A stretch of 64,000 nucleotides of DNA, taken from Candidatus Caldarchaeum subterraneum. Its GTDB lineage: Archaea; Thermoproteota; Nitrososphaeria_A; Caldarchaeales; Caldarchaeaceae. Shown here piece after piece: positions 1 to 64,000 of the stretch (position 1 is the stretch's first letter; the number at the start of each line of letters is the position of its first letter). The notes below the pieces were generated by a model. It did not search any database. It was given only the letters and a program-made list of their open reading frames with translations, and had not been told where the DNA came from. The position numbers were made by a program, and so were the translations under genes. The DNA lies in NCBI GenBank assembly GCA_937934305.1, contig CALHAG010000001.1, forward strand, positions 12,422-76,421. Reading direction: 5' to 3'.

Positions 1-1
1 A

Positions 2-442
2 ATGCTGTCGGTGTGTTGTATGCTGGTGACGGTGGTGCGTAAGCCTGTTAAGGTGGAGGTTTATGATGTTTATCCCCTGACGCTTGGACACTGTCCCCAC
101 TACAACCTGCTTGCGGCAGAGATGTACGCCGCCGGAGCCGAGTTCTGCGAGCTCTCCACACAAGCGGCTGAGTATCCTGACGATGTTATCAAAAGCCATC
201 AGAGGGCCGCTGAGGTTGTGAGGTTTCTGAGAAACGTGTTTAGGGGCCGGGAGATGAACGTGGAGGTGGAGATGGTTAACCTCATTTCTCCGACTGGGTT
301 TTTCAAGAGTATGTTGAAGAGGGTTTGGCGCCGGCCGGCTGTCGTCGTAGACGGTGTCAAGGTTTGTGAGGGAGGTGTTGATTGGGAGAGGTTGAGGACG
401 GTGGTTGAACAGGCTTGGCTCACGAAAAACAACACTATATAG
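2..442 (+). CDS. Hypothetical thioredoxin-fold / ArsD-like protein (possibly truncated at the window start)
   Basis: 146-aa ORF with a 'KVEVYDV...GHCPH...PAVVVDGVKVCEGGVDWERL' layout reminiscent of small thioredoxin-fold/ArsD-type proteins. The CxxC / Cys-cluster motifs are absent. It sits beside the ArsA-like ATPase genes. Confidence 0.3.
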   Translation: MLSVCCMLVTVVRKPVKVEVYDVYPLTLGHCPHYNLLAAEMYAAGAEFCELSTQAAEYPDDVIKSHQRAAEVVRFLRNVFRGREMNVEVEMVNLISPTGFFKSMLKRVWRRPAVVVDGVKVCEGGVDWERLRTVVEQAWLTKNNTI

Positions 443-720
443 GCTCGAGGGGTGGCGGCGTCAAGGCCGCTCTCAAGGATTTCTTCTTCGGCGCCCTACT
501 TCTCGGGCTCTACGGCGAAGTTGTACGCCTCAAGCAAAAGTATAACGACATTTTTTTCTCGCTGGTTATGGGTGAGTTTCTCGGCATCCCTCTGCTCTGT
601 AACTACTTCACCCTCAGGCTGCTTCCCTACCTTGTTCCAGAGATTGAGTCAGCGAGGAAGCGGCTGCTACAGGATGTTGATGTTCTGGTTCTTCTTCGGG
701 AGGGGCCCGCGGTACATTAG
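415..720 (+). CDS. Small conserved hydrophobic protein, paralog A (shares a G(E/D)xLG(I/F)P(L/I)L..Y..LRLLPY motif with ORF 2686..2973)
   Basis: 101 aa with a GGG N-terminus and hydrophobic segments. Clearly paralogous to 2686..2973: 'MGEFLGIPLLCNYFTLRLLPYLVPEI' aligns with 'MGDMLGFPILPPYYSLRLLPYAIPNV'. Convergent with ArsA-like gene 1. Confidence 0.45.
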   Translation: MAHEKQHYIGSRGGGVKAALKDFFFGALLLGLYGEVVRLKQKYNDIFFSLVMGEFLGIPLLCNYFTLRLLPYLVPEIESARKRLLQDVDVLVLLREGPAVH

Positions 721-1715
721 CTTGGAACATATTGACGGATGTCGTCTGTGATGTTGTAGAGGGCTTTGATTCCTCTTATCTCTGTGGGATACATTCTGAC
801 ATAGCCGCGGATATACTGGCCCATGTCCCGCTCTATAGTGCTGAGATAGCTCCTCTGCTCCTCGAGCTTCGCGGCCAAGTATCCCGATGGGTCTGAAGCC
901 ACATCTTCTCTGTCGAGAACCATGTTGACGAACACTCCGCCGACAGGTATGTTGAATGACTGCACCATCGAGATAAAACGTTTCACAACAGAGATGGGGA
1001 GGCTCTCGGGAGTTGTCACGAAGTAGAAGCGGGTCTTCTCAGGGTCGACGATGGCTTCGCGGGTTTTAGCGAACTTGTCGTAGAGGTTTAGAAGGTCTGC
1101 GACAACGGGGTCTTTCTTTATCTCCTCCATCACCTTCTCCTTCCTGATGGAGAGCCTTAGACGATATTCTTGCGCCTCCTTCCTCGACTGTATCATTCTG
1201 GCGAGCCATAGGCCGTAGAGCTTGCTCAGCCCTATGAGGCGGACGGCGTTGGCGACCGCGGCTGTGTCGAAGACCACGAGGTCATAGTTCTGCCCCTCGT
1301 TGACCATTATGTCCATGACTTTGTCGAACATGGCTGATTCCTGGAAAGCGGGGTTTGTTGTCGCTATTTGGATGAAGGGCTCCGGGTTTATCGGTATCTC
1401 GGCCCATTTGAAGAACTCTTTGAGCCGCGCCTCCATGTTCTGGCGATATCTTTCAATCAGGTCAGATATCTCTACCTCGACGACTGTCAAACCATCTACA
1501 CCCTCGATTTTACAGAATCTTCCCCCGGAGACGTTTTGCATAAACAGTGTTGAGAGCGAATGTACAGGGTTTAGGCTCGCGAGTAAAACAGTTTTGCCTT
1601 GTTGAGCCGATTCGAGTGCAACGGCCCCCGCCAACACAGTTTTTCCAACACCGCCTTTTCCGCCGAGGAAGATGTACTTTGTCCGGCCGATGTCGAGACC
1701 TCTGCTCATGTCCAC
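717..1715 (-). CDS. ArsA/Get3-family P-loop ATPase, paralog 1
   Basis: P-loop 'GGKGGVGKT' and an ArsA-like 'VFDTAAVANAVRLIG' switch region. 332 aa. Its start overlaps the stop of the upstream ArsA-like gene (ATGA-type overlap near 1706-1709). It lacks both the ArsA metalloid-binding cysteines and the Get3 CxxC. Confidence 0.8.
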   Translation of the reverse strand: MDMSRGLDIGRTKYIFLGGKGGVGKTVLAGAVALESAQQGKTVLLASLNPVHSLSTLFMQNVSGGRFCKIEGVDGLTVVEVEISDLIERYRQNMEARLKEFFKWAEIPINPEPFIQIATTNPAFQESAMFDKVMDIMVNEGQNYDLVVFDTAAVANAVRLIGLSKLYGLWLARMIQSRKEAQEYRLRLSIRKEKVMEEIKKDPVVADLLNLYDKFAKTREAIVDPEKTRFYFVTTPESLPISVVKRFISMVQSFNIPVGGVFVNMVLDREDVASDPSGYLAAKLEEQRSYLSTIERDMGQYIRGYVRMYPTEIRGIKALYNITDDIRQYVPS

Positions 1716-2689
1716 TCGATGCCTCCATTCATCAGATGTTTAGCTACTGTGGAAATGCCTTCGAGTCCTCGAGGCTCTTTGGGAAACATGGGGATTATCG
1801 CTGTCACGAGTTTTCCGAATTTGTCCATAATCTCTGTCATGCATTCTCTCTGTTGCTTGAGCTTGTTGGTGATGAAGGGTGATGGGTTGGAGGCCATCTC
1901 CGGCGGAAGCACTTTGTTGACCACTATCCCCGAGAGCTGGAGACCTACTGCTCGAAACATCTCGAGGGCTTTCTCGGTGTCTATAATGGACATTTTCTCC
2001 GGTGTAATGACCATGAAGAAGGCGGCTTTCTCCCTGTCTTTCATCACGTCGGTGAATGCTGTCAACCTTTTTCTGATGTCGTAAAGCTCCTTCAGCACCT
2101 CATCCTCTTTCACAAGCTTCTCACCCCTCAGCCTGCTCGCTATCTCATCATACTCCTTAGCCTTCTCACGCGCCTCCGTCAGCTTCTCAACCCATGCGCT
2201 GAGTATGTCGGCCATCGTCACCATCCGTATACCATGTCCGAAAGGCGGCATGTCAAACACATACAACCCATAGCCTCCCTCAGCCAGATAAGAGGCCATA
2301 GCGTCGTAGGTTGCTGACTCGTACATCGCAGGCTCGGCTACGGAGCTGTCTATGTATGACTCTATCTCTGGCGGTATCTCGGTCTTGTACATGCTGACTA
2401 TCTTCTGCTTTATTTCTTGGATGTATGCGGCGATTTTCGAGTCGGCGTCAATCTCCACGACGAATAGGTTTGGCAACACCTCTATCTCCCCTTTTCCGAA
2501 TATGTTTCTCTCGAAGATGTCGCTAAGGGAGGCTTGCGGGTCTGTGCTGAAGCAGAGAACTTTCTTGGAGCTGCTGACGGCGTAGGAGAGGGCTGCGCTG
2601 CACGTCGTCTTCCCCAGTCCACCTTTCCCCGCGAATATAACCATCTTAAGCTCTGGTTTTGACGCGAGAAATTCGCTGAACCCTTTCAT
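1706..2689 (-). CDS. ArsA/Get3-family P-loop ATPase, paralog 2 (the ORF extends to 2740; start at Met 2689 preferred)
   Basis: P-loop 'FAGKGGLGKTT' and 'VFDMPPFGHGIRM'. Starting at the internal Met (MKGFSEF...) gives a 4-nt overlap with the stop of small paralog B (2686), which suggests translational coupling. Confidence 0.8.
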   Translation of the reverse strand: MKGFSEFLASKPELKMVIFAGKGGLGKTTCSAALSYAVSSSKKVLCFSTDPQASLSDIFERNIFGKGEIEVLPNLFVVEIDADSKIAAYIQEIKQKIVSMYKTEIPPEIESYIDSSVAEPAMYESATYDAMASYLAEGGYGLYVFDMPPFGHGIRMVTMADILSAWVEKLTEAREKAKEYDEIASRLRGEKLVKEDEVLKELYDIRKRLTAFTDVMKDREKAAFFMVITPEKMSIIDTEKALEMFRAVGLQLSGIVVNKVLPPEMASNPSPFITNKLKQQRECMTEIMDKFGKLVTAIIPMFPKEPRGLEGISTVAKHLMNGGIEWT

Positions 2690-2973
2690 CCATAAATCAC
2701 GTCTGTGAAGTCGCGTTCGCGGTAGAACCTGTGTTTCCATGCCTTGACGTTTGGGATGGCGTAGGGCAGAAGCCGTAATGAATAGTATGGCGGTAGAATG
2801 GGGAACCCGAGCATATCACCCATAATCATGAGAATGAACATGTGCTCCATGTACATGCGTGTTTTGAGGATGGATGTGACTTGCTGATGAAGGGCCACGC
2901 CATAGAACATGTCGCCAACTGCTTTCTTGAGACCTGAGAAGAAGCCGCCGCCTTTTTTCTCGCTCACGTCCAT
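2686..2973 (-). CDS. Small conserved hydrophobic protein, paralog B (first gene of a smallB-arsA2-arsA1 operon)
   Basis: 95 aa. GGG N-terminus, and the motif 'MGDMLGFPILPPYYSLRLLPY' shared with ORF 415..720. Confidence 0.45.
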   Translation of the reverse strand: MDVSEKKGGGFFSGLKKAVGDMFYGVALHQQVTSILKTRMYMEHMFILMIMGDMLGFPILPPYYSLRLLPYAIPNVKAWKHRFYRERDFTDVIYG

Positions 2974-3026
2974 ACAACACCCCGCATAATAAAAAAACTT
3001 TACTTATAAAAAATTTTTTAGGGTGT

Positions 3027-4817
3027 TTATGCTTTTACCTCTATTTTGGCGGCTCGTCGGAACCCTCTGACAAAGTAGACAGCCATCGCCAAGCCTATGA
3101 TGAACATTATGGCGCCGACCACTGTTGAGAAACCGTTGATGCCTTGCACAGCCAAGATACCGCCAGCGTTTTTCAGTATGTTCTGAGTTGGGTGGAGAAG
3201 TTTGGCTCCGACGGTTGCGTCGGCGAAAACATAGGTCTGGTAGGCTATGGCGGCTAGTGTGGTCACCATCATGAAGATTCCGGGGATGGTTGTATACCAG
3301 TGGAATCTTTTCTGCGTGTAGAGGAAGAGGCCTACTATGAGTAGGGCGAAGCCTGCGAGAAGCTGGTTTGTTCCGCCGAAGTAGAGCCAGATGTTGGTCC
3401 AGCTGCCTGTGAGCACGAAGATTATCGGGAGGACGAAGCCTAGAATCGATGCGATTAACTTGTTCCCGAGTATGGATAATGGTGTTCCGCCGAAGACCTC
3501 GGCCATCGTCACACGCCAGAACCTGCCCAATATTGTGAGGATTGTCACAGCCATGCCGACCATGTAGTTAGCGAAGAATATGCGGAGGAACGGGGCCGCA
3601 GCTTCTCCACCGAGCAGCGGAGATGTCAAAGTTGTCGCACCTAGAACAAAGTTGCCGGGAGATGCTCCACCAGCGGCCGTCAACAGAGGTATGGATGACC
3701 ATGCGGCCAGCGCCGTGAGACCTACTAGGTTTTCGGTTATCATCGCGCCTGCGCCGACTGGTCTGATGTCTGTCTCGACGTCTATCTGCTTCGAGGTTAG
3801 ACCTGTGCTTATGAGGCTGTGCCATCCCGAGATGGCTCCGCAGGCGATGGTGACAAATAGAGCTGGCCATAGGGGGCCGACGGTGAACACCTCGGCCCAG
3901 CCTCTGAAGTCGGGAACCTGTAGCTTAACTCCTGTAGCAGGTGAGACGAGGGCTCCCACTGTTAGGAGGATGACCGCGGGGATGAGCGAGTAGTAGGCGA
4001 TGTAGTTCATCGGAGTTATTAGACGCGGCATCGGCAGCAGCGAGCCGAGGACTAGTATAGCGACGAGGGGAATGAGCCAGTAGGTGTATGGGTTGGCTGC
4101 AGCGGCTACACCTTCAGGAGGCGGTGTGAAGACGAAGGTTCCAGGTGGTGGAACGTTCGCGAGCACGGTGGAGCCGAGCGCTATTCCTATGGCTTGAAGA
4201 ACCACGGCGAGTATCGTCACGGGCGCGACGTTCATCTTAACCTTGAACAGGAGGTGGCCTGTTATCACAGCGGCTATGACGAGGACCAGCAGCGACCAGA
4301 AGGAGCCTGGGAATGCGTTCATCACCGTTGCGACGACGAAGAGGAACGCGGCGTTGATGAGAAGTAGGTAGAAGAGGAGGAAGCCGAGCAACAGTTTCCT
4401 CGGCGTCGGCCCAAGCATCTCATAGGCAAGAGGCCCGAAGGACCTGCCCTCTTTTCTCACCGACAGAAACATGGCGCTGTAGTCTTGAACCCAGCCGATC
4501 AACAGGGCGGCGAAGAGAATCCATAGAAACGCGGGAAGCCATCCAAAGGCTAGGGCCGCTGTCCCGGGGCCGATTATTGGCCCGAGCGCGGCTATGCTGT
4601 TCCACTGAAAACCGTAGAGAACAAACCTTCCCACCGGAAAGAATTCGACGCCGTCGGCATAGACATGGGCTGGCGTGGGCCTCGACCTGTCGGGGCTCCA
4701 GACCTTTCTATCGATTATTTTGCTGTAAACGCTGTAGGCTATGAGGAAAACAACCAACCCAACGATGGTAAAGCCGAAAGGTGTATCGAAAACCATCGGC
4801 ATAAAATATCTATACAT
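3027..4817 (-). CDS. cstA: Carbon starvation protein CstA-family membrane transporter
   Basis: 596-aa polytopic membrane protein with the CstA-like 'SIAALGPIIGPGTAALAFGWLPAFLWI' signature near the N-terminus. Confidence 0.65.
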   Translation of the reverse strand: MYRYFMPMVFDTPFGFTIVGLVVFLIAYSVYSKIIDRKVWSPDRSRPTPAHVYADGVEFFPVGRFVLYGFQWNSIAALGPIIGPGTAALAFGWLPAFLWILFAALLIGWVQDYSAMFLSVRKEGRSFGPLAYEMLGPTPRKLLLGFLLFYLLLINAAFLFVVATVMNAFPGSFWSLLVLVIAAVITGHLLFKVKMNVAPVTILAVVLQAIGIALGSTVLANVPPPGTFVFTPPPEGVAAAANPYTYWLIPLVAILVLGSLLPMPRLITPMNYIAYYSLIPAVILLTVGALVSPATGVKLQVPDFRGWAEVFTVGPLWPALFVTIACGAISGWHSLISTGLTSKQIDVETDIRPVGAGAMITENLVGLTALAAWSSIPLLTAAGGASPGNFVLGATTLTSPLLGGEAAAPFLRIFFANYMVGMAVTILTILGRFWRVTMAEVFGGTPLSILGNKLIASILGFVLPIIFVLTGSWTNIWLYFGGTNQLLAGFALLIVGLFLYTQKRFHWYTTIPGIFMMVTTLAAIAYQTYVFADATVGAKLLHPTQNILKNAGGILAVQGINGFSTVVGAIMFIIGLAMAVYFVRGFRRAAKIEVKA

Positions 4818-4818
4818 T

Positions 4819-5445
4819 TTATATAAGCTTTTCTAGAACATTCAACAACGCTTTTGTTTCCTCGGGGCCTTTTGGGGAGAAATAGGCCTGTAGATGGGGC
4901 AGCGACCTGCTGACTGATACGAGGTACAGTTCATCGAATCCGGCCACAGTGGATACATGTTTTTCCAGAAAATCAATGTCCGGATTCTGTTCACGGGAGC
5001 AGAACATGAACCCTTCTTTTTCACCAACTATCTTTCCCCATCGGCTTGCGTATCGGTAGGCTGGAGTGTTTTTTCTCACAAGCGTGTAAGAGCGTGTGGG
5101 CGTCTTCGCGTGTTTGGCTCTTAAGATGACTAGCTCTCTTCTCCCCATCAACCTAGCCACGAGATATGAGAGAGGGTTCATGAAGGGAGGAATAGTCACC
5201 ACCGCGGACAAGTCGGTGAAGCCGCCCACATCCTTGCATGAGACGACGGCTGCTGATACACCTATACGCGACCCGGTTAAACGGCCTCCACGAGCCTTAG
5301 CAGCCTCTGAAAAATCACGGACAATTCCCGCGACACGACGTTTGCCATAAACAGAGCCCGCGATGTAGAATACCAGAAACAGGACGGCCATAGCGAGCAC
5401 AGCCGCCGTCGGGTCGAGCACCAAATCCACAAAAATGTAAAACAA
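4819..5445 (-). CDS. Hypothetical membrane-anchored protein (co-directional, 2 nt after cstA)
   Basis: 208 aa with an N-terminal TM segment. No recognisable motif. Tightly packed with cstA. Confidence 0.35.
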   Translation of the reverse strand: MFYIFVDLVLDPTAAVLAMAVLFLVFYIAGSVYGKRRVAGIVRDFSEAAKARGGRLTGSRIGVSAAVVSCKDVGGFTDLSAVVTIPPFMNPLSYLVARLMGRRELVILRAKHAKTPTRSYTLVRKNTPAYRYASRWGKIVGEKEGFMFCSREQNPDIDFLEKHVSTVAGFDELYLVSVSRSLPHLQAYFSPKGPEETKALLNVLEKLI

Positions 5446-5545
5446 TCCATTGCTTTTAATTTTGCATCATGTATTCACGCAGAGAGGGCGTCATGCTTTA
5501 AGCGGAGATGAGAATAGAATAAACAACCATCATGTTATAGGTCCC

Positions 5546-5618
5546 TAGCCCCGGTGGGATTTGAACCCACGTCGCGGGCTCCAAAGGCCCGCATCCTTGG
5601 CCGCTAGACGACGGGGCT
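5546..5618 (-). tRNA. tRNA, probably Gln (anticodon UUG)
   Basis: Reverse complement reads AGCCCCG...GTGGGTTCAAATCCCAC...CGGGGCT-A. This gives a 7-bp acceptor stem, a TTCAAAT T-loop, an anticodon stem CGGGC/GCCCG and loop CUUUGGA. No CCA is encoded. Confidence 0.65.
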
Positions 5619-5644
5619 GTTTTATTGTTTGTTTGGTTTGTTTT

Positions 5645-5947
5645 TTAAGTTTGTTGTTTGGTGGGGTGTGAGTAGGTGACTTGGTCTACGCTGTGGACTG
5701 CTGCGCCTAGTTGTTTGACGGTGTTGGCGATTTGCTCGAAGTTGATGTTGTTTCCCTCGATGGTTAGCTTGACTGTTTCGGTGTCGGCGTCTACCTCGAT
5801 AATTGACACCTCCACCCTCGTAACACCCTTGAGCCCTGTCAAAGCCTGCGCAAATTCGACCATGCCGGGTTTATGGGGCTTCAGCACATCTAGGACAAGC
5901 CGGGTAAGGACCAGCTCATGTTTATCAGGCATTTTGGGTCTATTCAC
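5645..5947 (-). CDS. DUF211/COG1888-like small archaeal protein
   Basis: 100 aa. 'LVLDVLKPHKPGMVEFAQAL...VEVSIIEVDADTETVKLTIEGNNI...VHSVDQV' matches the pattern of the conserved archaeal DUF211 family. Assignment from memory. Confidence 0.5.
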   Translation of the reverse strand: MNRPKMPDKHELVLTRLVLDVLKPHKPGMVEFAQALTGLKGVTRVEVSIIEVDADTETVKLTIEGNNINFEQIANTVKQLGAAVHSVDQVTYSHPTKQQT

Positions 5948-6076
5948 CCGGGGGTTATGGTTGTTTAGCTGGCTTTTTTATGTTGATTTGTTACCTTTAA
6001 ATAGACTTCTCAAACCCTGCGGAAACTATGCAGAATTTATTTATAAACAGGTGTAAAAACTTTCCAAACGTGATGA

Positions 6077-6113
6077 GAGCGGGTATTTCTGACCGGTGAT
6101 GACAATACCCGTT
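6077..6113. promoter_or_regulatory. Imperfect palindrome (GAGCGGGTATT-N15-AATACCCGTTC), candidate operator upstream of crtI
   Basis: 11-nt arms with one mismatch. Lies 60-100 nt upstream of the crtI start, in the divergent intergenic region between the DUF211 gene and crtI. Confidence 0.4.
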
Positions 6114-6141
6114 CTGATGAATACTTGTATCTGGGTTAGGA

Positions 6142-6149
6142 TTTTATAG
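6142..6149 (+). promoter_or_regulatory. Archaeal TATA box (TTTTATAG) for crtI; predicts a leaderless transcript
   Basis: A/T-rich TATA-like element centred about 28 nt upstream of the TTG start at 6174. No SD-like sequence lies between them. Confidence 0.45.
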
Positions 6150-6173
6150 TAATAACTCGCGTGTCGGGTCAGG

Positions 6174-7643
6174 TTGAGAATAGTCGTTGTTGGCGCCGGA
6201 GTAGGCGGTCTAGCGGCCGCAGCTCTCCTGGCTAGAGATGGTCACGAGGTGACGATTGTCGAGAAGAACGAGAACGTCGGTGGAAGAGCTGGAGTACTCA
6301 GCCGAGACGGGTTTACCTTCGACATGGGCCCCACATGGTATCTTATGCCGGAGATATTCGACCGCTTCTACAGCCACTTTGGCAGGAAAACCTCCGACTT
6401 TTACAATCTTCTGAAACTTGACCCGGGGTACCGTGTCTTCTTCGATGACGGGGGCAAAGTGGATATATCGGCTGAGCTTGACGAGAACATCAGTTTATTC
6501 GACAGCCTCGAACCCAACGGGGGTGAAAAGCTGCGTAGATTTCTAGCAAAATGCGAAGAACTCTACAAGAGCGTATCAAAAACCCTCTACCTTGACCTCG
6601 ACTCACCTTTCAGCTTCCTCAACCCGGAGATACTTTCACAAGGCATCAAGATAAACATCTTCGAATCCGTCGAATCCTATGTCAAGAAATGGTTTCAATC
6701 AGACAAAGCCCGTAAACTGCTTCTCTACTCAATTGGTTTCATCGGGACACCACCCTCCAAAGCACCCGCGTTCTACGCCATACTCAACTACGTCAAACTC
6801 GTTCAAGGTGTCTATATGCCGGAGCATGGCATCAGACAGGTTGTCAACGCATTATACAGATTAGCGAAGCAGGAAAATGTAGAGTTTCTCCTCGGCCAGG
6901 AGGTCAGTAAAATCGAGGTTAGAAACTCTAGAGCAGAACGCATCTACATGAACGGTTCTTCGATGAAGGTGGACGCCGTCGTCGTTAACGCTGACTATGC
7001 ATCTTTCGAGACAAAGATTCTTGAACCCCGTCACCGCACCTACGATGTCGATTACTGGAGCAAACGAATGTTCACACCATCCGCTCTCATCGCATACATA
7101 GGACTAGACAAAAAGGTTGAAAATCTTATTCCGCATAACGTTTTTCTTGAAAAAGACTGGGGTGAAAACTTTCAGCAAATATTCGACCAACGTTACGCGA
7201 AATGGCCCGAATACGCTTCCTACTATGTGCATGTGCCCTCGAAGATAGATAAAACAGCTGCACCAGCCGGGGGAGAAGCGGTCTTCATATTGATACCGGT
7301 CGCCCACGGCATAGATGATGATGACAGCAAACGCGAAACACTCTTAAACAACATACTGCAAGACCTCGAGCAGAAAACCGGCGAAAAAGTCCGCGAAAAC
7401 ATAGTTTTCAAACAATTGTTCAGCATAAGAGATTTTTCAGCACGTTACCACGCATACCGCGGCTCGGCGCTTGGCCTAGCCCATACACTTGGCCAAACAG
7501 CTTTCTGGAGACCCAGGCATAGAAGCAAAAAGGTCAAAAATCTTTACTACAGCGGCCAGTATACTCATCCCGGCATAGGGGTGCCGATGGTTTTGATATC
7601 CGCGGAGATTGTACGTAACAAGCTGCGGAAGGAGTTGATGTAG
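6174..7643 (+). CDS. crtI: Phytoene desaturase (CrtI family FAD-dependent oxidoreductase)
   Basis: N-terminal dinucleotide-binding 'IVVVGAGVGGLAAAALLARDGHEVTIVEKNENVGGRAG'. 489 aa. The stop is immediately followed by the crtB ATG. Confidence 0.8.
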   Translation: MRIVVVGAGVGGLAAAALLARDGHEVTIVEKNENVGGRAGVLSRDGFTFDMGPTWYLMPEIFDRFYSHFGRKTSDFYNLLKLDPGYRVFFDDGGKVDISAELDENISLFDSLEPNGGEKLRRFLAKCEELYKSVSKTLYLDLDSPFSFLNPEILSQGIKINIFESVESYVKKWFQSDKARKLLLYSIGFIGTPPSKAPAFYAILNYVKLVQGVYMPEHGIRQVVNALYRLAKQENVEFLLGQEVSKIEVRNSRAERIYMNGSSMKVDAVVVNADYASFETKILEPRHRTYDVDYWSKRMFTPSALIAYIGLDKKVENLIPHNVFLEKDWGENFQQIFDQRYAKWPEYASYYVHVPSKIDKTAAPAGGEAVFILIPVAHGIDDDDSKRETLLNNILQDLEQKTGEKVRENIVFKQLFSIRDFSARYHAYRGSALGLAHTLGQTAFWRPRHRSKKVKNLYYSGQYTHPGIGVPMVLISAEIVRNKLRKELM

Positions 7644-8528
7644 ATGCTTGTTCCAAAGCCTCCGCGTGTCCAGAAACCTTTGTTCAACCTGTTCCAGAAA
7701 GGAAGCACAACCTACTTTAACAGCACCCTCTTCTTCCCCGAAGACATCAAAAAAGACGTTTTCAAGCTCTACGCATTCCTGCGTAAAGCAGACAACTACG
7801 TTGACATTATTCCGCAGGATATAGAAGGATTCTATGCGTTCAGAGAAGAGTATGAGCGAGCCGCATCCGGGCATCAATCGTCCGACATCGTCATCAACGA
7901 GTTCGTAAAACTTTCTAACAGGAAGAAATTCGAGCAAGAATGGATAACCGCCTTTCTCGACGCGATGGAGTCAGACCTCTACCGGAAAACTTACTACACA
8001 CTCGACGAGCTCTGCGTCTACATGTATGGTTCCGCCGAGGTCGTCGGCCTATTTATGGCTAAGATTCTTGATTTGCCTGAGGAGTCCTACATCTACGCAA
8101 GGTTTCTCGGTCGGGCGATGCAGTACATCAACTTCATTAGAGACATTCGGGAGGATTATGAGCTGGGTCGCCAGTATCTACCGTACGAGGAGTTGCGCAT
8201 GTATGGAGTTAAGGATTTTGACCCGGCGAGTTTCTGCGGAAAACAGGAGAGTTTCGCACGGTTCATCAGGCTGCAGATTGAGCGTTATTTCGAGTGGCAG
8301 CGGTTTGCTGAAAAGGGTTACAGATACATACCGTACCGTTACTTGATACCTATTAAAACCGCGGCAGACATGTACAAGTGGACGGCTAAAATAATTTACA
8401 AACGTCCATCGTTGGTTTTTTTGCGAAAAGTGAAGCCCAGAAAACGTAGAGTGGTTTACGGGGCTCACGTCAATTTTGTAATGGCTCTTCGGCACAAAAT
8501 TTTTCCCGGTGGGTTGGCGTGGCCCTAG
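7644..8528 (+). CDS. crtB: Phytoene synthase (squalene/phytoene synthase family)
   Basis: 'YAFLRKADNYVD' and 'DIREDYELGRQYLP' Asp-rich motifs of trans-isoprenyl diphosphate head-to-head synthases. Confidence 0.8.
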   Translation: MLVPKPPRVQKPLFNLFQKGSTTYFNSTLFFPEDIKKDVFKLYAFLRKADNYVDIIPQDIEGFYAFREEYERAASGHQSSDIVINEFVKLSNRKKFEQEWITAFLDAMESDLYRKTYYTLDELCVYMYGSAEVVGLFMAKILDLPEESYIYARFLGRAMQYINFIRDIREDYELGRQYLPYEELRMYGVKDFDPASFCGKQESFARFIRLQIERYFEWQRFAEKGYRYIPYRYLIPIKTAADMYKWTAKIIYKRPSLVFLRKVKPRKRRVVYGAHVNFVMALRHKIFPGGLAWP

Positions 8529-9385
8529 AAACTGTCCAGAAAGTGCTTAAGGTTTCGCGGTTTCGCTTCTGGATATATGCCGCGGGGCCCTATGTCGTGG
8601 GCTACACACTCGGCGCCTCGGAGTTCAACGACTTTCTCCGACCCGAATACTACATCTACCTAATCTACTTCTTCATCCCCGCCAACATATTGATATATGG
8701 TGTGAATGACTATTTCGATGTCGAGACGGATGTTCTGAATCCGAAGAAGAGTTCTAAGGAGATGCGTGTGGTGGGTGAGGATAGGGTTAGGCTGCGGAGG
8801 CTGCTTTTCGGTGTGCTTGGTGTAAGCTTTGCGTTGATGCTTATTCAGGATAATGTGGCGCGTCTACTGTTTGGCGGATTTCTGTTTCTGTCGATTTTCT
8901 ACAGCGCGCCCCCAGTGCGTTTTAAGAGTAAACCCTTTCTCGACTTCGCCTCGAACTATCTCTACATTATGCCAGGTGTTTTCGGCCACTACATAGCCTC
9001 AGGCCGTCTTCCCGAGCCGCTCATACTCTTGGCAGGGTTCCTGCATATATCAGCCATGCATATCTTCTCAGCGGTTCCCGACATAGAGTTTGACCGAGCA
9101 GCCGGAATCAAAACAACGCCGGTCGTTATTGGCAGAAAAAACGCGCTGATGCTTGTGACGGTTTTCTGGACAGGACTCGCATATCTCGCCATCATCCTCA
9201 CAGGATTTCATCCTCTAAGCTTTCTGGCACTAGTCTATCCCATGGTGCCGATATCTGTTCTGGTTTTTGGGCTCGACATAAACCGTGTTTACTGGCTTCT
9301 TCCATACATCAACACATCCTTGGGCGGGCTTCTATGGCTCGGGCTCGTCAACCACAAAATCATCCCGTTTTTCCCGAAGTTTTAG
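8519..9385 (+). CDS. UbiA-family prenyltransferase (carotenoid-cluster associated; lycopene elongase-like or related)
   Basis: GTG start overlapping the crtB stop by 10 nt. Multi-TM protein with UbiA motifs 'NDYFDVETD' and 'DIEFDRAAG'. Confidence 0.65.
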   Translation: MALETVQKVLKVSRFRFWIYAAGPYVVGYTLGASEFNDFLRPEYYIYLIYFFIPANILIYGVNDYFDVETDVLNPKKSSKEMRVVGEDRVRLRRLLFGVLGVSFALMLIQDNVARLLFGGFLFLSIFYSAPPVRFKSKPFLDFASNYLYIMPGVFGHYIASGRLPEPLILLAGFLHISAMHIFSAVPDIEFDRAAGIKTTPVVIGRKNALMLVTVFWTGLAYLAIILTGFHPLSFLALVYPMVPISVLVFGLDINRVYWLLPYINTSLGGLLWLGLVNHKIIPFFPKF

Positions 9386-9395
9386 AGAACCGGTT

Positions 9396-9923
9396 ATGCA
9401 GATTTTTAGGCCATACGTGGATTGGGTCAAGTCTGCAGCGGTGCTTGATGACCTACGGCTCGGTAAACAGCGTGTAGAGGCTAAGCAGGTTCTGAATGTT
9501 TTTCTACGGAAGGCCGGTATTCTCCGAGATGGGTTGCGCGGCTGGCTTAACCATCCGATTGTTCTGCTCTACTACAACGACGGCAGGCCCTATGTTGACG
9601 ATGTTGTGGGCATGTTCACCGCCTGTGTCAAAGAGTGGATGAGAAGGGGGAAGCAAAGCAACATAAACCTCGACGACATCCGGCATCTACTTGACCAGCT
9701 GGAGAAAACACCAGGCACGCCCATAACGCGTCTCCATGAAATTGAGTATCGGCGTATTCTTCTCCTCAAAAACCCCGACCACTACATCAGAACCTTCACA
9801 GAGGAGGAGGTTAGGGAGGTGCTGGAGACCGAGCCCGTGAAAATAAGCGGCATAAACTCATGGATATTCGATGACATGCGGCTTTACAGGCGGCTGTTGA
9901 AGAAAATCAAGTCAAAGCTATAG
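9396..9923 (+). CDS. Hypothetical soluble protein downstream of the carotenoid genes
   Basis: The ORF 9285..9923 overlaps the UbiA gene. The internal Met at 9396 gives a non-overlapping 175-aa product ([12 protein letters not shown]...). No recognisable motif. Confidence 0.35.
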
Positions 9924-10406
9924 CTTGTATCCTATTTTTCTGAGGAATTGTTTGCGGGCCTCGATGTGCTGCTCGGTTTCTATGCCTTTTGGTTTGTGGC
10001 CGTCGACTACTCCGAGGACGCCGCGGCCCTGCTCCGTCTCGGCGACTATTATCTGGAGGGGGTTGGCTGTAGCGGCGAGGATTGTGCATACCTCGGGCAC
10101 GTCTTTGAGACGTTGCATGATGTTGATGGGGTAGAATCCCTTGATGAAGAGGATGAAGGTGTGGCCGCATCCTATCTTGAGCATGGTTTCGGCGGCGTGT
10201 TTCCGCAGCTCCGGGTCTGTTCCCTCATGGCGGACGAGGCATTCTCCGCTCGCCTCCATAAACGCCAGCCCAAACTTGGCCCCGGGAACCGTGTTAACAA
10301 CCGCCTCGTAAATGTCTTCGACGGTTTTGATGAAGTGGGAGACGCCGAAAACCACGTTGCAGCCCTCGGGAATCTCAACACTAACAACCTCTATCTTAAC
10401 GCTCAC
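9918..10406 (-). CDS. Adenosine-specific kinase-like protein (PF04008/DUF355-like), tentative
   Basis: 162 aa. '[26 protein letters not shown]...[19 protein letters not shown]...ATANP' resembles the conserved archaeal DUF355 family. Assignment from memory. Confidence 0.4.
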
Positions 10407-10438
10407 AGCTCTAGTTGTCGCGGCTTGCTTATGTGTTT

Positions 10439-11500
10439 TTAGAGGGTTCTTTCGATGAGGAATGTGGCGAGTTTTTTGAGTTTTGTTTTGGCAGGTGTCT
10501 GGGATAGAAGCGGTTCAACTCTGTTCCATGCCTCGTGAACGCTTCGCCTCATAACCTCCCGCGCATATTTGTCTGCGCCCGATTCTCTGATGAGGTTGAT
10601 TGCTTCTGTGAGCTCTTGTTTGTCGGATGTGTGGCTGTGAAGTATCTGTCTGAGTCTTTTCGCTTTTTCGGATGAGAGATGTGTCAGGGCATACACCGTC
10701 ATCAGAGTGTATTTGCCCTCGGTTATGTCGCCGCCTATCTCCTTGCCGTATCTCGCCTCGTCGCCGAAGATGTTGAGGTAATCATCCTGTATCTGGAAAG
10801 CTGTTCCAACAGCTTCGCCGAAGCGTCCAAGCTCTTCGAGAAGGTCTTCGCGTCCGGCGTATATGGCTGCAAGCTCGACGGCGAACCTTGACAAAGCACC
10901 TGTCTTGAAAGCGGCCATCTGGAGATAATGTTCCTCGGTGATGTCTGTGAAGAGGCCTCTGTGCCAGACGATGTCCATTGTTTGGCCGAGGCTGAGCTTG
11001 GTCATCGTCTCGAGATATTTCTCGAGAAAGAGCGTGGCCATGTTTTTGGGCAGCTTTTTCGCGGCTATGTATACCGGGATGTAGTAGTAGGCGTTGCCTG
11101 CGTTGATGGCGATGTCTATGCCGTAGATGCGGTGGATGCATGGCTCTCCTCTTCTCATGAGGCTTCCGTCTTCGACGTCGTCAACTATCAGGGTGGCGTT
11201 GTGGATGATTTCGGGAACGGCTGCCAGGGTGTAGATGCCTGGGTCGCCGCCGCCCAGAGCCTCATAAGCTATCACCGTCAGAGCCGGCCGCCATCTCTTG
11301 CCGCCTCTCCTGAAAAGCTCCCAAAACGGTTTAGCCAGCCCCTCGGTAAACGACTCGGGGCTGTAGCGGTAAACAGGTTCACCGAACTCTTTCACAAGAA
11401 AACCTGTATCAAAAATTTTTGGTGTGAGCTTTTCAACAGCCTTCTCTATAGGCTCCACATATTCGGAGAGAATGGATAAGACCTCCTCCTCTAAGCTCAT
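10439..11500 (-). CDS. Geranylgeranyl diphosphate synthase (short-chain trans-prenyl diphosphate synthase)
   Basis: First Asp-rich motif '[15 protein letters not shown]' and second Asp-rich motif '[13 protein letters not shown]'. 353 aa. Confidence 0.85.
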
Positions 11501-11538
11501 CGCCGTGTCTGGGTCTGCGAGGAATTTAAACGGTGATG

Positions 11539-12312
11539 CTAAACTTTTATCCCCTGTTTTCTCAGAAAGGCTGAAAGCGCTGCGTATGACTGTTTGATTT
11601 CCTTGTCTGCGCGGAGCTGCTCTGCGAGGTATTCGGGATAGGTTCCGGAGAAGTTTGCATATTTTTTGAGATAGTTTTCGGTTGAGAGGATTTGGTCGGC
11701 GTTCTCGATGTATTTTCGCGCTTCTTCGACTGTGACGGGTTTGTAGCCGTCGATGTGGATAATGTTTTGAAGCGGCCAGCGGGGCCTCGGCGGAGGTGTT
11801 TCATCTTTTTCACCTATCAAGAGAAGAATCATGGGAATCACTCCGGTCGGCAGCTTCAATAGGGCCGATAATCTCTCGCACTCGTATATGCCGCAGTCGA
11901 GCAGCAAGGTGCCGTAGCCAAGGGCCTCTGACGCTATGACCATATTTTCGACAACCAGCCCCAGCTCGAAAACTGACAACAGCGTCTCCGCTGGGTATGT
12001 GTCGAGCTTGAGGAAATGCTCCGGAGAAACGGTTTCCGCGAAAACAGATAACCTGTTGAAGTCCAGACATATGAGGAGAACGGCGGAGGCCTGTTTGATA
12101 GACTCTGAGCCGCAGACATCGTAAACGGCTTCAACCAGCCTGTCAGACCTAAGCCATATGATTGAATAGGCTTGGAAATAGGATGGAGCCGACTGCCCAC
12201 TCTCCACAATCATGCCGAGAACCTCCTCACTCATCGACGATTTGCGGAAACGACGAATAGAGCGGCGACTCGCCAGAAGCCCTAAAACACTCTGCTCAAC
12301 CCTTCTCTTCAA
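11539..12312 (-). CDS. Nitroreductase-family protein
   Basis: N-terminal 'RRSIRRFRK' signature and overall nitroreductase-fold length and composition. Confidence 0.7.
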   Translation of the reverse strand: MKRRVEQSVLGLLASRRSIRRFRKSSMSEEVLGMIVESGQSAPSYFQAYSIIWLRSDRLVEAVYDVCGSESIKQASAVLLICLDFNRLSVFAETVSPEHFLKLDTYPAETLLSVFELGLVVENMVIASEALGYGTLLLDCGIYECERLSALLKLPTGVIPMILLLIGEKDETPPPRPRWPLQNIIHIDGYKPVTVEEARKYIENADQILSTENYLKKYANFSGTYPEYLAEQLRADKEIKQSYAALSAFLRKQGIKV

Positions 12313-12348
12313 CAGAAGATAAAATGATAAAAAGGGGGTTTTTTGTTT

Positions 12349-13434
12349 TTAGGGGAGCTGGGAGACGGGCTTGATTCCCAGCTGCTCCAGTATCTTATCT
12401 ATTTCTTCACCGTTTTCTTCGCCGATTCGCTGGTCGACGCTGGTGGGTGTTATCTCGTTGATCTCGACTATTTGCTCGGTTGAGGAGAGGCCGGTGAGTA
12501 TTAGTGAGACCTGCATCGAGGAGCTGAAGGTTTCGTCTATCCGCGCACCCCATATCACCAGCCCATCTTCACCCATCAGCTCTGAGATAATCTCCGCCGG
12601 CCTCGCCGCTTCCGCGAGCTGCATGTCCTCTCCTCCGCAGACATGGACTATGGCTCCTGAGAGGCCTTCGTAGGATGCGTCGAGTAGCGGGGACTGGAGA
12701 GCGTTAAAGGTGGCTTCCTCTGCTCTGTTGGGTGTTGAGGAGCGGCCTATTCCAAGTGATGCGAGTTTGCCTCGGCTGACCACTGTTTTGAAGTCTTCGT
12801 AGTCGATGTTTATCAGCCCTGGCTTGGCGATTGATTCTGTTATGCTCTGTATCATGTTGCTGATGACCTCGTCGGCGAGGCTGAAGGCTCTCCGTAGGTT
12901 GTGCTGCGGATAGAGGTCGAGGAGCTTGTTGTTATCGACGACGACCGATGTATTGGTGTAGTTTTTCAACTCCTCGAGCCCGGCCTGCGCGATTCTTTTT
13001 CTCACCATCCCCTCGAAGACAAACGGGAGAGAGACGACGCCGACCACTGTCGCGCCTTCTTCACGGGCTATGCGTGCGACGACCGGTGCCGCTCCTGTTC
13101 CTGTTCCTCCTCCAAGACCTGCCGCGAGGAAGACAATGTCCGCTCCCTCGAGGGCCCTGCGTATCTCCTCCTCAGATTCTTCAGCGGCTTTTCTTCCACG
13201 GACCGGGTCTCCTCCTGCTCCACGAAGCCGTGTGACTGATTTGCCGAGTAGAATTTTCTTGTCGGCTCTAACCATGTCGAGATGCTGCAGGTCCGTGTTT
13301 GCGGCTATGGTGTAGACTCCTGTGAGACCGAGGGAGTTGAGTCTGTTGACTGTGTTGCAGCCTGCTCCGCCTACTCCGATTAGCTTGATTCTTATCTCCT
13401 CTGTGGTCTGGACAAGGTCTTCTACGCTACTCAC
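12349..13434 (-). CDS. ftsZ: Cell division GTPase FtsZ
   Basis: 'IKLIGVGGAGCNTVNRL' and the tubulin signature 'GGGTGTGAAPVVA'. 361 aa. GTG start at 13432-13434. Confidence 0.9.
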   Translation of the reverse strand: MSSVEDLVQTTEEIRIKLIGVGGAGCNTVNRLNSLGLTGVYTIAANTDLQHLDMVRADKKILLGKSVTRLRGAGGDPVRGRKAAEESEEEIRRALEGADIVFLAAGLGGGTGTGAAPVVARIAREEGATVVGVVSLPFVFEGMVRKRIAQAGLEELKNYTNTSVVVDNNKLLDLYPQHNLRRAFSLADEVISNMIQSITESIAKPGLINIDYEDFKTVVSRGKLASLGIGRSSTPNRAEEATFNALQSPLLDASYEGLSGAIVHVCGGEDMQLAEAARPAEIISELMGEDGLVIWGARIDETFSSSMQVSLILTGLSSTEQIVEINEITPTSVDQRIGEENGEEIDKILEQLGIKPVSQLP

Positions 13435-13573
13435 TTATCTGGACCTCCGTGCGGATGAAGTCTCTCAGGGCCATGCGTATGGCCTCGGCTCGGTTGGGAT
13501 ACAGCCTGCGTTTCACCAGCTCGTCTATCGCCTGTAGATATGGCTCGGGCAGATGCACCGTTACAACTTTCAT
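13427..13573 (-). CDS. Ribbon-helix-helix (CopG-like) small DNA-binding protein overlapping the ftsZ start
   Basis: Internal Met of ORF 13427..13735 gives 'MKVVTVHLPEPYLQAIDELVKRRLYPNRAEAIRMALRDFIR', a classic RHH beta-alpha-alpha pattern. Its last codons overlap the ftsZ GTG. Confidence 0.5.
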   Translation of the reverse strand: MKVVTVHLPEPYLQAIDELVKRRLYPNRAEAIRMALRDFIRTEVQISE

Positions 13574-13767
13574 CTCCCACCTATCACCTCCATTTGCTCC
13601 GTGCTGTTGTCTGAGCTGGTTATAACTAAAGGTAATACGCTCGTATGTATCAACACGCGTTTTTGCCGCCATTTTTGGCCAACTCATGTGCAAAAAGTTA
13701 CAATTTCTAAAAGTTAGAAACAATAAAATAATCATTTGATGAGCATGTTGTCGGACGGCGTCTCAAC

Positions 13768-14136
13768 ATGGTTGATGAAATTCACTACGAAGAATTTCGA
13801 AAAACACTCGAAAACCTTGTAGCAGAAGCAGTCGAAGACGTTGTTGTTCTTGTGGAGGGTGTGAGGGATGAGAAGGCTCTACGCCTCGCGGGTGTTCGTG
13901 CGAAAATTGTGTATGTTGGCAGGTTTCGTGAAGAAGTGGAGAGGATGCCGAGGCCGCGTAAAATTATTCTGCTTCTCGATTTTGACAGCGAGGGGATGAA
14001 GAACGTGAAGAGGGTTTCTCGGCTGCTTAGGCAGATGGGTTACGAGGTTGACGAAAGCTATCATAGGCGGCTACGTGTGCTCAAGCGCTTCGGCATAACA
14101 ACCGTCGAGGCGTTGGCCAAACTCCTCGAGGTTTAG
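13768..14136 (+). CDS. Small TOPRIM-domain protein (COG1658-like primase-like protein)
   Basis: 122 aa with 'VVLVEGVRDEKAL' (Glu) and 'IILLLDFDSEG' (DxD) TOPRIM motifs. Confidence 0.6.
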   Translation: MVDEIHYEEFRKTLENLVAEAVEDVVVLVEGVRDEKALRLAGVRAKIVYVGRFREEVERMPRPRKIILLLDFDSEGMKNVKRVSRLLRQMGYEVDESYHRRLRVLKRFGITTVEALAKLLEV

Positions 14137-16172
14137 CCCTCCTCGGGCGACATGTCAGAAAACCCGCCATCAACACTTATCACGGTGTATTTCTCCTCGA
14201 GCAACCGCTCGTAAACATCGCTGCCAAGGCCAAACTCTCTGCAGAAACTTTGGAGAGCGTTGCCAAGCAGCTTCAAATCTGTTTCGCCGAGCCTGCGATA
14301 GGACACAAGATGTTCCCTGTAGTATTTTGAGGTGTAGAGTTTTGATATGCGTTTGAAGGGTTCGGGTGGAAGGTTTTCGCGGAGGTCTTGGATGGTTATT
14401 TTCTCGAGTGTGATGAGTTTTGTGTATGTTGGTTGGTCTATTTGGCCTTCGAGCAGGAGGCCGCGGAGATATCTTTTGACGTCTTCTCTCGGGGGCTGCA
14501 GCCCTATCCGCCACATGTCCACACGTCCTCTGACGTAGATGACGCCGCCGACCATTCCCGTCGCCACGTATCGCCCAACCAAGCATTCGTCGCTGTCGAG
14601 GCTGTCCACCCCCAGAACCGCGACAACTCCGCCGGCCATGTATTCGCCGAGATAATCATCCACCCTCCCACCAACTACCAGAACAGGCTTGTTTTCTCGG
14701 AACTCTCGCATCTGGATAGCCACCCTGTTGCCCGCGCTTCCCCTGACAAAGATTTCACCGGCTTGGAAAGCCTGCGCCAAAACATCTCCCGCGTTCCCAT
14801 GTATTACGACTCGGCCGCCATACATCGCGTCAGCTACATCGTCCTCCGCGTTCCCGTAAACGGTTATGAAGCCTCCTTTGTTGAAGTTGGCCAAACAGTT
14901 TCCCGCGGTGCCGTAGATGTTGAGGGAACGGCCCGGAGGCACGTTGACACCGAGATAGCGGTGGCCGTTTACGTTAACCACATCCACCTTCTCCACGCCT
15001 TTTGCGAAAGCTTCTGCGACCATTTTGTTGACGCGTCTATAGTCGAGGCCGGCGGCGTCTACAGCCATGTTCACCGGCCTTGGCTTCACCGTCCTCGGCT
15101 GATAGTGGCGTATGTTTTCCCTCCCCGCCAGAACAACACCTCTTTTCATAGATGCGAGAAATATTCCCCCGGGTTTGACGGGCCAGACCACGGCATCCGA
15201 GGAGAGCTGCCGTATCTCCGCCTCCTCGCTCGCCACGTAGATTCTCTTCTCATCGTAGCCGACGACGAGGGGCCTAAATTTTGACCTGTCAGCCAAAGCC
15301 AGCATGTAGACGTCTTCGCCGTCGCAGTATCCTGCTACCACGCTGAATGGGCCGTCGAGGCCTGTGCCACGCCATCGAACATATTCATCCACTCTGTCGA
15401 GGTCGTCTTCAAAACCGTTTACGAGTAGCTGAGCCGCTTGGAGAAGTGGTAGACGCTGTATGTTGGTGAGGTAGTCGAGGAGATAGGCTATGAGTTCGCT
15501 GTCTGTGCCGACGAAGCTTCTGTAGCCGCGGAACCTGATGAACTCCATGTTTGCTCCGAAGCTACTGATGTCTCCGTTGTGCGCTATCGCCCATTCCTGG
15601 CTCGCGAATGGATGCGACCATATGGGGTAAACGCCTGGAGAGTTGGTGGGCTGGCGTGTATGAGCTATCCACATATCCGCTTCAAGATTTTTCTCCATCA
15701 ATCCATACATGTTGGAGACGTCGACAGGGTATCCGACCCCCTTGAAGACCTCGACATACCTGCCCCATGAATAAACTCTTCCACGCATCCCCGCGTTGAA
15801 AAGCTCGTAGTTAATGCTGTCAACAAGTTTCCTCAACGCTTCCTCAGACGTCTCCACGTAAGCGCTCCACGAGGCGAACCTACTTGTTGAAAAACTGTCG
15901 AAGCCCAGCTCATAGAAACCTCCGTCAACACGTGTCTTGAGGGTCTTCTTAACATGCGAAAGAGTGTTTTCCGAGTCGATGAATATCTTGAGCTTATGCA
16001 TGCCGTTGCTACCGTCGAGGTTGTAGGCGGCGAAGCCTGCGCCATATCTGCTGCCGCGGAAACGTACGCATTCAATAGATGAGACCGCCTCGTCAGCTTT
16101 CACCTTCTCAGCGCCCCATCTACGAAGCACGCCAAGTATTCCGCATGCAGCTATTTCCCGCCTCGTCTCCAT
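14133..16172 (-). CDS. Glutamate synthase subunit: class-II glutamine amidotransferase fused to the GXGXG (beta-helix) domain
   Basis: N-terminal 'M..AACGILGV' Ntn-type nucleophile Cys. C-terminal half carries GXGXG repeats 'VYGNAEDDVADAMYGGRVVIHGNAGDVLAQAFQAGEIFVRGSAGNRV'. Confidence 0.8.
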   Translation of the reverse strand: METRREIAACGILGVLRRWGAEKVKADEAVSSIECVRFRGSRYGAGFAAYNLDGSNGMHKLKIFIDSENTLSHVKKTLKTRVDGGFYELGFDSFSTSRFASWSAYVETSEEALRKLVDSINYELFNAGMRGRVYSWGRYVEVFKGVGYPVDVSNMYGLMEKNLEADMWIAHTRQPTNSPGVYPIWSHPFASQEWAIAHNGDISSFGANMEFIRFRGYRSFVGTDSELIAYLLDYLTNIQRLPLLQAAQLLVNGFEDDLDRVDEYVRWRGTGLDGPFSVVAGYCDGEDVYMLALADRSKFRPLVVGYDEKRIYVASEEAEIRQLSSDAVVWPVKPGGIFLASMKRGVVLAGRENIRHYQPRTVKPRPVNMAVDAAGLDYRRVNKMVAEAFAKGVEKVDVVNVNGHRYLGVNVPPGRSLNIYGTAGNCLANFNKGGFITVYGNAEDDVADAMYGGRVVIHGNAGDVLAQAFQAGEIFVRGSAGNRVAIQMREFRENKPVLVVGGRVDDYLGEYMAGGVVAVLGVDSLDSDECLVGRYVATGMVGGVIYVRGRVDMWRIGLQPPREDVKRYLRGLLLEGQIDQPTYTKLITLEKITIQDLRENLPPEPFKRISKLYTSKYYREHLVSYRRLGETDLKLLGNALQSFCREFGLGSDVYERLLEEKYTVISVDGGFSDMSPEEG

Positions 16173-16174
16173 CC

Positions 16175-17086
16175 CTATCCCTCGCCGGCCAACTTGATGC
16201 TGAGAAGTGCTCTTATGTCTCGAGGCAGCTCGACAGCTCTAAGCAGCTCCCTGTTGCCCACTATGGTGTTGAAGATGTTGGAGACGCCGGCCGCTCCCGC
16301 GAGCAGCTTAATTTCCCTTTGAAGGCCGAGGAGAAGGTTCTCCATCTTCTCCCGCACATGTGAAGTATCATGTGTGAGAAGTGGTTCGAGGGTTTTTTCG
16401 ACGCATGTGGAGAGCATTACCGCGTCGGCTCCGAGGGCCACGAGCTTGAACACGTCGTCGGCTCCTCTCACGCTCCATCCACCGGCTACCAAGCTCACAG
16501 AATTGCGTACACCATGCCTCCGAAGCTCCCGGTCCAACAACGATACAACAACCTCAACATCATCGACTCCGCCCAAATCCTCGTCAACAACAATCCCCGA
16601 AACATGCTCCAAAACAGGCCCAAGCCACAAAAAATCCGTCGAAGCCCCTACATGGGCGAAAAAAGGTTTACCAGATTCTCGGCATCGACTTGGCTCACCA
16701 TAATAGCCTGCGTAAACTCCGTCGCCAACGTATGCCGGCTCTGTGAGAAGGCCTTCTCCATATTTTTCGAGACCCGTGGGGTTGTCAATCATCACCAACA
16801 CACCCATGCAGTAGCACGCTCTTACAACACCTTCTCTGAAGCTGTTTGATAGATGGTGTCCGAGCTTCACGACAACAGGCATCGAAAGCCTGAGCCTGCC
16901 TCCGCAGAGATAGACATGTGATTCGACGGGTTCGCGGTAGGGGTCGATACTCGGCCTAGTCACCTGCGCGCCGTCTATGACTATGTGGTCGCGTATGAAG
17001 AATGGTTCCTCCACATAGGGAGGGCCTGTGCTGCCCATGCTCACTATCGGCGGCTCCGCCGGCTGCCTGCCAACAACGCCCGCCAT
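16175..17086 (-). CDS. Glutamate-synthase-related TIM-barrel protein (central-domain-like paralog)
   Basis: 303 aa. 'SLVAGGWSVRGADDVFKLVALGADAVMLST' parallels '[29 protein letters not shown]' in the adjacent FMN-domain protein. The FMN/Fe-S motifs themselves are missing. Confidence 0.45.
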   Translation of the reverse strand: MAGVVGRQPAEPPIVSMGSTGPPYVEEPFFIRDHIVIDGAQVTRPSIDPYREPVESHVYLCGGRLRLSMPVVVKLGHHLSNSFREGVVRACYCMGVLVMIDNPTGLEKYGEGLLTEPAYVGDGVYAGYYGEPSRCRESGKPFFAHVGASTDFLWLGPVLEHVSGIVVDEDLGGVDDVEVVVSLLDRELRRHGVRNSVSLVAGGWSVRGADDVFKLVALGADAVMLSTCVEKTLEPLLTHDTSHVREKMENLLLGLQREIKLLAGAAGVSNIFNTIVGNRELLRAVELPRDIRALLSIKLAGEG

Positions 17087-17123
17087 CTCCTGCAGATGCT
17101 TGATACGGGCCGGTGTCCATCCT

Positions 17124-18365
17124 CTAAGCAGATGTCTTCACCCCCATGACGCTCAGCTGGCTCGGCTCGACGCCACGGGCCACCAGCAAATCTCTCCGTC
17201 CACACAGCTCTCTTACGCTTTCCACACCGAGCCTCTCGAGTATAAGCTTCAGCTCCGCTGTCCAGCCTTTAACCATGTTCACAACCCATTTGGTCGCCGT
17301 TTCAAGGGAAAGCAGCTTAACCGGGTTTTCTTCGATTTTGTTGGTCAGCACCGCGGGGCAAAAGCCGAGGTGGCACTTGTGCACCATGATGCAGCCCATC
17401 GCAATCAGCGAGGCTGTGCCCAGCGAGACGAGGTCCGCGCCCAACGCTATCAGCTTAGCTGTGTCCTCGGCGCTGCTCACACGCCCCGCCGCAACCACGG
17501 AGAACCCTTCACGCAAACCCTCGCGCCTAAGCATCTCGTCAACCACTGGAACAGCTATCTCAACAGGCAGCCCAACATTATTCCTCACAACCTCGGGCGC
17601 CGCACCGGTCCCCGCACCCTGACCATCCATGATAATCCCATCAGCACCCATCCGTGCAACACCGCATGCGATGTAGCCGATGTAGTTCGTCACACCGACC
17701 TTGACGAAAACAGGTTTGCCCGTGGCCTCCTTCAGCGCCATAATCCGTTGGCCGAGGTCTTCGATGGAGTAGATGTCGTGGTGGGGTGCTGGAGAGATGG
17801 CGTCGACGCCTACGGGTATGCGTCTTGTCTCGGAGATGAGACGCGACACCTTCACTCCCGGCAGGTGGCCTCCTATGCCTGGCTTCGCACCCTGCCCAAT
17901 CTTGATAACTATACCCATACCGGTGTTGAGAACGTCGATGTCCACGCCGAAGCGGGCGGAGGCCCACTGCACAGTAATTCGTCTACATTTCCTCACCTCG
18001 GGGTGGAGACCGCCTTCACCCGTGCCCGTGAGTATACCCGTTAAATCCGCGGCACGTGCGAGGGCTATGTTGGGGACGCCGCTGAGGGCTCCGAAGCTCA
18101 TGTCGCCGAGGTAGATGGGTGTGGTGAGAGAGATTTCGCCGCCAGCCATGGAGACCGATGTATCTATCTCCTCCGCAGACGCGAGTGAACCGCTCACATC
18201 TTCCTCGAGCTCGGCCCTGAAAAACAGCCTATCGAGAAGACGGCGCGAAGAATATTTGGCCCTGTCCCACACCCAGACAGGCTCGCCGAACCGGGCCAGC
18301 TGCCTGATATGCTCAATCCTCGTACTGTTCCAGAACTCGGGCCCATCCTGCCTCGGCACAGGCAA
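17124..18365 (-). CDS. Glutamate synthase FMN-binding domain protein (archaeal GltB-type)
   Basis: '[10 protein letters not shown]', '[17 protein letters not shown]', '[14 protein letters not shown]' and the cysteine cluster '[14 protein letters not shown]'. Confidence 0.85.
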
Positions 18366-18534
18366 GTAATCAGCAACGAGCTTCGCCGTCCACCCATCAC
18401 CCCGTTGTGGTTATCTTCTGACAAAAAAGCAATATTTAACCATAATAACCGTCAAAAAGACAAAACAACACAACAAACATCAACAAAAAACCAATCCACA
18501 AAGAGCAAAATAAGACAGCAATTCACACAGCTGC

Positions 18535-19362
18535 ATGGTAGACCTCCTAACTGTGTTAGTAATCTCGTTTCTGGCTGGGCTGGTTGGCTCTATCACGGGG
18601 CTGGGAGGAGCCAGCATAACCACGCCTCTTCTAACCTTGGCCGGCGTGCCGATAAAATACGCCATCGCGGCCGGCATAGTCTCCATCATAGCCACCTCGA
18701 GCGGCGCCGCTGCTTCATATGTCCGCGGCGGATTATCCAACGTAAAGGCTGCAATGTTTCTCGAGATGTTCACGATAGTGGGAGCGATAATCGGCGCCAT
18801 CATAACAATCTACGTCTCGGCGCGGCTTCTCTACTTTCTCTTCGCAGGGTTTCTTCTCACATCCTTCATCGGCATCAGACGTCACTTGGGTGAAGAGCTT
18901 CCGACAAACGTGAACCAGGACAGGGCCGCTCGATGGCTGGGCCTCGAGGGCGCCTACTACGACCACAAGCTGGGCAGAGAAGTGTCCTACAAGCTTACCC
19001 GGCCTATTGCAGCGGGAGGCGGAATGTTTATCGCCGGCGTCGCGGCTGGGATGCTGGGCATAGGCGCCGGAGCCTTCAAAGTAGCCGTCCACGAGCTGGT
19101 CATGCGGATGCCGTCCAAAGTCTCATCAGCCACCAGCACCTTCATCATAGGCATGACAGCATTAGCGGGGGCCAGCGTATACTTCAGCTCGGGGCTACTG
19201 TACCTGACTCTCGCCGCGCCGATGGTTCTCGGCACAACCTCGGGAGCGGTCGTGGGCTCCCGCATCCTCGGACATATCAGCAACAGAGTAACGCGGCTGT
19301 TTTTCCTAGCTGTTGTTTTTGTTCTCTTTGTGCAGATGCTTCTGCGGGGGATACTGGCTTGA
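18535..19362 (+). CDS. TauE/SafE (DUF81) family sulfite/anion exporter
   Basis: 275-aa polytopic membrane protein with Gly-rich TM repeats typical of DUF81 (LAGLVGSITGLGGASITTPLL...IAGVAAGMLGIGAGAF). Confidence 0.7.
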   Translation: MVDLLTVLVISFLAGLVGSITGLGGASITTPLLTLAGVPIKYAIAAGIVSIIATSSGAAASYVRGGLSNVKAAMFLEMFTIVGAIIGAIITIYVSARLLYFLFAGFLLTSFIGIRRHLGEELPTNVNQDRAARWLGLEGAYYDHKLGREVSYKLTRPIAAGGGMFIAGVAAGMLGIGAGAFKVAVHELVMRMPSKVSSATSTFIIGMTALAGASVYFSSGLLYLTLAAPMVLGTTSGAVVGSRILGHISNRVTRLFFLAVVFVLFVQMLLRGILA

Positions 19363-19382
19363 GCCGTTACGAGAAACTGGAC

Positions 19383-19715
19383 ATGATTATCAGCTGGATA
19401 CTTGTCACCGGCGTCGCCGCCAGCCTAGCCGTGACAACATGGGCCCTCGCATCATATTATTTGAGCAACGGCCCAGCTTTAGCTCTCAGCGACGAATACA
19501 GAGTATCCTCGAAGAGCTTCTTCGACTATCTGCTTCACCTACCCAAGAGCGGTGTGGCAGGCGTTATGGCGATAGGCGTAGCCGCGCTCATGCTAACACC
19601 CTACATCAGAGCGCTGGCCTCGCTAATCTACTTCATAGCCAAACGCGACATCAAATACATTCTCATAACAGCCTTCGTCTTCACCATATTGACAGTGAGC
19701 TTACTAACCAGTTGA
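19383..19715 (+). CDS. DUF1634-like small membrane protein (usual partner of DUF81)
   Basis: Internal Met of ORF 18933..19715. 110 aa, 3 predicted TM segments. Its position directly after TauE matches the conserved DUF81-DUF1634 pairing. Confidence 0.5.
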   Translation: MIISWILVTGVAASLAVTTWALASYYLSNGPALALSDEYRVSSKSFFDYLLHLPKSGVAGVMAIGVAALMLTPYIRALASLIYFIAKRDIKYILITAFVFTILTVSLLTS

Positions 19716-19744
19716 GCAGAGCATTTTGGAAAAAGGCTTTGAAG

Positions 19745-20602
19745 ATGTTGAGGTTTAATAGCTCGGCGATGGCTTTCAAACTCATGGCGGAGCGCCGTAG
19801 AACTCTCCTGAAGGCTGCGCTGGGCTCCTCGCTTCTCGTCACTCTCGCGCCTTTCCTCTCATGGGGAGGCTATCTGTATAGGCCCGAGGCAACATCTGGA
19901 CAGATTAGGCAGAGGCTTATCAACCTGAAAGATTTTCCCGTCAACTCAAAGCTTACTTTCCCGTTCCCCGCAACAGGCGACCCAACCGTGGACTCGGACC
20001 CCTTCAGACAATACATACTCGTCCACCTCCCATCCGGAGACCTCAAAGCATACAGCAAAGTCTGCGTACATCTCTGGTGCCTCTACGACTACTTCCCCGA
20101 GAAAAGGCAGTTCCAGTGCCCATGCCACGGAAGCATATACAACCCCGACACAGGCGTAGCGACAAAGGGCCCCGCATCGCTACAGCCCTACCCCACCAAC
20201 TCACTGCCCGAGCTCAACCTCGAGGTTGACCCCGACGGCACCATATATGCGACGGGGCTGAGAGGTCGAATAGGATATGGCCGCGAATGGAGAGCCGAGG
20301 CGGCGTGGATACAGCAGAGACAATCAAGCTCACCCAACACACCCGTAACAGGCTACGTCGTCTTCAGAGACCCTCTGCCACCCGATAACATCCTCTCACT
20401 AATCCGCGGCGTCGACGCAAAGATAGTCAAATGGTATGGATACGTCGACAAATCCCCAACCGAGCGCGAATGGCTGACCGGCGAAGGCGAGCAGAACATC
20501 ACATCGGCCACCGCGGTATACGGCGTAGACGCATCAGCAACACCCTCCTCACATCTCAAACTCCTCGAAAACCCGCAGATCATACTCATCCTCCCCCGAT
20601 AA
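19745..20602 (+). CDS. Tat-signal Rieske [2Fe-2S] protein with a C-terminal extension
   Basis: Twin-arginine signal 'AERRRTLLKAALGSSLLV'. Rieske boxes 'CVHLWC' and 'CPCHGS'. Possible starts at 19745, 19769 or 19784. Confidence 0.65.
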   Translation: MLRFNSSAMAFKLMAERRRTLLKAALGSSLLVTLAPFLSWGGYLYRPEATSGQIRQRLINLKDFPVNSKLTFPFPATGDPTVDSDPFRQYILVHLPSGDLKAYSKVCVHLWCLYDYFPEKRQFQCPCHGSIYNPDTGVATKGPASLQPYPTNSLPELNLEVDPDGTIYATGLRGRIGYGREWRAEAAWIQQRQSSSPNTPVTGYVVFRDPLPPDNILSLIRGVDAKIVKWYGYVDKSPTEREWLTGEGEQNITSATAVYGVDASATPSSHLKLLENPQIILILPR

Positions 20603-20635
20603 AACACAAATACCGAGAACACTCCCCTCAAAACA

Positions 20636-20720
20636 GCGGGGGTCGCCAAGCCTGGTCAACGGCGCAGGACTGAGGCTCCTGTCCCGAAGGGGTTCGTGGG
20701 TTCAAATCCCACCCCCCGCA
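20636..20720 (+). tRNA. tRNA-Leu (anticodon GAG), type II with a long variable arm
   Basis: GCGGGGG...CCCCCGC acceptor stem and GGTTCAAATCC T-loop. Anticodon stem CAGGA/TCCTG with loop CUGAGGC. Long extra arm 'TGTCCCGAAGGGGTTC'. Confidence 0.8.
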
Positions 20721-20822
20721 AATTCAAGCATTAACTCTCCCAATTTCCTCTTACTGGATTAGAAGGATTGAATGGGAGGGGGTTGAGCTGAAGAGACTCC
20801 GCATCACCGTCATAAACCTATT

Positions 20823-21689
20823 ATGAAGACTTATCTGCGTCAAGGCTGGATGAATAATGTGGAAACCTGGGTTCTTACGGGAAGCGCCGAGAATTGGGAG
20901 AGAGCTCTCACCGCCTCGTTATGGGGTGTCACCGAGAAGTTAAAGACAAGATGGGAGAGAGTGGCCAGAGACGATCTACTTCTTTTCTACTGTAAATCTC
21001 CTGTGAAGGGAGTCATAGGGTATGGTAAAGTTAAGGGGAAGTTTAAACAGGATAAGCCCTTCTGGGCCGAGGAGATTAAACAAAACAGGGTCATATGGCC
21101 CTACAGGATTGAGTTCGAAGTTGGCTATGTTCTCCCAAGGCCTGACTGGGTGAGAGAAGCCGTCAGGGCGAAACTTGGGAAAAGGACGATAGTTGGGATA
21201 AGCATCGTCACCGACCAATCACTGGTCCAGCAGATAATGGATGAGATAAGTAGCAGGTGGAGAACATCTGTGAAAGTTGTTGAGAAACCTGTTTCTGAGC
21301 ATGACGAGGTGAAGAGCCTCGTCGCCGAACTTGGACGGCTCAGTAACTATATCGTGGATGTGGAGTATCGGATGCCAGATATCTCAGAAAGGTTGGATGT
21401 GGTTTGGAGACGTGTGGCCGCCAGTGTTCCAACATTTGTTTTCGAAGTTCACATAGGTGGCAATCTGCATCAAGCCCTCACAAAGCTCAAACACGCATAT
21501 GATATCTGGAACAGCAACATCTACCTAGTCGTGAAGGAGGATAGATATGATGAGGTTATGAGGTATCTGGAGGGCGCGTTTCACGAGATAAAACCTGTTA
21601 TCCGGGTTCTCAAGGTATCGCAGGTGAGGAAACTGCATGAAGTGCAGAGTTTAGACTATAGGTTGAAAGCTGAAGCTGGGCTACGGTGA
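20823..21689 (+). CDS. EVE (PUA-like) domain protein fused to a C-terminal domain of possible PD-(D/E)xK nuclease type
   Basis: N-terminus 'WVLTGSAENWERALTASLWGV...DLLLFYCKSPVKGVIGYGKV' fits the EVE/PUA-like fold. The C-terminal ~140 aa carry a 'LDVVW...FVFEVHIGG...KLK' pattern. Lies between two tRNA genes. Lower GC than the surroundings. Confidence 0.5.
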   Translation: MKTYLRQGWMNNVETWVLTGSAENWERALTASLWGVTEKLKTRWERVARDDLLLFYCKSPVKGVIGYGKVKGKFKQDKPFWAEEIKQNRVIWPYRIEFEVGYVLPRPDWVREAVRAKLGKRTIVGISIVTDQSLVQQIMDEISSRWRTSVKVVEKPVSEHDEVKSLVAELGRLSNYIVDVEYRMPDISERLDVVWRRVAASVPTFVFEVHIGGNLHQALTKLKHAYDIWNSNIYLVVKEDRYDEVMRYLEGAFHEIKPVIRVLKVSQVRKLHEVQSLDYRLKAEAGLR

Positions 21690-21702
21690 ACACTCGCTAA
21701 GT

Positions 21703-21776
21703 TGCGGCCGCCGGGATTTGAACCCGGGACCTGCGGGCCGGGGCCCCGCCGTCCTACCTGGCTAGACTACGGCCGC
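21703..21776 (-). tRNA. tRNA-Gly (probable anticodon CCC)
   Basis: Reverse complement reads GCGGCCG TA GTCT...GGAC, anticodon stem GCGGG/CCCGC with loop GCCCCGG, CCGGGTTCAAATCCCGG, CGGCCGC-A. Fits the 73-nt cloverleaf without an intron. The anticodon loop is atypical (C at position 33). Confidence 0.7.
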
Positions 21777-21805
21777 CTGTTTTGTTTCTATGTTTGGCAG
21801 GTTTT

Positions 21806-22114
21806 TTATGTTTTTGGGATGAAGTGGATGATGGTTACGGGGTCGTCTGGGCCGAGGCTGTTGTAGATTTTTTTGATGCTTTGGTAGAGTTCCTCGGGTG
21901 AGCTGTATCCCTCCAGCTGATATCGTGTGTTTACGGCTTCTCGGAGTGTCATGACCTCGACGGCGAGCAGCTCAGCGGCTATTCTGCGGTTTCCATCTGT
22001 TAGAATCAGCTCCCTGGCATACTCGCCGCCGTCTCCGGGCCTGATGGTTGATGTCTTCAAGCCCTTGAGAATAAGGTCGAGATACATGGGCTTGAACCGG
22101 AGAATCCGCCGCAT
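21806..22114 (-). CDS. ASCH-domain protein (PUA-like superfamily)
   Basis: 102 aa with 'FKPMYLDLILKGLKTSTIRPG', matching the ASCH GxKxxExR-type motif. Confidence 0.6.
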   Translation of the reverse strand: MRRILRFKPMYLDLILKGLKTSTIRPGDGGEYARELILTDGNRRIAAELLAVEVMTLREAVNTRYQLEGYSSPEELYQSIKKIYNSLGPDDPVTIIHFIPKT

Positions 22115-22197
22115 CGTCAGTCCACCCAGCTACCGCCCAGAAAATCCAGCGCCATAAAAAGTTAAGCCTATAACTTGTCCAACCATTTTCCGAGACG

Positions 22198-22842
22198 GTG
22201 ACGGCGGCAGGCATCAGAGATTTTTTCACAGCCGGCTTCAAGCCCACAGCATCTTATCTGCTGTATGGTGAGGAGAAGTCAGGTAAGACAGCGTTGCTTC
22301 TCTCAGCGGCTGCTAAGATAGCTGAGAAAGGTGGAAAGGTTGTCTGGATAGATTGTGGAGCACGTCTCCACCCAGCGCGTCTTAGACAGATTTTCCCCGT
22401 TGAGAGGCTTAACCAGCTCTACATCAGCCAGCCCCGAACATTTCACGAACAATTCGAAACAATGCTCAACGTCCACGACTTCCCGCCCTCGGATGCTTCG
22501 CTGATAGTCTGCGACGACTTCACCTACCTACACAAGCTCGAGCTCAGCGGAAAACCATCAACAGACCTCCCCATATACAGGGCCCTTTCCCTGCAAGCCG
22601 CTTTGCTGAAAAGCCTTGCAATCGCGAGGAAAATCTCGGTTGTCTTGGTGGGTCTTGTCCACTCTATTCCAGCCATCGATGCGCAGGAGCCTGTCGCTGC
22701 CCGGATAGTTACCTATTGGTCTGACGTGGTTGCGAAGGTTCAGCGGGGGCGCGAGGCTTCGGTGGTTATGCAGGAGAAGCCTGTGGCTCAGAAAATCTAT
22801 TTCAAGGTTGTGGAGAAGGGGGTGGAGGTTCTACGTTTTTGA
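22198..22842 (+). CDS. RecA-superfamily ATPase (KaiC/RadB-like)
   Basis: Walker A 'YGEEKSGKTALLL' and Walker B 'LIVCDD'. 214 aa, with no extra domains. Confidence 0.45.
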   Translation: MTAAGIRDFFTAGFKPTASYLLYGEEKSGKTALLLSAAAKIAEKGGKVVWIDCGARLHPARLRQIFPVERLNQLYISQPRTFHEQFETMLNVHDFPPSDASLIVCDDFTYLHKLELSGKPSTDLPIYRALSLQAALLKSLAIARKISVVLVGLVHSIPAIDAQEPVAARIVTYWSDVVAKVQRGREASVVMQEKPVAQKIYFKVVEKGVEVLRF

Positions 22843-23250
22843 TAGGTATCCGCCGATTAGTCCGAGAGCTGCGAGCGTGATGAGCAGGGTGCTGAAAAGC
22901 AGCATGTAGCGGGAGGCTCTAGGGCTGAATCGTTTGCTGAAAGCCACGCCGTATAGCAAAAGTCCGACGAAGCCGAGGATGTAGAAGGTGGCGACAACCA
23001 TCATCTCAGCAACCGTCTGAACCCGCGTATCAGGGTAAAACACCCGGACAGAGTCGCCGATAAACGCTACACCAATAACCACACGGGAAGCAACGTTATA
23101 CACAACACCCGCCAACACAACACTCGAGACAACCACCGCAACCCATGCCATCAGTTCCTGGAACCCAGGCCGCGAAACCAGCTCATACACGGCGTCGACA
23201 AGCCGCTTAACTCTCTCAGCCATCCCCGGCATCTTTTCCTCATCCACCAT
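22831..23250 (-). CDS. Hypothetical membrane protein
   Basis: 139 aa with 3-4 hydrophobic helices. Convergent with, and overlapping, the RecA-like gene. Confidence 0.35.
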   Translation of the reverse strand: MVDEEKMPGMAERVKRLVDAVYELVSRPGFQELMAWVAVVVSSVVLAGVVYNVASRVVIGVAFIGDSVRVFYPDTRVQTVAEMMVVATFYILGFVGLLLYGVAFSKRFSPRASRYMLLFSTLLITLAALGLIGGYLSKT

Positions 23251-23319
23251 TTAAAAATATGTTTCCGGTGAAGCCTGTTCAACGGTTTTATCGAATGGCT
23301 GTGAAAAAAATGTGGATGT

Positions 23320-25041
23320 TTAGAAGGTGGGTTGCTGTGGCTGTGGTTGTCTTCTTCTGCCGACGACTATGGCTGTGGCTATGAGGACGGCTATCATGAT
23401 GAGGAGCATGGGCAGTATGTAGGTTGAGACGGGCTCTGGGAAGGCGACGGTTGTTATCTGTGTCAGGGTTTGGGTGGTTGATTGTGTTTGCGTCGTTAGG
23501 ATGGTGGATGTCGTCGTCGCTGTCGTCGTGGTTGTCACGGTCTGAGTGTTTGTCGTCGTCTGTGTCTGAGTCGTTGTAACGGGGATGGTTGTGGTGCTGG
23601 TCGCGGTTGAAACAAAGATGACTGAGCTGGTCTGCGTTATGGTTGTAGTCGCTATAGCGTAAGCAGTTGTAGTGGTCGTAGCCGTCGCCGTGGCCGTGGT
23701 CGTCGTTCCAACGGTCGATGTAACCGTTGTTGTGCTTGTTGAAACAAGGTTGTCTGGGCAGAACCTTGAGTAGAAGGAGTTGATGGCTCCAGCTGTATCT
23801 ATTGGGGGAGTAAAGGTAGCGACCCCGGGTGAAGGCGAGGGCACGGAGGGGGAGACGGTGACCGTGGACGGTGTCGGAGCTTCAACCGTCAGCGAAACGG
23901 AGGAGGACTGCGCGTTTTGGAGGTCGTTTATGACGTAGAAGAGAGGTAGGTTGACGTGTTGACCCGCTGGATACACGCATGCTCCGAGTGATGCTGCTGC
24001 ATTGGCTTGGTCGTCGCCTGTTGGGCCGCCTGTGATGAAGAACGAGTGTGAGAATGTTCCGTCGGGGGCGAAGGCGGCGAGCAATACGTCTCGTGTTCCG
24101 TAGCCTGTTGTATAGCCTGCTAGATAGATGGTCCCACCTGCAGCCGCTAAGCCATACGCAATTTCGTCGCCTGTTGATGTTCCGAAGGCTCTAACCCATT
24201 GTAGCGTTAGACTAGAGTCCAGACGGGCCAAAACCGCTTCATCCATCCTACCCGCTATGACTGTTTTGCCTGCGAGGTAGATGTTCCCACCAGAGATTAT
24301 TATGTCGTGTGCCTCGTCGTTTCCTGCGCCTCCTATCTCCCTCGTCGCCAAATGGTTGCCGTTGGTGTCGAAAACGGAGACAAACATCTCAAGCGAGCTT
24401 CCGTCGTCAGATGTTCCCGCAACGTAGACGCGGCCTCCTGAGAAAGCCACCGCGTTCGCCACATCGTTTCCCCCACGCACTCTGAAGTTCTTCGCCCACA
24501 CCACGTTGAGGCTTGAGTCAAGCTTCTCCACAAATGCACCGATACCCGGCTGATAGCCCACGACATAGAAAGAGGGAGAGGCCGCCGGCTCGACGGCTAT
24601 ATCTGTTGCTTCTTCGCCCGGCCCTATGTCGTAGAGGTTTATGGTCTGGAGGGCGCAGCTGGTGTCGAAAACGGCGACGAAATGGTTGGGAGGAGTGGGG
24701 CCGGATGTTGTTCTTCCGAGCATGTATATTCTGTTGTTGTGAAATGTCAAGGCTCTTGCTTCTTCGCTGGCGCCTAGGTCGAGTGCTACGCTGCATCGGT
24801 GGCTGTTATCGCTGTTAAAGATTGTGAGGAACGCGTTGGGTGTGTTGGGGCCAAAAGACGATGTGAAACCCACGGTGTATATGCCGTTGGAGTCTACGTA
24901 GATGTCTGTGGTGATGTCGTCAGCAGAACCGCCGTAGGAGCGGCGGAAACTCACAACCTCAGCGGACACGCTCAACATCCCGATAAGCATCAAAGCAGTC
25001 AGCAGACAAATTGAGGGCGATGTTTTCATTCTCATGTTCAA
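23320..25041 (-). CDS. Secreted SBBP beta-propeller-repeat surface protein with a Thr-rich stalk and C-terminal membrane anchor
   Basis: Signal peptide 'MKTSPSICLLTALMLIGMLSVSA'. Repeated 'G(G)xIYxAG...DxFV' SBBP-like blades. About 90-aa poly-Thr region, then a C-terminal TM 'ILPMLLIMIAVLIATAIVVGRRR'. Confidence 0.55.
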   Translation of the reverse strand: MNMRMKTSPSICLLTALMLIGMLSVSAEVVSFRRSYGGSADDITTDIYVDSNGIYTVGFTSSFGPNTPNAFLTIFNSDNSHRCSVALDLGASEEARALTFHNNRIYMLGRTTSGPTPPNHFVAVFDTSCALQTINLYDIGPGEEATDIAVEPAASPSFYVVGYQPGIGAFVEKLDSSLNVVWAKNFRVRGGNDVANAVAFSGGRVYVAGTSDDGSSLEMFVSVFDTNGNHLATREIGGAGNDEAHDIIISGGNIYLAGKTVIAGRMDEAVLARLDSSLTLQWVRAFGTSTGDEIAYGLAAAGGTIYLAGYTTGYGTRDVLLAAFAPDGTFSHSFFITGGPTGDDQANAAASLGACVYPAGQHVNLPLFYVINDLQNAQSSSVSLTVEAPTPSTVTVSPSVPSPSPGVATFTPPIDTAGAINSFYSRFCPDNLVSTSTTTVTSTVGTTTTATATATTTTTAYAIATTTITQTSSVIFVSTATSTTTIPVTTTQTQTTTNTQTVTTTTTATTTSTILTTQTQSTTQTLTQITTVAFPEPVSTYILPMLLIMIAVLIATAIVVGRRRQPQPQQPTF

Positions 25042-25145
25042 GTCAGCGTTAAGAAGAGGTTTAAATGATTTATGTTGTCGTGGAGGACTCGTATTTATTC
25101 GAGAGTCTTTTCGTATGTTTGGAAATAGGTTTTTAGTCTGGTGTT

Positions 25146-27266
25146 TTGTGGAATTGGTTTAGAACGGGTTTGTCTGTTGTGCGTGTTTTGTCTGGGCTGA
25201 GGCGTGTGGACCGTGTGCTGGGTGGTAGGCATCGGTTGGCTGAGCTGGGTATTCTCATGCTGTTGTTGAGCACGGCGTTTGTTCTCCGTGTTCTGCCTCT
25301 CCGCTGGGGTGTGGCTCTCTCCGAGTTTGACCCATGGGTTCAGTATAAGGAGGCTTTGTTCGTGATTGAGCGGGGCTGGGGAGGGTTTGCCGAGTTCTTC
25401 AGCTGGCATGACACGATGTCATGGTATCCATGGGGCAGGGACATGGGGCGCACAGCCTTCCCCGGCATACCCTTCGCCATGGCCTTCATCTACCTCTCCC
25501 TCAAATCCCTCGGCATAACAGTCGACACCCTCGAGCTCGCCGCAGTTCTTCCAGTTGTCTACGGAGTGTTAACCGTGGTTGCCATCTATTTTCTGGGTAA
25601 ACGTGTCGGCGGCACTTCCACAGGCTTGGCCGCGGCCCTTTTCATGGCTATTAGCACGGCGCATATAGGGCGTACTCATCTGGGATGGTTTGACGACGAG
25701 AGCCTCAGCCTACCCTTGATGCTTGGTGGATACATCTTCTATCTCGCGGCGATTTCCGAGAAGAGAAGCATCCGTGGGACGGTTGTTTACGCAGTGTTGT
25801 CGGGATTGTTTCTCGGGTTCATGGCTGCGAGCTGGGGTGCTCACAAGTTCCCCCTCGCTTTCGTTCCCTTGTTCAGCGTATTCCTCGCAGTCATCGGCAG
25901 ATACCGGAGAAGCCTGCTCGTTGCAACAGCTGTAGCCTTCGCCATATACACATCCATCGCGGTCTCCGTCCCCAAGCTTGGCCCCGGCTACATCCGTGAG
26001 GTAACAATCTTCTCAGGATTTATCGCCCTGTTCATACTCGCCGTGTTTGAAGCGGCTTCGCGGATAAAGCAGCCTGAGACAAGGCGTCTAACAATCTTCA
26101 CCGTTCTTCTTCTCTCGGCTATCGGGTTCTTCGCTCTCCTGGGCCTCGGAGTCCTCGGTGTGCCTGGTCTCAAGTTCCTCTCAGTGATACTGCCCGGCCT
26201 CCGCGACGCTTTGCCCATCGTTGAATCGGTTGCGGAAAACCAGATCCCGACATGGTCCATCATGTTCTCCGACTTTGGCCTTGCCCTCGCTCTCGTGCCC
26301 GTAGGAGTTTACCAGCTCATCAAGACGAGACGTGACCCCGACCTCTTCATAGTCCTCTTCCTCCTGTTCTCGGCTTATTTTGCATCGTCGATGGTTCGTC
26401 TCTCGCTGCTCGCCTCCCCCGCTGTCGCACTCGTAGCAGGACACGGCTACGCGTTTGTCTTCTCTCGGCTCGGTGACTTGATTGCCCAGAGACGTGCTTC
26501 GAAGAAACGGGGCGAGGAAGTGAACATAGGGCTCGCCGCCTTCACTCCTGTGCTGCTTGTTCTTCTGCTTCTCGTCTCGATTGTGCCATCGGTGTATGGA
26601 GGGCTCGGCTCACGCGTCACTTTGTCTCCCATCGACCAAGGCTACCAGCCTGCGACAATAGTTACATCAAGCTTCCCCGCTCGCCAGTCAATACCCGACT
26701 GGGTCAGGGCCCTTGCATGGATGAGGGACAACCTTCCCAAGGACGCTGTTGTGGCTTCGTGGTGGGACTACGGCTACTGGATAACCATACTCGGCGAGAG
26801 AATCACGCTCATCGACAACGCAACAATCAACTCGACGCAGATAGGTGATGTGGCCCATGCCTTCATGAGTGATGAGAGAACCGCGATGGAGATTTTCCGT
26901 CGGCACAACGTTACACACGTGGTTATCTATGTGACGCATCAGTTTGTTGTGCAGGGTGGTCAGGCGTATGGCCGTCTATTAGGGTTCGGCGACGAGGGCA
27001 AGTGGATTTGGATGCTGCGGATAGCCAACCAGACGGGCCACTTCTACCGTGAATCCGACTACGTTGACCAGAACTTCCAACCCACCCAGCGGTTCTGGCA
27101 AACACTCCTCGGACAGCTCATCCCATACAAACCAACACAGACAGCCTTCGGCCCCGGACACCTCTACAACCCCAGCCAACTCAACTACTTCCGCCTCGTA
27201 TACCAGTCAAGCCCACCATACCAATCACTCGCATACGTATACATCTACGAGGTAGTTTACCCGTAA
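25146..27266 (+). CDS. aglB: Archaeal oligosaccharyltransferase AglB (STT3 family)
   Basis: 13-TM N-terminal domain plus the 'WWDYGYWI' signature motif. 706 aa. Confidence 0.85.
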   Translation: MWNWFRTGLSVVRVLSGLRRVDRVLGGRHRLAELGILMLLLSTAFVLRVLPLRWGVALSEFDPWVQYKEALFVIERGWGGFAEFFSWHDTMSWYPWGRDMGRTAFPGIPFAMAFIYLSLKSLGITVDTLELAAVLPVVYGVLTVVAIYFLGKRVGGTSTGLAAALFMAISTAHIGRTHLGWFDDESLSLPLMLGGYIFYLAAISEKRSIRGTVVYAVLSGLFLGFMAASWGAHKFPLAFVPLFSVFLAVIGRYRRSLLVATAVAFAIYTSIAVSVPKLGPGYIREVTIFSGFIALFILAVFEAASRIKQPETRRLTIFTVLLLSAIGFFALLGLGVLGVPGLKFLSVILPGLRDALPIVESVAENQIPTWSIMFSDFGLALALVPVGVYQLIKTRRDPDLFIVLFLLFSAYFASSMVRLSLLASPAVALVAGHGYAFVFSRLGDLIAQRRASKKRGEEVNIGLAAFTPVLLVLLLLVSIVPSVYGGLGSRVTLSPIDQGYQPATIVTSSFPARQSIPDWVRALAWMRDNLPKDAVVASWWDYGYWITILGERITLIDNATINSTQIGDVAHAFMSDERTAMEIFRRHNVTHVVIYVTHQFVVQGGQAYGRLLGFGDEGKWIWMLRIANQTGHFYRESDYVDQNFQPTQRFWQTLLGQLIPYKPTQTAFGPGHLYNPSQLNYFRLVYQSSPPYQSLAYVYIYEVVYP

Positions 27267-27341
27267 TACGTTGAAAACATGCCGGGGCCAAGACAAGCCA
27301 ACTCTTAATAGAGAACACACTATGCGAAACAAAATTGAGTC

Positions 27342-29570
27342 TTGAGAACAACCGTCCTGACACTAATATTATTCACAGCTCTCGCCCTACATCCAGCTAC
27401 AGCAGACCCCGCCTACGGACTACTACGGACATACACAGATCAGGGTTCGCGGATAGCTCAAGCCTATGACATAGAGGTGGACAGAGACGGAATATACATC
27501 GTGGGCCTAAGTAATGATAGGTACAATAAACCTGCTTTAACAATCTTGAACTCGGACCACACTCTTCGCTGCAGCACCCGGATAGATGAACCAAGTTCAT
27601 CTTCCGTGGTTCAAGGAGTAGCCATGACTGTTGAGATTAATCAGACATATGTCTTCGTAGCCGGCATCCTATCAAACACGCCTGATAGCAGGACATCGTT
27701 CAAGCTAATTTATGTCGCAGCTCTCCGAAAAAACGATTGCTCACTTGTAGAACCCTTCTACACAATCGATCTAACAAGTTTATCCTTAGGCCTTCGACCT
27801 TTCTCTGAATGGAGTGAAGGTATAGACTTGGCTGTGGATGATACGGGAGTCTATCTGTTAGTAGGGCTGTTTATTTTTGATAATCGGGGATTTCTCATTC
27901 TGAAACTTGACCATTCTCTTCAATATGTTACACACAAATTCATTGTCCTGAGTACTCCCAATGGCGATTTTGGCATGTCTATAGCCCTTGGAGACCAGAG
28001 TCTTTACGTGGCTGGAATCATGGGGTTTGACCCTTCTACGTTTTCAGGAAACAGCTTATTTGTCAGTAAATTCGACAAAACATCTTTAACACTTCAAAAC
28101 ACGGTCAATCTAGGACCGTCGTTCCGGGATGTTTTTTTCGCGGGTCTGGAGATGGTCGTTGACGAAAATAATGACATCTACGTTGTTCAGACCCAGCGAA
28201 CAACTGGAAATTATGACTCCATAGTGGTTGATAAACTCGATAGTAATATGAACAGTATTTGGAAACAGGCTTATCTAATCGACAACGTATACATGGATTC
28301 CTCTCTTTCCCTTCCGCAGCACATCCTTCTGAATTGGACTTATGGCGTGACGGCGGCGGTTTCTGATAGCTATCTCTTCATAGGAGGTTTCACCACCAAC
28401 TTCTACGTGAACCCAAAAGGAGGGGAAAACCCTGTGCATGGGCTGGTTCTTGCGGTGAGCAGGTTTGATGGGGAAGCACAGGTTGCTTTCCGCATCAGAG
28501 GACAACGAAGTCCTGACAACAACGTGCAAGTAATAGGTGTTGATGCTTTTGACGACTGTGTCTATCTTGCAGGATATTCGGACTACTATAGGCTTGAGTA
28601 CGTGCTTCTAAACCTTAACAACCAAAGCTTATCACCATCACTGGTCGCCTTCCCAGTTCTTTCTAGACCACCATCACAGGAAATGAGGAATCTTGATTTC
28701 AAGCTGACGTCACAAAGTTGGTCTCCTGTGTTTGACCAAGATGGTGCAAGTAGTTACGCACTCTACGGTATTCTGTGTCCTGGTTCTCTGACTCGTCAGA
28801 CGACAACCACCTCTACATCCACCGTCACGAGCACAGCCACCGAGACTACGACCAGCACCTCGGTTGTCTCATCCACAACCACTTTAACAAGTACAAGAAT
28901 ATCGCGATTTACGGTGACATCAACTTCCACGGAGCTAGTCCAGGAGACGGTGACTGTTCCGTCAACGGTTTACACCACCTATACTGAGTATTCGACGGAG
29001 AGGGTTTCGCAAACCGTGTTCGAGACCGTCCGCACCATAGTTACCGACCGGTTCCAGGCGCCGCAGATAATCACGGTGTACGATGGCGCAGGTGCTACGA
29101 CGGCCACTGTTTTCCGCAACACGACGACGACCGCTACTTTGCAGTTGACCACAACCGTAAAGGGTGAGGTGAATTGGCTGGAGCTGCCGCCGTGGTTCTA
29201 CCTACCGTTTTTCCTCCTACCTCTTCCTCTTGTCGCCGTGCTTCTCAACAACCGCCGTGTGAAAATCATCATCAACAGGAGCGAGGGGCCGCTTACGGTC
29301 TGGAGCCATGGCGACGAGCCGCTGGTCGAGGACATCTACATGACGCCAAGCATAGCATCCGTGAAGAAAGGCGCCAAAATCACCTTCGTCAACAAAGACA
29401 ACGTGCCCCACGTTATTGAAGCATATGAGGGCCCAGCAGAATACCTCTTCACATCGGAGGAAATCAAGCCAGGTGGGAAATGGCGGCACAAACTAGAAGC
29501 ACCGGGCATATACCGCGTCAGAAGCATAACCAAACCTTACATGGGCTGCATCATACGTGTAGAGGATTAG
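27342..29570 (+). CDS. Secreted beta-propeller-repeat surface protein, paralog 2, with Ser/Thr-rich stalk, hydrophobic anchor and a C-terminal cupredoxin-like domain
   Basis: TTG start. Signal peptide 'LILFTALALHPATA'. N-terminal 'SRIAQAYDIEVDRDGIYIVG' parallels paralog 1. S/T-rich region at about 28790-29160. Hydrophobic 'WFYLPFFLLPLPLVAVLL'. C-terminus 'ITFVNKDNVPHVIEAY...PGIYRVRSITKPYMGCIIRV'. Confidence 0.5.
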   Translation: MRTTVLTLILFTALALHPATADPAYGLLRTYTDQGSRIAQAYDIEVDRDGIYIVGLSNDRYNKPALTILNSDHTLRCSTRIDEPSSSSVVQGVAMTVEINQTYVFVAGILSNTPDSRTSFKLIYVAALRKNDCSLVEPFYTIDLTSLSLGLRPFSEWSEGIDLAVDDTGVYLLVGLFIFDNRGFLILKLDHSLQYVTHKFIVLSTPNGDFGMSIALGDQSLYVAGIMGFDPSTFSGNSLFVSKFDKTSLTLQNTVNLGPSFRDVFFAGLEMVVDENNDIYVVQTQRTTGNYDSIVVDKLDSNMNSIWKQAYLIDNVYMDSSLSLPQHILLNWTYGVTAAVSDSYLFIGGFTTNFYVNPKGGENPVHGLVLAVSRFDGEAQVAFRIRGQRSPDNNVQVIGVDAFDDCVYLAGYSDYYRLEYVLLNLNNQSLSPSLVAFPVLSRPPSQEMRNLDFKLTSQSWSPVFDQDGASSYALYGILCPGSLTRQTTTTSTSTVTSTATETTTSTSVVSSTTTLTSTRISRFTVTSTSTELVQETVTVPSTVYTTYTEYSTERVSQTVFETVRTIVTDRFQAPQIITVYDGAGATTATVFRNTTTTATLQLTTTVKGEVNWLELPPWFYLPFFLLPLPLVAVLLNNRRVKIIINRSEGPLTVWSHGDEPLVEDIYMTPSIASVKKGAKITFVNKDNVPHVIEAYEGPAEYLFTSEEIKPGGKWRHKLEAPGIYRVRSITKPYMGCIIRVED

Positions 29571-29607
29571 AAGGGGTGAAAACCTTTAAAACAAGCAATC
29601 CATATCT

Positions 29608-30165
29608 ATGCCGATGTCTCTTCTGACAGCGATAGTGGATATAGTAGTGGCGTTGATTCAGCTGGTTTTCGCCGTGGCCCTCGCCCTCTTCAGCATAACC
29701 GTCGCCATCAACATCCTCAACAGAGTCACGAAAGACATCAACGAGTTCGAGGAGATTCGGAAGAAGAACTTAGCCGTAGCGGTGTACATAGCCGGTATAC
29801 TTATCGCGGTCGGCAACGTGGTTGGGCAAGCGGTCTCAGGAATCAGCAAAGCAGTTGTCCCCGGCGCCTTTAACCTACCCGCTATCATCGGTGGCCTGGT
29901 TCAGCTATTCATCGGCCTGCCTCTCGCCATAGTGGTGATAACCTGGTCACAGAACAGGGTGTATACATGGTTTGTCAAAGCTGCCTCAAAACTGCCCAAA
30001 GTCGAGATTGAAAAGTTCAACATACAGGATGAGCTGAAGAACGGAAACCTCGCCGTCGCGCTGGTGCTTTTCGGAACCTTCGTCGCCATCTCGCTCGTAA
30101 TCAGCCAAGGCGTTTCATTCCTCTCCGAGCCGATAGCCTCGGCCCTGACATCTCTGCTCGGCTAA
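29608..30165 (+). CDS. DUF350-family membrane protein
   Basis: 185 aa with internal repeats carrying 'KKNLAVAVYIAG' and 'LKNGNLAVALVLFG', matching the DUF350 repeat signature. Confidence 0.5.
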   Translation: MPMSLLTAIVDIVVALIQLVFAVALALFSITVAINILNRVTKDINEFEEIRKKNLAVAVYIAGILIAVGNVVGQAVSGISKAVVPGAFNLPAIIGGLVQLFIGLPLAIVVITWSQNRVYTWFVKAASKLPKVEIEKFNIQDELKNGNLAVALVLFGTFVAISLVISQGVSFLSEPIASALTSLLG

Positions 30166-30178
30166 AACCCCCAATTTT

Positions 30179-30979
30179 TTATCCGATGTAGAAAGGCTCT
30201 TTGGATGGCTTCTCGTCCGAGACTATTTTTCTACCGGTTAGGCCGAGCTGCTCAACCTCCTGCATAGCTCTGGCCTGTTTCTCAATCTCTGTGTCGAGGG
30301 CCTTGAAGTCAACCTCTATGCCGAGGTAGCGTGACACAACTTCGAGCAGTCTGCGTGCGGCGAGGTTGTCGGGGATGTATGAAGCGGAGTCGGAGAAGAG
30401 CATCGAGACTTTTTTTCCGTCGCGGGCGAAGAAGAGCATGAGAAAGCCTGAGACTCTGTCGACTGGAAGTGTTTCGAGGCTGGGGCTCCGCTTGGCCCCT
30501 GCGTCGAGAAGAGCCTTGGACTGGTCGAGGCTTGTGGTGGAGACGAAGACGCTACCGTCCCCCGTTACTCTGCCGCTGGCGAGAACAAGATACTCGTTTA
30601 CGTTGTGTCGTGCGAGAAACTGGTATAGCTTGGAGGCGAGCTCATAGCTTCCCTCGTTGCTCTCAACGGGGAAAACACGGCTGAGAAGAAGAAGCTTCAA
30701 CCCTTTAACATTCACGAGATAAAGCTCAAGCTTCGGCCGCGAAGCTATGCCGTCATCATCAATAATGCTTATCTGGGGAAAATGAGGCGAAACAATCTCC
30801 CCCACCAGCACCGCGTCAAAAACCTCCCGCAGATAATTCACCGCGAGAATACCCGCGGCCCCCGCCGTGGGCGAGCCCTCGATAAAAATCGCTCCATCAA
30901 TCTCCACCCCGTCGACAACATCGATACGAGTCTCCAAACCCATGTCTACACACGTTGCCGAAAGGCCTCTAAAAAGCAT
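30179..30979 (-). CDS. PAC2-family (proteasome assembly chaperone-like) protein
   Basis: N-terminal 'AIFIEGSPTAGAAGILAVNYL' resembles the 'IEGFPGVGLVG' start of archaeal PAC2 proteins. 266 aa. Confidence 0.5.
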   Translation of the reverse strand: MLFRGLSATCVDMGLETRIDVVDGVEIDGAIFIEGSPTAGAAGILAVNYLREVFDAVLVGEIVSPHFPQISIIDDDGIASRPKLELYLVNVKGLKLLLLSRVFPVESNEGSYELASKLYQFLARHNVNEYLVLASGRVTGDGSVFVSTTSLDQSKALLDAGAKRSPSLETLPVDRVSGFLMLFFARDGKKVSMLFSDSASYIPDNLAARRLLEVVSRYLGIEVDFKALDTEIEKQARAMQEVEQLGLTGRKIVSDEKPSKEPFYIG

Positions 30980-30996
30980 ATCTCAGCCGACAAGCT

Positions 30997-31767
30997 CTAT
31001 GACTTGCCTGCGATGTCGTCGACAGCCTGTTTGAAGCTTTTGTAAATGATGCCTGTATCCACGGAGTAGGCCACATACTTTACACCTTGAGACATTAGCT
31101 GCCGCGCTTTCTCAACAGTCGGTGCGAAAGAGCCAGCGGAAACATTGTTCTGCAGGCATGTCTGGACAAGCTTCTTCAACGCCGCCAAAACCTTTTCATT
31201 GTCCACGTCTCCCGGGACACCAAGCGCCTGCGAGAGGTCGTAGGGCCCCACAAACAAGACATCCACACCCTTCACCGAGGCTATCGCCTCCATGTTCTCA
31301 ACACCCTCCACCCCCTCAATCTGCAAAACCACCATCGTCTCCCTATTTGACACAGCAAAATGCTCACGCGGAGATATACTTGTGTACCATGCGGCGCGTG
31401 TATAGGGGGATACTCCACGCATCCCTTCAGGTGCATACTTGACGGCCTTGACTGCTTTCTCCGCCTCAGCCGCAGACCCTATGTGAGGAATCTCTACACC
31501 ATGGGCACCTGCCTCGAGAGCCTTCAACACAGCCTCCTCAAAAGACTCCGGCACACGCACCACAGCAGTCAAACCATGAACATCCGCGGCTCTGACCATG
31601 TTCTCCATGGTTTCATAATCAATTACCCCATGTTCGAGGTCGATTATCACGAAATCAAACCCCGCAACAGCCGCCAGCTCAACTATCGACGGACTCGGAA
31701 TAGTAGCGAACAAGCCCACACACGGTTTCCCCATCCGCAGCTTCTCCTTCAACACATTCTTCTTCAT
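30997..31767 (-). CDS. HpcH/HpaI-family 2-keto-3-deoxy-sugar-acid aldolase
   Basis: 'GLFATIPSPSIVELAAVAGFDFVIIDLEHG' and TIM-barrel aldolase composition. 256 aa. Confidence 0.75.
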   Translation of the reverse strand: MKKNVLKEKLRMGKPCVGLFATIPSPSIVELAAVAGFDFVIIDLEHGVIDYETMENMVRAADVHGLTAVVRVPESFEEAVLKALEAGAHGVEIPHIGSAAEAEKAVKAVKYAPEGMRGVSPYTRAAWYTSISPREHFAVSNRETMVVLQIEGVEGVENMEAIASVKGVDVLFVGPYDLSQALGVPGDVDNEKVLAALKKLVQTCLQNNVSAGSFAPTVEKARQLMSQGVKYVAYSVDTGIIYKSFKQAVDDIAGKS

Positions 31768-31844
31768 GACAGGTCATGAAAAATAGAGCGGTAAATAAAC
31801 AATAGCCACAAAACCCATTAAAGTGAGCATTTGGGCATAAATTC

Positions 31845-32807
31845 ATGACTGTGTTAGTCACGGGAGCGACTGGGTTTATAGGAGCTTGGGTGGCCCGCAA
31901 CCTGCACAAGAAAGGCGTCAAATTCATCCTATCAGACATCCGCTTCGACACCTCTCGGCTCAAATACCTCATAGACAACCCCGAGTCTCTACCCTTCATA
32001 ACGCTTGACTTACGCAACGCATCAGACCTCGACAAAGTGTTGAGGGAGCATGATGTCGAGCGGATAATTCACTTGGCCGCTCTCCAGATTCCACAGTGTA
32101 GAGCTGACCCTGTCAACGGCGGTCTGGTGAACGTGGTTGGTTTTCTGAAGATTTTCGAGGCGGCGAAAAAATATGGCGGCGTAAAAAACATCGCATACGC
32201 GAGCTCGTTTGCTGTTTATGGGCCTCAAGAGCTTTATGGTGAAAAACCGTTGAACGAGGACGCGCCGCTAAAGCCTACGACTCACTACGGCGCCTTTAAG
32301 GTTTGCAACGAGTTGTCGGCGTACGCTTACTGGGTTGAGAACGGTATACCGAGCGTGGGGCTGAGACCTCATACCGTCTACGGCTTCGGACGAGATGTTG
32401 GTGTAACCTCCGACGTGACGACGGCGCTTAAAGCGGCCATTCTAAAGAAACCATTCAAGATAAGGTTCGGTGGAAAAGTCTCCATGCAATACGCGGCCGA
32501 TGTTGCCGAAGCATTTGTCGCAGCAGCATTCGCCAACCCTTCTGGAGCGAAAGTCTACAACCTAGGCGGCCCCGTTGTCTCTGTATCCGAAGTAGTCGAC
32601 ACCATCTGCAAAATAGTTCCCGACGCATGTGAACTAATTTCACACGCCGACAGTCCGTTGCCTGTGGCTTATGCTGTAGATGATACAGCCTTTAGAAGAG
32701 AAATCAAAGACATGTCCTATACATCGGTCAAGGACGGGCTCATGGAAACCTATGAAATCTACCAACGCGTCAAAGCCGCAGGCGAACTAGTTCTTCCACA
32801 GCAGTGA
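31845..32807 (+). CDS. Extended-SDR NAD-dependent epimerase/dehydratase-family protein (possible sugar 1-dehydrogenase)
   Basis: 'VLVTGATGFIGAWVARNL' Rossmann motif and a catalytic 'YGAFK' (YxxxK). 320 aa. Confidence 0.75.
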   Translation: MTVLVTGATGFIGAWVARNLHKKGVKFILSDIRFDTSRLKYLIDNPESLPFITLDLRNASDLDKVLREHDVERIIHLAALQIPQCRADPVNGGLVNVVGFLKIFEAAKKYGGVKNIAYASSFAVYGPQELYGEKPLNEDAPLKPTTHYGAFKVCNELSAYAYWVENGIPSVGLRPHTVYGFGRDVGVTSDVTTALKAAILKKPFKIRFGGKVSMQYAADVAEAFVAAAFANPSGAKVYNLGGPVVSVSEVVDTICKIVPDACELISHADSPLPVAYAVDDTAFRREIKDMSYTSVKDGLMETYEIYQRVKAAGELVLPQQ

Positions 32808-32813
32808 ATAACC

Positions 32814-33740
32814 ATGAAAATAGCGAGGATAATGGTTCCTAGGCTTGGGAAACGTCTAGCCATAGTAGACGACGAAGAGGCCCTTGTTTTATCGAATCCA
32901 CGCTACGGTGGCCCAAGAGGCTTTCTAGCACTGGTCAAAGAGGCGCAGGCCAAAAAAGTCTCCATCGAACAGCATATCCGCGACGTTGTAAAAAAAGACA
33001 GGAGAATTAAGCGGACGAGGCTTCCGCAGCAGCTTGATGAAGAGGAAAAATCTCCACGTTTATTGATACCACTTCTGCCTCCCGAGGTATGGGGCGCGGG
33101 TGTAACATATCTTCGGAGCCGCGAAGCCCGCGAATACGAGACCGTCGCCAAAGGGATTTACGACAGAGTCTATGAAGCGAAAAGGCCCGAGATATTTTTC
33201 AAGGCAACTCCTTCACGATGTGTCGGCCCCGGCGAGGACGCATTCATCCGAAGCGACACCAACTGGTCCGTGCCCGAGCCTGAACTTGCCCTAATCATAG
33301 GCCCAAGACACGAGATAATCGGATACACTATAGGCAACGACCTTTCCGCGAGAGATATAGAAGGTGAAAACCCGCTGTATCTTCCGCAGGCAAAAATCTA
33401 CAGAGGAAGCTGTGCATTGGGCCCAGTCATATCTACTCAGGAAAGCGTAGGCGACGCGAAAAACCTCACCATCACCATGACCGTTTACAGAGGCGGTGAG
33501 AAAGTTTACGAAGGCTCAACTTCGACGGCAAAGCTCAAGCGCAGTTTCGAGGAGCTTATTCATTACTGGGTTTTAGACAACGTTATACCGGTAGGTGCTG
33601 TTTTGTTGACGGGGACGGGTATAGTGCCTCCTGATGATTTTTCGCTTCAGGATAACGATGTTGTGGAGATTTGGATTGAGAAAATCGGTGTCCTCAGAAA
33701 CAGAATTCGGCGTCTCAGTAGCCGAGATAAACGGTCTTGA
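32814..33740 (+). CDS. Fumarylacetoacetate-hydrolase (FAH)-family hydrolase/dehydratase
   Basis: '[44 protein letters not shown]' core of the FAH fold. Confidence 0.7.
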
Positions 33741-35193
33741 GCTTGGAGTAGAAGTCCAGCGCAGTTTCTCCCTGCTCCTTTATGTCGCCATAGCTTGACC
33801 TTTTGTATCCTCCGAAAGGCACCTGGAACTCGAGTCCAGTCGTCGGCTTGTTGACCTTCACAACACCCGCTTGGACACGTTGAATGAATTCGAAAGCACG
33901 CGGCAAACTCGTTGTAAACACCGAGGCGGACAACCCATACTCAATTTTGTTAGCAACCTCGACAGCCTCGTCAAAGTCATGCACATGTATGATGGATAAA
34001 ACGGGTCCGAATATTTCTTCTTGCGCTATCTTCATGTCGGGTGTGACGTCGGTGAATATTGTCGGCTCTAGGAAGAATCCCTTCGAGTGCTCTTGCGAGG
34101 TTAGTCTCTTTCCCCCTATGAGGAGTTTTGCCCCCTCCTTAACACCGATATCCACGTAGGAGAGAATTTTCTTCATCTCTTTTTCGCCTACCACGGGGCC
34201 CATCTCCACACCATCAGCCAAGCCGTTGCCCACCCGTATCCGCTTAACACGTTCAACAAGCTTTTCCTCAAATTGTTTAGCGATTTTGTCGACAACAATT
34301 GCCCTGCTGGTGGCTGTGCATGCTTGGCCCGTCAGACCAAACGCGGCCCGTGTAACCATCTCCACAGCTTTATCCAGGTCAGCATCCTCGAGAACAACCG
34401 ATGGATTTTTCCCGCCGAGCTCCAGCTGAACACGTATGTTGGACCTGCAAGCGTATTGCTTAATTTCCTCCCCAACCTCAGCCGAGCCTGTGAAAGAAAT
34501 TGCGTCAACTTTATCGTTTATGATGAGTTCCGCCCCAACCTCTCCACCCGAGCCTGTGACAAAGTTCACAACGCCTGGCGGTATGCCAGCGGCGTTAAGA
34601 GCCTCGACTATCTTGTAGCCTATCAGCGGAGTGTAGCTCGCCGGTTTAAAGACCACTGTGTTGCCGCATACAAGCGCTGGAGCGATTTTCCAAGACGGTA
34701 TGGCGATGGGGAAGTTCCATGGAGTTATTATCGAGACGACGCCGAGAGGTTCTCTCAGGGTGAATAGATGTGTCCGCGCGTCAGCGGAAGGCGTAAACTC
34801 TCCTCTGATACGGCTGCCCATCACGCCGTAGAACTTGAAAATATCTATGGCGCGGGCGACCTCCGCTCTGCTCTCGTTAAGGGTTTTTCCCTCTTCTCTC
34901 GTCAGTATCCTCGCAAGCTCCTCCGCCTGGCTCTCCATGATTTGCGCCGCCTTGACGAGATATTTCCCCCGTTGCACAGGTGAAAGAGCGGCCCACTTTT
35001 CAAAAGCCTCTTCCGCCGAATCTATGGCTTTTTTCACGTCTTCTCTGCTCAGAAGCGGAAAAACAGCAACAACCTCGTCCACATCCGCAGGGTTCCGATC
35101 TTCAAAAACACCGTAAACACCAGCCTGAACCCGCTCACCATTTATGATACATGGATATACGCTTGACATAAACCTCCCTACGCAGACTGACAT
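33715..35193 (-). CDS. NAD(P)-dependent aldehyde dehydrogenase
   Basis: '[11 protein letters not shown]' and catalytic Cys 'GQACTATSR'. 492 aa. Confidence 0.9.
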
Positions 35194-35267
35194 AAAAACA
35201 CTTAACAGAACTTCTAAAATTCACATAATTTCTACGATGTACGGAATAAGTTTATATCCAACATATA

Positions 35268-36956
35268 TTGCAAGATTTGTCGATGAATCTGGAAAAATAT
35301 AACGTTACGCGGAGGAAGGCGATAAGCACTGGCGCAAAAGTTGCTACCGCGGCTGTTGTGACAGGCGTTGTCGGAGGACTTGCAGGCTATTTAGCTGGGA
35401 CATCTGGCCAGCAAGAATCCACCGTCACCAGAACCGTCACGGTAGGCGGAGGAGGCGGACAGACAGTCACCGTAACAAACACCGCAACTGCAACAGTCAC
35501 AACCACGGCAACCAGAACTGTGACGGCCGCAACAGGCCCCGTAACACCTGAGGTCAGCATAACCTTTGCCTCACCGGAGTGGTTGCCGGGTAGGCTAACA
35601 GGCCTCATAGCGCAGGATTTCCCAGCATGGTCCAAGGCGAACATCGGAAAAGCCGTCGAAGTTAAGATGGACCTAATTCCCTGGGACGTGATATTTGAGA
35701 GGCTTTCCACAACACTGATTGCGCGGTCCAAGGAGCCCACTCTCCTTATATCAGACAGCCAGTGGCTTGGTCAGTTCTATGTCGGAGGCCACATCAGACG
35801 CCTCAACGACTACATATCGAGAGACCCTGAGCTTCAGCAGCTTCTTAACAGGTTTGACCCAGCTCTAGTGTACTTCTACATGACCTTCCCGCAGGGCAAC
35901 TACGACAACATAGTAGGGTTTGCCCACGAAGGCGACACACTCTTATTTGTCTACAGACATGACCTATTCACCCACCCAACCGAGCGTGAAAACTTCAAAG
36001 CACAATACGGCTACGACCTACCAGCCAATTATGAGGACTGGTATCCCGGCCAGCTCGACTGGTACCAAATACGTGACATCGCCGAGTTCTTCACCAGAAA
36101 AGCGGGAGACGAATTAGCCGGTAAGAGGCTTGAAGAAGACTTCTACGGAATAGCCGTCCACATGTCAAGGGCATACGACGCAATAGCTTGCCCATTCGGC
36201 TCGATTCTATACTGCCACGGTGAATACTGGTGGGACCCTGAAACAGGAGAGGTTGAGGGCTACATAAACAGCGAGAGAGCTGTAAAAGCCCTTGAATTCT
36301 ACGCATCTCTGGTACAGTATTCGCCTCCTAACGCTCTGGAGCTGTGGTTCGACGAAGCCAACGCGGTGATGCAGGCGGGGCGTGTTGCTATGATATACAA
36401 CTGGGCTGGATTCCTGCCAAGCTTGTTCGACCCAGCCGCCTCGAAGGTCTATAATTTGATAAGGGTGGTTCCACCGCCCGGACACCGCGGCGACGACGGC
36501 ATCTTCAGAAGATACAGCGGAATAGGTGGCCAGCCGATGTGCATAAACGCGTACAGCGACCGTGTTGAAGAGGCTCTGGCGTTCATCAAATACTGGTTCC
36601 AGCCGCAGAACCAGCGGAAATGGGCTGAAGGAGGAGGAGGCGTATGCATCAAAGACATCATCCAAACAGAATGGTTCAGAAACCTCACACCATACAACAG
36701 AGCGTACGCCGACTCGATACCTTTCCAGGTAGACTTCTGGAACGTGCCCTTCTTCGCAGAGATGTTGACGGCTGTGCAAGAGGAGATACACTCCGCTCTG
36801 GCTGGAGCAGTAAGCCCACGAACAGCTCTCGACAACCTCGCAAGAAGACACAAAGAGATAATCCAAAGAGAAAACTATCCACGGGCATTCGAGAGGTACG
36901 GACGACCAGCGAAAAATGTTGCGCAGCTCATCAGACGAGGTCTGCCTATCAGCTAA
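35268..36956 (+). CDS. ABC transporter extracellular sugar-binding protein (family 1) with Thr-rich linker
   Basis: N-terminal 'RRKAISTGAKVATAAVV' anchor, then the linker 'TVTVTNTATATVTTTATRTVTAAT'. 562 aa. Confidence 0.7.
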   Translation: MQDLSMNLEKYNVTRRKAISTGAKVATAAVVTGVVGGLAGYLAGTSGQQESTVTRTVTVGGGGGQTVTVTNTATATVTTTATRTVTAATGPVTPEVSITFASPEWLPGRLTGLIAQDFPAWSKANIGKAVEVKMDLIPWDVIFERLSTTLIARSKEPTLLISDSQWLGQFYVGGHIRRLNDYISRDPELQQLLNRFDPALVYFYMTFPQGNYDNIVGFAHEGDTLLFVYRHDLFTHPTERENFKAQYGYDLPANYEDWYPGQLDWYQIRDIAEFFTRKAGDELAGKRLEEDFYGIAVHMSRAYDAIACPFGSILYCHGEYWWDPETGEVEGYINSERAVKALEFYASLVQYSPPNALELWFDEANAVMQAGRVAMIYNWAGFLPSLFDPAASKVYNLIRVVPPPGHRGDDGIFRRYSGIGGQPMCINAYSDRVEEALAFIKYWFQPQNQRKWAEGGGGVCIKDIIQTEWFRNLTPYNRAYADSIPFQVDFWNVPFFAEMLTAVQEEIHSALAGAVSPRTALDNLARRHKEIIQRENYPRAFERYGRPAKNVAQLIRRGLPIS

Positions 36957-36991
36957 AAATAAATTCCACTTTCCTTTTCTTCTTTTTCAGA

Positions 36992-37870
36992 ATGGGTCGT
37001 AGGAATTTGAGGTCTCCAATAACTTATAGAGCTTTTCCAATATTTTTGATAATTCCCGCCGTAGCTCTCGTAATTTTTCTGGTGATATTTCCACTGATAT
37101 GGGCCCTCGGGCTCAGTTTCTACTCCTACAACGCTCTTCGAGGAGACTCTCCCGTTTTCGTCGGTTTAGATAACTATTCGCTGCTTCTAAACAGCGGCGA
37201 GATATGGCGCAGATTCATCACAACAGGCCAGTTTGTGTTATATGCTGTTGTTCTCGAGTTTTTGGTTGGTTTTGCTCTTGCCCATCTTTTCTTCACAAAG
37301 TTCAAGGGTCGTCGGCTTGCAATCACTCTAGTGACCACCCCGCTGCTCATAGCACCGGTTGCGGTAGGGATATTCTTCCGCTACATCTATGACGCCACCT
37401 TCGGCGTCTTCACCTACTTTGTCGAATTAGTAACGGGACAGAGAATCAGAATGCTTTCTCAGCAACCCATGCTGGCGGTCGTTTTCATGGATGTGTGGCA
37501 GTGGTCGCCTTTCATGATGCTTTTCATACTCGCAGGACTGGAGGCCATACCGAAACACATGCTAGAATCCTCCGAAATCGATAGGCTTTCATGGATAAAC
37601 AAGTTCAGATACGTTGTCTGGCCCAAGATAAAGCCGTTGGTTGCGTTGGCCCTCCTGTTCAGAACCATGGACGCATTCAGAACATTCGACACAATTTTCA
37701 CCCTCACGGGAGGAGGCCCTGGCACACTCACAGAGGTGCTGTCAATCACCATCTACCGCACCGCTTTCCAGTTCTTCCGAACAGGTGAGGCGACGGCGCT
37801 GGCCTTCATATTCCTAGTTATAATAATATTGTTGACCAACCTCTATCTGAGGTTAGCTCGGAGGGAGTAG
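36992..37870 (+). CDS. Sugar ABC transporter permease (MalF/UgpA-like)
   Basis: Internal Met of ORF 36644..37870. 6-TM permease. Confidence 0.75.
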   Translation: MGRRNLRSPITYRAFPIFLIIPAVALVIFLVIFPLIWALGLSFYSYNALRGDSPVFVGLDNYSLLLNSGEIWRRFITTGQFVLYAVVLEFLVGFALAHLFFTKFKGRRLAITLVTTPLLIAPVAVGIFFRYIYDATFGVFTYFVELVTGQRIRMLSQQPMLAVVFMDVWQWSPFMMLFILAGLEAIPKHMLESSEIDRLSWINKFRYVVWPKIKPLVALALLFRTMDAFRTFDTIFTLTGGGPGTLTEVLSITIYRTAFQFFRTGEATALAFIFLVIIILLTNLYLRLARRE

Positions 37871-37872
37871 CC

Positions 37873-38781
37873 ATGGCGAACAGTAACAGACGGAGTAACC
37901 GTAGGGCTCGGAAAATCCTCAAATCAGTGGCCACCTACGTCGCCGTAGTTGTGACAGTTGGTTTCTTCATCTTTCCGCTTTTCTGGCTTATCGCAACCTC
38001 TCTCAAGACAAGAGCACAGGCCTTCAGTACGCCCCCTCTCTTCATATGGGAACCAACGTTTAGAAACTTTATTGACATATTCCTCAAACGCCAGACAGAG
38101 ATAGAAGCTATTACGGGACAGGAGCTTGAACTCGCAACAGGAGCTGAAATCTTTTTCTTTAACAGCTTCGTTGTCACATCCTTCAGCATAGCGCTCGCAA
38201 TCGTGATAGGCGTCCTCGCGGCATACAGTTTCTCCCGATACAAGCCACTCGGCACCAACACGCTGATGTTCTTCATCCTCTCCACGAGAATGCTTCCCGG
38301 CATAGTGGTCGCCATCCCCATCTACTTCTTTTACCGTTCCATAGGCCTCTACAACACATACCTTGGGTTAATACTGCTGTACACAATGTTCAACCTGCCC
38401 TTCGCCATCTGGATGATGAAAAGCTTCTTCGACGACATACCCAAGGACATTGAGCAGGCGGCCTTTGTAGACGGCTCGTCACCTCTAAGAGTTTTCAGAA
38501 AAATTGCGCTTCCGCAGGTTTCCGTGGGCTTGGGCGCGACAATAGGCTTCCTGATAATCAACGTCTGGAACGAGTTTCTCTTCGCATTGTTGTTGACAGA
38601 GCGGACAACACGTACAGTGCCAGTCCTGATAGCCAGCACAAGAGGCGAGGTCGGAATCAACTGGGGCCTTATAGCCGCCATCGAAACCCTCTACATACTG
38701 CCCGCACTCGTTCTAATCTTCCTGCTGCAGCGTTACCTACTCCGCGGAATGACTTTCGGCACAGTCAGAGGTGGCCAGTAA
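37873..38781 (+). CDS. Sugar ABC transporter permease (MalG/UgpE-like)
   Basis: 302 aa, 6 TM. Immediately follows the first permease. Its stop abuts the ATPase ATG. Confidence 0.75.
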   Translation: MANSNRRSNRRARKILKSVATYVAVVVTVGFFIFPLFWLIATSLKTRAQAFSTPPLFIWEPTFRNFIDIFLKRQTEIEAITGQELELATGAEIFFFNSFVVTSFSIALAIVIGVLAAYSFSRYKPLGTNTLMFFILSTRMLPGIVVAIPIYFFYRSIGLYNTYLGLILLYTMFNLPFAIWMMKSFFDDIPKDIEQAAFVDGSSPLRVFRKIALPQVSVGLGATIGFLIINVWNEFLFALLLTERTTRTVPVLIASTRGEVGINWGLIAAIETLYILPALVLIFLLQRYLLRGMTFGTVRGGQ

Positions 38782-39864
38782 ATGACCCGTGTCGAAGTCA
38801 AGTCGTTATGGAAATCCTTCGGCAAGGTCCAGGCGCTGCGGGGCCTGGATGTCACGGTTGAGTCAGGCGACATAGTTGCGTTGCTCGGGCCTACAGGAGC
38901 CGGTAAGACCACTTTGATGAAGTGTATAGCAGGTGTGGAGAGGCCGGATAAGGGTGACATATTATTCGACGGCGAAAGCGTGTTGGATACGCCGCCTTGG
39001 GAGAGAAACGTTGCTATGTTCTTCCAAACGTATGCACTTTATCCGCACATGAGTGTTTACGACAACATCGCCTACCCGCTTAGAGAGAGAAAAATGGCGG
39101 AGAACGAGATTAAAGACATAGTGCAGAGAGTTGCCGAGAAGCTGAGAATATCGCATCTACTCGGCCGGAAAGAGCCTGCTACGCTCAGCGGCGGGGAGAT
39201 GCAGCGCGTGGCTCTGGCCCGCGCCCTTGTCAGAGAACCCCGTGTCCTCCTTCTAGACGAGCCCATCTCAAACCTTGACGCAAAACTTCGAGAAGAAATG
39301 CGGGCCGAGTTTAAACGATTACACCGAGAACTTAAACGAACCCTCATCTACGCTACGCCCGACTACTTAGAAGCCTTTGCTGTCGCGGAGAAAATCGCTT
39401 TGATAAACGAAGGACAGGTAATACAATATGATACGCCGATAAACATCTTAAGAAAACCCCGCAACAAGTTTGTCGCAACCTTTGTCGGCAGCCCCACAGC
39501 AAACATACTACGGGGTGTAATAAAGCTCGGCAAAGAAAACCTTCTCCTGGACACTGGAGAGTTTCAGCTGACTCTGAACAAAACCGGTCTAAGAAACATA
39601 GACGGCAGAGAGGTGGAGGTTGCAATAAGGCCCGTAGATGTGGTGCTCGAGCCTGTTTCTGGACAAAACCTGTTAAGAGCCAGAGTGGTTTCCTCTGAGA
39701 AACTCGGAACTCACACCATCGTCACGTTAAAGGTCTCCAACGTAGAGATGAAAACTGTTGTCAAAGGAATAAAGAACTACAGATACGGTGAAGAGGTGAA
39801 AATCGGTATAGAGGGTGATAAGCCGCTTTTGTTTGACGCCGCATCTGGCGAGGTGCTCGGCTGA
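38782..39864 (+). CDS. Sugar ABC transporter ATP-binding protein (MalK-like), copy 1
   Basis: Walker A 'GPTGAGKTT', ABC signature 'LSGGEMQRVALARAL', Walker B 'LLLDEPISNLD'. MalK-type C-terminal regulatory domain. Confidence 0.9.
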   Translation: MTRVEVKSLWKSFGKVQALRGLDVTVESGDIVALLGPTGAGKTTLMKCIAGVERPDKGDILFDGESVLDTPPWERNVAMFFQTYALYPHMSVYDNIAYPLRERKMAENEIKDIVQRVAEKLRISHLLGRKEPATLSGGEMQRVALARALVREPRVLLLDEPISNLDAKLREEMRAEFKRLHRELKRTLIYATPDYLEAFAVAEKIALINEGQVIQYDTPINILRKPRNKFVATFVGSPTANILRGVIKLGKENLLLDTGEFQLTLNKTGLRNIDGREVEVAIRPVDVVLEPVSGQNLLRARVVSSEKLGTHTIVTLKVSNVEMKTVVKGIKNYRYGEEVKIGIEGDKPLLFDAASGEVLG

Positions 39865-40128
39865 ATGAAATTGAAAAACGTTATCGAAAAGATTGGTTTG
39901 GCGCTGTGTTTTGCGGGACTGGCGCTGTTGTTCCAACCTTTCACGGATAGGCTTCTACTCTACGGCTTCATTATCATCGGAATAGGCGGCTTCATGTATG
40001 TCTATACGACATACATTCCTGACGAGGCAGATGGAAAGACCATGGTCAAATGGTTTGTGACACTGGTCGGCACAGTGGTCTTCTTCGTGGTGTTATCAAT
40101 TTATTTAGTGCCGATTCTGGTGGTGTAG
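39865..40128 (+). CDS. Tiny 2-TM membrane protein between the two ABC ATPase genes
   Basis: 87 aa. Its ATG starts immediately after the ATPase-1 stop. Strongly hydrophobic, no motif. Its 3' end overlaps the likely start of ATPase 2. Confidence 0.3.
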   Translation: MKLKNVIEKIGLALCFAGLALLFQPFTDRLLLYGFIIIGIGGFMYVYTTYIPDEADGKTMVKWFVTLVGTVVFFVVLSIYLVPILVV

Positions 40129-41225
40129 AGAAGTTGGTCAGTGTTGAGGCGCGAGCGGTTTCAAAATTTTTCAAGACAACAAAGGCCCTTGACAACGTGA
40201 GTTTGGTTGTTGACGACGGCAGTTTCTTCTGTCTGTTGGGGCCCAGTGGTTCGGGGAAAACCACGCTCATGCGGATTCTAGCTGGACTAGAGACGCCTAG
40301 CAGTGGTCGTGTATACTTTGGCGGAGAAGATGTCACCGACCTCTCGCCCTCGCAGCGTAACATCGCCATGGTTTTCCAGTTCCCATCCATCTACCCGAGC
40401 CTCAACATCTACGAAAACATAGCACTGGCGCTGAGGCGGGAAACCTCCGACCCTAATGAGATACGTGAAAGAGTTATGCAGGTCGCCTCACTTCTAAAAA
40501 TAGAGGAGCATCTCAACAAGAAAAGCCATCAGATAGACTTCGGTATTTTGCAGAGGGTTTCGATAGCGAAGGCTATTGTGAGAAAAGCAAATGTTTACAT
40601 CTTCGACGAGCCGTTAAGCAACCTCGACACAAAACTGCGAGAAACTCTGCGGTCAGAGTTTCAGAAAATACATTCCGAAGTTCGGGGCACGTTTCTCTAC
40701 GTTACACATGACCAGCTCGAGGCTATGGCGATAGCGGATAAAATCGGCATACTAAACAACGGTAAACTTCTGCAGGTTGGTTCGCCAGATGAGATTTACA
40801 GCCAGCCTGCGAACAGGTTTGTCGCATACTTTATCGGCTCACCGACCATAAACCTCATCGAGAGCGAGGTCAGGTTGGTGGAGAACACAGTCTACGCCTC
40901 TGTTGGAGACGGATACATACCCCTAAACAACAAGGCCTTGAAACTTTTCCAGACATCGCGGGAGCCGAGAAAAATCATCCTCGGCATAAGGCCCCATGAA
41001 ATCTCTCTAAGCAGAGAGCCTTTGCATAACGCGTTGCCAGCTGAAGTGAGCCTCATAGAGTCGCTTGGAACAGCTCAGGTCATCGAGCTACGAAATGGCT
41101 CAACCGTCTTCAGATGCTATGTGGACGGTCTCTCCGACTTTAAAGAAAAGGAGAAGGTATACGCCGTGTTCAACATCGAAGCCATCTACGCGTTCGACCC
41201 GAAAACAGATGAGAGAGTTTTCTAA
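40125..41225 (+). CDS. Sugar ABC transporter ATP-binding protein (MalK-like), copy 2
   Basis: Walker A 'GPSGSGKTT', signature 'ILQRVSIAKAIV' (degenerate LSGGQ), Walker B 'IFDEPLSNLD'. The ORF runs from 40050. An alternative start near 40125 avoids most of the overlap. Confidence 0.8.
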   Translation, partial: VEKLVSVEARAVSKFFKTTKALDNVSLVVDDGSFFCLLGPSGSGKTTLMRILAGLETPSSGRVYFGGEDVTDLSPSQRNIAMVFQFPSIYPSLNIYENIALALRRETSDPNEIRERVMQVASLLKIEEHLNKKSHQIDFGILQRVSIAKAIVRKANVYIFDEPLSNLDTKLRETLRSEFQKIHSEVRGTFLYVTHDQLEAMAIADKIGILNNGKLLQVGSPDEIYSQPANRFVAYFIGSPTINLIESEVRLVENTVYASVGDGYIPLNNKALKLFQTSREPRKIILGIRPHEISLSREPLHNALPAEVSLIESLGTAQVIELRNGSTVFRCYVDGLSDFKEKEKVYAVFNIEAIYAFDPKTDERVF

Positions 41226-41231
41226 TTCAAG

Positions 41232-41789
41232 ATGACTCAGGTGCCCCCGTGGTGGCGCGTCTATCTTGAGCCGAAGCCAGGCTGGGATGCTGCAGATTAC
41301 GAGGAGGTTTTGAAAGAGTTTGAGAAGAAGCCTCCGAATAGGCAGCTTCTCAGCCCCATTTTAGCGGGGTTCATAGCTGGCGTGGTGCAGGCGAATGGCT
41401 CGCTAGGATATCTCAAAATTCTTCAAAACCCTGAAACATACACTCCTTTCACCGAGATAAAATGTGATGTGGAGACTTTGAATTTTATTTCGCGGCAGAT
41501 TAATGATGGCTGGGGGTTTGTAAGTGAGAGAGGTGCTCGACTGATTGTCATAGGTCTTCGCTGCATTCTTTTGCTGAAGATTATCGGCCCTTATCTACGC
41601 GGCTGGAAATACAGGGCCTATGACGCGATAATAGGTAACGGCTACAAGTTGCATGGGCCGATGCTGGAGAAAATTTTTCAAACCTATGAGCTGGACTATG
41701 GGCTGAGAACAGTCTCGATAGAGGGAAAAAAATTTAGGATGTATGTTTTTAGAGGGAAATTACCTCAGCAGGGAGACCTTAAGTCTTAG
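41232..41789 (+). CDS. Hypothetical protein
   Basis: 185 aa. Contains 'LAGFIAGVVQANGSL', which loosely resembles a degenerate LAGLIDADG motif. Otherwise unrecognised. Confidence 0.3.
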   Translation: MTQVPPWWRVYLEPKPGWDAADYEEVLKEFEKKPPNRQLLSPILAGFIAGVVQANGSLGYLKILQNPETYTPFTEIKCDVETLNFISRQINDGWGFVSERGARLIVIGLRCILLLKIIGPYLRGWKYRAYDAIIGNGYKLHGPMLEKIFQTYELDYGLRTVSIEGKKFRMYVFRGKLPQQGDLKS

Positions 41790-42185
41790 GCCTTCGGGCC
41801 CCGCTTTCCCCTCGGCCACTCCAAGAGTCCAATTGAGAAACCTGTATTCGGGAATCTGTGTGTGGAAGAATATGAACAGTCTTATCGCGAGCCCGTCTTT
41901 AGATGGGACAGCATATCCCTGCCTAATCCCCGAAATAATTCCCTTGTCGGTTGTTATTGTTTCTCTGACGTATACGTGGACTACGTCGCCGACCTCGGTT
42001 TTGACAATTGTTCCATAATCTATACCTTCATAGGTGCCGTTTATCTTGCCTTTGACGGTGCCTTTCATGTGGAAGTTGGAACGGCGTCCGTATGGTGTCT
42101 CGCCTATCTCCTCGGTTCTGACAATATTTGCCTCCAGTTCATAGAAAGGCTCAAGCTCCATGCTTGTCACCTCTCGACAACCCAT
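41760..42185 (-). CDS. Hypothetical beta-rich protein
   Basis: 141 aa, Gly/Thr/Val-rich (possibly DUF3224-like). Coding-like compared with the two ORFs on the opposite strand. Confidence 0.3.
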   Translation of the reverse strand: MGCREVTSMELEPFYELEANIVRTEEIGETPYGRRSNFHMKGTVKGKINGTYEGIDYGTIVKTEVGDVVHVYVRETITTDKGIISGIRQGYAVPSKDGLAIRLFIFFHTQIPEYRFLNWTLGVAEGKAGPEGLRLKVSLLR

Positions 42186-42979
42186 GAATGCTCCGTGGCG
42201 TAGCGAAGGCTTTCACCTGGGTTGAGAAACACGAGCTTTGTCGAAGGCGACATGACGGAAACAGCTTGTTTAAGCTTCTCCTTATCCAGCCTCTGCCTCG
42301 GGAAAGTGTCGTAGTGGCAGGGGATGGCCAGTTTGGGCTTGAGTATTTTACATGCATATGCGAATTCTCTCACACCCATGTTGTATTGGCCGCCAGCGGT
42401 CATAATGCATATCTCCGGGCTGTAGAGCTCCTGTATCATATGCATCTCCATGGAGACGCCTGTGTCTCCCGAGAAGTAGATGACCGGCCCGTCTTCAGGG
42501 GTAATGATGTAGCCGACCGGTGCATCGGGGTATCTTGTCTTGTTTTTGATGTAGTCGTAGTGCATGATGCTGCTTGAGTGGAAAGCGGGGACAGCGGTGT
42601 AGGTGACTTTGTTGATGGTGCAGCTTCCGCCAACGTTTATCGGATACATCCAGTATTTTCTACCAGCCTTTTCATCTGGTTCAGAGTCATAGGGGATGCC
42701 GTAGATGTCCGCATACATACCCACTTCAGGTGTGCAGACAAGGCATGCTCCTGTCTTTTTGACTATCTCGATGGCGTGGCCAAGGTGGTCGATGTGTCCA
42801 TGTGAGACGAGAACCACGGTGGCATCCTTAACGTCTTCAAGCCCGATTGGGCTGACGGGACTGTTCCCCGCGCCGCTTTCGAGAGGCGTTTTGAGCCAGG
42901 GGTCGATATAGATTACCTCGTTTCTCCACTTTATGGAGAAGGATGCATGTCCGATAAAGTTGATAATGATTTCGGACAT
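42167..42979 (-). CDS. Metallo-beta-lactamase-fold hydrolase
   Basis: 'VVLVSHGHIDHLGH' HxHxDH motif. 270 aa. Confidence 0.8.
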   Translation of the reverse strand: MSEIIINFIGHASFSIKWRNEVIYIDPWLKTPLESGAGNSPVSPIGLEDVKDATVVLVSHGHIDHLGHAIEIVKKTGACLVCTPEVGMYADIYGIPYDSEPDEKAGRKYWMYPINVGGSCTINKVTYTAVPAFHSSSIMHYDYIKNKTRYPDAPVGYIITPEDGPVIYFSGDTGVSMEMHMIQELYSPEICIMTAGGQYNMGVREFAYACKILKPKLAIPCHYDTFPRQRLDKEKLKQAVSVMSPSTKLVFLNPGESLRYATEHSWVVER

Positions 42980-43012
42980 CGTGCTCTCATCCTCTGCAAG
43001 GTATTTTAACTT

Positions 43013-44011
43013 TTAGCGACCGCTTTTCTTCAGAGCTTTTAGAACCTTCTCAGGAGTTATCGGCAAATCTGTTATCTGTACACCAATCGCGTCATACACA
43101 GCGTTCACGATGGCGGGCGCGATGCTGTTGACAACCATCTCGCCGACGCCTTTCGCGCCGAATGGACCAGTCGGCGTCGGTGACTCAACAATCTTGGCGA
43201 CTATTTCGGGGATGTCGCCGGCGGTGGGCAGGACGTAGTCTCGGAAGCTGGTTGTCTGGAAGTCGAGGACGGGATAGCGTGGATAAACTGTTTCAGTCAA
43301 GGCTGCGCCCATGCCCATCACAATGCCGCCGATTATCTGAGACTCGACGAGTTGTGGATTGATGGCCTTGCCCACTTCATACACCGTGTAGACCTTCAAG
43401 ACCGTGACGAACCCTGTCTCCGTGTCCACTTCAACCTCCGCAACTGTGCATCCATGCGCCATGGTTGAGTGCGGGTCGGATGCACCGGTTTCGGGGTCTA
43501 CAGAGCTTTTCGGCTTGACGTAGAACCCTTTGCCTACAACAGGGGTGTTGTAGGTGAACTGAGCCTGGCTAATAACCTGTTTAACCTCCACGCTTTTGTC
43601 AGTAACTCCCTTGACCCAGACTCTTCCTTCACGTATCTCGAGGTCGTTGGGGGAAGCCTCAAGCATCTTGGCCGCGGTGTTCAACACGATTTCACGTATC
43701 TCCTCAGAGGCTTTTATCACAGCGTTACCCATTCTATGGGTTGACCTGCTCGCGAAGGTGCCTGTGTCATGGGGCGCGGACTCTGTGTCACCGAACCTCA
43801 CCTCTATGTCCTCGACCGGGACGCCAGTTATCTCTGACGCAATCTGCGCCAGCACAGTCTTTATCCCCTGCCCAAGCTCCACGCTTGCCACATTAACCAC
43901 GAGCCTGCCATCAGGCTGCGCCACGATAACCACTTGGCTCGGGTCTCCGCCCAGGTTCATACCGGTCGGATAGTTTATTGCAGCTATTCCTCTTCCCCTA
44001 AGCTTCGCCAT
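43013..44011 (-). CDS. Xanthine dehydrogenase/CODH-family molybdopterin-binding subunit, C-terminal part
   Basis: The ORF runs to 44176 but its first ~55 codons are Arg-rich and look non-coding. The preferred start is 'MAKLRGRGIAAINYP' at 44011, preceded by AGGTGA. Contains 'EVGKAINPQLVESQIIGG'. Confidence 0.75.
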   Translation of the reverse strand: MAKLRGRGIAAINYPTGMNLGGDPSQVVIVAQPDGRLVVNVASVELGQGIKTVLAQIASEITGVPVEDIEVRFGDTESAPHDTGTFASRSTHRMGNAVIKASEEIREIVLNTAAKMLEASPNDLEIREGRVWVKGVTDKSVEVKQVISQAQFTYNTPVVGKGFYVKPKSSVDPETGASDPHSTMAHGCTVAEVEVDTETGFVTVLKVYTVYEVGKAINPQLVESQIIGGIVMGMGAALTETVYPRYPVLDFQTTSFRDYVLPTAGDIPEIVAKIVESPTPTGPFGAKGVGEMVVNSIAPAIVNAVYDAIGVQITDLPITPEKVLKALKKSGR

Positions 44012-44022
44012 TTCATTCACCT

Positions 44023-45378
44023 CTAAGAAGAGAGTTGAAGAAGATGGGGTGGTAGCTTGACGCCGGCGAGGGCGGCGGCTTCCTTCATAACCTCGATGAG
44101 GTAAGCGTCGTCTATGGGTCTGCCTGTGGCGGTTACTTGGTTGTTGCGGTAAGCGTTGATGAATCGGAACTCCCACGAGTCTATACCGAGTTTGCGGGCG
44201 GCCCTCTCCATATGCAGCTCAACCGCGTAAGAGACCTCGAAAACGCCGTAGCCGCGCATCGCGCTTGACGGCTGACGATTCGTGAAAACACAGTATCCTT
44301 CGTAGCGGAGGTTCTCAATGTTGTAGGGCCCTGAAAGGTTTACCGTCGATTTTATGACACCATATGGCGATGTGCGAGCATATGCTCCCGCGTCGTGGAG
44401 TAGTTTGGCTTTTCTACCAAGTATGCGGCCCTCTCTCGACAAGGCATCTTTCAGCTCTATTTTGACAGCTGGCCTCGTCGTTGATATGGTGAACTCTTCT
44501 TCTCTTGTCCATCTCCATTTGACTGGCCTGCCGACAACCATTGCAGCCACCGCGACCTGCATCTCAAACTCTGGATCAACCTTGGCACCAAACGCTCCTC
44601 CCACATGGGGAGAAACAACTCTTATGTTTGAAGCGGGGATGTTCAGTATTGTCGCAACGTTGTCTCTCACGAAGTAGGGTGCCTGCGTCGGCGTGTAGAT
44701 GGTTAATTTTCCAGATGGCTCGGGCTTGGCCACGCAGATGTGAGGCTCCAGCGGAGCATGCTCAATCGGTGGAATCAGGTAACTACCCTCCACCACCTCG
44801 TATGCATTAGCGAAAGCCTGCTCAACATTACCCCTCTTCACCAAGAAGTACGGCCGCTTAGGTGAACTTGGCGGAGTAGCACCATCCATGCCGCCGCCGA
44901 ACATAAACACATTAGACCCCCATTTCTTTATAGCCGGCGCACCAGGTTTAAGCGCCTCCTCCATATCGAGAACAGGCGGCAACTCTTCGATGTCAACCTC
45001 GACAAGGTTCGCAGCCTTCGCAGCCGTTTCCTCATCTTTTGCGACCACAAGGCATATGGCTTCTCCCTTGTAGTTCACCTCATCCTCGGGTAAAACCGGC
45101 TCATCCGGCGGACCCACCCCAAGTCCCGCCAAGTTGACGTGATAATTGTTTGGCACATGTTTTGCGGTGATGATTTTGACGACACCGGGGATTTTCTCGG
45201 CTTTCGAGTAGTCGATTTTCTTGATTTTTCCACGTGGAACCGGGCTTCGGACAGCTTTAATCCACAGCATGCCAGGGAAAGTTATGCTGTCTATGTACTG
45301 TGTTGCACCCGTGACGTGATTAACGATTGAACTGTTCTGCAAACTTTTCCCGACAACAAAGTAGTTGGACATGCTCAT
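44023..45378 (-). CDS. Xanthine dehydrogenase/CODH-family molybdopterin-binding subunit, N-terminal part
   Basis: 451 aa with an Ald_Xan_dh hammerhead-type N-terminus ('VTGATQYIDSI...MLWIKAVRSP'). Ends 12 nt before the start of the C-terminal part. Confidence 0.75.
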   Translation of the reverse strand: MSMSNYFVVGKSLQNSSIVNHVTGATQYIDSITFPGMLWIKAVRSPVPRGKIKKIDYSKAEKIPGVVKIITAKHVPNNYHVNLAGLGVGPPDEPVLPEDEVNYKGEAICLVVAKDEETAAKAANLVEVDIEELPPVLDMEEALKPGAPAIKKWGSNVFMFGGGMDGATPPSSPKRPYFLVKRGNVEQAFANAYEVVEGSYLIPPIEHAPLEPHICVAKPEPSGKLTIYTPTQAPYFVRDNVATILNIPASNIRVVSPHVGGAFGAKVDPEFEMQVAVAAMVVGRPVKWRWTREEEFTISTTRPAVKIELKDALSREGRILGRKAKLLHDAGAYARTSPYGVIKSTVNLSGPYNIENLRYEGYCVFTNRQPSSAMRGYGVFEVSYAVELHMERAARKLGIDSWEFRFINAYRNNQVTATGRPIDDAYLIEVMKEAAALAGVKLPPHLLQLSS

Positions 45379-45830
45379 CGCCTCGCAGCAGATTTAACAG
45401 CCTTCACAATCGGCACGTAGCCCGTGCATCTGCAGAGGTTGCCCGCGAGAGCGTCGAAAATCTCCTCATCACTTGGCGACGGGTTTTTGTCGAGGAGAGC
45501 TTTGGCAACCAGAACCATACCGGGTGTGCAGTATCCACACTGTGCTGCATTATTCTCCACAAACTTCTTCTGCAGAGGACTCAGCTCATGGTCGGACAAC
45601 AAACCAGCAACTGTGGTGACTTTTTTATCATTTACCGATGCTGCGAAAGTGAGACAGGAGTACCGCAGCTTGTCGTCGACCAGAACCATGCATGCGCCAC
45701 AGCTCCCCTCGCCGCAGCCATAGTGAACAGATGTTAAACCCAGTTTGTCGACCAGAACCTTCAGCAGAGTATCGGTCGGTTTTACATCGACTTCTACAAG
45801 CTGACCATCCAGATAGAACCTTATCATCAT
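45375..45830 (-). CDS. [2Fe-2S] ferredoxin-type small subunit of the molybdoenzyme (CoxS/CutC-like)
   Basis: 'CGEGSCGACMV' and 'CGYCTPGMV...CRCTGY' cysteine clusters. 151 aa. Confidence 0.9.
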   Translation of the reverse strand: MMIRFYLDGQLVEVDVKPTDTLLKVLVDKLGLTSVHYGCGEGSCGACMVLVDDKLRYSCLTFAASVNDKKVTTVAGLLSDHELSPLQKKFVENNAAQCGYCTPGMVLVAKALLDKNPSPSDEEIFDALAGNLCRCTGYVPIVKAVKSAARR

Positions 45831-45837
45831 TTCTGAT

Positions 45838-46647
45838 TCACCGAGATGATGTTAGACGGGTTAAAATTCTTTTGTACAGCACTCCGGCGAGGTGGCGTAG
45901 ATATTCTCTTGAGACAAGACCTGTGTCAGATGCTTCTTCGGCTACGTTCTGGGCCGTTGTCTCAATCAGTTCCTCGGATATTTTTTGGCCTAGCAACATT
46001 TTCTCAACTCTTGATGCTCTGTAGGGATGAGGAGTTAGCCCACCTACCGCCACGCCAACTCTCTTAACTTTGTCAACAGAATCCAGCGCTACAGAAACGG
46101 ATGCCAAAGTCTGGCCTCCATATTTGTAGATGCTCTGTTTCATGAACATCGAGTGTTTGGGCGGTTTTCCTATCCGAATAGCGATTAACAGCTCGTCGCT
46201 GCGAATGTTGTAGGTAAGCGGCCCTTTGTAAAACTTTGTGAGCGGAACAATTCTTCTGCCCCGTGAGCTACTCATTATGAGCTGTGCATCGAGGCTGAGC
46301 AGAGCCGTGGCCATGTCTCCACCAGGAGCCGGTGTAAAGATGTTGCCGCCGATGGTTGCGTTTTGCTTCAAAGCCAATCCATGTATCCCCTTAGCGGCTT
46401 CCAAAAGACAGTTAGGAACTCCGTCGCTCTCCAATATCTCAGCCGCGGTCGTGGTGGCGCCGATTTCAATCATGTTACCCTTCTTCTTAACATAATTTAG
46501 CGGAAGATTCTCGAGAGATATTATGGCCGCAGGCGAGATCAGCATCTTCGTGACAAGCTGAACAGACGCCGTTCCACCAGAGACGACAAGAGCCGAATCC
46601 CTGTAGAGCTTTTTTAGCTGGAGAGCCTTATTAACCGATTCAGGCAT
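45838..46647 (-). CDS. FAD-binding medium subunit of the molybdoenzyme (CoxM/CutB-like)
   Basis: 'ALVVSGGTASVQL' FAD-binding PCMH-type domain. Start at the internal Met preferred, because the ORF's first 26 aa look like a spurious hydrophobic extension. Confidence 0.75.
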   Translation of the reverse strand: MPESVNKALQLKKLYRDSALVVSGGTASVQLVTKMLISPAAIISLENLPLNYVKKKGNMIEIGATTTAAEILESDGVPNCLLEAAKGIHGLALKQNATIGGNIFTPAPGGDMATALLSLDAQLIMSSSRGRRIVPLTKFYKGPLTYNIRSDELLIAIRIGKPPKHSMFMKQSIYKYGGQTLASVSVALDSVDKVKRVGVAVGGLTPHPYRASRVEKMLLGQKISEELIETTAQNVAEEASDTGLVSREYLRHLAGVLYKRILTRLTSSR

Positions 46648-46746
46648 CAGAAAAGACTCATTTATCTCTTTCAAGGCGGTCACTAAACCGAAAAACACTA
46701 ATATAAGTGTTATCATGTTTTTCATGTCTGAAATCTTAAATATTGG

Positions 46747-47979
46747 ATGGATTATCCAACCAAGGCAATGAACAAAACAACCACCACCCTAACACTCCTC
46801 ATAATCATAGGGCTGGTGGGCGGGTTTTTCCTCGGCCAATCCACCGCTCAGCCCGGTGTTCGTACGGTTTATGTGACGTCTGTTGATACGCGGACTGTTT
46901 CTGTGACGTTTACGGTGGCTACAACTGTGACGGAGGTTGTTGAGCGTCATGGGCCTGATGTGAGGTATGCGAAGCTGTTTGCTCTAGAGAACCGTGGAGG
47001 ATATGTTTTGCTGCGTGATGGATTGAATAGAACTGTTGTGGCTGTGCCGCGTGGTGCCGCTGTGCCTGATGTGAGGGCTGATTTGGTGGTGCGTATTCCT
47101 GTGCAGCGTGCCGTGTTGATGTCGGCTACTCATGTGGCTCTTGTCGAGAGACTTCGCGAATATGACCCCGCGTTGCTCGGCCGCGTCGCGGGACTGATGT
47201 GGGGCGGCAGCTACTCATGGTTTTTCCCCGAGGTTGAGAGATTGCTGCAGAGAGGTGTGATAAAGGATGTGGGCGCGGCGTGGTCGCCTGACTATGAGCA
47301 GCTTGTCGCGCTTCAGCCCGACCTCGTCATGATATACACTTATCCAGGGGACCCTGTTGTCTCGAAGCTTGAGGAGCTTAAGCTGCCCTACGTCGTCGTC
47401 TCCGAGTATCTCGAGGATGATTTGCTTGGACGGTTTGAGTGGATAAAGTTTGTGGCGGCCTTTTTTGAGCTGGGAGATGTCGCGGATAAGGTGTTTAGCT
47501 TTGTTGAGCAGAGTGTTCTGCTCACTTCTCTCCGGGCTAAAGCTCTTGTCGCGCATGGTGTTTCCGCTCCTAAGGTTGTCTGGTTCAGCGTTTACCGTGG
47601 AACGGTGTATGTCGCGGGTGGCGGAAGCTATGTGGCCAGAGCGTTGAAAGACCTCGGCGCATCCTATGTCTTCTCCGACATCGCTTCAACTGGCTCGGCG
47701 ACCGTCACACCTGAGGAACTTGTAGCACGTGCACTTGACGCCGACGTCATCATCCTCTCGACAGACCTCATCACCACCCGTGAGGACCTGTTGAAGGAGC
47801 TGCCTCAGCTCGCAGATTCGAAGGCTTTCCGCGAGAACAGAGTGTATCGCTACAGCAGCGACATCTTTCAGCTGGGCTACTATGCTTCCGAGGATTGGTT
47901 CAGGGATTTGGCTAAGATGCTTTATCCCGAGGCTTTTGACGGCGGAGGTGGGCCGAGGTTTTTCGTGGAGGTGCGTTAG
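46747..47979 (+). CDS. Iron-siderophore/cobalamin-type ABC transporter substrate-binding protein
   Basis: N-terminal TM anchor plus a Thr/Val-rich linker, then a class III SBP-like body. First gene of an SBP-permease-ATPase operon. Confidence 0.65.
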   Translation: MDYPTKAMNKTTTTLTLLIIIGLVGGFFLGQSTAQPGVRTVYVTSVDTRTVSVTFTVATTVTEVVERHGPDVRYAKLFALENRGGYVLLRDGLNRTVVAVPRGAAVPDVRADLVVRIPVQRAVLMSATHVALVERLREYDPALLGRVAGLMWGGSYSWFFPEVERLLQRGVIKDVGAAWSPDYEQLVALQPDLVMIYTYPGDPVVSKLEELKLPYVVVSEYLEDDLLGRFEWIKFVAAFFELGDVADKVFSFVEQSVLLTSLRAKALVAHGVSAPKVVWFSVYRGTVYVAGGGSYVARALKDLGASYVFSDIASTGSATVTPEELVARALDADVIILSTDLITTREDLLKELPQLADSKAFRENRVYRYSSDIFQLGYYASEDWFRDLAKMLYPEAFDGGGGPRFFVEVR

Positions 47980-48981
47980 ATGCGGGGCTGGGCTTTTCCC
48001 CTTCTCTCAACAGCTCTTTTCGCATCGTTTCTCTCCTCTGTTTTTTTCGGCAGCGTACGTGTTCCGCCCAGCGATGTTTTGATGTATCTGCTTGGTTGGA
48101 GAAGCGGGGTCCCTGTGTTCGATGTGGTTGTTGACATGCGGCTGGTGAGAGGGGTTGCGGCTGTTTTGACCGGGGCTTCGCTCGGTGTGGCGGGCGCCGT
48201 TCTCCAGTCTCTTTTCCGCAACCCTTTGGCGGACCCGTTTGTCCTCGGCATATCCTCGGGCTCCTCCCTCGCCATCGCGCTCACACTCGTCGCAGGATTG
48301 GGCGCGGGCCTCATCCAAGCATACGACCCCTACGCGCTCTACGTGGCCGCAGCCGCGGGAGCCGTAGCCACATCACTCGCCGTCGTCATCTTCTCAACCA
48401 TCGCTAAGACAGCGATTGGCCTGATACTCGCTGGAGTGATGCTCGGCTACCTAAACGCTGGCCTCACAACCCTGCTGATAACCCTCTCACCCGTGGAGAC
48501 GATGCGTGCCTTCAGCTTCTGGACGCTTGGGACTTTTTCGGCTGCGAAGTGGTCTCTGGTTGAGCCTGTGCTTCCCCTGTTCGCCGTTGGTCTTGTTGCT
48601 TCTCTTCTCGTCGCCAAGCCCCTCAACGCTCTCACATTCGGTGAGGAGATGGCTGCTTCCATGGGAGCATGGGTTCGCGGGGGCCGTGTCGCAGCTGTCG
48701 CCGCCTCTTCTGCCGTGGTCGCTCTCGCAACAGTTGTCGCAGGGCCCATAGGGTTCATAGGCCTCGCCGCTCCACACGTCGCCCGTCTCCTCGCAAAATC
48801 GGTTGACAACCGCGTCGTCATCCCACTCTCAGGCCTCGCCGGAGCAACCCTCGCCACAGCATCCGACATCGCAGCACGCAACATCATGCCGCCCCTCGAC
48901 CTGCCGCTCACAGCCATCACATCACTTTTCGGCGCACCCATCATTCTCATACTTCTACTCCGAGGTGGGAAATGGGTTTGA
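47980..48981 (+). CDS. FecCD/BtuC-family ABC permease
   Basis: 333 aa with about 9-10 TM segments and Gly/Ala-rich helices typical of FecCD. The ATG overlaps the SBP stop. Confidence 0.8.
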   Translation: MRGWAFPLLSTALFASFLSSVFFGSVRVPPSDVLMYLLGWRSGVPVFDVVVDMRLVRGVAAVLTGASLGVAGAVLQSLFRNPLADPFVLGISSGSSLAIALTLVAGLGAGLIQAYDPYALYVAAAAGAVATSLAVVIFSTIAKTAIGLILAGVMLGYLNAGLTTLLITLSPVETMRAFSFWTLGTFSAAKWSLVEPVLPLFAVGLVASLLVAKPLNALTFGEEMAASMGAWVRGGRVAAVAASSAVVALATVVAGPIGFIGLAAPHVARLLAKSVDNRVVIPLSGLAGATLATASDIAARNIMPPLDLPLTAITSLFGAPIILILLLRGGKWV

Positions 48982-50195
48982 TGCGGGTTTTCGGCCTATC
49001 AGCGGGCTATGGCTCTGTGCCTGTTGTCTCGGATGTGGACTTGGGGCTGTGGGCCGGCGAGTTTGTGGTGGTCATCGGCCCCAACGCCGCGGGCAAAACA
49101 ACCTTCCTCAAAACCTTGGCGGGGTTGGCTAAGCCTGTCAAGGGAGTTATCTATCTATCCGGTGAGGATTTGCGGATGCATGGGCTTCGGCAGAGGGCGA
49201 GGAACATAGCCGCTGTCTTGACGGGGAGGCCCGACGTCTCGGGGATGCTTGTTGAAGAGGTTGTGGGGCTAGGACGATACGCGTGGACGGGGCCGCTTCA
49301 CATGCTTGGCCCCTTGGATAAACAGGCCGTGGAGGATGCGATGAAGAAGACAGGTGTTGCGCATCTCAGGGGCCGCAGAGTCTCCGAGCTAAGCGACGGC
49401 CAGCTCCAGCGCGTGTTGATAGCGAGGGCCCTCGCCCAGCAGCCCCGCGTCCTCATCCTCGACGAACCCACCACACATCTCGACGCAAAATCAAGACTCG
49501 AAATCATCACCCTCCTACACAGCCTCGCTCACCGCGAAAACCTCACAGTCATCGCCTCAACCCACGAGCTCGAACTCGCCCTCCGCTTCGCCGACAGACT
49601 GATACTCATAGCAGAAGGAAAAGCAATAGCCGCCGACGACCCCTCAGAACTCATCAAAGACCAAAGATTCATCAAAGCCTTCGGACTAGCCGACGGCGTA
49701 ACACTCTCCCACACAACCCTCTCAATAGAATACCGCCCACACAGAAACACCGGCGTAGCCCCTGTCTTCGTAATCGCTGGAGCCGGAACCGGCGCAGCTT
49801 TCTACAGGCTATTACTCAAGACAGGCTATGATGTTGTGACGGGTGTGCTTCACGAGAACGATGTCGACCACCATGTAGCTTCCAGCCTTGGCCTCGACAT
49901 CGTTTCCGAGCGGCCCTACACGAGGATAAGCTGGGAAAAGCTGAGCCAAGCCGAGGAAAAAATGTGCAACGCATCCGCAGTTGTTTACACCAGTCCACCC
50001 CTCGGCGAGCAGAACATGGGGAACTACATCTTGTTAGAGAAAGCCGTTGAACACGGTCTCCCCACATACGTCGTCGGAATAATCCATAGAGGAGCCGAGA
50101 CAATTCACACGCCCCGCGAACTCGTAGCCAAACTCGCCAAAACACAGAACTCAGGAAGAGAGGCCTTGAAGCCTTTTCCTCGCCCTGACAAGTAA
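48972..50195 (+). CDS. FepC/BtuD-like ABC ATPase with an extra C-terminal domain of about 150 aa
   Basis: Walker A 'GPNAAGKTT', signature 'LSDGQLQRVLIARAL', Walker B 'LILDEPTTHLD'. Residues about 255-407 form an additional domain ('VFVIAGAGTGAAFY...'). Confidence 0.75.
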   Translation: MGLMRVFGLSAGYGSVPVVSDVDLGLWAGEFVVVIGPNAAGKTTFLKTLAGLAKPVKGVIYLSGEDLRMHGLRQRARNIAAVLTGRPDVSGMLVEEVVGLGRYAWTGPLHMLGPLDKQAVEDAMKKTGVAHLRGRRVSELSDGQLQRVLIARALAQQPRVLILDEPTTHLDAKSRLEIITLLHSLAHRENLTVIASTHELELALRFADRLILIAEGKAIAADDPSELIKDQRFIKAFGLADGVTLSHTTLSIEYRPHRNTGVAPVFVIAGAGTGAAFYRLLLKTGYDVVTGVLHENDVDHHVASSLGLDIVSERPYTRISWEKLSQAEEKMCNASAVVYTSPPLGEQNMGNYILLEKAVEHGLPTYVVGIIHRGAETIHTPRELVAKLAKTQNSGREALKPFPRPDK

Positions 50196-50312
50196 CTCAC
50201 CAGTCTTACTGCCCGGCACAAAATTCACCGGATGAGGCGAAGCCGTCTCACCGCCACAGCTGGGACACCGCTCCCTCAAAGTATAGACACCGCATACAAC
50301 ACATCGCCTCAT
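50151..50312 (-). CDS. nop10: H/ACA ribonucleoprotein component Nop10
   Basis: Internal Met of ORF 50151..50366 gives 'MRRCVVCGVYTLRERCPSCGGETASPHPVNFVP...'. This matches the archaeal Nop10 pattern C..CG.YTL.E.CP.CG..T..HP..F.P. Confidence 0.6.
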   Translation of the reverse strand: MRRCVVCGVYTLRERCPSCGGETASPHPVNFVPGSKTGELLVRARKRLQGLSS

Positions 50313-50382
50313 CCTCCCAGCCTTCAACAACCAAAACAATTTAGGGAAAACTATAAACCTGTTCACTCAAGGACGCTGTGGG

Positions 50383-51114
50383 ATGAAACCTGTTGTTCTC
50401 TGCGGCGGCGAAGGAAGCAGGCTGAGACCCCTCACCTACTATTTTCAGAAGACCATGATCCCCATCGGACGAGGGCAAAAGCCTCTGCTCGAGTACATTC
50501 TGATGCATCTCAAGGCTCATGGGTTTGAGGAGGCGGTGCTGCTTGTAGGATACAAGGGGGAGCAGGTTGTCAACTATTTTGGCGACGGCGACAGAGTTGG
50601 AATGAGGCTCACCTATGTGTGGGATAGGGAGGATGCTAAGGGGACTTGCGGAGCATTGTTAAACGCCTTGAGAGAAAACGCCTTCGCCATGGATGACACT
50701 CTTCTCATCTATTACGGCGACATCCTCACCAACCTCAGCCTCTCAGAACTCGTCGAACAACATGCCCGAGAGAAAGCAATCGCAACCCTTGCCGTCTCAC
50801 CGCGCTACCAGCTTCCCGTCGGCGTCGCCACAATCGAGAACAACCGCGTAACCGAAATGCGTGAAAAACCCTTCATCAACATCAACGTAACCATAGGACT
50901 ACTCATCCTCGAGGCAAAAGCACTCGCATACGCGGAAAACGCTTCAGACATCATGTCAGACCTCATCCCTAGGCTGATAGAGAAAAAAGAAAAAGTCGCG
51001 GCATATGTCACAGAAGCTTTCTGGTATGACGTCGGCTCAACCGAGAAATACGAAAAACTCACCCACGACATCGTCGAAAAATATCTTGAAGGCCTCCATC
51101 AAACAAGTCACTAA
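50383..51114 (+). CDS. Sugar-phosphate nucleotidyltransferase
   Basis: 'VVLCGGEGSRLRPLT' N-terminal signature. 243 aa. Confidence 0.8.
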   Translation: MKPVVLCGGEGSRLRPLTYYFQKTMIPIGRGQKPLLEYILMHLKAHGFEEAVLLVGYKGEQVVNYFGDGDRVGMRLTYVWDREDAKGTCGALLNALRENAFAMDDTLLIYYGDILTNLSLSELVEQHAREKAIATLAVSPRYQLPVGVATIENNRVTEMREKPFININVTIGLLILEAKALAYAENASDIMSDLIPRLIEKKEKVAAYVTEAFWYDVGSTEKYEKLTHDIVEKYLEGLHQTSH

Positions 51115-51336
51115 ATCCGCCGCTTTCTCCGCAACAAAGCCAATTTTCTACGCACAAAAGATGGATGAGCTCCTACATCCCTAGCTATGATGCTGGCGTC
51201 GTCAACACCTCTCCTCCAAAATTCCTCTATTCCAGCGTCGACGGCTATCCGCCTGAGCCATGAGTAAAGCTTACGGGGAATTCTCAGCCCATAGTTCATC
51301 CTTAGAACATCCAAGTTTTCCAAGATAACGAAAGCC

Positions 51337-51564
51337 TTACGTTTCAAAACTGTACCTGGAAGCTGCGTCGAGGATGGCTTTGCCGAGCGAGGTGTTGGAT
51401 ATGGTGAACACATCACCCATCCTCTCCACGTAGCCATTCTCTTTCAGAGACTTTAGAACCCTGTAAGCCTGCCGCCTGCTAACACCCAGCTCAAAAGCCA
51501 AATCCTTCACAGACATGGGGCTCCTCAACAACAGCTCCAGACATTTAGCAGCCGTGCCCATCAA
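51337..51564 (-). CDS. Small winged-helix transcriptional regulator
   Basis: 75 aa. 'MSVKDLAFELGVSRRQAYRVLKSLKENGYV' is a typical HTH. Confidence 0.55.
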   Translation of the reverse strand: MMGTAAKCLELLLRSPMSVKDLAFELGVSRRQAYRVLKSLKENGYVERMGDVFTISNTSLGKAILDAASRYSFET

Positions 51565-51671
51565 AGTAAATCACGCATTCCTACGTCACAAATATATAAA
51601 CCCGTGTCATTAAAATGTTAATCTCAGAGCACAAACACAACAACTAATAGAGGAGCTTATCCATATTTCAC

Positions 51672-52061
51672 ATGGTTCTGGATGAGAATGTGAAGAGAAT
51701 TGTTCACGGCCGAAACTTTGGTTTCTTGGCGACGGTGAACCCTGATGGTTCTCCGCAGGTTTCGCCTGTTTGGGTTGATGAGGCGGATGGCTACCTCTTC
51801 GTCAACACGGCTGTTGGACGGGTGAAGGAGAGGAACACGCGGCGTGACCCGAGGGTTGCTTTAGCCGTGCCCGACTGGCAGAACCCATATGAATACGCCT
51901 ACATCACGGGCCGCGTCGTCGAACGTATAACGGGCCCCGAGGCCGAGGAACACATCGACAAACTCGCCATCAAATACACAGGCGAGAAATTCAAGTGGCG
52001 AACACCGGGCGTAAAAAGAGTCATTCTCAAGATAAAGCCCGAAAAAGCCGGCATATACTAA
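51672..52061 (+). CDS. Pyridoxamine 5'-phosphate oxidase-like FMN/F420-binding protein
   Basis: 'GFLATVNPDGSPQVSPVW' split-barrel signature. 129 aa. Confidence 0.7.
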   Translation: MVLDENVKRIVHGRNFGFLATVNPDGSPQVSPVWVDEADGYLFVNTAVGRVKERNTRRDPRVALAVPDWQNPYEYAYITGRVVERITGPEAEEHIDKLAIKYTGEKFKWRTPGVKRVILKIKPEKAGIY

Positions 52062-52199
52062 ACCATCCAAATCTCAGATGCATCCGAGCAGGGCGGCGAC
52101 CTAGGGACATTAGCTCGTCGAATCTCCTTTCAGCAACAATCTTCTCTAACCATTAGATACTCCTCGAACAATAACATAGAAAGGCATCGACTATACAGG

Positions 52200-52649
52200 T
52201 TAAAGCTCGTTTAGAAAGATAAGCTGCGTCTCGAAAGGTTGTTTGTTGATTTCTTCTTCAAGCTCTTTTTCCTTTTTCGCGAACATGACTTTAAACCCAT
52301 TTTTTTCTCCAGCGGCTATGGTTATACAATCGACCAGTGATAAAGCTCGTCGGCATTTTAACTGTGCCGCCCTCCGCAAGTAGGGCGTTATGTCCAGCAT
52401 GTGTATGTATCCGGAATTTAGCAGTTTGTTAACTATTTCTTCGGCCTTTTCCCATCCAAGTTTTCTGCAGATGAGGTATCTGAGTTCTGTTATGTTAATC
52501 TCCGTGGTGAAGGAGTTGATCATTTCTTGCCTAATAAGTTCGGCCAGCCGTTTCCCGGCCTCTGTCCCCGCCAGCAGCTCAACAAGGACGCCTGTATCAA
52601 GTATTGTATCGCCGAGCTCTTTTCTCCTCATCCAGCCGTCTCTCCTCAT
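52200..52649 (-). CDS. vapC: PIN-domain toxin VapC
   Basis: 'ILDTGVLVELL' N-terminal Asp and a later 'SLVDCITIA' Asp. About 140 aa. Overlaps the upstream small gene. Confidence 0.65.
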   Translation of the reverse strand: MRRDGWMRRKELGDTILDTGVLVELLAGTEAGKRLAELIRQEMINSFTTEINITELRYLICRKLGWEKAEEIVNKLLNSGYIHMLDITPYLRRAAQLKCRRALSLVDCITIAAGEKNGFKVMFAKKEKELEEEINKQPFETQLIFLNEL

Positions 52650-52845
52650 AAAGCTCTTCCGTCGATATCATGGGGACGGAGCCTATTATCGAATCCAGCA
52701 CCTCAGGCTTCTTCTCCTGTCTCAGAAGCAAATGCCGTATAGCTTCGTCTAGGTCTACACGGCGGCCATATCGTTTTTGAAGTGTAGCAGCGAAGCGGAC
52801 AAGCATCTCCTTTGTTTGTTTTGCTACCTTTATAGTTGAAGACAC
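52597..52845 (-). CDS. vapB: Putative antitoxin VapB
   Basis: 82-aa basic protein directly upstream of, and overlapping, the PIN gene. Confidence 0.5.
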   Translation of the reverse strand: MSSTIKVAKQTKEMLVRFAATLQKRYGRRVDLDEAIRHLLLRQEKKPEVLDSIIGSVPMISTEELYEERRLDEEKRARRYNT

Positions 52846-53133
52846 CAGCTACACCAAGTATACTAAATATATCGTAAAATTTAAGCCATCAGCCAGCTAC
52901 AAACCTCTCGAAAGACACAAAAATGTTATGAACCCTTCCAGGTCGAGCCGTGTGTTGGAGATGTTGTTTATCGGGGAGAACTAACCGCCTTAGGCTAACA
53001 TGTCATAGGGGACCGGGGCGGGTGAAGAGGTTTGTTGTAACGTATTTTGTTTTTGTGTCGGGTTTTTATTTTGGTTGTTTTTCGATATATCGTGATGCGT
53101 AGAATTTGGCCCAGCCATGGACAGTTCTTCGCC

Positions 53134-53571
53134 ATGAAACGTGGCGGTATTAGGCTACTCATCCTCAGGGCTCTTAGCCAGCGGCCGATGCATGGTTATG
53201 ATGTTGCGAAGGAGATTTCACGGATGTTTGGTGGCTTGTATGAACCGAGCGCTGGCACAATCTATCCTACTCTTCAGTGGCTTGAGGATGAGGGGATGGT
53301 TGCTACCGAGATGGTTGATGGGAAGCGTGTTTACCGGTTGACCGAGGCGGGTGCACGGTATCTTGAAGATAACAGGGAGAGGCTAGAGGGGTTGATGAAT
53401 CTTTGGAGCAGCGAATGCGGCTCCGAGAAAATGGAGCTTCTGAAGACGGGTAGAAGGCTTGCGCAGACATTCATGATGGTGATGGCGGAGAATGATGCGG
53501 AGAAGCTTCGAGCCGCGGCCGATATTTTGGAGGATGCGAGGAGAAGGCTTTCGGAGCTGGTGATGCGGTGA
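53134..53571 (+). CDS. PadR-family transcriptional regulator
   Basis: 'LLILRALSQRPMHGYDVAKEISRMFGGLYEPSAGTIYPTLQWLEDEGMV' PadR winged helix. Internal Met of ORF 53047..53571. Confidence 0.8.
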   Translation: MKRGGIRLLILRALSQRPMHGYDVAKEISRMFGGLYEPSAGTIYPTLQWLEDEGMVATEMVDGKRVYRLTEAGARYLEDNRERLEGLMNLWSSECGSEKMELLKTGRRLAQTFMMVMAENDAEKLRAAADILEDARRRLSELVMR

Positions 53572-54566
53572 TGGAGTCGATTGTTGTTGAGGGGCTTGTG
53601 AAGAAGTTCGGCGACTTTACGGCGGTGAACGGTGTGAGCTTCTCCGTCGGAGAGGGTGAGCTCTTCGGCTTCCTCGGCCCCAACGGCGCAGGCAAAACCA
53701 CAACCATCAACATCCTCACCACACTGCTCAAGCCAACAGCGGGAAAAGCCACAGTCGCCGGCTACGACGTCTCAACACATCCACACCAGGTTAGGAAACG
53801 GGTCGGGCTTGTGCCTCAGGAGCTAACAGTCGACGATGACTTGACAGGCATGGAGAACCTGATGCTCCAAGCAGGGCTATACCACATTCCACGCAGCGAG
53901 GCTCGGCGCAGAGCACTCGAGCTTCTCGACCTCGTCGGTTTACGAGAGTTCGCGGACAAGAGGGTGGAGACCTATTCAGGCGGTATGCGGAAACGGCTTG
54001 ACCTGATAGCGGGTCTGATGCATGAGCCGGAGGTGCTTTTCCTCGACGAGCCCACTCTCGGCCTCGACGTCGCCACCCGCGCAGCAATCTGGGACTACAT
54101 CAGACGCCTGCGAAAAGAAACGGGAACAACAGTTTTTCTCACAACACATTACATGGACGAGGCCGACAACCTCTGCGACCGCATCGCGATAATCGACAGA
54201 GGCGTCATCAAAGCAATCGACACAGGTGAGGGGCTGAAGGCGAGGCTTGGTGGAGACATCATCGAGCTTGAGCTGGTGGAGAATGGTTTGGATGTTGTGC
54301 GTCTGCTCGAGGGTGTTGAAGGGATCAGACGCGTGTATGTCGACGGCGGTGTCTATAGGTTGACTGTAGAGAGAGGTGATAAGATGCTTCCGCATGTTCT
54401 CGAGGTGCTTATCCAACGTGGTGTAGCTGTGAAGCGTGTTAGCATGAAGAGGCCTTCGCTTGACGAGGTGTTTCTCGAGTTCACGGGCCGTAAGCTCCGT
54501 GAAGAGTCTGGCAGCTGGGAGGACACGTTTAGGAGAAGGATGGTTCTGAGGAGGATGAGAGCATGA
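53568..54566 (+). CDS. ABC-2-type exporter ATP-binding protein
   Basis: Walker A 'GPNGAGKTTTI', signature 'YSGGMRKRLDLIAGL', Walker B 'LFLDEPTLGLD'. Confidence 0.9.
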   Translation: MMESIVVEGLVKKFGDFTAVNGVSFSVGEGELFGFLGPNGAGKTTTINILTTLLKPTAGKATVAGYDVSTHPHQVRKRVGLVPQELTVDDDLTGMENLMLQAGLYHIPRSEARRRALELLDLVGLREFADKRVETYSGGMRKRLDLIAGLMHEPEVLFLDEPTLGLDVATRAAIWDYIRRLRKETGTTVFLTTHYMDEADNLCDRIAIIDRGVIKAIDTGEGLKARLGGDIIELELVENGLDVVRLLEGVEGIRRVYVDGGVYRLTVERGDKMLPHVLEVLIQRGVAVKRVSMKRPSLDEVFLEFTGRKLREESGSWEDTFRRRMVLRRMRA

Positions 54567-55435
54567 GGGAGATACTGGGTGAGATAGGTGTGTTGACCAT
54601 GCGCGAGATACGTAAATGGCTGCGGTCGCCGTTTCTGATGTTTTTCACGCTTGTCCAGCCGGTTATCTGGATGGGGCTGTTCGGCAAAGCATTCAACATC
54701 ACAGGCTTCATCCGCATACCTGATGAGATGCTCCAAAACCTGCCGCCATACGTTACGTCTCAGCTGGCGGAGATATTCAACAACATGATGACAAGGCTCT
54801 TCGGGACAGCGGACATCGACTACTTCAGCTACATCGCGGTCGGTATGCTCAGCATCACTATTCTTTTTTCCTCGATGTCGAGCGGCATGGGCATCGCATG
54901 GGATAGACGACTAGGTTTTCTCAACAAGCTTCTCGCAGCACCCATTTGGCGCGGCTCCATCATCGTCTCCAAAGTGTTGTCAGGCGTGTTACGGGCGGTC
55001 ATGCAGGCTGCGCTGCTTCTTCTCGTGGCCCTCGCATTCGGCGCACGGTTCCATGTATTGTTTCCGCTGGGGCCTCTTGCGGCTTTTGGGGCGCTTTTCT
55101 TCCTCGCGCTAGGGCTTACCTCGCTATTCATCGCGCTCGGGCTTCGGCTGAAGAGCTGGGAGTCGCAGGCAGCTGTCATGAACCTGCTCAACCTCCCGCT
55201 CATGTTCGCGAGCAACGCACTCTACCCCATCGCTCTCATGCCATCGTGGCTCCAAGCCGTCGCACAAGCCAACCCCATCAGCTACGCCGTAGACGCCGTC
55301 CGACAGTCGCTCATCTACGGTGCGGCCGCAGACCCTTCAAAGCTCCTCCTAGACCTAGGAGCGGTGGCCGTCTTCGCAATATCCTTCACCGCAATAGGTG
55401 TGTTGATAGCTGACAAAGGCCTCAGAGGAGGCTAG
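54563..55435 (+). CDS. ABC-2-family transporter permease
   Basis: 290 aa, 6 TM. Overlaps the ATPase stop by 4 nt. Confidence 0.8.
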   Translation: MREILGEIGVLTMREIRKWLRSPFLMFFTLVQPVIWMGLFGKAFNITGFIRIPDEMLQNLPPYVTSQLAEIFNNMMTRLFGTADIDYFSYIAVGMLSITILFSSMSSGMGIAWDRRLGFLNKLLAAPIWRGSIIVSKVLSGVLRAVMQAALLLLVALAFGARFHVLFPLGPLAAFGALFFLALGLTSLFIALGLRLKSWESQAAVMNLLNLPLMFASNALYPIALMPSWLQAVAQANPISYAVDAVRQSLIYGAAADPSKLLLDLGAVAVFAISFTAIGVLIADKGLRGG

Positions 55436-55612
55436 GCTTAAAGCCATCGTCAAATGACTTCCATCAACATAGATAAATGGTGTAGTTTGGCAGGCCTACA
55501 GGGTATAACGATGGCCAAGTTCAAATTATCCCATACAAATGGTATTCATTCGGCTCTGTGTCAGATTAAAACTCTTAAATAAGTCTCCGCTGAAGATATC
55601 GGTGAAGGTTAA

Positions 55613-56923
55613 GTGTCCAAGGAGGAGGCAAGACTTCGACTGAAGTCGATCACAATACAAAACTGGAAGGGCTTTAAGGACTGCAAATTGGAGCTATACG
55701 ACGGCCTAAACGTTTTGGTTGGCCCCAACTCGTCCGGTAAGACAAGCCTCCTTGAAGCGTTCAAGTTCCTCAAGAAAGCACTTGTCGAGATGGAGTCGCC
55801 ATACCTGTCGCATTTAGAGTGGTGGACCTACAGAAACATAGTCTACGGAAACGACGAAACAAAACCGATAAGATTCGAGCTTGAATTCGAGCTACCGGAG
55901 GAATATACTGCAACATACGAGGTTGTTTTTACAGGAGTTGGGGGCAACATCAAAATAGCAAAAGAGAAGATGGAGATAAAGAAGGTTGTTTCTTTCACAA
56001 AGGAAGGTGAAACGCTAACTATCGAGTATGACCGGGATTTTTTCGAAAAGAATATAAACATAGTAAATCGTAGGGCATACAAAATTGAACAAAAGAGACG
56101 AATTAAAGTAGATTTTTCATACTGGAGTTTAGTTTTTATATCCGGAATAATACCATTGATACCAATTAAAAAATATGTAGAGAATGAGGTCGAATTGCTT
56201 TCCTTCTTTTTACACATTTTCCGTCCGGTGCGTGAGGTTTTTTTATTGTCCCCAGAATTAAAAACACAAAAAAAGCCTTTAGTGTCCTATGCATTGTATA
56301 GTACAAAAGAATTTTTCGAAAAAATTTTATTCATTAGACATCCAGATTTGGTTGATATCAGGCAGCCTAAGCCTCATCAAAGCGGCTATACCTTATCTGA
56401 ACGTGGTGAAAACTTGGCCGCGATACTGCATAGATGGTTTTTACAGGGCGGCGGCCGGTTACCGGATAGAATCGAAAGAGCTCTACAGAACCTTTTCCCC
56501 TACTTCACTCTGAGACCAGACATAACTGTGGATGGAAGAGTGTTTCTATCGATACAGGATGGTATGTATGGTGCTAGACTTGACCCGCCATCCATCCCCG
56601 ATGGATTCTACAAACTTCTGCATGTTTTGACGGCTGTCGAGAGCGAGCCATCAATACTTTTGATTGATGAGTTGGAGAACTCTCTTCACAGTGAAATACT
56701 CGAATACATCGTAGAAGAGTTAAAAAACGCGAACATCACCTCCATAGTTGCAACTCACTCACCGATAGTGGTGGATGTTGCGGGGCTTGAGTGTCTGCAA
56801 CTGCTTGAGAGAACACCTGAAGGGAATAAAGTGAGACGGGTTGAGAACTTGGAGGAGATACAGAGGTGGATGAGGGAGAAGAAGCTGACGCCCAGCGAGA
56901 TGTGGCTTTACCAGCTTCAGTGA
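55613..56923 (+). CDS. OLD/AbiL-type ABC-like ATPase (AAA_15/AAA_21-like)
   Basis: 'IQNWKGFKD...LNVLVGPNSSGKTSLLEA' Walker A. 'SILLIDELENSLH' Walker B (D-E). 'VATHSP' H-loop. AT-rich gene in an AT-rich islet. Confidence 0.75.
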   Translation: MSKEEARLRLKSITIQNWKGFKDCKLELYDGLNVLVGPNSSGKTSLLEAFKFLKKALVEMESPYLSHLEWWTYRNIVYGNDETKPIRFELEFELPEEYTATYEVVFTGVGGNIKIAKEKMEIKKVVSFTKEGETLTIEYDRDFFEKNINIVNRRAYKIEQKRRIKVDFSYWSLVFISGIIPLIPIKKYVENEVELLSFFLHIFRPVREVFLLSPELKTQKKPLVSYALYSTKEFFEKILFIRHPDLVDIRQPKPHQSGYTLSERGENLAAILHRWFLQGGGRLPDRIERALQNLFPYFTLRPDITVDGRVFLSIQDGMYGARLDPPSIPDGFYKLLHVLTAVESEPSILLIDELENSLHSEILEYIVEELKNANITSIVATHSPIVVDVAGLECLQLLERTPEGNKVRRVENLEEIQRWMREKKLTPSEMWLYQLQ

Positions 56924-57423
56924 AACCGATTTACATCATCTGTGAAGACCAATACGGGAAGTTATTTTTTCAAAACCTGTGTAGGAGGATAAGTAACCGT
57001 ATCAATGTCAAGGTGAAGTCAGCTAAAGGCAGAGGCCGAATACCCTATGAGGCACCCCGCATAATCAAGGCAGCCGCACAGGATTACCGTAAGTTTATAG
57101 TTGTTTTTGACTCGGATGGAGAAAACAACGCAGAACAGGAAATTCAGCAGAAACTTACGAGCGAACTTTCTCAATACAACTTACAGATAGAATTAATTGT
57201 AGTTGCATGCAATCCCTGCATCGAAGAATGGATTGTAGCAAACATGTGCCTCAACGATGCCAAACCCCTCGAATTTTTGAAACGGAACCATAAATATGAA
57301 AAAAGGCACTTGCCCGGCTACGCCGATAGACTCGACATTGATATTCTGTCGAGTAAATCACAGAGTTTCAGGAAATTCTTTGATGCCTTGCGTCGCTTTT
57401 CAGAAAGTCGTTGGGATGTTTGA
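56920..57423 (+). CDS. Small TOPRIM-like partner protein (DUF4276/OLD-Toprim-like), GTG start overlapping the ATPase stop (GTGA)
   Basis: 'KPIYIICEDQYGK' (Glu) and 'FIVVFDSDGEN' (DxD) TOPRIM-like motifs, plus a later acidic 'CNPCIEEWIV'. The ORF from 56866 overlaps the ATPase by 58 nt. The GTG at 56920 gives classic 4-nt coupling. Confidence 0.55.
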   Translation: MKPIYIICEDQYGKLFFQNLCRRISNRINVKVKSAKGRGRIPYEAPRIIKAAAQDYRKFIVVFDSDGENNAEQEIQQKLTSELSQYNLQIELIVVACNPCIEEWIVANMCLNDAKPLEFLKRNHKYEKRHLPGYADRLDIDILSSKSQSFRKFFDALRRFSESRWDV

Positions 57424-57498
57424 ATGCGACAGTGAGTATATTCAAGCGATATGTTAACGGTGTGCTGTTAGCTGACAGAGGCCTTAGAAGGGGCTAGC

Positions 57499-58389
57499 TC
57501 ATGACCAGGCGTCGGATAGCTTCCGGTAGTCTTCTTCGGCGAGCCTCCATCCTGCTCCGCCGGCGTTTTCCTCGAGATGCTCCCGGCGGATGGCTTTGGG
57601 TATGGTTATGACGTGTGGTTTCCAGATGACCCAGTTCAACGCCACCTGTGTAGGTGTTTTGCCGTATTTTTTGGCTAATGTTGTGAGGGCCCTGCCTCTC
57701 TCCGTGTTTTTCGCGGCTTCGGCCGCTATTCTGCCTTTGCCCAGCGGCGTGTAGGCGACCACGGTGATTTTGTTTTTCTCGCAGAAGGGTATGACCTCCC
57801 GCTCGTTCTCCCTGTTCTCCAAACTATAGATAATCTGGTTGGAGACGATTTCCTCGCTTCGGCACGCCTCCATCGCCTCCTGTAAAAGCGGGACGTCAAA
57901 GTTGCTGACGCCTATGTAGCGGACCATTCCATCCTTCACAAGCTTCTCCAGAGCATGCATCGTCTCTGCGACAGGGATGCGTGGATTGGGCCAGTGAATC
58001 ATGTAGAGGTCGACATATTTGAGCTGAAGCCTCTCAAGGCTTCTGCGGCAGGCTTTGATGACGTCGTCGTAGCGGAGGTTGGAGGGCCAGACCTTTGTGG
58101 CGACAAACACCTCTTCACGCGGAATTGTTTTCAACGCTTTCCCGACAAGCTCCTCGCTGTGACCTCCGCCGTATATCTCGGCGGTGTCGATGTGGTTCAT
58201 GCCAAGCTCTACTGCATATCTGATGGCGTCTATGGCTTGGTCGTCTTGGCTGTAGTCAGGGGTTTCACGGCCTCCGATGCCCCATGTCCCAAGACCTATC
58301 GCCGCAACCCATTCACCCGATTTACCCAGCTGCTTCTTCTCCAAACCCTGTATGCAAATGTTTGGAACGTTTAAAGGCTTGCGCATCAA
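57499..58389 (-). CDS. Aldo/keto reductase
   Basis: 'LGKSGEWVAAIGLGTWGIGG' N-terminus and AKR barrel motifs ('IDTAEIYGGGHSEELVG'). Confidence 0.85.
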   Translation of the reverse strand: MMRKPLNVPNICIQGLEKKQLGKSGEWVAAIGLGTWGIGGRETPDYSQDDQAIDAIRYAVELGMNHIDTAEIYGGGHSEELVGKALKTIPREEVFVATKVWPSNLRYDDVIKACRRSLERLQLKYVDLYMIHWPNPRIPVAETMHALEKLVKDGMVRYIGVSNFDVPLLQEAMEACRSEEIVSNQIIYSLENRENEREVIPFCEKNKITVVAYTPLGKGRIAAEAAKNTERGRALTTLAKKYGKTPTQVALNWVIWKPHVITIPKAIRREHLEENAGGAGWRLAEEDYRKLSDAWS

Positions 58390-58459
58390 ACCAGTGGACG
58401 TGGGCGAGGACAGCGACTACTGGGTCATCAAGGTGCCGAAGCCGAGGCGGCTGCTGAAA

Positions 58460-58675
58460 ATGTTTGCAAAGCTTTCGCGAGTTGTTATAGAGGGGTTGTC
58501 CTCATCGATAAGCCTCGACACCCCTCTCATACTCATCTCAGCGGTCTCGATAGGCATCGTCACATTCCTAGTCTTCACACTCGTGTACAGAATCCCCGAA
58601 GTGGTCGCTGTCCTCTTCTCCATCCTCCTCGTCGTCCTCTACCTACTGTTTCTCCGCAGAGAGCTGCGACGCTGA
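58460..58675 (+). CDS. Small 2-TM membrane protein (start uncertain)
   Basis: The ORF from 58277 overlaps the AKR start. An internal Met at about 58460 gives a 71-aa hydrophobic protein with a 'LFLRRELRR' tail. Confidence 0.25.
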   Translation: MFAKLSRVVIEGLSSSISLDTPLILISAVSIGIVTFLVFTLVYRIPEVVAVLFSILLVVLYLLFLRRELRR

Positions 58676-59962
58676 GCCCCATCTCCAGAAAAGGCTGGCC
58701 TCTATTTTCTGGGCCTGAGATGTTTGAGCGGCGTAGCATGCGAGGGCTAGGGCCATGACGTAGTCGTCATGTTCTCCGGCGGGGGCTTCATATTTTAATG
58801 AGTGGCCTGTGTTTATTTCCTGGTAGAGGCGTAGCTGGTTTATCAGGGTTTTTTCGTCGGCGGGGATGATGAGTTTTTTGTTGAGGATGTTGTTGCGGAG
58901 GTTGTTGACAAGGATTTGCTTTGTTGATGACGTGATTGTTATGGGCTGGAGATGTGGTATGGTTTTTGCGAGTGTTTCGGCGAGGGGCGCGCCCATGCCT
59001 GTGCTGTCTACGGCGACGACAGCTGGTTGAAGAACCATGTTGGCCCTATTGATTGCTTCGAGCTGTGCCGCGAAAGGCTTCTGCCTCAGCTCCTCGACAT
59101 AACACACTCGCAGCCTCTCTCCATCCTCGACGACGGCTATTATCACTGTCGAGTCTCGGAACCTCCCGAAATCCACGCCAACATACACACGTCCCCCGAC
59201 AACACGCGCGGGCACAAAATCCTCCACACATTCCAGAATCTTCTCATAGGAGATGAAGGCATTAACTTCGTCGAGAAACTCGCACATCATCTCCTGCCTC
59301 CACTCGAGAGGTGACATGGTTTTACGCAGCTCCTCGAGGTCGTGCATGGTTATGTGGGGTGAATCGCCGAGTTTGACGAGATGTTTGGACCATGTGTTCT
59401 CTGTTATCCAGGCTTCGTGGAACCATCCTCTCTTTCCTTTCGGTGTTGAGACGAGTGTGACGCGCCCGTTGCGTGCGACGGTTGTGAACATGATAGCTGT
59501 TTTCAGGTTTGTGTCGTCTCTGAAGAACGCGGCCTCATCGACGTAAACCGCGTCTGCCCTGTATCCGCGGAGAGACTCAGGGTTATTGGGGAGCGAGATT
59601 ATGCGGCTGCCGTTGCCCAGCTCCACTGTTCTCGCACCGATTTTAGCCATCAGCCTGTATATGCTGTGTCCATGTTTGAGCCGTGTGTTCTCGAGACGTG
59701 AGAAGATTGTTCTTACGTGGCGGAAAATTTCGAGGCTTTGCCTAAGCGAGTAGCTTATCAGGAGAATTGTTGAAGCTGGATGTGTCAAAGCCTCGGCACA
59801 GGCTTCTGCCGCTATCGTGAATGTTGCGCCCGCGCCGCGGTGTTTGAGGATAATTCTGAAGCGGCTGGGGTCGTCGATGAAGTTTTTCTGCCATGGATGA
59901 AGCTTCACATCAAGTCCTGCGGCATGGAGTAGAAGCTGCACCACATCACTTCGTTTCATCAC
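58643..59962 (-). CDS. Phage/virus terminase large subunit
   Basis: N-terminal ATPase (deviant Walker A 'KHRGAGATFT', Walker B 'AVYVDEAAFF'). C-terminal RNase-H-like nuclease motifs ('VAVDSTGMGAP', 'GEHDDYVMALA'). Confidence 0.75.
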   Translation of the reverse strand: MMKRSDVVQLLLHAAGLDVKLHPWQKNFIDDPSRFRIILKHRGAGATFTIAAEACAEALTHPASTILLISYSLRQSLEIFRHVRTIFSRLENTRLKHGHSIYRLMAKIGARTVELGNGSRIISLPNNPESLRGYRADAVYVDEAAFFRDDTNLKTAIMFTTVARNGRVTLVSTPKGKRGWFHEAWITENTWSKHLVKLGDSPHITMHDLEELRKTMSPLEWRQEMMCEFLDEVNAFISYEKILECVEDFVPARVVGGRVYVGVDFGRFRDSTVIIAVVEDGERLRVCYVEELRQKPFAAQLEAINRANMVLQPAVVAVDSTGMGAPLAETLAKTIPHLQPITITSSTKQILVNNLRNNILNKKLIIPADEKTLINQLRLYQEINTGHSLKYEAPAGEHDDYVMALALACYAAQTSQAQKIEASLFWRWGSASQLSAEKQ

Positions 59963-60158
59963 CTGTCCCCAGCGCCTCGTTGAGCATCTCGTCTATGATG
60001 CGTTTGAGACGGTCTGCGTCACGCTTGGTCCGTGCACGGCCTTCGACGACAAGGTCTTCTCCGACGCTTCGCACAACACAGCTAATACCCATGACTGTCT
60101 CCGACTGTTTATCCGCTTCTACGGCTTTTTTACCCCCGGTTCTTAGAAGCCAACTCAT
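59946..60158 (-). CDS. Hypothetical small provirus protein
   Basis: 70-aa ORF sandwiched between, and overlapping, virus-like genes. Confidence 0.25.
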   Translation of the reverse strand: MSWLLRTGGKKAVEADKQSETVMGISCVVRSVGEDLVVEGRARTKRDADRLKRIIDEMLNEALGTGDETK

Positions 60159-60684
60159 CTACACCACCTCCGCCAAGCACAATCCTCTCCAGCGTCATCA
60201 GCTTAACAGCCAGACACACGACTAAAGCTTTGAAATCAAGTCCACCATCAGAGGCCCTTAGCTCGGGAGCAATCTCCTCAGCGAGAAAACCTATTTCCCA
60301 CCGTCCCGCGCGCCGATATTTCTTCGGCTTCGGTAGCTGCAGGGCTGCGAGTTTCTGTTCATCTATTTCTGTTATGTCTGTTTTATCGGATGATGTGGAG
60401 GGTATGGTTATGTTGGCTGTGATTATTTCGGCTGCGGGGTTTTCTGCTGAGCCTATTGTGAGTGTGTAGGGCTGCTGGGCCTCTATCCGTGTCGGCGTTA
60501 TCTTCACGTTTGCGACAAGGGCTCCGTCCACGGTTTTCTGCACAACAGACTCAAGCAGCTCGATTCTCATCCTCAGCCTGCTATTTTCTTCGCGGAGACG
60601 CTGGTTCTCTGACTCGAGAGTCTTGAGCTTCTCCGCCACCTTGGCTGGCAACCCCGACTCTGGGTCGAGAAACATTATCTTCAT
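60130..60684 (-). CDS. Provirus coiled-coil protein (possible scaffolding/assembly protein)
   Basis: N-terminal heptad-rich 'KLKTLESENQRLREENSRLRMRIELLESV'. 184 aa. Confidence 0.35.
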   Translation of the reverse strand: MKIMFLDPESGLPAKVAEKLKTLESENQRLREENSRLRMRIELLESVVQKTVDGALVANVKITPTRIEAQQPYTLTIGSAENPAAEIITANITIPSTSSDKTDITEIDEQKLAALQLPKPKKYRRAGRWEIGFLAEEIAPELRASDGGLDFKALVVCLAVKLMTLERIVLGGGGVDELASKNRG

Positions 60685-60687
60685 GTT

Positions 60688-61368
60688 CTACACCGCGATG
60701 AGGTATAGCTCAGCCCCGCTTGTTGCCGATGGCTTGATTATTGATATTTTGTTGACGGCGACCGGGGTGTCGAACGTGTCTAACAAAGCGTCTGTTGTTG
60801 ATGGATTATAAAGGGTATAGAATGCATTATCGTCAAATATGAACGAGGTCTGAGGGTCGAGCTTGTAACCCGTTACAAATAGTTGTCCTATGTTAAGCTC
60901 ATCAGCCGTTACAGAGGTTTTATTGTTATTTAGTAGATATACCGTCAAAGAAGGATTTGCGACATAACTTGTATTTGAAGTCGCGCGAGTATGCCATAGT
61001 TCCCATGTTACTACCCCGTTTGTCGGTGTGTTACGGTCAACTGTTGCGCTCTGTGTAACATAAGTAGTCGAAGTCGTGCGATGTGTCGTGCCAGCGACTC
61101 CAAGGATTTTCATATAAGCATCACTATAACCACTGCTACCGCTACTTACTCTATGTTGAAATGAATAAGATATTCTTACGGTGTCGTAGAAATTGGGAAG
61201 CGTGTTGACGAAATTGGCGATATTTATGCTGCCTGATGTGGCTAGAACCCATGATGATGAGTTTGTGCTCCATTCTCCAGAATAGGAGGCTGTGTTATTC
61301 CAAACCGGTATGTTCCAGTAGAGGGTAAATCTGCGGCCTACGTCGCCTATGCGGAGTGTAACGCTCAC
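60688..61368 (-). CDS. Provirus structural protein, Ser/Thr/Asn-rich, beta-rich (fibre/receptor-binding candidate)
   Basis: 226 aa. High S/T/N/Y content typical of fibre or adhesin-type virion proteins. Overlaps the upstream gene by 4 nt. Confidence 0.35.
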   Translation of the reverse strand: MSVTLRIGDVGRRFTLYWNIPVWNNTASYSGEWSTNSSSWVLATSGSINIANFVNTLPNFYDTVRISYSFQHRVSSGSSGYSDAYMKILGVAGTTHRTTSTTYVTQSATVDRNTPTNGVVTWELWHTRATSNTSYVANPSLTVYLLNNNKTSVTADELNIGQLFVTGYKLDPQTSFIFDDNAFYTLYNPSTTDALLDTFDTPVAVNKISIIKPSATSGAELYLIAV

Positions 61369-63230
61369 AGCTGAGTCACCTCGCTCCAGAATAGCAACGC
61401 CCGCTTAAACTTAGGCGATGTAGATGATGCGTTCGGCCTGCTCATGTTCACCTCAACCACAAGCTTCTCATATGTTATCGCCGTGAATACATGGTCAAAG
61501 TCGATGTAATATGTGCCGGCGGGGAGAATAACCTGTAACTGGTTGATGTTGCTCCAGCTCGGTGTCCCCGTGGCCACGAAGTCGGATAACTTCTTGACGT
61601 ATTTTTGGAATTTTCCAGAGGAAACGGTTATCTGAGCAGAGTAATAGTTGGATGTGTTTGTCAAGGCTTTTACCGTGATGGTGGCGTTCGCGACTGGATA
61701 GACGTAGATGTTGAAGTAGCGGCATTCTGAAAGGTTCCATGCGAGCGAGCCGGTGGCGGGGTAGGTGAGCGTCATGGTGGTTGTCCCCGTGGCCTTGAGA
61801 GAGTAGCGAGAGATGACGGAGATGTTTGAGTCGCTGAGCGTGCCGCCCGATATAGACCACTTGGATGCATCTTTCTCAGCTAAGGTTTTCCGCGTCGGGA
61901 TGTAGGGGAAATTGTAAGGCGAGGATATGTTGTTTTTTATCACCGAGTCGTCGCCCAGCTTCAGATTAACCGTAACGCTTCCACCGCCGACATCTCTGTC
62001 AAACTTCAGCGTCTTAGGCTCCACGTTCTCCGAAGAAGGCATAAACTCAAGCGTAAACCAACCCGATGTAAACCCGCTAGCCAACACAATCTCCCCCACA
62101 TCATTATAGGTTATGTTCTGCCCCGACGTATAGGGTATCGGTGGAACATACATCGTCATGAATAATTGTGGAATCAACTGGGTGGTGAACCGTTTGGCAA
62201 TCGACTGCGACAAAGCAATAGCGTTTCCCACAGCCTCTGCGACGGACATTTGTTTGCCAAACCTTGCAGCAGGGTCTCCGCCGAACTTTTCATCCAGAAC
62301 ATCCTCAAGCAGCTCCAGCCGTCCCCCCAGCACAACTTCGTAAAGCAGCGTATCTGTCTCGTATCTGATTTCGAGTATGTAGAGGTCTTCGTTGTCTATT
62401 CCGAGGGTTGGTAGGTTGACTGTGACGGTGTCGCCGAGGTCGAGGCCCAGGTTGGAGAAAATCTGCTGATGCATCTGGAGTCTTAGTGAGCGGCCGTATT
62501 CGCTTGCCATGTCGAGACGTGTCTGGGCCCTTCGCATGGCCTCGGAGCTGTCGGTTAGGAACGGGTCATGGACAACGAGAGGCAAATCGCCTAACCCAGT
62601 GTAAACGTCTGCAAGCACTTCACCACCTGCGCCAACATAAACAACCCTGTTACGCAGCCTCCACCTATCCTCGCTATACTCTGCAGACAGTATTTTGCCC
62701 ATGTCTAGTGAGGCGGATGAGGAGGATGTTGTCTTTGGTTTGTAGACCAGCTTCTTCCCGGGCCTCATGCGTAGCCAGTGGTTGGTGGCTTTTGCGATGT
62801 CCTGCATCACTTTCAAAGCCTCGACATTTTCTAATGACCAATTGCTGGTGAGAGCAGGTCCTTCACTTACCTCGGTCACGTCGACACCCTGTTCAAGCGA
62901 TGCAAGGTCTCTGATGATTGCTCCCGCTGTAGTCCCTGTTGGATATTCGCGGAAAACCACGTGACGTTCGTAGAGTATCAAGTCGCTGTGAGCTGTGAAG
63001 CTGCAGCGGGGTATGTCGCCTCTCTGATGTCTTCTGCTCACTTCGTAAACCACTCCCTCAAAAAGAATGGTTGAACCGCGGCGAAGCCTCACCCTCTCAC
63101 CCACATTCACGTAGTCGAGCATCTCTGCTTCGAGAGCCTCAAGGCTACGGCTCTCAAGTCTCCATCGCAGCGACGTCACCACACCCGAGAAATCAACCCA
63201 CGAATCCCCTCTGTAAACCTCGAGAATCAT
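61365..63230 (-). CDS. Provirus large structural protein (tail/baseplate candidate)
   Basis: 621 aa, immediately downstream of the tape-measure-like gene (4-nt overlap). Composition typical of a distal tail or baseplate protein. Confidence 0.4.
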   Translation of the reverse strand: MILEVYRGDSWVDFSGVVTSLRWRLESRSLEALEAEMLDYVNVGERVRLRRGSTILFEGVVYEVSRRHQRGDIPRCSFTAHSDLILYERHVVFREYPTGTTAGAIIRDLASLEQGVDVTEVSEGPALTSNWSLENVEALKVMQDIAKATNHWLRMRPGKKLVYKPKTTSSSSASLDMGKILSAEYSEDRWRLRNRVVYVGAGGEVLADVYTGLGDLPLVVHDPFLTDSSEAMRRAQTRLDMASEYGRSLRLQMHQQIFSNLGLDLGDTVTVNLPTLGIDNEDLYILEIRYETDTLLYEVVLGGRLELLEDVLDEKFGGDPAARFGKQMSVAEAVGNAIALSQSIAKRFTTQLIPQLFMTMYVPPIPYTSGQNITYNDVGEIVLASGFTSGWFTLEFMPSSENVEPKTLKFDRDVGGGSVTVNLKLGDDSVIKNNISSPYNFPYIPTRKTLAEKDASKWSISGGTLSDSNISVISRYSLKATGTTTMTLTYPATGSLAWNLSECRYFNIYVYPVANATITVKALTNTSNYYSAQITVSSGKFQKYVKKLSDFVATGTPSWSNINQLQVILPAGTYYIDFDHVFTAITYEKLVVEVNMSRPNASSTSPKFKRALLFWSEVTQL

Positions 63231-64000
63231 AGCGCAGCCCTCAGCCTCCTCACAATCTCGCGGCTAAGAACCTCGGCAGCGTCGGCGCCTCTTTCGCCGG
63301 AGAAGTTTACGCTCATGTTGACGTTCACGACTGTGGTTGCGCCGCCTCTGCGAAACCACTCAGCCACAGCGCGGGGCAGCACCATCTCACCCTCATGCAG
63401 AATCGCGGGCCCAGTCCTCGGCACATACCATGCACCACGCTGATATTCTTCAAAAAAGCGGCCGCCTGTCTCATGCACTATTCCAGAGCCGTTCGTGCCG
63501 CCTGTGGTGCTATGTATTGTGACATGTTCCTCGACGATTGTGTATCTGACCACTTGGCCGTTGAGTGTGTTGAGGTAGTTGATGAGTGACTGGACGCTGG
63601 AGACGTTGCCTTCGACGGCTTGACGCGTGGTTTCGAGTGCCTTGACAAGCATTTCGTGAAGAGAGCCGGCTACGTTGCCTGCGTTAACTCCAAGGGTCCC
63701 CAGCAACCCGATGAACTCCGCTTGTGTGACTGTTCCATCTGCGAGGGCCTGTGCTAGGCCCTGCATCATGGCTGTGAGCATGTCGCCTGCCTCGGTGGCC
63801 CCCATCATGTAGAGCTGGAGAGCTTGTTGCTGGAGGGAGAGGAGCTGGCTGGTGTAGTTGACTACCGACTGCGCCGCAGCGAGATACTCCATGCTCTTGG
63901 CCTGCTCCTCTGTCAAAGGCTCAGCGACACCAAGCGCTTCATGCACCTGTTTCAACACGTTGTAGAAATCCAGGCCAGCCGCCAAACCCTTCGAAGCCAA
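63227..64000 (-). CDS. C-terminal part of a tape-measure-like protein (gene continues beyond the window end)
   Basis: The ORF is open to the window edge. Ala/Gly/Leu/Gln-rich helical repeats 'LLSLQQQALQLYMMGATEAGDMLTAMMQGLAQALADG' typical of TMPs. Confidence 0.45.
   Translation of the reverse strand: MASKGLAAGLDFYNVLKQVHEALGVAEPLTEEQAKSMEYLAAAQSVVNYTSQLLSLQQQALQLYMMGATEAGDMLTAMMQGLAQALADGTVTQAEFIGLLGTLGVNAGNVAGSLHEMLVKALETTRQAVEGNVSSVQSLINYLNTLNGQVVRYTIVEEHVTIHSTTGGTNGSGIVHETGGRFFEEYQRGAWYVPRTGPAILHEGEMVLPRAVAEWFRRGGATTVVNVNMSVNFSGERGADAAEVLSREIVRRLRAAL

What the first reader, a model, noticed from the sequence alone, without database searches (positions are those of the whole stretch)
415..2973. 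Uncharacterised module of two tandem ArsA/Get3-like ATPases bracketed by mirror-image small paralogous membrane-type proteins
The operon on the minus strand reads smallB, arsA2, arsA1 with ATGA-type overlaps. It converges on a plus-strand paralog of smallB (smallA). The two small proteins (95 and 101 aa) share a GGG N-terminus and the motif 'MG(E/D)xLG(I/F)P(L/I)L..Y(F/Y)(T/S)LRLLPY'. Neither ATPase carries the ArsA As(III)-binding cysteines or the Get3 CxxC zinc motif. They are therefore unlikely to be arsenite pumps or canonical tail-anchor chaperones. The arrangement suggests an ancient duplication of a small-protein-plus-ATPase unit with an unknown, possibly membrane-targeting or assembly, function.
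Basis: partly seen in the sequence, partly recalled or inferred. Interest (0 to 1): 0.6.

Follow-up and report, generated by a model that had tools for sequence, protein, structure and literature searches.

The report
CstA-linked Get3/ArsA ATPase pair with CstX
The two small proteins and two ArsA/Get3-like ATPases are real. They are part of a gene cluster built around a CstA-family membrane transporter, found widely in archaea and bacteria, described by comparative genomics in 2010 and, as far as I could find, never tested experimentally.

Summary
All four ORFs exist at the stated coordinates. The small proteins are paralogs (32% identity, E 4e-17), as are the ATPases (29%, E 4e-47). The ATGA overlaps are real, and neither ATPase has the ArsA cysteines or the Get3 CxxC.

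Directly upstream on the same strand lie a CstA-family permease (3027-4817) and a 208-aa membrane-anchored protein (4819-5445). This is the cstY-cstA-cstX-arsA-homologue cluster of Castillo & Saier 2010 (PMC2963123). The small proteins are CstX.

In 80 related loci from Archaea and Bacteria, 68 of 68 with enough downstream DNA have CstX followed by both ATPases in the same order. CstA is present in 71 of 75.

New here:
- The two ATPases form separate ancient clades. One keeps every catalytic motif. The other has Asn in place of the catalytic switch I Asp in 66/66 sequences and a degenerate switch II, so the pair probably has one active site.
- The smallA-type CstX is an ancient paralog that usually ends in a C-terminal His and is sometimes fused to a thioredoxin-fold protein.

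Best model (inferred): the heterodimer docks through CstX onto CstA and drives or gates transport, as ArsA does with ArsB. A Get3-like chaperone role for CstX is not excluded. Verdict: new member of a known but untested kind.

The parts
2..442 (+). p146: thioredoxin-fold accessory protein. It has one conserved Cys (GHCPHY). It is co-directional with smallA and overlaps it by 28 nt.
   Evidence: ORF. The AF2 model has pLDDT 74 with a beta-alpha-beta / beta-beta-alpha core. Best Foldseek PDB matches are thioredoxins (E 0.03-0.1, prob about 0.9); ArsD is among the hits but scores no better. UniRef calls the 91%-identical homolog 'Thioredoxin-like fold domain-containing protein'. The family occurs in 27 of 80 related loci. 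Natural fusions of p146-like domains to CstX2 exist: P0135, P0151, P0209.
415..720 (+).
   Evidence: 32% identity to smallB, E 4e-17. It belongs to a 29-member clade spanning Caldarchaeales, Thermoplasmata, Sulfolobales, Symbiobacteriaceae and Anaerolineae; 21 of the 29 end in a C-terminal His. The identical protein is seen on 41 contigs.
717..1715 (-). The likely start is the ATG at 1709.
   Evidence: PF02374 E 6e-52; TIGR00345 182 bits against a cut-off of 135. Switch I is S[LT]NPVHSL with Asn replacing the catalytic Asp in 66/66 orthologs. Switch II is FDTA[AP][VT]A[NH]A with His in only 4/66. The orthologs form a monophyletic clade.
1706..2689 (-).
   Evidence: PF02374 E 2e-65; TIGR00345 204 bits. 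GKGGLGKTT, FS[TV]DPQASL[ST]D and D[ML]PPFGHG are invariant in 70 orthologs. The closest solved structures are archaeal Get3, 3zq6 (E 4e-48) and 3ug6 (E 2e-44), aligned end to end but with no CxxC. These Get3 sequences branch as sister to the alpha clade.
2686..2973 (-).
   Evidence: 1239 homologs in the 90%-clustered database; all 120 listed carry the precomputed PF25952. There are 431 clusters at 50% identity and relatives in at least 584 species genomes. It shares 55-60% identity with bacterial homologs. It lies directly upstream of the alpha ATPase in 72 loci. AF2 gives pLDDT 67 with helices 11-55, 63-72 and 74-94. Hydropathy is borderline and both flanks are basic.
2974..3026 (-). 53-nt AT-rich spacer between the CstA stop and the CstX1 start. 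It holds a T-run and a TTTTTTATAAG box about 35 nt before the ATG. It may be an internal archaeal promoter.
   Evidence: Read directly from the sequence. Not tested; the promoter tool does not cover archaeal promoters.
3027..4817 (-). CstA-family permease, 596 aa.
   Evidence: PF02554 CstA E 7.5e-102. A CstA-family gene is present in 71 of 75 related loci and lies directly upstream on the same strand in 57.
4819..5445 (-). CstY: about 208 aa, with an N-terminal transmembrane helix followed by basic residues and a soluble domain. Its stop codon is separated from the CstA start codon by a single base.
   Evidence: Kyte-Doolittle 19-residue maximum 2.46 at residues 14-32. The family occurs in 44 of 80 loci. 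The junction sequence is ...ATATAAaATG. It matches the '~210 aa single TMS CstY' of PMC2963123. No Pfam, NCBIfam or PDB sequence match.

Best explanation
The four genes are the cytoplasmic and adaptor part of a CstA-family transporter complex.

The alpha (arsA2-type) and beta (arsA1-type) proteins form a Get3/ArsA-like heterodimer across their nucleotide sites. This is analogous to the A1/A2 halves of ArsA. Only alpha can hydrolyse ATP. Beta keeps its P-loop, so it can still bind nucleotide, but it has lost the catalytic Asp and the switch II His.

The highly conserved helical CstX proteins tether this ATPase to the CstA permease through a weakly hydrophobic, proline-kinked hairpin. ATP binding and hydrolysis then drive or gate transport of an unknown substrate, as ArsA does for the carrier ArsB.

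CstY, the thioredoxin-fold p146 and the His/Cys-bearing p168 are accessory subunits. Their conserved Cys and His residues hint at a thiol-reactive or metal-containing cargo.

What is shown: the gene content, the conserved order, the motif asymmetry and the absence of ArsA/Get3 cysteines. What is inferred: heterodimer formation, the CstX bridge, and coupling to transport.
For: - In the window, cstY-cstA-cstX1-alpha-beta are co-directional. The junctions are a single base, 53 nt, ATGA and ATGA.
- In 80 loci from Caldarchaeales, Bathyarchaeia, Sulfolobales/Desulfurococcales, Thermoplasmata, Asgard lineages, Methanoperedens, Symbiobacteriaceae, Chloroflexota, Desulfobacterota and Rokubacteria, the order CstX1 -> alpha -> beta is kept in 68 of 68 loci with room. 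CstA is present in 71 of 75.
- Alpha and beta are distinct monophyletic clades with complementary motif patterns: catalytic Asp in 70/70 alpha sequences, Asn in 66/66 beta sequences.
- There is no Cys triad, no CxxC and no ars genes.
- CstX is more conserved than the ATPases. It shares 55-60% identity with bacterial homologs, against mean distances of about 0.41-0.43 within each ATPase clade. That fits a protein with several binding partners.
- Independent prior proposal: Castillo & Saier reported co-clustering and parallel trees of CstA, CstX and ArsA homologues. They suggested that CstX links CstA to the ATPase (PMC2963123).
- From my own knowledge of the families: ArsA turns the secondary carrier ArsB into an ATP-driven pump, and Get3 D57N binds ATP but does not hydrolyse it.
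Against: - There is no physical or functional evidence for any contact.
- No multimer modelling was possible.
- The CstX monomer model is of low confidence (pLDDT 67) and matched no solved fold.
- No CstX-ATPase fusion was seen among the best 150 family representatives.
- The only CstA-CstX fusion (P0134) is a singleton fragment from a read-level assembly. It lacks CstA's last helix and may be an artefact.
- The ATPases are closest to archaeal Get3, not ArsA. They keep a helical subdomain of Get3-like length and hydrophobic fraction, which equally suits a chaperone role.
- In Bathyarchaeia, cstA lies downstream on the opposite strand, so co-transcription is not universal.
- The characterised CstA and BtsT of E. 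coli work as proton symporters without any ATPase (abstracts of PMC7730263 and PMC5847655).
Confidence: 0.45

Rival explanations
1. Dedicated Get3-like chaperone. The alpha/beta heterodimer uses a composite hydrophobic groove to capture the hydrophobic C-proximal helix of CstX1 and CstX2, which resemble tail-anchored clients. It delivers or assembles them at the membrane or on CstA. The ATPase would then act in biogenesis, not in the transport cycle.
For: - The closest solved relatives are archaeal Get3 proteins (3zq6, 3ug6; E 1e-42 to 1e-48), aligned over their full length.
- The helical subdomain is retained at nearly the same length (65-67 against 69-71 residues) and hydrophobic fraction (0.30-0.36 against 0.32-0.37) as in those Get3s.
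- CstX has one moderately hydrophobic segment about 20 residues from its C-terminus.
- There are often two CstX paralogs for the two ATPase subunits.
- The review PMC6593721 notes that archaeal Get3 homologs lacking CxxC can dimerise and bind tail-anchored proteins.
Against: - The hydrophobic segment is weak for a transmembrane helix (median maximum hydropathy 1.48). It is interrupted by invariant Gly, Asp/Glu and Pro residues, and both flanks are net basic.
- The groove-lining regions contain fewer Met than in Get3 (2-4 against 6-9). The lid insert is charged in alpha: KAKEYDEIASRLRGEK against GSMAKAFKNILPFMG.
- A catalytic chaperone would not need the strict co-occurrence (68 of 68 loci) and translational coupling seen with its client.
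- CstX is conserved along its whole length, not only in the hydrophobic part.
Confidence: 0.22
2. Metal or metalloid/thiol trafficking system. The ATPase pair works as a SIMIBI-type metallochaperone engine (like ArsA with ArsD, or CooC, UreG and HypB). The Cys/His accessory proteins hand a metal or thiol-reactive species to or from CstA. This is compatible with the best explanation, differing only in the cargo and in where the cargo binds.
For: - The p168 family has invariant His105, Cys132 and a C-terminal Cys163-His164.
- 21 of 29 CstX2-type proteins end in a C-terminal His. Symbiobacteriaceae have EHAPH[IM]H, and other representatives end HEHHLHGL.
- p146 has a thioredoxin fold with a conserved Cys and is fused to CstX2 in several lineages.
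- ArsD, the thioredoxin-fold chaperone of ArsA, appears among the fold matches.
- E. coli CstA's own partner YbdD ends ...RCC.
Against: - The ATPases themselves have no conserved Cys. Their only conserved His are the switch residues.
- The ArsD matches are no better than generic thioredoxins, all with E above 0.03.
- The accessory genes are not universal: p168 in 48, CstY in 44 and p146 in 27 of 80 loci.
- YbdD shows no detectable homology to CstX (hhalign probability 0.3%).
- No metal-related gene or regulator is conserved in the neighbourhood.
Confidence: 0.15
3. A bona fide arsenite resistance ATPase (ArsA split into two genes) working with an arsenite carrier.
For: Pfam names the domain 'Anion-transporting ATPase', and the proteins match ArsA models weakly (TIGR04291 E 2e-28 and 5e-26).
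Against: - Scores of 92-99 bits fall far below the cut-off of 650.
- No Cys113/172/422 equivalents are conserved (PMC2963123).
- No arsB, acr3, arsR or arsD lies within 8 kb or in the conserved neighbourhood of the 80 loci.
Confidence: 0.02

Closest known systems
cstA-cstX-(cstY)-arsA-homologue gene clusters (Castillo & Saier 2010, Int J Microbiol 2010:187373, PMC2963123)
   Same: - A CstA-family permease.
- A protein of about 90 aa (CstX).
- In archaea, a single-TMS protein of about 210 aa (CstY).
- Single-domain ArsA homologues of about 330 aa, adjacent as a pair in Symbiobacterium thermophilum and Pyrobaculum arsenaticum.
- No ars genes.

My S. thermophilum locus L043 has exactly CstA-CstX-340 aa-343 aa. 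This matches the paper's Sth1 and Sth2, 345 and 339 aa.
   Different: The paper had 26 instances and treated the ATPases as one kind.

New here:
- The pair is universal in the sampled loci (68 of 68) and resolves into an active clade and a catalytically degenerate clade.
- There is a second, ancient CstX paralog with a C-terminal His.
- There are two further accessory families: thioredoxin-fold p146 and His/Cys p168.
- In this window the CstX2 unit is inverted, giving the convergent 'bracket'.
- The paper's 'single TMS' call for CstX is not well supported by hydropathy.
ArsAB arsenite pump (ArsA ATPase plus ArsB carrier)
   Same: An ATPase of the same superfamily with two homologous nucleotide-binding units, encoded next to a secondary-carrier-type permease. 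The proposed logic, an ATPase converting or boosting a carrier, is the same.
   Different: - Two separate genes instead of one fused A1-A2 protein.
- No metalloid-binding cysteines.
- One unit is catalytically degenerate.
- The carrier is CstA-family, not ArsB or Acr3.
- An obligatory small adaptor (CstX) is present.
- There is no ArsR or ArsD.
Archaeal Get3 (M. thermautotrophicus 3zq6, M. jannaschii 3ug6) and the eukaryotic Get3/TRC40 tail-anchor targeting factor
   Same: These are the best sequence matches among solved structures (E 1e-42 to 1e-48), aligned over their full length. Both window ATPases pass the TIGR00345 cut-off. The helical subdomain is retained.
   Different: - No CxxC zinc bridge.
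- Heterodimer of two ancient paralogs rather than a homodimer.
- One subunit naturally carries the equivalent of the hydrolysis-dead Get3 D57N.
- The genes are strictly linked to CstA and CstX.
- The putative groove contains fewer Met.
Mycobacterium tuberculosis BagAB (Rv3679/Rv3680; PDB 6bs3-6bs5)
   Same: Two adjacent Get3-like ATPase genes. According to the literature cited in PMC10597346, they interact. [quoted passage not shown]
   Different: The relationship is only distant. NF053622 and NF053621 score 28-40 bits against cut-offs of 400 and 521, and 6bs3_B matches at E 2e-6. The bagAB papers could not be read, so I did not check whether the locus has a cstA or cstX partner. A weak match of CstX to the Corynebacterium 'cory-CC-star' model (E 1e-7) is an untested lead towards Actinobacteria.
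E. coli CstA-YbdD and BtsT-YjiX (CstA-family carrier plus a small PF04328 partner)
   Same: A CstA-family carrier encoded next to a small conserved protein with a reactive C-terminus. YbdD ends ...RCC.
   Different: YbdD is not detectably homologous to CstX (hhalign probability 0.3%). No ATPase genes lie in the 5.5 kb examined around E. coli cstA.

Membership tests
CstA-associated ArsA-homologue cluster (Castillo & Saier 2010) | Single-domain ArsA homologue(s) of about 330 aa | tested here: met
   327-aa and 330/332-aa proteins, each with one PF02374 domain.
CstA-associated ArsA-homologue cluster (Castillo & Saier 2010) | CstA-family permease in the same gene cluster | tested here: met
   Window 3027-4817 matches PF02554 at E 7.5e-102, on the same strand, 53 nt upstream of CstX1. 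CstA is present in 71 of 75 related loci.
CstA-associated ArsA-homologue cluster (Castillo & Saier 2010) | CstX protein of about 90 aa next to cstA | tested here: met
   The window has 95-aa and 101-aa proteins. The S. thermophilum locus L043 has this family between CstA and the two ATPases that the paper lists as Sth1 and Sth2. The paper's CstX sequences themselves were not available for a direct comparison.
CstA-associated ArsA-homologue cluster (Castillo & Saier 2010) | CstY of about 210 aa with one TMS (archaeal clusters) | tested here: met
   Window 4819-5445 is 208 aa with an N-terminal hydrophobic helix (hydropathy 2.46). The family occurs in 44 of 80 loci.
CstA-associated ArsA-homologue cluster (Castillo & Saier 2010) | No arsR, arsB, acr3 or arsD in the cluster | tested here: met
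   None among the ORFs in 1-8500 or among the gene families conserved across the 80 loci.
ArsA arsenite-pump ATPase (TIGR04291) | Passes the equivalog cut-off; two fused ATPase domains of about 590 aa | tested here: not met
   92 and 99 bits against a cut-off of 650. Each protein has a single domain.
ArsA arsenite-pump ATPase (TIGR04291) | Metalloid-binding Cys113, Cys172 and Cys422 | tested here: not met
   Neither ortholog set has an invariant Cys column. The only column above 50% Cys (67%) lies in alpha, next to switch I. PMC2963123 states the same for all single-domain homologues.
Get3/TRC40 tail-anchor targeting ATPase | Sequence membership of the GET3_arsA_TRC40 subfamily (TIGR00345) | tested here: met
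   182 and 204 bits against a cut-off of 135.
Get3/TRC40 tail-anchor targeting ATPase | CxxC zinc-bridged homodimer | tested here: not met
   The CxxC position reads SNPSPF (alpha) and SDPSGY (beta). The archaeal Get3s have CEFC and CDFC there.
Get3/TRC40 tail-anchor targeting ATPase | Catalytic switch I Asp and switch II DTAPTGH in each protomer | tested here: not met
   Alpha keeps D and P.GH. Beta has Asn in 66/66 sequences and lacks the GH.
Get3/TRC40 tail-anchor targeting ATPase | Methionine-rich hydrophobic client groove with a lid (TRC40 insert) | tested here: inconclusive
   Subdomain length and hydrophobic fraction resemble archaeal Get3, but Met counts are lower (2-4 against 6-9) and the lid segment of alpha is charged. 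No 3D model of the dimer was made.
Get3/TRC40 tail-anchor targeting ATPase | Binds and delivers tail-anchored proteins to a membrane receptor | not testable with these tools
   This needs biochemistry.
BagA/BagB (NF053622, NF053621) | Passes the equivalog cut-offs | tested here: not met
   38-40 bits against 400, and 28-32 bits against 521.
cory-CC-star protein (NF041419) | Passes the cut-off; C-terminal Cys-Cys | tested here: not met
   30-31 bits against a cut-off of 80. The window proteins end ...IYG and ...AVH.
Pfam PF25952 (family precomputed for the CstX homologs) | Match to the Pfam model | not testable with these tools
   All 120 listed homologs carry PF25952, including one 94% identical to smallB. 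The local Pfam copy lacks the model and returns nothing.

The most novel reading that the evidence does not exclude
A heterodimeric Get3/ArsA-type ATPase with one naturally dead catalytic site is a stoichiometric subunit of a CstA-family permease, clamped on by one or two CstX hairpin proteins. This would be a widespread class of ATP-coupled carrier (at least 584 species, Archaea and Bacteria) that has never been tested experimentally. It would be built like ArsAB but from Get3-like parts. Its Cys/His-bearing accessory proteins (p168, thioredoxin-fold p146, His-tailed CstX2) point to a metal-bound or thiol-reactive cargo rather than pyruvate or peptides. It would also assign a function to many of the CxxC-less 'Get3 homologs' of prokaryotes.
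Probability: 0.3. Interest if true: 0.7.

Novelty: new member of a known kind. Interest (0 to 1): 0.4.

Why it matters
Prokaryotic Get3/ArsA homologs without CxxC or arsenic cysteines are common, and their function is an open question. This cluster is probably the best genomic handle on one large group of them.

If the ATPase pair really couples to CstA, it would be a second example, after ArsAB, of a SIMIBI ATPase energising a secondary carrier. CstA-family 'carbon starvation' transporters would then include primary-active members.

The conserved Asp-to-Asn subunit gives a clean, testable prediction: one hydrolytic site and one regulatory nucleotide site. The idea has been in print since 2010, and I found no experimental follow-up in the held library. 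The value here lies in sharpening and extending it, not in discovering it.

Tried and rejected
- **Local Pfam on the small proteins.** Nothing was found, even at E 10. The family's Pfam model PF25952 is not in the local copy, and no paper mentions it.
- **BagAB as the closest relative.** Only P-loop-level similarity. The two BagAB papers and the Suloway 2012 Get3 paper are not held.
- **'CC-star' and 'CstX' literature searches.** Only PMC2963123 uses CstX in this sense.
- **Homology between CstX and E. coli YbdD.** I suspected it from the FFRERQD / FYRERDF resemblance. It was rejected by hhalign (probability 0.3%).
- **Fold search with the CstX model.** No match at all; the model is of low confidence.
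- **ArsD-like identity for p146.** ArsD appears among the fold hits but no better than generic thioredoxins, so only 'thioredoxin fold' is claimed.
- **PDB searches for p146, CstY and p168.** Sequence searches with p146 and CstY and a profile search with p168 found nothing.
- **The CstA-CstX fusion P0134 as Rosetta-stone evidence.** Down-weighted: it is a singleton fragment from a read-level assembly and lacks CstA's last helix.
- **Hydrophobicity of the helical subdomain as a discriminator between chaperone and pump.** It does not discriminate.
- **tblastn of CstX against plasmids.** No match.
- **C-terminal CC among short family representatives.** None found.
- **Other copies in the window.** None, and p168 is absent because it lies beyond the left edge.

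Full report
**1. Observation**

- smallA, 415-720 (+), 101 aa, TTG start.
- An ArsA-like gene at 717-1715 (-).
- A second ArsA-like gene at 1706-2740 (-).
- smallB, 2686-2973 (-), 95 aa.

The small proteins share 32% identity over 75 residues (E 4e-17). The ATPases share 29% identity over 315 residues (E 4e-47). Both ATPases match PF02374 (E 6e-52 and 2e-65). Both pass the NCBIfam cut-off for TIGR00345 GET3_arsA_TRC40. Both fall far below the cut-offs for true ArsA and for BagA/BagB.

With starts at the ATG at 2689 and the ATG at 1709, both junctions are ATGA overlaps. The convergent genes overlap by their stop codons (TTAG at 717-720).

The window comes from a relative of Candidatus Caldarchaeum subterraneum. 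The C. subterraneum homolog of smallB is 94% identical.

**2.

The module is not free-standing. A 596-aa CstA-family permease lies 53 nt upstream of smallB on the same strand (3027-4817; PF02554, E 7.5e-102). One base upstream of that is a 208-aa protein with an N-terminal transmembrane helix (4819-5445). A tRNA-Gln (5546-5618) bounds the cluster.

On the other side, smallA is overlapped by 28 nt by a co-directional gene (2-442). The product of that gene has a thioredoxin fold: AF2 pLDDT 74, best PDB fold matches thioredoxins, and a source name 'Thioredoxin-like fold domain-containing protein'.

**3. Conservation**

The small proteins form a large family:
- 1239 hits in the 90%-clustered database. 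All 120 listed carry the precomputed Pfam PF25952, which the local Pfam copy lacks.
- 431 clusters at 50% identity.
- Relatives in at least 584 species genomes.

The best 80 loci span these groups:
- Archaea: Caldarchaeales, Bathyarchaeia, Thermoproteota (including Sulfolobales and Desulfurococcales), Thermoplasmata, Asgard lineages and Methanoperedens.
- Bacteria: Symbiobacteriaceae and other Bacillota, Chloroflexota, Desulfobacterota and Rokubacteria.

I called ORFs in these loci and searched them with the window proteins.
- Every one of the 68 loci with at least 2.3 kb downstream has an arsA2-type gene and then an arsA1-type gene directly after the small gene.
- 71 of 75 loci contain a CstA gene, 57 of them directly upstream on the same strand.
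- Clustering all locus ORFs showed three more recurrent families: the 208-aa protein (44 loci), the thioredoxin-fold protein (27 loci) and a protein of about 168 aa (48 loci). In Caldarchaeum the 168-aa gene lies just beyond the window's left edge.

**4. It is already in the literature**

Castillo & Saier (2010, PMC2963123) used SEED to describe 26 clusters in which single-domain ArsA homologues of about 330 aa co-occur with:
- cstA;
- a 'CstX' protein of about 90 aa;
- in archaea, a single-TMS 'CstY' of about 210 aa.

They noted adjacent ArsA-homologue pairs in Symbiobacterium thermophilum (25% identity) and Pyrobaculum arsenaticum (31%). They noted the absence of ars genes and of the ArsA cysteines. 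They reported parallel trees for CstA, CstX and the ArsA homologues. They proposed that the ATPase energises CstA, with CstX as the linker.

My S. thermophilum locus L043 has CstA, then the small family, then 340-aa and 343-aa ATPases. This identifies smallA and smallB as CstX and the 208-aa protein as CstY.

No later paper in the held library uses the name CstX in this sense. The 2019 Get3 review does not mention the CstA context. I found no experimental work.

**5. What this analysis adds**

(a) Two ATPase clades. The ATPases are two ancient, separately monophyletic clades present together in all sampled lineages. The solved archaeal Get3s branch as sister to the arsA2-type clade, which I call alpha.

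(b) Complementary motifs.
- Alpha (n=70) has invariant GKGGLGKTT, FS[TV]DPQASL[ST]D and D[ML]PPFGHG.
- Beta (the arsA1 type, n=66) keeps GKGGVGKT. Its switch I is S[LT]NPVHSL, with Asn replacing the catalytic Asp in 66/66 sequences. Its switch II is FDTA[AP][VT]A[NH]A, with His in only 4/66.
- From general knowledge of the family, Get3 D57N binds ATP but cannot hydrolyse it. The pair therefore looks like an obligate heterodimer with one hydrolytic site and one nucleotide-binding, non-hydrolytic site.

(c) An ancient second CstX. The smallA-type CstX is an ancient paralog. It forms a 29-member clade across Caldarchaeales, Thermoplasmata, Sulfolobales, Symbiobacteriaceae and Anaerolineae. Twenty-one of the 29 end in a C-terminal His, for example EGPAVH and EHAPHMH. 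Bathyarchaeia and some other lineages instead carry a different second copy in tandem upstream.

(d) Natural fusions. A p146-like thioredoxin-fold domain is fused to the N-terminus of CstX2-type proteins (P0135, P0151, P0209, seen on contigs up to 826 kb). There is also a CstX-CstX tandem, P0121. A soluble N-terminal fusion partner implies that the CstX N-terminus is cytoplasmic.

(e) A likely metal site in p168. The p168 family has invariant His, Cys and a C-terminal Cys-His, which looks like a metal site.

(f) CstX may not span the membrane.
- The 'single TMS' or 'membrane-type' label is shaky. The median maximum hydropathy is 1.48, and only 11% of sequences reach 1.6.
- The segment contains invariant Gly, Asp/Glu and Pro residues, and both flanks are basic.
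- AF2 predicts three helices at low confidence.
- A cytoplasm-facing hairpin or an interface helix fits better than a spanning helix.

**6. The duplication idea**

Both pairs are indeed ancient paralogs. The arrangement does not support duplication of a 'small protein plus ATPase' unit, however.
- The conserved order is X-alpha-beta.
- The second X sits in variable positions: after beta on the same strand in L011, L012, L029, L036, L041 and L045; between X1 and alpha in L022, L028 and L044; upstream in Bathyarchaeia; distant and on the opposite strand in Symbiobacteriaceae.
- The mirror-image bracket is specific to the Caldarchaeum lineage (L002-L004). There the p146-CstX2 unit is inverted.

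**7. Mechanism**

Best-supported reading (confidence about 0.45): the alpha/beta heterodimer is tethered by CstX to the CstA permease and drives or gates transport, as ArsA does for ArsB.

Evidence in its favour:
- strict co-occurrence of the genes;
- translational coupling at the gene junctions;
- the very high conservation of CstX (55-60% identity with bacterial homologs);
- the earlier co-evolution analysis of Castillo & Saier.

Main rival (about 0.22): a dedicated Get3-like chaperone for CstX. The ATPases are closest to archaeal Get3. They keep a helical subdomain of Get3-like length and hydrophobic fraction, though with fewer Met and a charged lid in alpha.

A metal or thiol cargo is a compatible refinement, suggested by the Cys/His accessory proteins. 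An arsenite pump is excluded.

None of the physical steps is shown, and multimer modelling was not available.

**8. Verdict**

This is a real, strongly conserved system. The window holds a new member of a kind described by comparative genomics in 2010 and, as far as I could find, never tested.

It missed the CstA context and the prior description.

Interest is moderate. The open question of what CxxC-less prokaryotic Get3 homologs do becomes more testable through the asymmetric-heterodimer prediction.

Noticed in passing
Loci L002 9378-9872, L060 8372-8878 and 46 others (alignment A5); in the window it would lie just left of position 1: A soluble protein family of about 168 aa recurs in 48 of 80 clusters, usually right after the beta ATPase. 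It has invariant His105, Cys132 and a C-terminal Cys163-His164, which looks like a four-ligand metal site. It has no Pfam, NCBIfam or PDB match.
   Followed up: partly
window 2-442 (+): A thioredoxin-fold protein with one conserved Cys (GHCPHY) overlaps the smallA start by 28 nt. In other lineages the same domain is fused to CstX2-type proteins (P0135, P0151, P0209). ArsD appears among its fold matches but scores no better than ordinary thioredoxins.
   Followed up: partly
window 415-720 C-terminus; clade of 29 in loci L002-L070: The smallA-type CstX paralog usually ends in a C-terminal His (EGPAVH; Symbiobacteriaceae EHAPH[IM]H). Other representatives end HEHHLHGL. E. coli CstA's unrelated partner YbdD ends ...RCC. 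Reactive C-terminal residues seem to recur among small partners of CstA-family carriers.
   Followed up: partly
window 415-720 and 2686-2973 against NCBIfam NF041419: Both small proteins match the Corynebacterium 'cory-CC-star protein' model over the conserved motif (E 1e-7, 30-31 bits, below the cut-off of 80). This suggests a distant actinobacterial branch of the CstX family. I could not check whether it sits next to bagAB-like ATPases or cstA.
   Followed up: no
window 2974-3026 (-): The AT-rich spacer between the CstA stop and the CstX1 start has a T-run and a TTTTTTATAAG box about 35 nt before the ATG. It may be an internal archaeal promoter, so that CstX1 and the ATPases can be transcribed separately from cstY-cstA.
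   Followed up: no
window 5546-5618 (-), 20636-20720 (+), 21703-21776 (-): Three tRNA genes: Gln-TTG, Leu-GAG and Gly-CCC. The tRNA-Gln sits directly upstream of CstY and bounds the cluster. No other Rfam family reaches its gathering score in the window.
   Followed up: yes
window 5645-5947 (-), 6174-7643 (+), 7644-8528 (+): A DUF211 (COG1888) protein, followed by an adjacent pair (489 and 294 aa) that I read from the translations as phytoene desaturase-like and phytoene synthase-like. These would be carotenoid genes directly beside the cluster. They were not run through Pfam.
   Followed up: no
P0134 (protein from a read-level assembly, SRR5439155): A fragment in which CstA residues equivalent to 433-555 run straight into a full CstX, skipping CstA's last helix. 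It is either a genuine CstA-CstX fusion or an assembly or frameshift artefact. It is a singleton.
   Followed up: partly
window 48001-50000: G+C rises to 0.589 against about 0.52 elsewhere in the window. Not examined.
   Followed up: no

What the first reader, a model, noticed from the sequence alone, without database searches (positions are those of the whole stretch)
20636..22114. tRNA-bracketed islet encoding two PUA-like modified-base readers (an EVE fusion protein and an ASCH protein)
Between tRNA-Leu(GAG) and a convergent tRNA-Gly sits a lower-GC gene. Its N-terminus has EVE-domain hallmarks. Its C-terminal ~140 aa contain a PD-(D/E)xK-like 'D...EVH...K' pattern. This is the architecture of modification-dependent (type IV-like) restriction enzymes that sense modified cytosines. 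Just past the tRNA-Gly, an ASCH-domain protein (a second PUA-like reader) is encoded. tRNA genes are classic integration hotspots, so this looks like a small acquired defence or epigenetic-reader module.
Basis: partly seen in the sequence, partly recalled or inferred. Interest (0 to 1): 0.65.

Follow-up and report, generated by a model that had tools for sequence, protein, structure and literature searches.

The report
Predicted modified-DNA-cutting enzyme between two tRNAs
A hot-spring archaeon (Candidatus Caldarchaeum) carries, between two tRNA genes, a single gene that fuses a modified-base reader to a restriction-enzyme-type nuclease; it is an untested member of an already predicted class of enzymes that cut modified foreign DNA, and the neighbouring ASCH gene is not demonstrably part of it.

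Summary
The described features are all present. tRNA-Leu(GAG) lies at 20636-20720 (+) and tRNA-Gly(CCC) at 21703-21776 (-). Between them is a 279/288-aa ORF (20850 or 20823 to 21689), and just past tRNA-Gly a 102-aa ASCH ORF (21806-22114, -).

The ORF is a two-domain protein. The N-domain has a PUA-like EVE fold (closest solved structure PH1033). The C-domain, modelled at pLDDT 95.5, has the alpha-beta-beta-beta-alpha-beta restriction-endonuclease fold. Its invariant signature is D...E-x-(Q/H)...(K/R); the window's version is D, EVH, KLK. No Pfam, NCBIfam or PADLOC model covers the C-domain.

The same nuclease domain is elsewhere fused to Mrr_N and HARE-HTH restriction-enzyme DNA-binding domains. 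The family is found in 184 GTDB species, is patchy and crosses between archaea and bacteria. It has no constant partner gene, and adjacent methyltransferase genes are almost always truncated.

My reading is a solitary type IV (modification-dependent) DNA endonuclease. The EVE-PD(D/E)XK architecture was already predicted by Bell et al. 2020.

- ASCH as a functional partner.
- Cytosine specificity.
- Compositional foreignness (GC z = -1.2).

The "acquired islet" idea is plausible, because the location differs in relatives and tRNA-Leu is a live integration site. It is unproven: there is no att scar and no empty site.

The parts
20636..20720 (+). tRNA-Leu(GAG), 85 nt; its 3' end faces the EVE-nuclease gene
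   Evidence: ARAGORN; Rfam RF00005, 51.6 bits
20691..20720 (+). The last 30 nt of tRNA-Leu. This is an attachment-site core used by a 7.3-kb insert in a conspecific genome; the window is the empty site for that insert.
   Evidence: The L005 homology breakpoint falls at window position 20691. Perfect 30-nt direct repeats flank L104 6002-13276.
20721..20849 (+). Upstream non-coding region. It contains an ATG at 20823 that is probably not the true start, and a TATA-like 'ctattatg' about 27 nt before 20850 (inference only).
   Evidence: Sequence. Family N-termini align to 'MxxW' at 20850-20870. The public annotation uses 279 aa.
20850..21689 (+). EVE-PD-(D/E)xK fusion gene, 279 aa plus stop (alternative start at 20823 gives 288 aa)
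   Evidence: ORF list; 100% identical public protein P0001; full-length AF2 model with pLDDT 91.4
20850..21257 (+). N-terminal PUA-like EVE domain (residues 1-136), the presumed modified-base reader
   Evidence: NCBIfam PRK00809, E = 3e-8; Foldseek hits to PH1033, MJECL36, ZmASCH, YTH and EVE structures; invariant WGV and FY motifs
21258..21296 (+). Variable, low-confidence interdomain linker (residues 137-149)
   Evidence: pLDDT dips to about 60 in block 141-150 and pTM is 0.52. The region varies in length in the alignment.
21297..21686 (+). C-terminal PD-(D/E)xK-fold nuclease domain (residues 150-279), covered by no Pfam, NCBIfam or PADLOC model
   Evidence: AF2 pLDDT 95.5 with topology a-bbb-a-b-a-b-a. 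Foldseek top hits are the R2 restriction-like endonuclease, EcoT38I, Can2, BstEII, 3ijm and Mus81. No family-library hit.
21396..21398 (+). Invariant Asp at the start of beta-2, the 'PD' aspartate equivalent
   Evidence: Invariant in all architectures; strand position
21444..21452 (+). E-V-H on beta-3. Glu is invariant and the third position is always Q or H, in place of the canonical Lys.
21483..21491 (+). K-L-K on helix alpha-2. The second position is always K or R, making it a candidate relocated catalytic lysine (inference).
21703..21776 (-). tRNA-Gly(CCC), 74 nt; its 3' end lies 13 nt after the EVE-nuclease stop codon
   Evidence: ARAGORN; Rfam, 55.2 bits
21806..22114 (-). ASCH-domain ORF of 102 aa. 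It is a neighbour only, with no evidence of functional linkage.
   Evidence: Pfam ASCH, 43.2 bits; only itself found among homologues; no homologue of it among the ORFs of the 80 fetched family loci

Best explanation
The gene at 20850-21689 most likely encodes a solitary, single-chain, modification-dependent (type IV-like) DNA endonuclease of Candidatus Caldarchaeum.

Proposed mechanism:
- The N-terminal EVE domain (a PUA-like pseudobarrel) is proposed to bind a flipped-out modified base in incoming viral or plasmid DNA.
- The flexibly linked C-terminal PD-(D/E)xK-fold domain then cuts nearby DNA in a metal-dependent reaction. Its proposed catalytic residues are Asp (beta-2), Glu-x-His/Gln (beta-3) and a Lys/Arg from helix alpha-2.
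- The host's own DNA would be spared because it lacks the recognised modification, so no partner methyltransferase is needed.

What is shown: both folds, the conserved motif, the modular reuse of the nuclease domain with restriction-type DNA-binding domains, the horizontal mobility of the family, and the absence of any required partner.

What is inferred: DNA rather than RNA as substrate, dependence on a modification, the identity of that modification (m6A or m4C is at least as likely as 5mC or 5hmC), and the defence role.

The position between two tRNA 3' ends fits an old integration event but is not proven. The ASCH gene next door is best treated as an unrelated neighbour.
For: 1. Two confident domains. 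The N-domain is EVE-like. The C-domain has the restriction-endonuclease core topology at pLDDT 95.5. Its best PDB matches are almost all PD-(D/E)xK nucleases: R2 RLE at E = 5e-4, then EcoT38I, Can2, BstEII, 3ijm, Mus81 and SPARDA.

2. Conserved residues. H, D, E-x-(Q/H) and K/R sit on exactly the secondary-structure elements where the superfamily places its catalytic residues. They are invariant across 629 clusters' representatives sampled in several architectures.

3. Modular reuse. The same nuclease domain is fused to Mrr_N plus HARE-HTH (P0234), HARE-HTH alone (P0240) and DUF5655 (P0196). It also occurs alone (P0253, P0256). It therefore behaves as a swappable effector of restriction-type DNA-binding modules.

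4. No partner gene. No gene is conserved next to the family in the 80 fetched loci. MTases are absent in about 67 of the 80. Where a PF01555 MTase lies directly upstream (13 loci in at least 4 divergent branches), 11 are truncated, one (L019) stops 15 aa after its SPPY motif and only one (L033) is complete. The EVE-nuclease ORF is intact in 12 of those 13 loci; the L044 copy is truncated at its 5' end. The nuclease therefore does not need methylation for host protection, which argues for type IV over type II.

5. Patchy, horizontally transferred distribution. The family is in 184 of about 186,000 species genomes. Methanobacteriota copies are 74-75% identical to bacterial ones. Its position differs in every lineage examined.

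6. Precedent. The EVE-PD(D/E)XK architecture was predicted to be a type IV enzyme class (PMC7641849). EVE-HNH enzymes are experimentally modification-dependent (PMC6765204; PMC7897488, abstract).
Against: - There are no biochemical data for any family member.
- The canonical Lys of (D/E)xK is replaced by Q or H.
- Structural matches are modest: TM 0.33-0.55, and only one hit at E < 1e-3.
- No sequence-profile link to Mrr or McrC was found.
- PADLOC defence models do not hit the protein.
- Most archaeal and Dehalococcoidia copies sit among housekeeping genes rather than in defence islands. In about 20 Dehalococcoidia loci the gene is stably syntenic with SecA and PolX, which is unusual for a restriction gene.
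- PUA, EVE, ASCH and YTH domains are classically RNA binders.
- The window protein itself does not reach Pfam's EVE threshold.
Confidence: 0.6

Rival explanations
1. RNA-directed nuclease. The EVE domain reads a modified ribonucleoside (for example in tRNA or rRNA) and the PD-(D/E)xK domain cleaves RNA, as a quality-control, stress or abortive-infection function.
For: The nearest structural neighbours of the N-domain include the ribonuclease ZmASCH and the RNA-binding Mmi1 YTH domain. PUA and EVE domains are generally regarded as RNA binders (PMC6765204; PMC7641849). The gene lies between two tRNA genes in the window. Many copies have housekeeping neighbours.
Against: The tRNA neighbourhood is species-specific. 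Of the 80 GTDB loci only 5 contain any tRNA, and only 2 of those lie within about 500 bp of the gene: L042 tRNA-Gly(GCC) and L045 tRNA-Pro. The same nuclease domain is fused to the DNA-binding Mrr_N and HARE-HTH domains. One subclade is embedded in DNA R-M gene arrays.
Confidence: 0.15
2. Housekeeping DNA-repair or epigenetic endonuclease. The EVE domain recognises a damaged or endogenously modified base and the nuclease nicks next to it, feeding a PolX-type gap-filling pathway.
For: In about 20 Dehalococcoidia loci the gene lies on the same strand and tightly spaced in the array PRPP synthetase-SecA-[EVE-nuclease]-small acidic protein-PolX/PHP. In the window it is near a RadB-like recombinase paralogue.
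Against: The PolX linkage is confined to one lineage, whose copies are about 67% identical to each other, so it counts as a single event. The RadB-like/OST3-like/AglB backbone exists without the EVE gene in a relative. A patchy distribution with inter-domain transfer is not expected of a core repair enzyme.
Confidence: 0.1
3. Classical restriction enzyme of a type II-like R-M pair. It would cut unmodified DNA, with the EVE domain sensing the protective methyl mark made by the upstream PF01555 methyltransferase.
For: A PF01555 MTase gene lies directly upstream on the same strand in 13 of 80 loci, spread over at least four divergent branches of the family.
Against: 11 of the 13 MTases are truncated, one (L019) stops just after motif IV and only one (L033) is complete, while the nuclease ORF is intact in 12 of the 13 loci. 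The window and about 67 other loci have no MTase within 6 kb. An enzyme that cuts unmodified DNA would then be lethal.
Confidence: 0.03
4. Catalytically dead reader or regulator. The PD-(D/E)xK-like domain serves only for dimerisation or DNA binding, because the canonical Lys is missing.
For: The third motif position is Q or H rather than K. Structural matches are weak.
Against: D, E and the K/R on helix alpha-2 are invariant across all architectures. The D...E-x-Q variant has an active precedent in BglII (my own knowledge, not tested here). Some copies that are decaying lose the ORF entirely (L032, L044), which implies selection on the intact ones.
Confidence: 0.07

Closest known systems
EVE-PD(D/E)XK fusion proteins predicted as type IV restriction endonucleases (Bell, Wolf and Koonin 2020, BMC Biol 18:159, PMC7641849)
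   Same: The same two-domain logic: an EVE reader plus a PD-(D/E)xK nuclease in a single chain with no methyltransferase. That paper also predicts a patchy distribution and a defence role.
   Different: That class is a computational grouping with no tested member. I could not show that this roughly 280-aa family is in their set; their supplement has no Caldarchaeum entry. The nuclease domain here is not recognised by Pfam and carries E-x-(Q/H) instead of (D/E)xK.
EVE-HNH modification-dependent endonucleases VcaM4I / TspA15I (PMC6765204, PMC7897488)
   Same: An N-terminal EVE reader and a C-terminal nuclease. These are solitary genes that are rarely near MTases, and they are experimentally 5mC/5hmC-dependent.
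   Different: Their nuclease is an HNH (beta-beta-alpha-Me) domain, not PD-(D/E)xK. They are bacterial. The specificity of the present family is unknown.
MspJI/AspBHI-type enzymes (SRA-like reader plus PD-(D/E)xK-like nuclease); comparison from my own knowledge, not tested here
   Same: A PUA-superfamily reader at the N-terminus and a PD-(D/E)xK-type nuclease at the C-terminus, in a single polypeptide.
   Different: No sequence or structural hit to them appeared in the PDB searches.
E. coli Mrr (Mrr_N winged helix plus Mrr_cat)
   Same: Some relatives of the present nuclease domain carry Mrr_N and HARE-HTH where the window protein has EVE. That gives the same overall layout of a reader or DNA-binding module followed by a PD-(D/E)xK domain.
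   Different: The catalytic domain is not Mrr_cat. There is no Pfam PF04471 hit, and hhalign against E. coli Mrr gives a probability of 0.3%.
PH1033 / UPF0310 (NCBIfam PRK00809), a stand-alone archaeal EVE-like protein (PDB 1wmm, 2hd9)
   Same: It is the best sequence and structure match of the N-domain.
   Different: PH1033 is a 145-aa single-domain protein of unknown function with no nuclease domain.

Membership tests
Type IV / modification-dependent restriction endonuclease of the 'PUA-superfamily reader + nuclease' kind | Modified-base reader domain of the PUA superfamily | tested here: met
   EVE-like by NCBIfam PRK00809 (E = 3e-8) and by fold (PH1033, E = 1e-6, plus other EVE, ASCH and YTH structures)
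Type IV / modification-dependent restriction endonuclease of the 'PUA-superfamily reader + nuclease' kind | Nuclease domain with conserved catalytic residues in the same polypeptide | tested here: met
   PD-(D/E)xK topology, nuclease fold matches, and invariant D, E-x-(Q/H) and K/R
Type IV / modification-dependent restriction endonuclease of the 'PUA-superfamily reader + nuclease' kind | No cognate protective methyltransferase required | tested here: met
   No MTase gene is adjacent: none of the six genes flanking the EVE gene (18535-23250) that were scanned with Pfam is an MTase. No MTase in about 67 of 80 loci. Adjacent MTases are mostly truncated while the nuclease ORF is intact.
Type IV / modification-dependent restriction endonuclease of the 'PUA-superfamily reader + nuclease' kind | Cleavage of DNA only when it carries a specific modification; restriction of modified phage or plasmid DNA | not testable with these tools
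   Requires enzyme assays and in vivo restriction tests
Pfam EVE (PF01878) | HMM match above the curated threshold | tested here: not met
   The window protein gives no PF01878 hit at E <= 1, only YTH at E = 0.095. Many homologues at 40-55% identity do carry a precomputed PF01878 hit, and the fold agrees. Membership therefore holds at superfamily and fold level, not by the curated model.
PD-(D/E)xK nuclease superfamily | alpha-beta-beta-beta-alpha-beta core fold | tested here: met
   DSSP of the model gives H5-19, E23-29, E36-42, E51-56, H61-75, E78-83
PD-(D/E)xK nuclease superfamily | Asp at beta-2 and (D/E)-x-K on beta-3 | tested here: inconclusive
   Asp and Glu are invariant, but the Lys position is always Q or H. 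A K/R on helix alpha-2 is conserved and may substitute for it.
PD-(D/E)xK nuclease superfamily | Significant structural similarity to solved members | tested here: met
Mrr catalytic domain (Mrr_cat) | Sequence-profile similarity to Mrr_cat | tested here: not met
   No Pfam hit for 22 family members. hhalign against E. coli Mrr gives probability 0.3% and against McrC 0.1%.
tRNA-integrated genomic islet | tRNA gene at the boundary | tested here: met
   tRNA-Leu lies 129 nt upstream and tRNA-Gly 13 nt downstream, both with 3' ends facing the gene
tRNA-integrated genomic islet | Direct repeat of the tRNA 3' end (att scar) at the distal boundary, and an integrase | tested here: not met
   No second copy of either tRNA 3' end in the window at up to 3 mismatches. 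No convincing flanking repeat. The 982-nt gap between the tRNAs holds only the EVE-nuclease ORF.
tRNA-integrated genomic islet | Empty site in close relatives | tested here: inconclusive
   All conspecific contigs read carry the gene. The context of the sister-species homologue P0002 (77% identical) is not on record. More distant relatives have the gene elsewhere, and a distant RadB-like/AglB backbone lacks it.
tRNA-integrated genomic islet | Atypical base composition | tested here: not met
   GC z = -1.2 and GC3 z = -0.94; the gene ranks about 9th lowest of 53 ORFs
Pfam ASCH (PF04266), for the neighbouring ORF | HMM match above the curated threshold | tested here: met
   43.2 bits against a cut-off of 21.2, covering 2-101 of 103 profile positions

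The most novel reading that the evidence does not exclude
The family may not be a simple phage-restriction enzyme. It could be a methylation-policing nuclease in genetic conflict with PF01555 (m6A/m4C) methyltransferases and their R-M systems. The basis is its recurrent same-strand placement immediately after MTase genes that are nearly always truncated, next to decaying TdeIII restriction genes, in at least four divergent branches and across phyla. This could mean that it kills or excludes cells and elements that establish that methylation, much as McrBC-mediated death follows a change of methylome. Alternatively its gene cassette may insert into such R-M operons. In other lineages (Dehalococcoidia with PolX, and possibly Caldarchaeum) it could have been domesticated for a chromosomal role.
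Probability: 0.12. Interest if true: 0.6.

Novelty: new member of a known kind. Interest (0 to 1): 0.3.

Why it matters
If the prediction holds, this would be a compact (about 280 aa), thermostable, single-chain enzyme from a hot-spring archaeon that cuts DNA only at a modified base. It would also be the first tested member of the EVE-PD(D/E)XK class.

Such enzymes are useful for mapping DNA modifications. Knowing its target (m6A, m4C or something else) would indicate what DNA modifications the viruses of thermophilic archaea carry.

The work also defines an unannotated clade of the restriction-endonuclease fold. It comprises about 630 sequence clusters, has an E-x-(Q/H) signature, and is reused with several DNA-binding modules.

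For genome annotation the practical message is modest. The gene should be called 'EVE domain-PD-(D/E)xK nuclease, putative type IV restriction enzyme'. The adjacent ASCH gene should not be grouped with it.

Tried and rejected
Searches that gave nothing or could not be run:
- Pfam, NCBIfam and PADLOC scans of the C-domain and of 22 family members gave no nuclease family.
- A profile search of the C-domain against PDB sequences gave no hit.
- hhalign of the C-domain profile against E. coli Mrr and McrC gave nothing.
- A homologue search for the ASCH protein returned only itself. phmmer against PDB gave nothing. phmmer of ASCH, RadB-like, Rieske and the 139-aa neighbour against all ORFs of the 80 family loci gave no hit.
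- A scan of viral contigs (IMG/VR) found no relative. PHROGs gave nothing meaningful.
- The genomic context of the C. subterraneum homologue P0002 is not on record.
- A literature search found no experimental work on this family. The Bell et al. supplement has no Caldarchaeum entry.

Ideas considered and rejected:
- An att scar around the EVE gene. No second copy of either tRNA 3' end exists in the window, and the short repeats are at chance level. The 27-nt inverted repeat I1 is only the shared T-arm of the two tRNAs.
- Foreign base composition, rejected.
- A type II-like R-M pairing with the upstream MTases, rejected because those MTases are truncated.
- Independent site-specific insertion of the EVE gene into MTase genes. 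I examined the junctions. The MTase remnants end at different points. L049, L053 and L062 share a conserved small ORF upstream and differ by an internal deletion of about 630 bp. This fits progressive decay of one ancestral array better than repeated homing, but it is not settled.
Full report
ORGANISM AND OBSERVATION

The window comes from Candidatus Caldarchaeum sp. (Aigarchaeota/Nitrososphaeria lineage). The central ORF is 100% identical to a protein named from Caldarchaeum MAGs, and six conspecific contigs align at 99-100%.

ARAGORN finds tRNA-Leu(GAG) at 20636-20720 (+) and tRNA-Gly(CCC) at 21703-21776 (-). Rfam confirms both. Between them lies one ORF, 20823-21689 (+), 288 aa. The family alignment and the public annotation favour the start at 20850, giving 279 aa. 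Just beyond tRNA-Gly is a 102-aa ORF on the minus strand (21806-22114) that matches Pfam ASCH above threshold.

The 'lower-GC' remark is true only weakly. The gene has GC 0.479 against 0.518 for the window, the 11th percentile. Against 53 ORFs of the window, GC z = -1.2 and GC3 z = -0.94.

THE PROTEIN

The N-terminal half matches NCBIfam PRK00809 (UPF0310) at E = 3e-8 and PDB PH1033 at E = 0.018. Most homologues carry a Pfam EVE hit.

A full-length AlphaFold2 model built on a 30-sequence alignment has pLDDT 91.4 but pTM 0.52. That indicates two well-folded domains joined by a poorly defined linker at residues 137-149. The N-domain's best PDB matches are PH1033, MJECL36, ZmASCH, Mmi1 YTH and the EVE proteins 2gbs and 1zce (E = 1e-6 to 6e-4). 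It is a PUA-like EVE-type fold.

The C-terminal 134 residues, modelled alone, reach pLDDT 95.5 and have the order alpha-beta-beta-beta-alpha-beta-alpha-beta-alpha. That is the core of the restriction-endonuclease (PD-(D/E)xK) fold. The top Foldseek hits in the PDB are nearly all nucleases of that superfamily: the R2 restriction-like endonuclease (E = 5e-4), EcoT38I, Can2, BstEII, 3ijm, Mus81-Eme1, SPARDA and Card1. TM-scores are modest, at 0.33-0.55.

- Asp at the start of beta-2 (21396-21398).
- Glu-x-(Gln/His) on beta-3 (21444-21452).
- A Lys/Arg on helix alpha-2 (21489-21491).
- An invariant His on helix alpha-1.

These hold in the EVE fusions and in all other architectures. The canonical Lys is thus replaced by Q or H. 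To my knowledge an active precedent for D...E-x-Q exists in BglII; this was not tested here. No Pfam, NCBIfam or PADLOC model recognises this domain.

THE FAMILY

A word-indexed search found 598 relatives, nearly all full-length at about 270-295 aa. An exhaustive profile search with the nuclease domain alone found 629 clusters at 50% identity.

Most are EVE fusions, but the same domain also occurs in other arrangements:
- Behind Mrr_N plus HARE-HTH (P0234).
- Behind HARE-HTH alone (P0240).
- In front of DUF5655 (P0196).
- Behind unannotated N-terminal regions (P0233, P0259).
- Alone (P0253, P0256).

Mrr_N and HARE-HTH are DNA-binding modules typical of restriction enzymes. This modularity is the strongest indirect argument that the domain is a DNA-cleaving effector.

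In one genome per species of GTDB, 184 species carry the family. They are scattered over Hadarchaeota, Aenigmatarchaeota, Thermoplasmata, Bathyarchaeia, an Asgard lineage, Methanobacteriota, Micrarchaeia and Nitrososphaerota. Bacterial carriers include Dehalococcoidia, Planctomycetota, Acidobacteriota, Gammaproteobacteria, Omnitrophota, Patescibacteria and others.

Archaeal copies are often closest to bacterial ones. Methanobacteriota L025 and L028 are 74-75% identical to bacterial copies, and Thermoplasmata L022 is 63% identical. Other Caldarchaeales carry a version only 39-40% identical to the window's (L042, P0118). The family therefore moves horizontally. No relative was found in 2.9 million viral contigs.

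GENOMIC CONTEXT

Nothing is constantly linked to the gene.
- tRNAs are found in only 5 of the 80 GTDB loci, and only two of those are within about 500 bp of the gene: L042 tRNA-Gly(GCC) and L045 tRNA-Pro.
- The closest relative with usable context (P0004, 56% identical) sits in the middle of a tryptophan operon.
- Other relatives lie next to an ABC transporter, ilvC, ribosomal and HSP20 genes, or a toxin-antitoxin-rich patch.
- No homologue of the window's ASCH protein (phmmer, E <= 0.01) is among the ORFs of those 80 loci.
- The window's ASCH protein has no detectable homologue other than itself.

Two recurrent contexts stand out.

First, in about 20 Dehalococcoidia loci the gene is in a tight same-strand array: PRPP synthetase-SecA-[gene]-small acidic ORF-PolX/PHP-unknown. 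This is vertical conservation within one lineage.

Second, in 13 loci from at least four divergent branches (38-44% identity between branches) a PF01555 N6/N4 DNA methyltransferase gene lies directly upstream on the same strand. In one cross-phylum subclade a small ORF and a TdeIII-type restriction gene follow downstream. 11 of the 13 methyltransferases lack motif IV or more, one (L019) stops 15 aa after its SPPY motif, and only one (L033) is complete. The TdeIII genes are fragmentary too. The EVE-nuclease ORF is intact in 12 of those 13 loci; L044 is truncated at its 5' end, and L032, another member of that subclade, carries an in-frame stop.

An enzyme that cut unmodified DNA could not outlive its methyltransferase. 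This pattern, together with the complete absence of a methyltransferase in the window and in most loci, argues for a modification-dependent enzyme or one otherwise harmless to the host. It argues against a classical restriction enzyme.

THE tRNA 'ISLET'

In the window both tRNA 3' ends face the gene, which is where integrated elements usually sit.

A conspecific MAG (GCA_038831735.1) carries a 7,275-bp insert between the intact tRNA-Leu and the EVE gene. Its genes are three membrane proteins, a radical-SAM/B12 enzyme, a glycosyltransferase and two unknowns. The insert is flanked by perfect 30-nt direct repeats of the tRNA-Leu 3' end. tRNA-Leu(GAG) is therefore a live attachment site in this species, and the window represents the empty site. 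In that genome the EVE gene lies outside the insert.

Two other conspecific MAGs have an extra AT-rich stretch of about 190 bp between the tRNA-Gly 3' end and the EVE stop codon.

Around the EVE gene itself there is no tRNA-derived repeat, no integrase and no unusual composition. All conspecific contigs read carry the gene.

A distant relative keeps the RadB-like/OST3-like/AglB backbone to the right but has no ASCH, tRNAs or EVE gene next to it. The segment therefore lies at a synteny break.

Acquisition at this hotspot is plausible given the family's mobility, but it is not demonstrated. The sister-species locus could not be retrieved.

MECHANISM AND RIVALS

Best-supported reading (about 0.6): a solitary type IV, modification-dependent DNA endonuclease. 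The EVE domain binds a flipped modified base, and the tethered PD-(D/E)xK domain cuts nearby in a metal-dependent reaction. Self DNA is spared because it lacks the mark. The folds, the motif, the modularity, the mobility and the independence from a partner are shown. The substrate, the modification dependence and the defence role are inferred.

The base recognised is unknown. The only methyltransferases seen next to the family make m6A or m4C.

Rivals:
- An RNA-directed nuclease (0.15). It is favoured by the RNA-binding habits of PUA-like domains and by the ZmASCH and YTH structural neighbours. It is disfavoured by the Mrr_N and HARE-HTH fusions and the R-M contexts.
- A repair or epigenetic nuclease (0.1). 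It rests on the single PolX-linked lineage.
- A dead reader or regulator (0.07).
- A classical type II partner of the upstream methyltransferase (0.03). It is nearly excluded.

COMPARISON WITH WHAT IS KNOWN, AND NOVELTY

Bell, Wolf and Koonin (2020) already listed 'EVE-PD(D/E)XK' among the core architectures of putative type IV restriction enzymes. EVE-HNH enzymes (VcaM4I, TspA15I) are experimentally modification-dependent. I found no experimental work on this family.

The protein meets the architectural criteria of that class. The functional criterion, modification-dependent cleavage, cannot be tested here. It is not an Mrr_cat domain.

I rate it a new member of a known kind. The interest is moderate to low (0.3):
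- An uncharacterised, unannotated nuclease clade.
- A potentially useful thermostable enzyme.
- An intriguing but unresolved association with decaying m6A/m4C R-M systems.

The ASCH gene should be treated as an unrelated neighbour.

Noticed in passing
L104 6002-13276 (conspecific MAG GCA_038831735.1); corresponds to an insertion at window 20691-20720: A 7,275-bp segment lies between the intact tRNA-Leu(GAG) and the EVE gene. It is flanked by perfect 30-nt direct repeats of the tRNA-Leu 3' end. It carries three membrane proteins, a radical-SAM/B12 enzyme, a GtrB-like glycosyltransferase and two unknowns. No integrase or viral hallmark was detected (Pfam annotations, PHROGs). tRNA-Leu is a live attachment site, and the window is the empty site.
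   Followed up: yes
L102 9413-9602 and L106 (conspecific MAGs); corresponds to the junction at window 21690-21702: An extra AT-rich stretch of about 190 bp lies between the 3' end of tRNA-Gly(CCC) and the stop codon of the EVE-nuclease gene in two conspecific genomes. It has no obvious repeat or ORF. It may be a remnant of another integration, or the window lineage may have a deletion.
   Followed up: partly
L017, L019, L028, L031, L033, L040, L044, L045, L049, L053, L059, L062, L085 (upstream of the EVE-nuclease gene); L032, L040, L059, L062, L085 (downstream): In 13 of 80 loci from several phyla a PF01555 N6/N4 DNA methyltransferase gene lies directly upstream on the same strand. 11 of the 13 are truncated at varying points, L019 stops 15 aa after its SPPY motif, and only L033 is complete. 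In one subclade a small conserved ORF and fragments of a TdeIII-type restriction gene follow. The EVE-nuclease ORF is intact in 12 of the 13 loci. The cause could be decay of an ancestral array, genetic conflict, or insertion of the gene into R-M operons.
   Followed up: partly
L016, L026, L036, L039, L048, L061, L064, L070-L074, L076, L081, L086 and others (Dehalococcoidia): A conserved same-strand array: PRPP synthetase-(small ORF)-SecA-EVE-nuclease-70-100-aa acidic protein (cluster c6, no Pfam hit)-PolX/PHP DNA polymerase-about 240-aa unknown (c4). Stable synteny with housekeeping and repair genes is unusual for a restriction gene. The small acidic ORF could be an inhibitor or partner.
   Followed up: partly
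window 55613-57420 (+): Two adjacent ORFs with the lowest GC in the window (0.43-0.44). One is an AAA_21/AAA_15 ATPase (AbiEii/RloA-like, 436 aa) and the other an RloB-like protein (185 aa). On composition this pair is a better candidate for a recently acquired defence-type gene pair than the EVE gene.
   Followed up: partly
window 60691-61368 (-): A 226-aa ORF with GC 0.448 and GC3 0.44, the lowest GC3 in the window, and no Pfam hit.
   Followed up: no
window about 23257 onward, compared with L003, L101 and L102: Conspecific genomes diverge from the window to the right of the 139-aa membrane-protein gene. The Thr-rich 573-aa surface-protein gene (23320-25041) and AglB are replaced there by OCD/RraA/GFO-type oxidoreductase and ABC-transporter genes. 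This is strain-level variation of the cell-surface and glycosylation region.
   Followed up: no
window 22198-23250 and 25146-27266; L093 4959-8427: The RadB-like RecA-family ATPase, the OST3-like small membrane protein and the AglB oligosaccharyltransferase form a backbone conserved in a relative whose RadB-like protein is only 39% identical. The ASCH/tRNA/EVE segment is absent there.
   Followed up: partly
L032 about 2895-3761; L044 about 6001-6831: Two family members look degraded. L032 has an in-frame stop in 'WIVP*SEKNW', and L044 lacks the conserved N-terminus. These may be pseudogenes or assembly errors.
   Followed up: no
L049, L053, L062, immediately upstream of the EVE-nuclease start: A conserved ORF of about 65 aa (MKKY.(V/L)LLTRSYIVT...EFYLG.CPDLS...) ends a few bases before the EVE-nuclease start codon. 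L049 and L062 differ from L053 by an internal deletion of about 630 bp in the methyltransferase remnant.
   Followed up: partly

Follow-up and report, generated by a model that had tools for sequence, protein, structure and literature searches.

A two-gene cassette in the chromosome of a hot-spring archaeon (Caldarchaeales/Nitrososphaerota) combines an ABC-type ATPase with a small, predicted Toprim nuclease and is probably a mobile antiviral module, acquired by recombination, of the AbiL/HEC-01/MADS3-4 branch of OLD-related AAA_15/21 systems. The domain identities, the intact motifs, the conserved pairing of the genes, the accessory and horizontally moved status of the cassette and the mosaic variable insert of its ATPase are established here. 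This ABC-ATPase plus Toprim kind of system is already known, and the record of its arrival and variation is unusually clear at the present locus: what is new is the empty site in the closest relative, the imported tract with a duplicated junction, and the hypervariable insert with its shuffled alleles.

Results

Both open reading frames of the original prediction are found at the positions given for them in the window, by which we mean the whole 64,000-nucleotide stretch of DNA that was analysed, and their coordinates and those of the other features are listed in Table 1. The claim that the pair sits in an AT-rich islet was borne out, with a GC content of 42.3% in the cassette against 51.8% in the window, and a GC3 of 0.46-0.48 against 0.61-0.70 in the neighbouring genes. 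The GTGA overlap of the gene 1 stop and the gene 2 start (56920-56923) is present as described and is identical in the orthologue of the archaeon HR01. An upstream GTG would extend gene 2, but the 167-aa form is favoured because distant homologues start at the short position. Upstream of gene 1, the motif GATTAAAACTCTTAAAT is identical between the window and HR01, in an intergenic region that is otherwise 38-59% identical, and it is a putative archaeal BRE/TATA promoter. A 124-aa antisense ORF inside gene 1 (55843-56217, minus strand) was dropped for lack of support.

Table 1. Coordinates of the cassette, its motifs and the surrounding features within the window
Feature	Position	Strand	Remarks
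Imported tract, 2.24 kb, low GC	55290-57529		permease last ~145 nt, cassette and reductase last ~30 nt
Left junction copy	55397-55462		functional permease 3' end and stop codon, then decayed copy of the reductase 3' end
Putative promoter motif GATTAAAACTCTTAAAT, 17 nt	55563-55579	+	34-50 nt upstream of the gene 1 start codon
Gene 1, 436-aa ABC-type (Rad50/SMC/OLD-like) ATPase, AAA_15/AAA_21 group	55613-56923	+	Pfam, PADLOC, AF2, Foldseek, hhalign
Walker A GPNSSGKTS, aa 37-45	55721-55747	+	G37, N39, G42, K43 invariant in 40 homologues
Hypervariable insert of gene 1, aa ~91-257	55883-56383	+	lowest conservation at aa 151-227
Signature-like PDGFYKLL	56597-56620	+	G331 invariant in 40 homologues
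Walker B LLIDELE, aa 349-355	56657-56677	+	D352, E353 invariant in 40 homologues
D-loop/His LENSLH	56672-56689	+	H359 invariant in 40 homologues
H-loop ATHSP, aa 380-384	56750-56764	+	H382, S383 invariant in 40 homologues
Alternative gene 2 start, upstream GTG	56866	+	would give 185 aa
Gene 2, 167-aa RloB/DUF4276-type Toprim-like nuclease (predicted)	56920-57423	+	GTG start
E9-D10, candidate Toprim glutamate, just after strand 1	56944-56949	+	>=90% conserved in 120 family members
D64-S-D66, DxD motif, end of strand 3	57109-57117	+	D64 invariant in 120 members
E102, candidate second-metal ligand, helix start after strand 4	57223-57225	+	invariant in 120 members
K128 of Y-x-K-x-x-L-P, C-terminal helical bundle	57301-57303	+	>=90% conserved in 120 members
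Right junction copy	57459-57524		non-coding relic of the permease 3' end (57459-57497), then functional reductase 3' end
Aldo/keto-reductase gene, host	57499-58389	-	between the pair and the terminase gene
Terminase gene	58643-59962	-	part of the virus-like cluster

The identification of gene 1 as an ABC-like ATPase held up in the Pfam search, where it matched AAA_21 with an E-value of 1.5e-22 (81.5 bits, cut-off 27) and AAA_15 with 1.3e-17 (65 bits, cut-off 32.1). All the motifs originally quoted for it were located, the nucleotide-binding motifs are intact as judged from the sequence, and the predicted product belongs to the AAA_15/AAA_21 ATPases. An AF2 model (pLDDT 87.8) has the ABC fold, and its top Foldseek matches were PtuA, which was the best, Thermus scotoductus (Ts) OLD, GajA, Rad50 and SMC; no AriA structure was among the best 50. 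P2 Old, which like Ts OLD is a class 1 OLD protein, is homologous to gene 1 over the C-terminal ATPase half (hhalign, 98.1%, E 1e-13).

The Toprim nature proposed for gene 2 is supported. Its two quoted motifs are in place, IYIICEDQ at aa 4-11 (56929-56952) and VVFDSDGE at aa 61-68 (57100-57123), and Pfam RloB is matched with 34.6 bits against a cut-off of 31.5, so that gene 2 is a small RloB/DUF4276-type Toprim-like protein; the Pfam matches of both genes (AAA_21 and RloB) are far above chance. Of 120 members of the wider subfamily, DUF4276 is matched by 32 and RloB by 11, which leaves about two thirds with neither. In fold, gene 2 comes closest to the Toprim and helical region of Bp OLD, a class 2 OLD protein, although a Foldseek search of the model against the PDB gave weak, generic alpha/beta matches with Ts OLD in fifth place (E 2.7e-3). 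Sequence profiles did not reach a solved Toprim protein: family profiles of 5 and 120 sequences had no significant match among all PDB chains, and in an hhalign comparison of the 120-sequence profile with P2 Old the Toprim region was not aligned (probability 0.2%). Because the profile searches found nothing, the assignment is based on the Pfam RloB match, the fold of the model and the pattern of motifs. In that pattern, which is common to Bp OLD, E9-D10 was matched to E400/E404 of Bp OLD by its place in the secondary structure, E102 is positionally like E508, and K128 is possibly the counterpart of K562. Of the two Asp residues of the DxD motif, the second varies: D66 is Asp in gene 2 but D, H or E across the family.

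The HMM searches proposed with the original prediction gave matches to Pfam AAA_21/AAA_15 and to PADLOC defence models. Gene 1 matched PDC-M25A (3e-30), HEC-01A (3e-29) and AriA (2e-24 and 9e-18), and gene 2 matched HEC-01 models (5e-7 to 3e-5) and MAD4; AbiLi (3.5e-23) and AbiLii (4.2e-6) were matched by genes 1 and 2 respectively, as judged by E-value. By these PADLOC models the cassette appears to group with HEC-01, PDC-M25, AbiL and MADS3-4; in the literature, AbiL and MADS3-4 are counted, like OLD, Gabija and PARIS, among the systems that combine an ABC ATPase with a TOPRIM domain. The earlier reading as an AbiL/PARIS-type split ATPase and Toprim pair therefore stands for the AbiL/HEC-01 branch by PADLOC models, while PARIS is excluded.

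HEC-01 (Hma-embedded candidate 01; PADLOC-DB v2) is the top-scoring PADLOC family among those that match both proteins, and it likewise consists of two genes, for an ABC ATPase and a small TOPRIM protein. It shares its metal site with Bp OLD, did not protect E. coli from the phages with which it was challenged and is still only a candidate (bioRxiv 10.1101/2024.01.29.577857). The genes from which HEC-01 was defined lie within bacterial Hma systems, whereas the cassette described here is free-standing in an archaeal chromosome. AbiL (AbiLi/AbiLii), which originates from a Lactococcus lactis plasmid, protects Lactococcus and acts 'after transcription' (PMC13064643), is a distant relation seen through profiles only; HEC-01 and PDC-M25A score higher for gene 1, and the present host is a thermophilic archaeon. 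MAD3 (3e-18) for gene 1 and MAD4 (3e-8) for gene 2 are the best NCBIfam matches, and PADLOC mad3 and mad4 match as well, but the NCBIfam scores are far under the equivalog cut-offs (66 against 420 bits and 34 against 160 bits), and no other MADS gene, such as a methyltransferase, was found in the neighbourhood.

PARIS (AriA/AriB) is the best mechanistic template for the cassette, since in it too an AAA_15/21 ABC ATPase, whose variable insertion is implicated in trigger sensing, is paired with a separate Toprim effector. Even so, the cassette is not PARIS: gene 2 has no DUF4435 match in Pfam at E<=1 and no AriB model among its PADLOC matches, and with 167 aa it is half the size of AriB (~300 aa). 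Gene 1 does match the AriA models, with better scores for other families. It is not Gabija, as no GajB (UvrD-type helicase) is nearby, and in OLD and GajA the ATPase and Toprim domains are fused in one polypeptide where here the genes are split. Nor is it Septu or a retron-associated PtuAB pair, gene 2 being RloB/Toprim-like and not HNH (PtuB); the match of gene 1 to PtuA is 3e-20 in PADLOC and 60.7 bits in NCBIfam against a cut-off of 500.

The pair was also considered as a housekeeping DNA-repair unit analogous to bacterial RecF (ABC ATPase) and RecR (Toprim), a domain pairing that is formally identical; weak N-terminal matches of gene 1 to RecF, Rad50 and SMC models would suit this reading. 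The RecF match, at 44.7 bits, is below the cut-off of 172 and is limited to the P-loop (aa 10-53), and the composition of the cassette is foreign. A housekeeping role, which the original prediction had named as an outcome that would speak against it, is hardly credible, and the cassette is not RecF/RecR: the presence/absence pattern refutes it, the pair being absent from the closest relative and from most related genomes, and the cassette was acquired horizontally.

The closest relative (L008) has an empty site, as have L009, L014 and L016, and all four keep the adjacency of reductase and terminase without the pair. Informative sites are L008-like up to a switch between 55279 and 55303, HR01-like from there on, and L008-like again after a second switch between 57526 and 57532; sliding identity agrees with these breakpoints, and both are sharp, the right one lying inside the reductase gene. 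Over its final 150 nt the permease gene shares 87% identity with HR01 and 50% with L008, while its upstream part is 89% identical to L008, and the dS of the cassette is 0.12-0.60 against 1.5-1.8 in the flanking genes. The cassette was thus acquired horizontally, by recombination from another lineage.

The insertion is bounded by a duplicated permease-reductase junction, seen as a 39-nt direct repeat of 85% identity at a spacing of 2062, with an alignment that extends beyond it. Of the 66 positions of the right copy, 64 agree with the left junction of HR01, and HR01 and L091 have a longer duplication at the same place. The duplication was also considered as a general signature of the cassette family, and this was rejected; because L086, L088 and L089 have none, it is specific to the present insertion. 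The junction was likewise rejected as a general defence hotspot, as ordinary housekeeping genes lie downstream of the permease in more distant Caldarchaeales genomes; among the Caldarchaeales compared, the only other insertions after the permease are a small hydrophobic ORF in L010 and a DUF3800-like ORF in L011.

The pair lies between a PadR/ABC transporter (ABC-2 permease) and an aldo/keto reductase. No defence island was seen around the pair at the locus. A PIN/VapC-like pair lies 3 kb from the cassette. The statement that the cassette is directly beside a provirus is correct in that a virus-like cluster is nearby, with a terminase large subunit, a tail protein and a tape-measure-like gene lying 1.2 kb to the right, but the host aldo/keto-reductase gene intervenes. 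That proximity, and the frequent presence of PARIS-type systems on prophages and satellites (PMC11464382), would suit an accessory pair ('moron') that the integrated virus-like element uses against competing viruses. This origin is very improbable, as the reductase that separates the two is a conserved host gene, the imported tract stops within it, and no relatives were found on IMG/VR viral contigs, scanned with an 18-sequence alignment, or in GenBank phages by tblastn of gene 1; the four empty sites largely refute it. The cluster also occurs in relatives without the pair, and the pair is independent of it. A tblastn search of 72,556 PLSDB plasmids with gene 2 gave no match either, and because viral contigs, phages and plasmids yielded no relatives, the mobile-element link usual for such systems is not seen here.

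In all eight other places examined (8/8) the ATPase and small-protein genes overlap or abut, in a different neighbourhood each time; the two genes are adjacent, co-oriented and kept as a pair. The other copies examined stand singly between housekeeping genes, outside defence islands, in a patchy distribution. Since cluster look-ups found one member in a WOR-3 bacterium, the family is not exclusively archaeal.

A comparison of five gene 1 alleles showed that aa 1-90 and 258-436 average 85-100% identity (92-100% in the core once the first 30 aa and aa 258-287 are excluded), against 23-43% at aa 151-227. The insert has a dS of 1.62 and a dN of 0.39, with 33.8% GC (nt 55883-56332), while the core halves have a dS of 0.27-0.60 and a dN/dS of 0.06-0.10, which indicates strong purifying selection. 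Its alleles are shuffled relative to the host background, and at least three are carried on otherwise near-identical ATPases. Because its position corresponds to AriA insertion IS1 (residues 122-180), which is implicated in trigger recognition (PMC11464382), we propose that the insert may be a trigger-sensing surface.

This variation is relevant to another reading of the cassette, as a selfish addiction module of the toxin-antitoxin type, with the nuclease as toxin and the ATPase as antitoxin, that would persist and spread by recombination without net antiviral benefit to the host. The overlapping two-gene operon, its patchy occurrence singly and outside defence islands, and its horizontal transfer would all fit such a module, and PARIS itself formally acts as a type II toxin-antitoxin pair (PMC13064643). 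However, a hypervariable insert between nearly invariant core halves resembles a surface that tracks changing external ligands, for which simple addiction has no need, and the strong purifying selection on those halves also argues against this reading, which we regard as quite improbable.

Discussion

Taken by analogy with related systems, the cassette would work as an antiviral module, and for complex formation, trigger, substrate and antiviral outcome we infer the following course. The ATPase and the small nuclease would be made together by coupled translation across the GTGA overlap and would form a complex that keeps the nuclease inactive. Once the hypervariable insert has recognised a virus-derived cue, the binding or hydrolysis of ATP at the intact sites (Walker A/B, signature, H-loop) would free or activate the nuclease, which may then cut nucleic acid through a two-metal Toprim site formed by E9/D10, D64xD66 and E102, with K128. 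Either host tRNA, the target in PARIS, or DNA, that of OLD and Gabija, could be the substrate, and its cutting would stop virus multiplication.

The same components could instead act in an OLD/Gabija-like manner, with ATPase and nuclease staying together for ATP-regulated cutting of invading or host DNA, instead of setting free a tRNA-cutting effector as PARIS does. Among solved structures, the fold of gene 2 is closest to the DNA-cleaving nuclease domain of a class 2 OLD protein, whose two-metal residue set it has, candidate catalytic lysine included; gene 1 is structurally nearer to Ts OLD and GajA than to AriA, and gene 2 is without the DUF4435 region that AriB uses for dimerisation. On the other hand, our data do not discriminate between substrates, Toprim nucleases also cut RNA, as RNase M5 and AriB do, and a separate, small nuclease of 167 aa is the arrangement of sequester-and-release systems. 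We consider a permanently joined DNA-cutting complex unlikely.

The antiviral module preferred here may further exemplify a largely archaeal, thermophile-adapted clade of minimal split-OLD immunity, in which swappable insert alleles that circulate among Caldarchaeales populations would set specificity and the cassette would spread as an integrase-free circle. Such a circle, with a copy of the target gene-end junction, would integrate by homologous recombination. As a joint reading this is possible and is put forward tentatively, with some doubt.

Few abortive-infection-type systems are reported from thermophiles and Thermoproteota, and no ATPase-Toprim system has been tested in an archaeon in the literature. 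The locus is a compact, well-delimited candidate with natural controls, namely an isogenic-like empty site and at least three insert alleles, with which it can be tested directly whether virus specificity lies in the insert and which substrate gene 2 has at high temperature. The cassette extends the host range of its kind and leaves the understanding of ATPase-Toprim systems unchanged, and it shows clearly how cassettes of this type move and diversify. If the split-OLD clade is real, it would give Archaea their first tractable abortive-infection-type system with an ATPase and a Toprim protein, and its exchange of sensor domains would be a natural experiment.

Results

An ABC-type ATPase with a small Toprim-like partner

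The original prediction described two overlapping genes in an AT-rich islet, and both open reading frames, with every motif quoted for them, were found in place; the cassette has a GC content of 42.3% against 51.8% for the window, and a GC3 of 0.46-0.48 against 0.61-0.70 in its neighbours. In Pfam, gene 1 scores well over the cut-offs for both AAA_21 (1.5e-22) and AAA_15 (1.3e-17); its matches to RecF, Rad50 and SMC models cover the P-loop only (RecF, 44.7 bits vs a cut-off of 172), and a housekeeping repair pair is essentially excluded. Walker A G37, N39, G42 and K43, the signature glycine G331, Walker B D352 and E353, H359, and the H-loop residues H382 and S383 are invariant in a 40-sequence alignment. 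The AlphaFold2 model (pLDDT 87.8, pTM 0.89) is an ABC-type head whose top solved-structure matches are PtuA (Septu, retron Ec78), Thermus scotoductus OLD and GajA, with Rad50 and SMC ranking after the defence ATPases, and the gene 1 profile aligns with the signature, Walker B and H-loop half of phage P2 Old (hhalign probability 98.1%, E 1e-13). The 17-nt motif upstream is a plausible BRE/TATA promoter candidate.

Coordinates of features in the window and at related loci
Feature	Position	Strand	Remarks
Gene 1, ATPase	55613-56923	+	436 aa
Gene 2, RloB/DUF4276-type	GTG 56866 (185 aa) or GTG 56920 (167 aa), to 57423	+	two possible starts
17-nt motif GATTAAAACTCTTAAAT	34-50 nt upstream of gene 1		identical in HR01; spacer otherwise diverged
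Direct repeat flanking cassette	55397-55435 and 57459-57497		39 nt, 85% identity, spacing 2062
PIN-domain (VapC-like) gene	52200-52649	-	overlaps 82-aa upstream ORF 52597-52845
Head-tail virus-like cluster	58643-64000	-	terminase large subunit, tail protein, tape-measure-like gene
Same cluster, other loci	L007 11765-20272; L008 8017-12595; L016 8054-12845

The later gene 2 start shares the sequence GTGA with the gene 1 stop, as it does in the orthologue from archaeon HR01, a cassette-bearing relative, and the 167-aa form is preferred because distant homologues start at the short position. The protein passes Pfam RloB (34.6-35.1 bits vs a gathering score of 31.5), the family to which AbiLii belongs. 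In its predicted model, built on an 18-sequence alignment (pLDDT 88.1, pTM 0.85), helices alternate with four parallel strands, and a helical bundle forms the C-terminus. The family is small: an exhaustive HMMER search over 1.84 billion representatives recovered 350 at E<=1e-3. One family member is from a WOR-3 bacterium. All 120 members in an alignment have D64 and E102, and conservation of E9, D10, F16, Y126, K128 and L131 is 90% or higher. In Bp OLD, strand 1 is followed by E400/E404 and strand 3 by D455xD457, with E508 in the helix that succeeds strand 4 and K562 in the helical domain; together these make up its two-metal set (PMC6755086). Judged by secondary-structure order and position, the conserved residues of gene 2 would be their counterparts. 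Current Pfam models cover this subfamily poorly: RloB matches 11 of the 120 members, DUF4276 matches 32, and about two thirds match neither.

Acquisition of the cassette by recombination

Orthologous Caldarchaeales loci were obtained by a permease-protein scan of 185,579 species genomes. At locus L008, from the closest relative of the window genome (flanking proteins 86-94% identical), the ABC-2 permease gene directly adjoins the aldo/keto-reductase gene, as it does in L009, L014 and L016; only HR01 and L091 among the retrieved loci carry the pair, and these share just 54-69% identity with the window in their flanks. Nucleotide identity to L008 is ~90% throughout but collapses over the cassette tract, where identity to HR01 climbs to 81-99%. 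Between 55279 and 55303 the informative sites change from L008-like to HR01-like, and they revert between 57526 and 57532. Between the window and HR01, dS is 1.5-1.8 in flanking genes vs 0.60 for ATPase aa 1-90, 0.27 for aa 241-436 and 0.12 for gene 2. The breakpoints and the low cassette dS relative to its flanks show that recombination brought in a ~2.24-kb tract well after the divergence of the two host lineages. Loss of the cassette from L008, the opposite scenario, is disfavoured because the last 150 nt of the window permease gene are 87% identical to HR01, when every other inter-lineage pair is 43-62% identical. The cassette encodes no integrase. Just upstream of the main left breakpoint, at 55195-55261, informative sites alternate between L008-like and HR01-like, which hints at a mosaic conversion tract, not one clean crossover.

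The repeat that flanks the cassette reaches ~66 nt if weaker similarity is counted. On the left it consists of the permease gene's 3' end, including the stop codon; on the right it is a non-coding relic abutting the stop of the convergent reductase gene. Duplication of the same junction is longer in HR01 and L091 (~125-150 nt), and no flanking repeats were found at the other cassette family members examined. Insertions at or beside this permease 3' end were also seen at two other loci: in one, ~550 nt containing a hydrophobic ORF of 164 aa separate the permease from the reductase gene (L010 6864-7358), and in the other a DUF3800-like ORF (MFIYIDEAGDLGF...) comes immediately after the permease gene (L011 6929-7573).

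Conserved pairing and a hypervariable insert

The ATPase and small-protein arrangement recurs at every other place examined: in HR01, in two genomes between radA and pyruvate kinase, on a Heimdallarchaeota contig, on a contig where it adjoins aspartyl-tRNA synthetase, and in three further close alleles. IMG/VR viral contigs, GenBank phages and PLSDB plasmids yielded no relatives. On the Heimdallarchaeota contig (WJIK01000109.1; L088 2190-2242), about four tandem copies of the 14-nt unit CTCGTAGAAAATAG span the stop codon of the RloB-like gene.

Comparison of five alleles (window, L091, HR01, L092 and L093) showed 85-100% mean identity over ATPase aa 1-90 and 258-436, or 92-100% for the core once the first 30 residues and aa 258-287 are excluded, against 23-67% over aa 121-257, where aa 151-227 are the lowest at 23-43%. 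The alleles represent at least three insert types, and aa 91-240 of the window and HR01 differ with a dS of 1.62 and a dN of 0.39. L091 and HR01 have a common host background (permease 92-97% nucleotide identity) and different inserts (50-77%), whereas the window and L091 have the same insert type (68-88%) in host backgrounds just 60-70% alike. The insert thus moves between backgrounds as an allele. Its position matches that of the insertions setting AriA apart from Rad50, and residues 122-180 of AriA (IS1) have been implicated in trigger recognition (PMC11464382); by analogy, the insert would be the sensing surface.

Genomic surroundings

The pair had been placed directly beside a provirus. 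The virus-like genes to its right are real (terminase large subunit, 1e-49; tail protein; tape-measure-like protein), but a conserved host reductase gene stands between, and the reductase-terminase adjacency is also found in genomes lacking the pair. On both grounds the pair is independent of the element, and a role as provirus accessory is essentially excluded. The terminase gene ends the virus-like module, behind the tail genes. At least five Caldarchaeales genomes, with housekeeping flanks that share only 55-94% identity, have the cluster adjoining the reductase gene; this points either to an ancient element, passed on vertically and possibly domesticated, or to recurrent integration at a single site. 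Elsewhere in the window, the PIN-domain gene and the 82-aa ORF (52200-52845) are likely a toxin-antitoxin pair because they overlap; they are shared with L008 (95% aa identity) and absent from the HR01 locus.

Discussion

PADLOC models ranked PDC-M25A (3e-30), HEC-01A (3e-29), AriA (2e-24), AbiLi (3.5e-23) and PtuA (3e-20) for gene 1, and HEC-01 (5e-7), MAD4 (3e-6) and AbiLii (4e-6) for gene 2; the NCBIfam MAD3 and MAD4 models fall far under cut-offs on the pair. In the literature, AbiL and MADS3-4 join OLD, Gabija and PARIS in a group of systems that combine an ABC ATPase with TOPRIM (PMC11464382), AbiLii was independently predicted to be OLD nuclease-like (PMC13064643), and HEC-01 has been reported to pair an ABC ATPase with TOPRIM, to have an OLD-like metal site and to give no protection in E. 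coli (bioRxiv 10.1101/2024.01.29.577857). These rankings and the literature grouping assign the pair to the AbiL/HEC-01 kind. It is not PARIS, since DUF4435 is absent and gene 2 has no AriB match among PADLOC models. Gabija is ruled out by the split genes and the lack of a helicase, Septu by the lack of an HNH domain, and MADS was also ruled out.

Our results support the overall interpretation of the original prediction, and the module is probably, though by no means certainly, antiviral. A PARIS-like mechanism, in which the nuclease is sequestered and then released to cleave RNA, is a tentative proposal, only slightly favoured over an OLD/Gabija-like DNA-cutting complex, and a purely selfish toxin-antitoxin is quite improbable. 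The kind of system is already known; this one sits in an under-studied host, its acquisition history is unusually legible, and it offers a natural series of putative sensor alleles.
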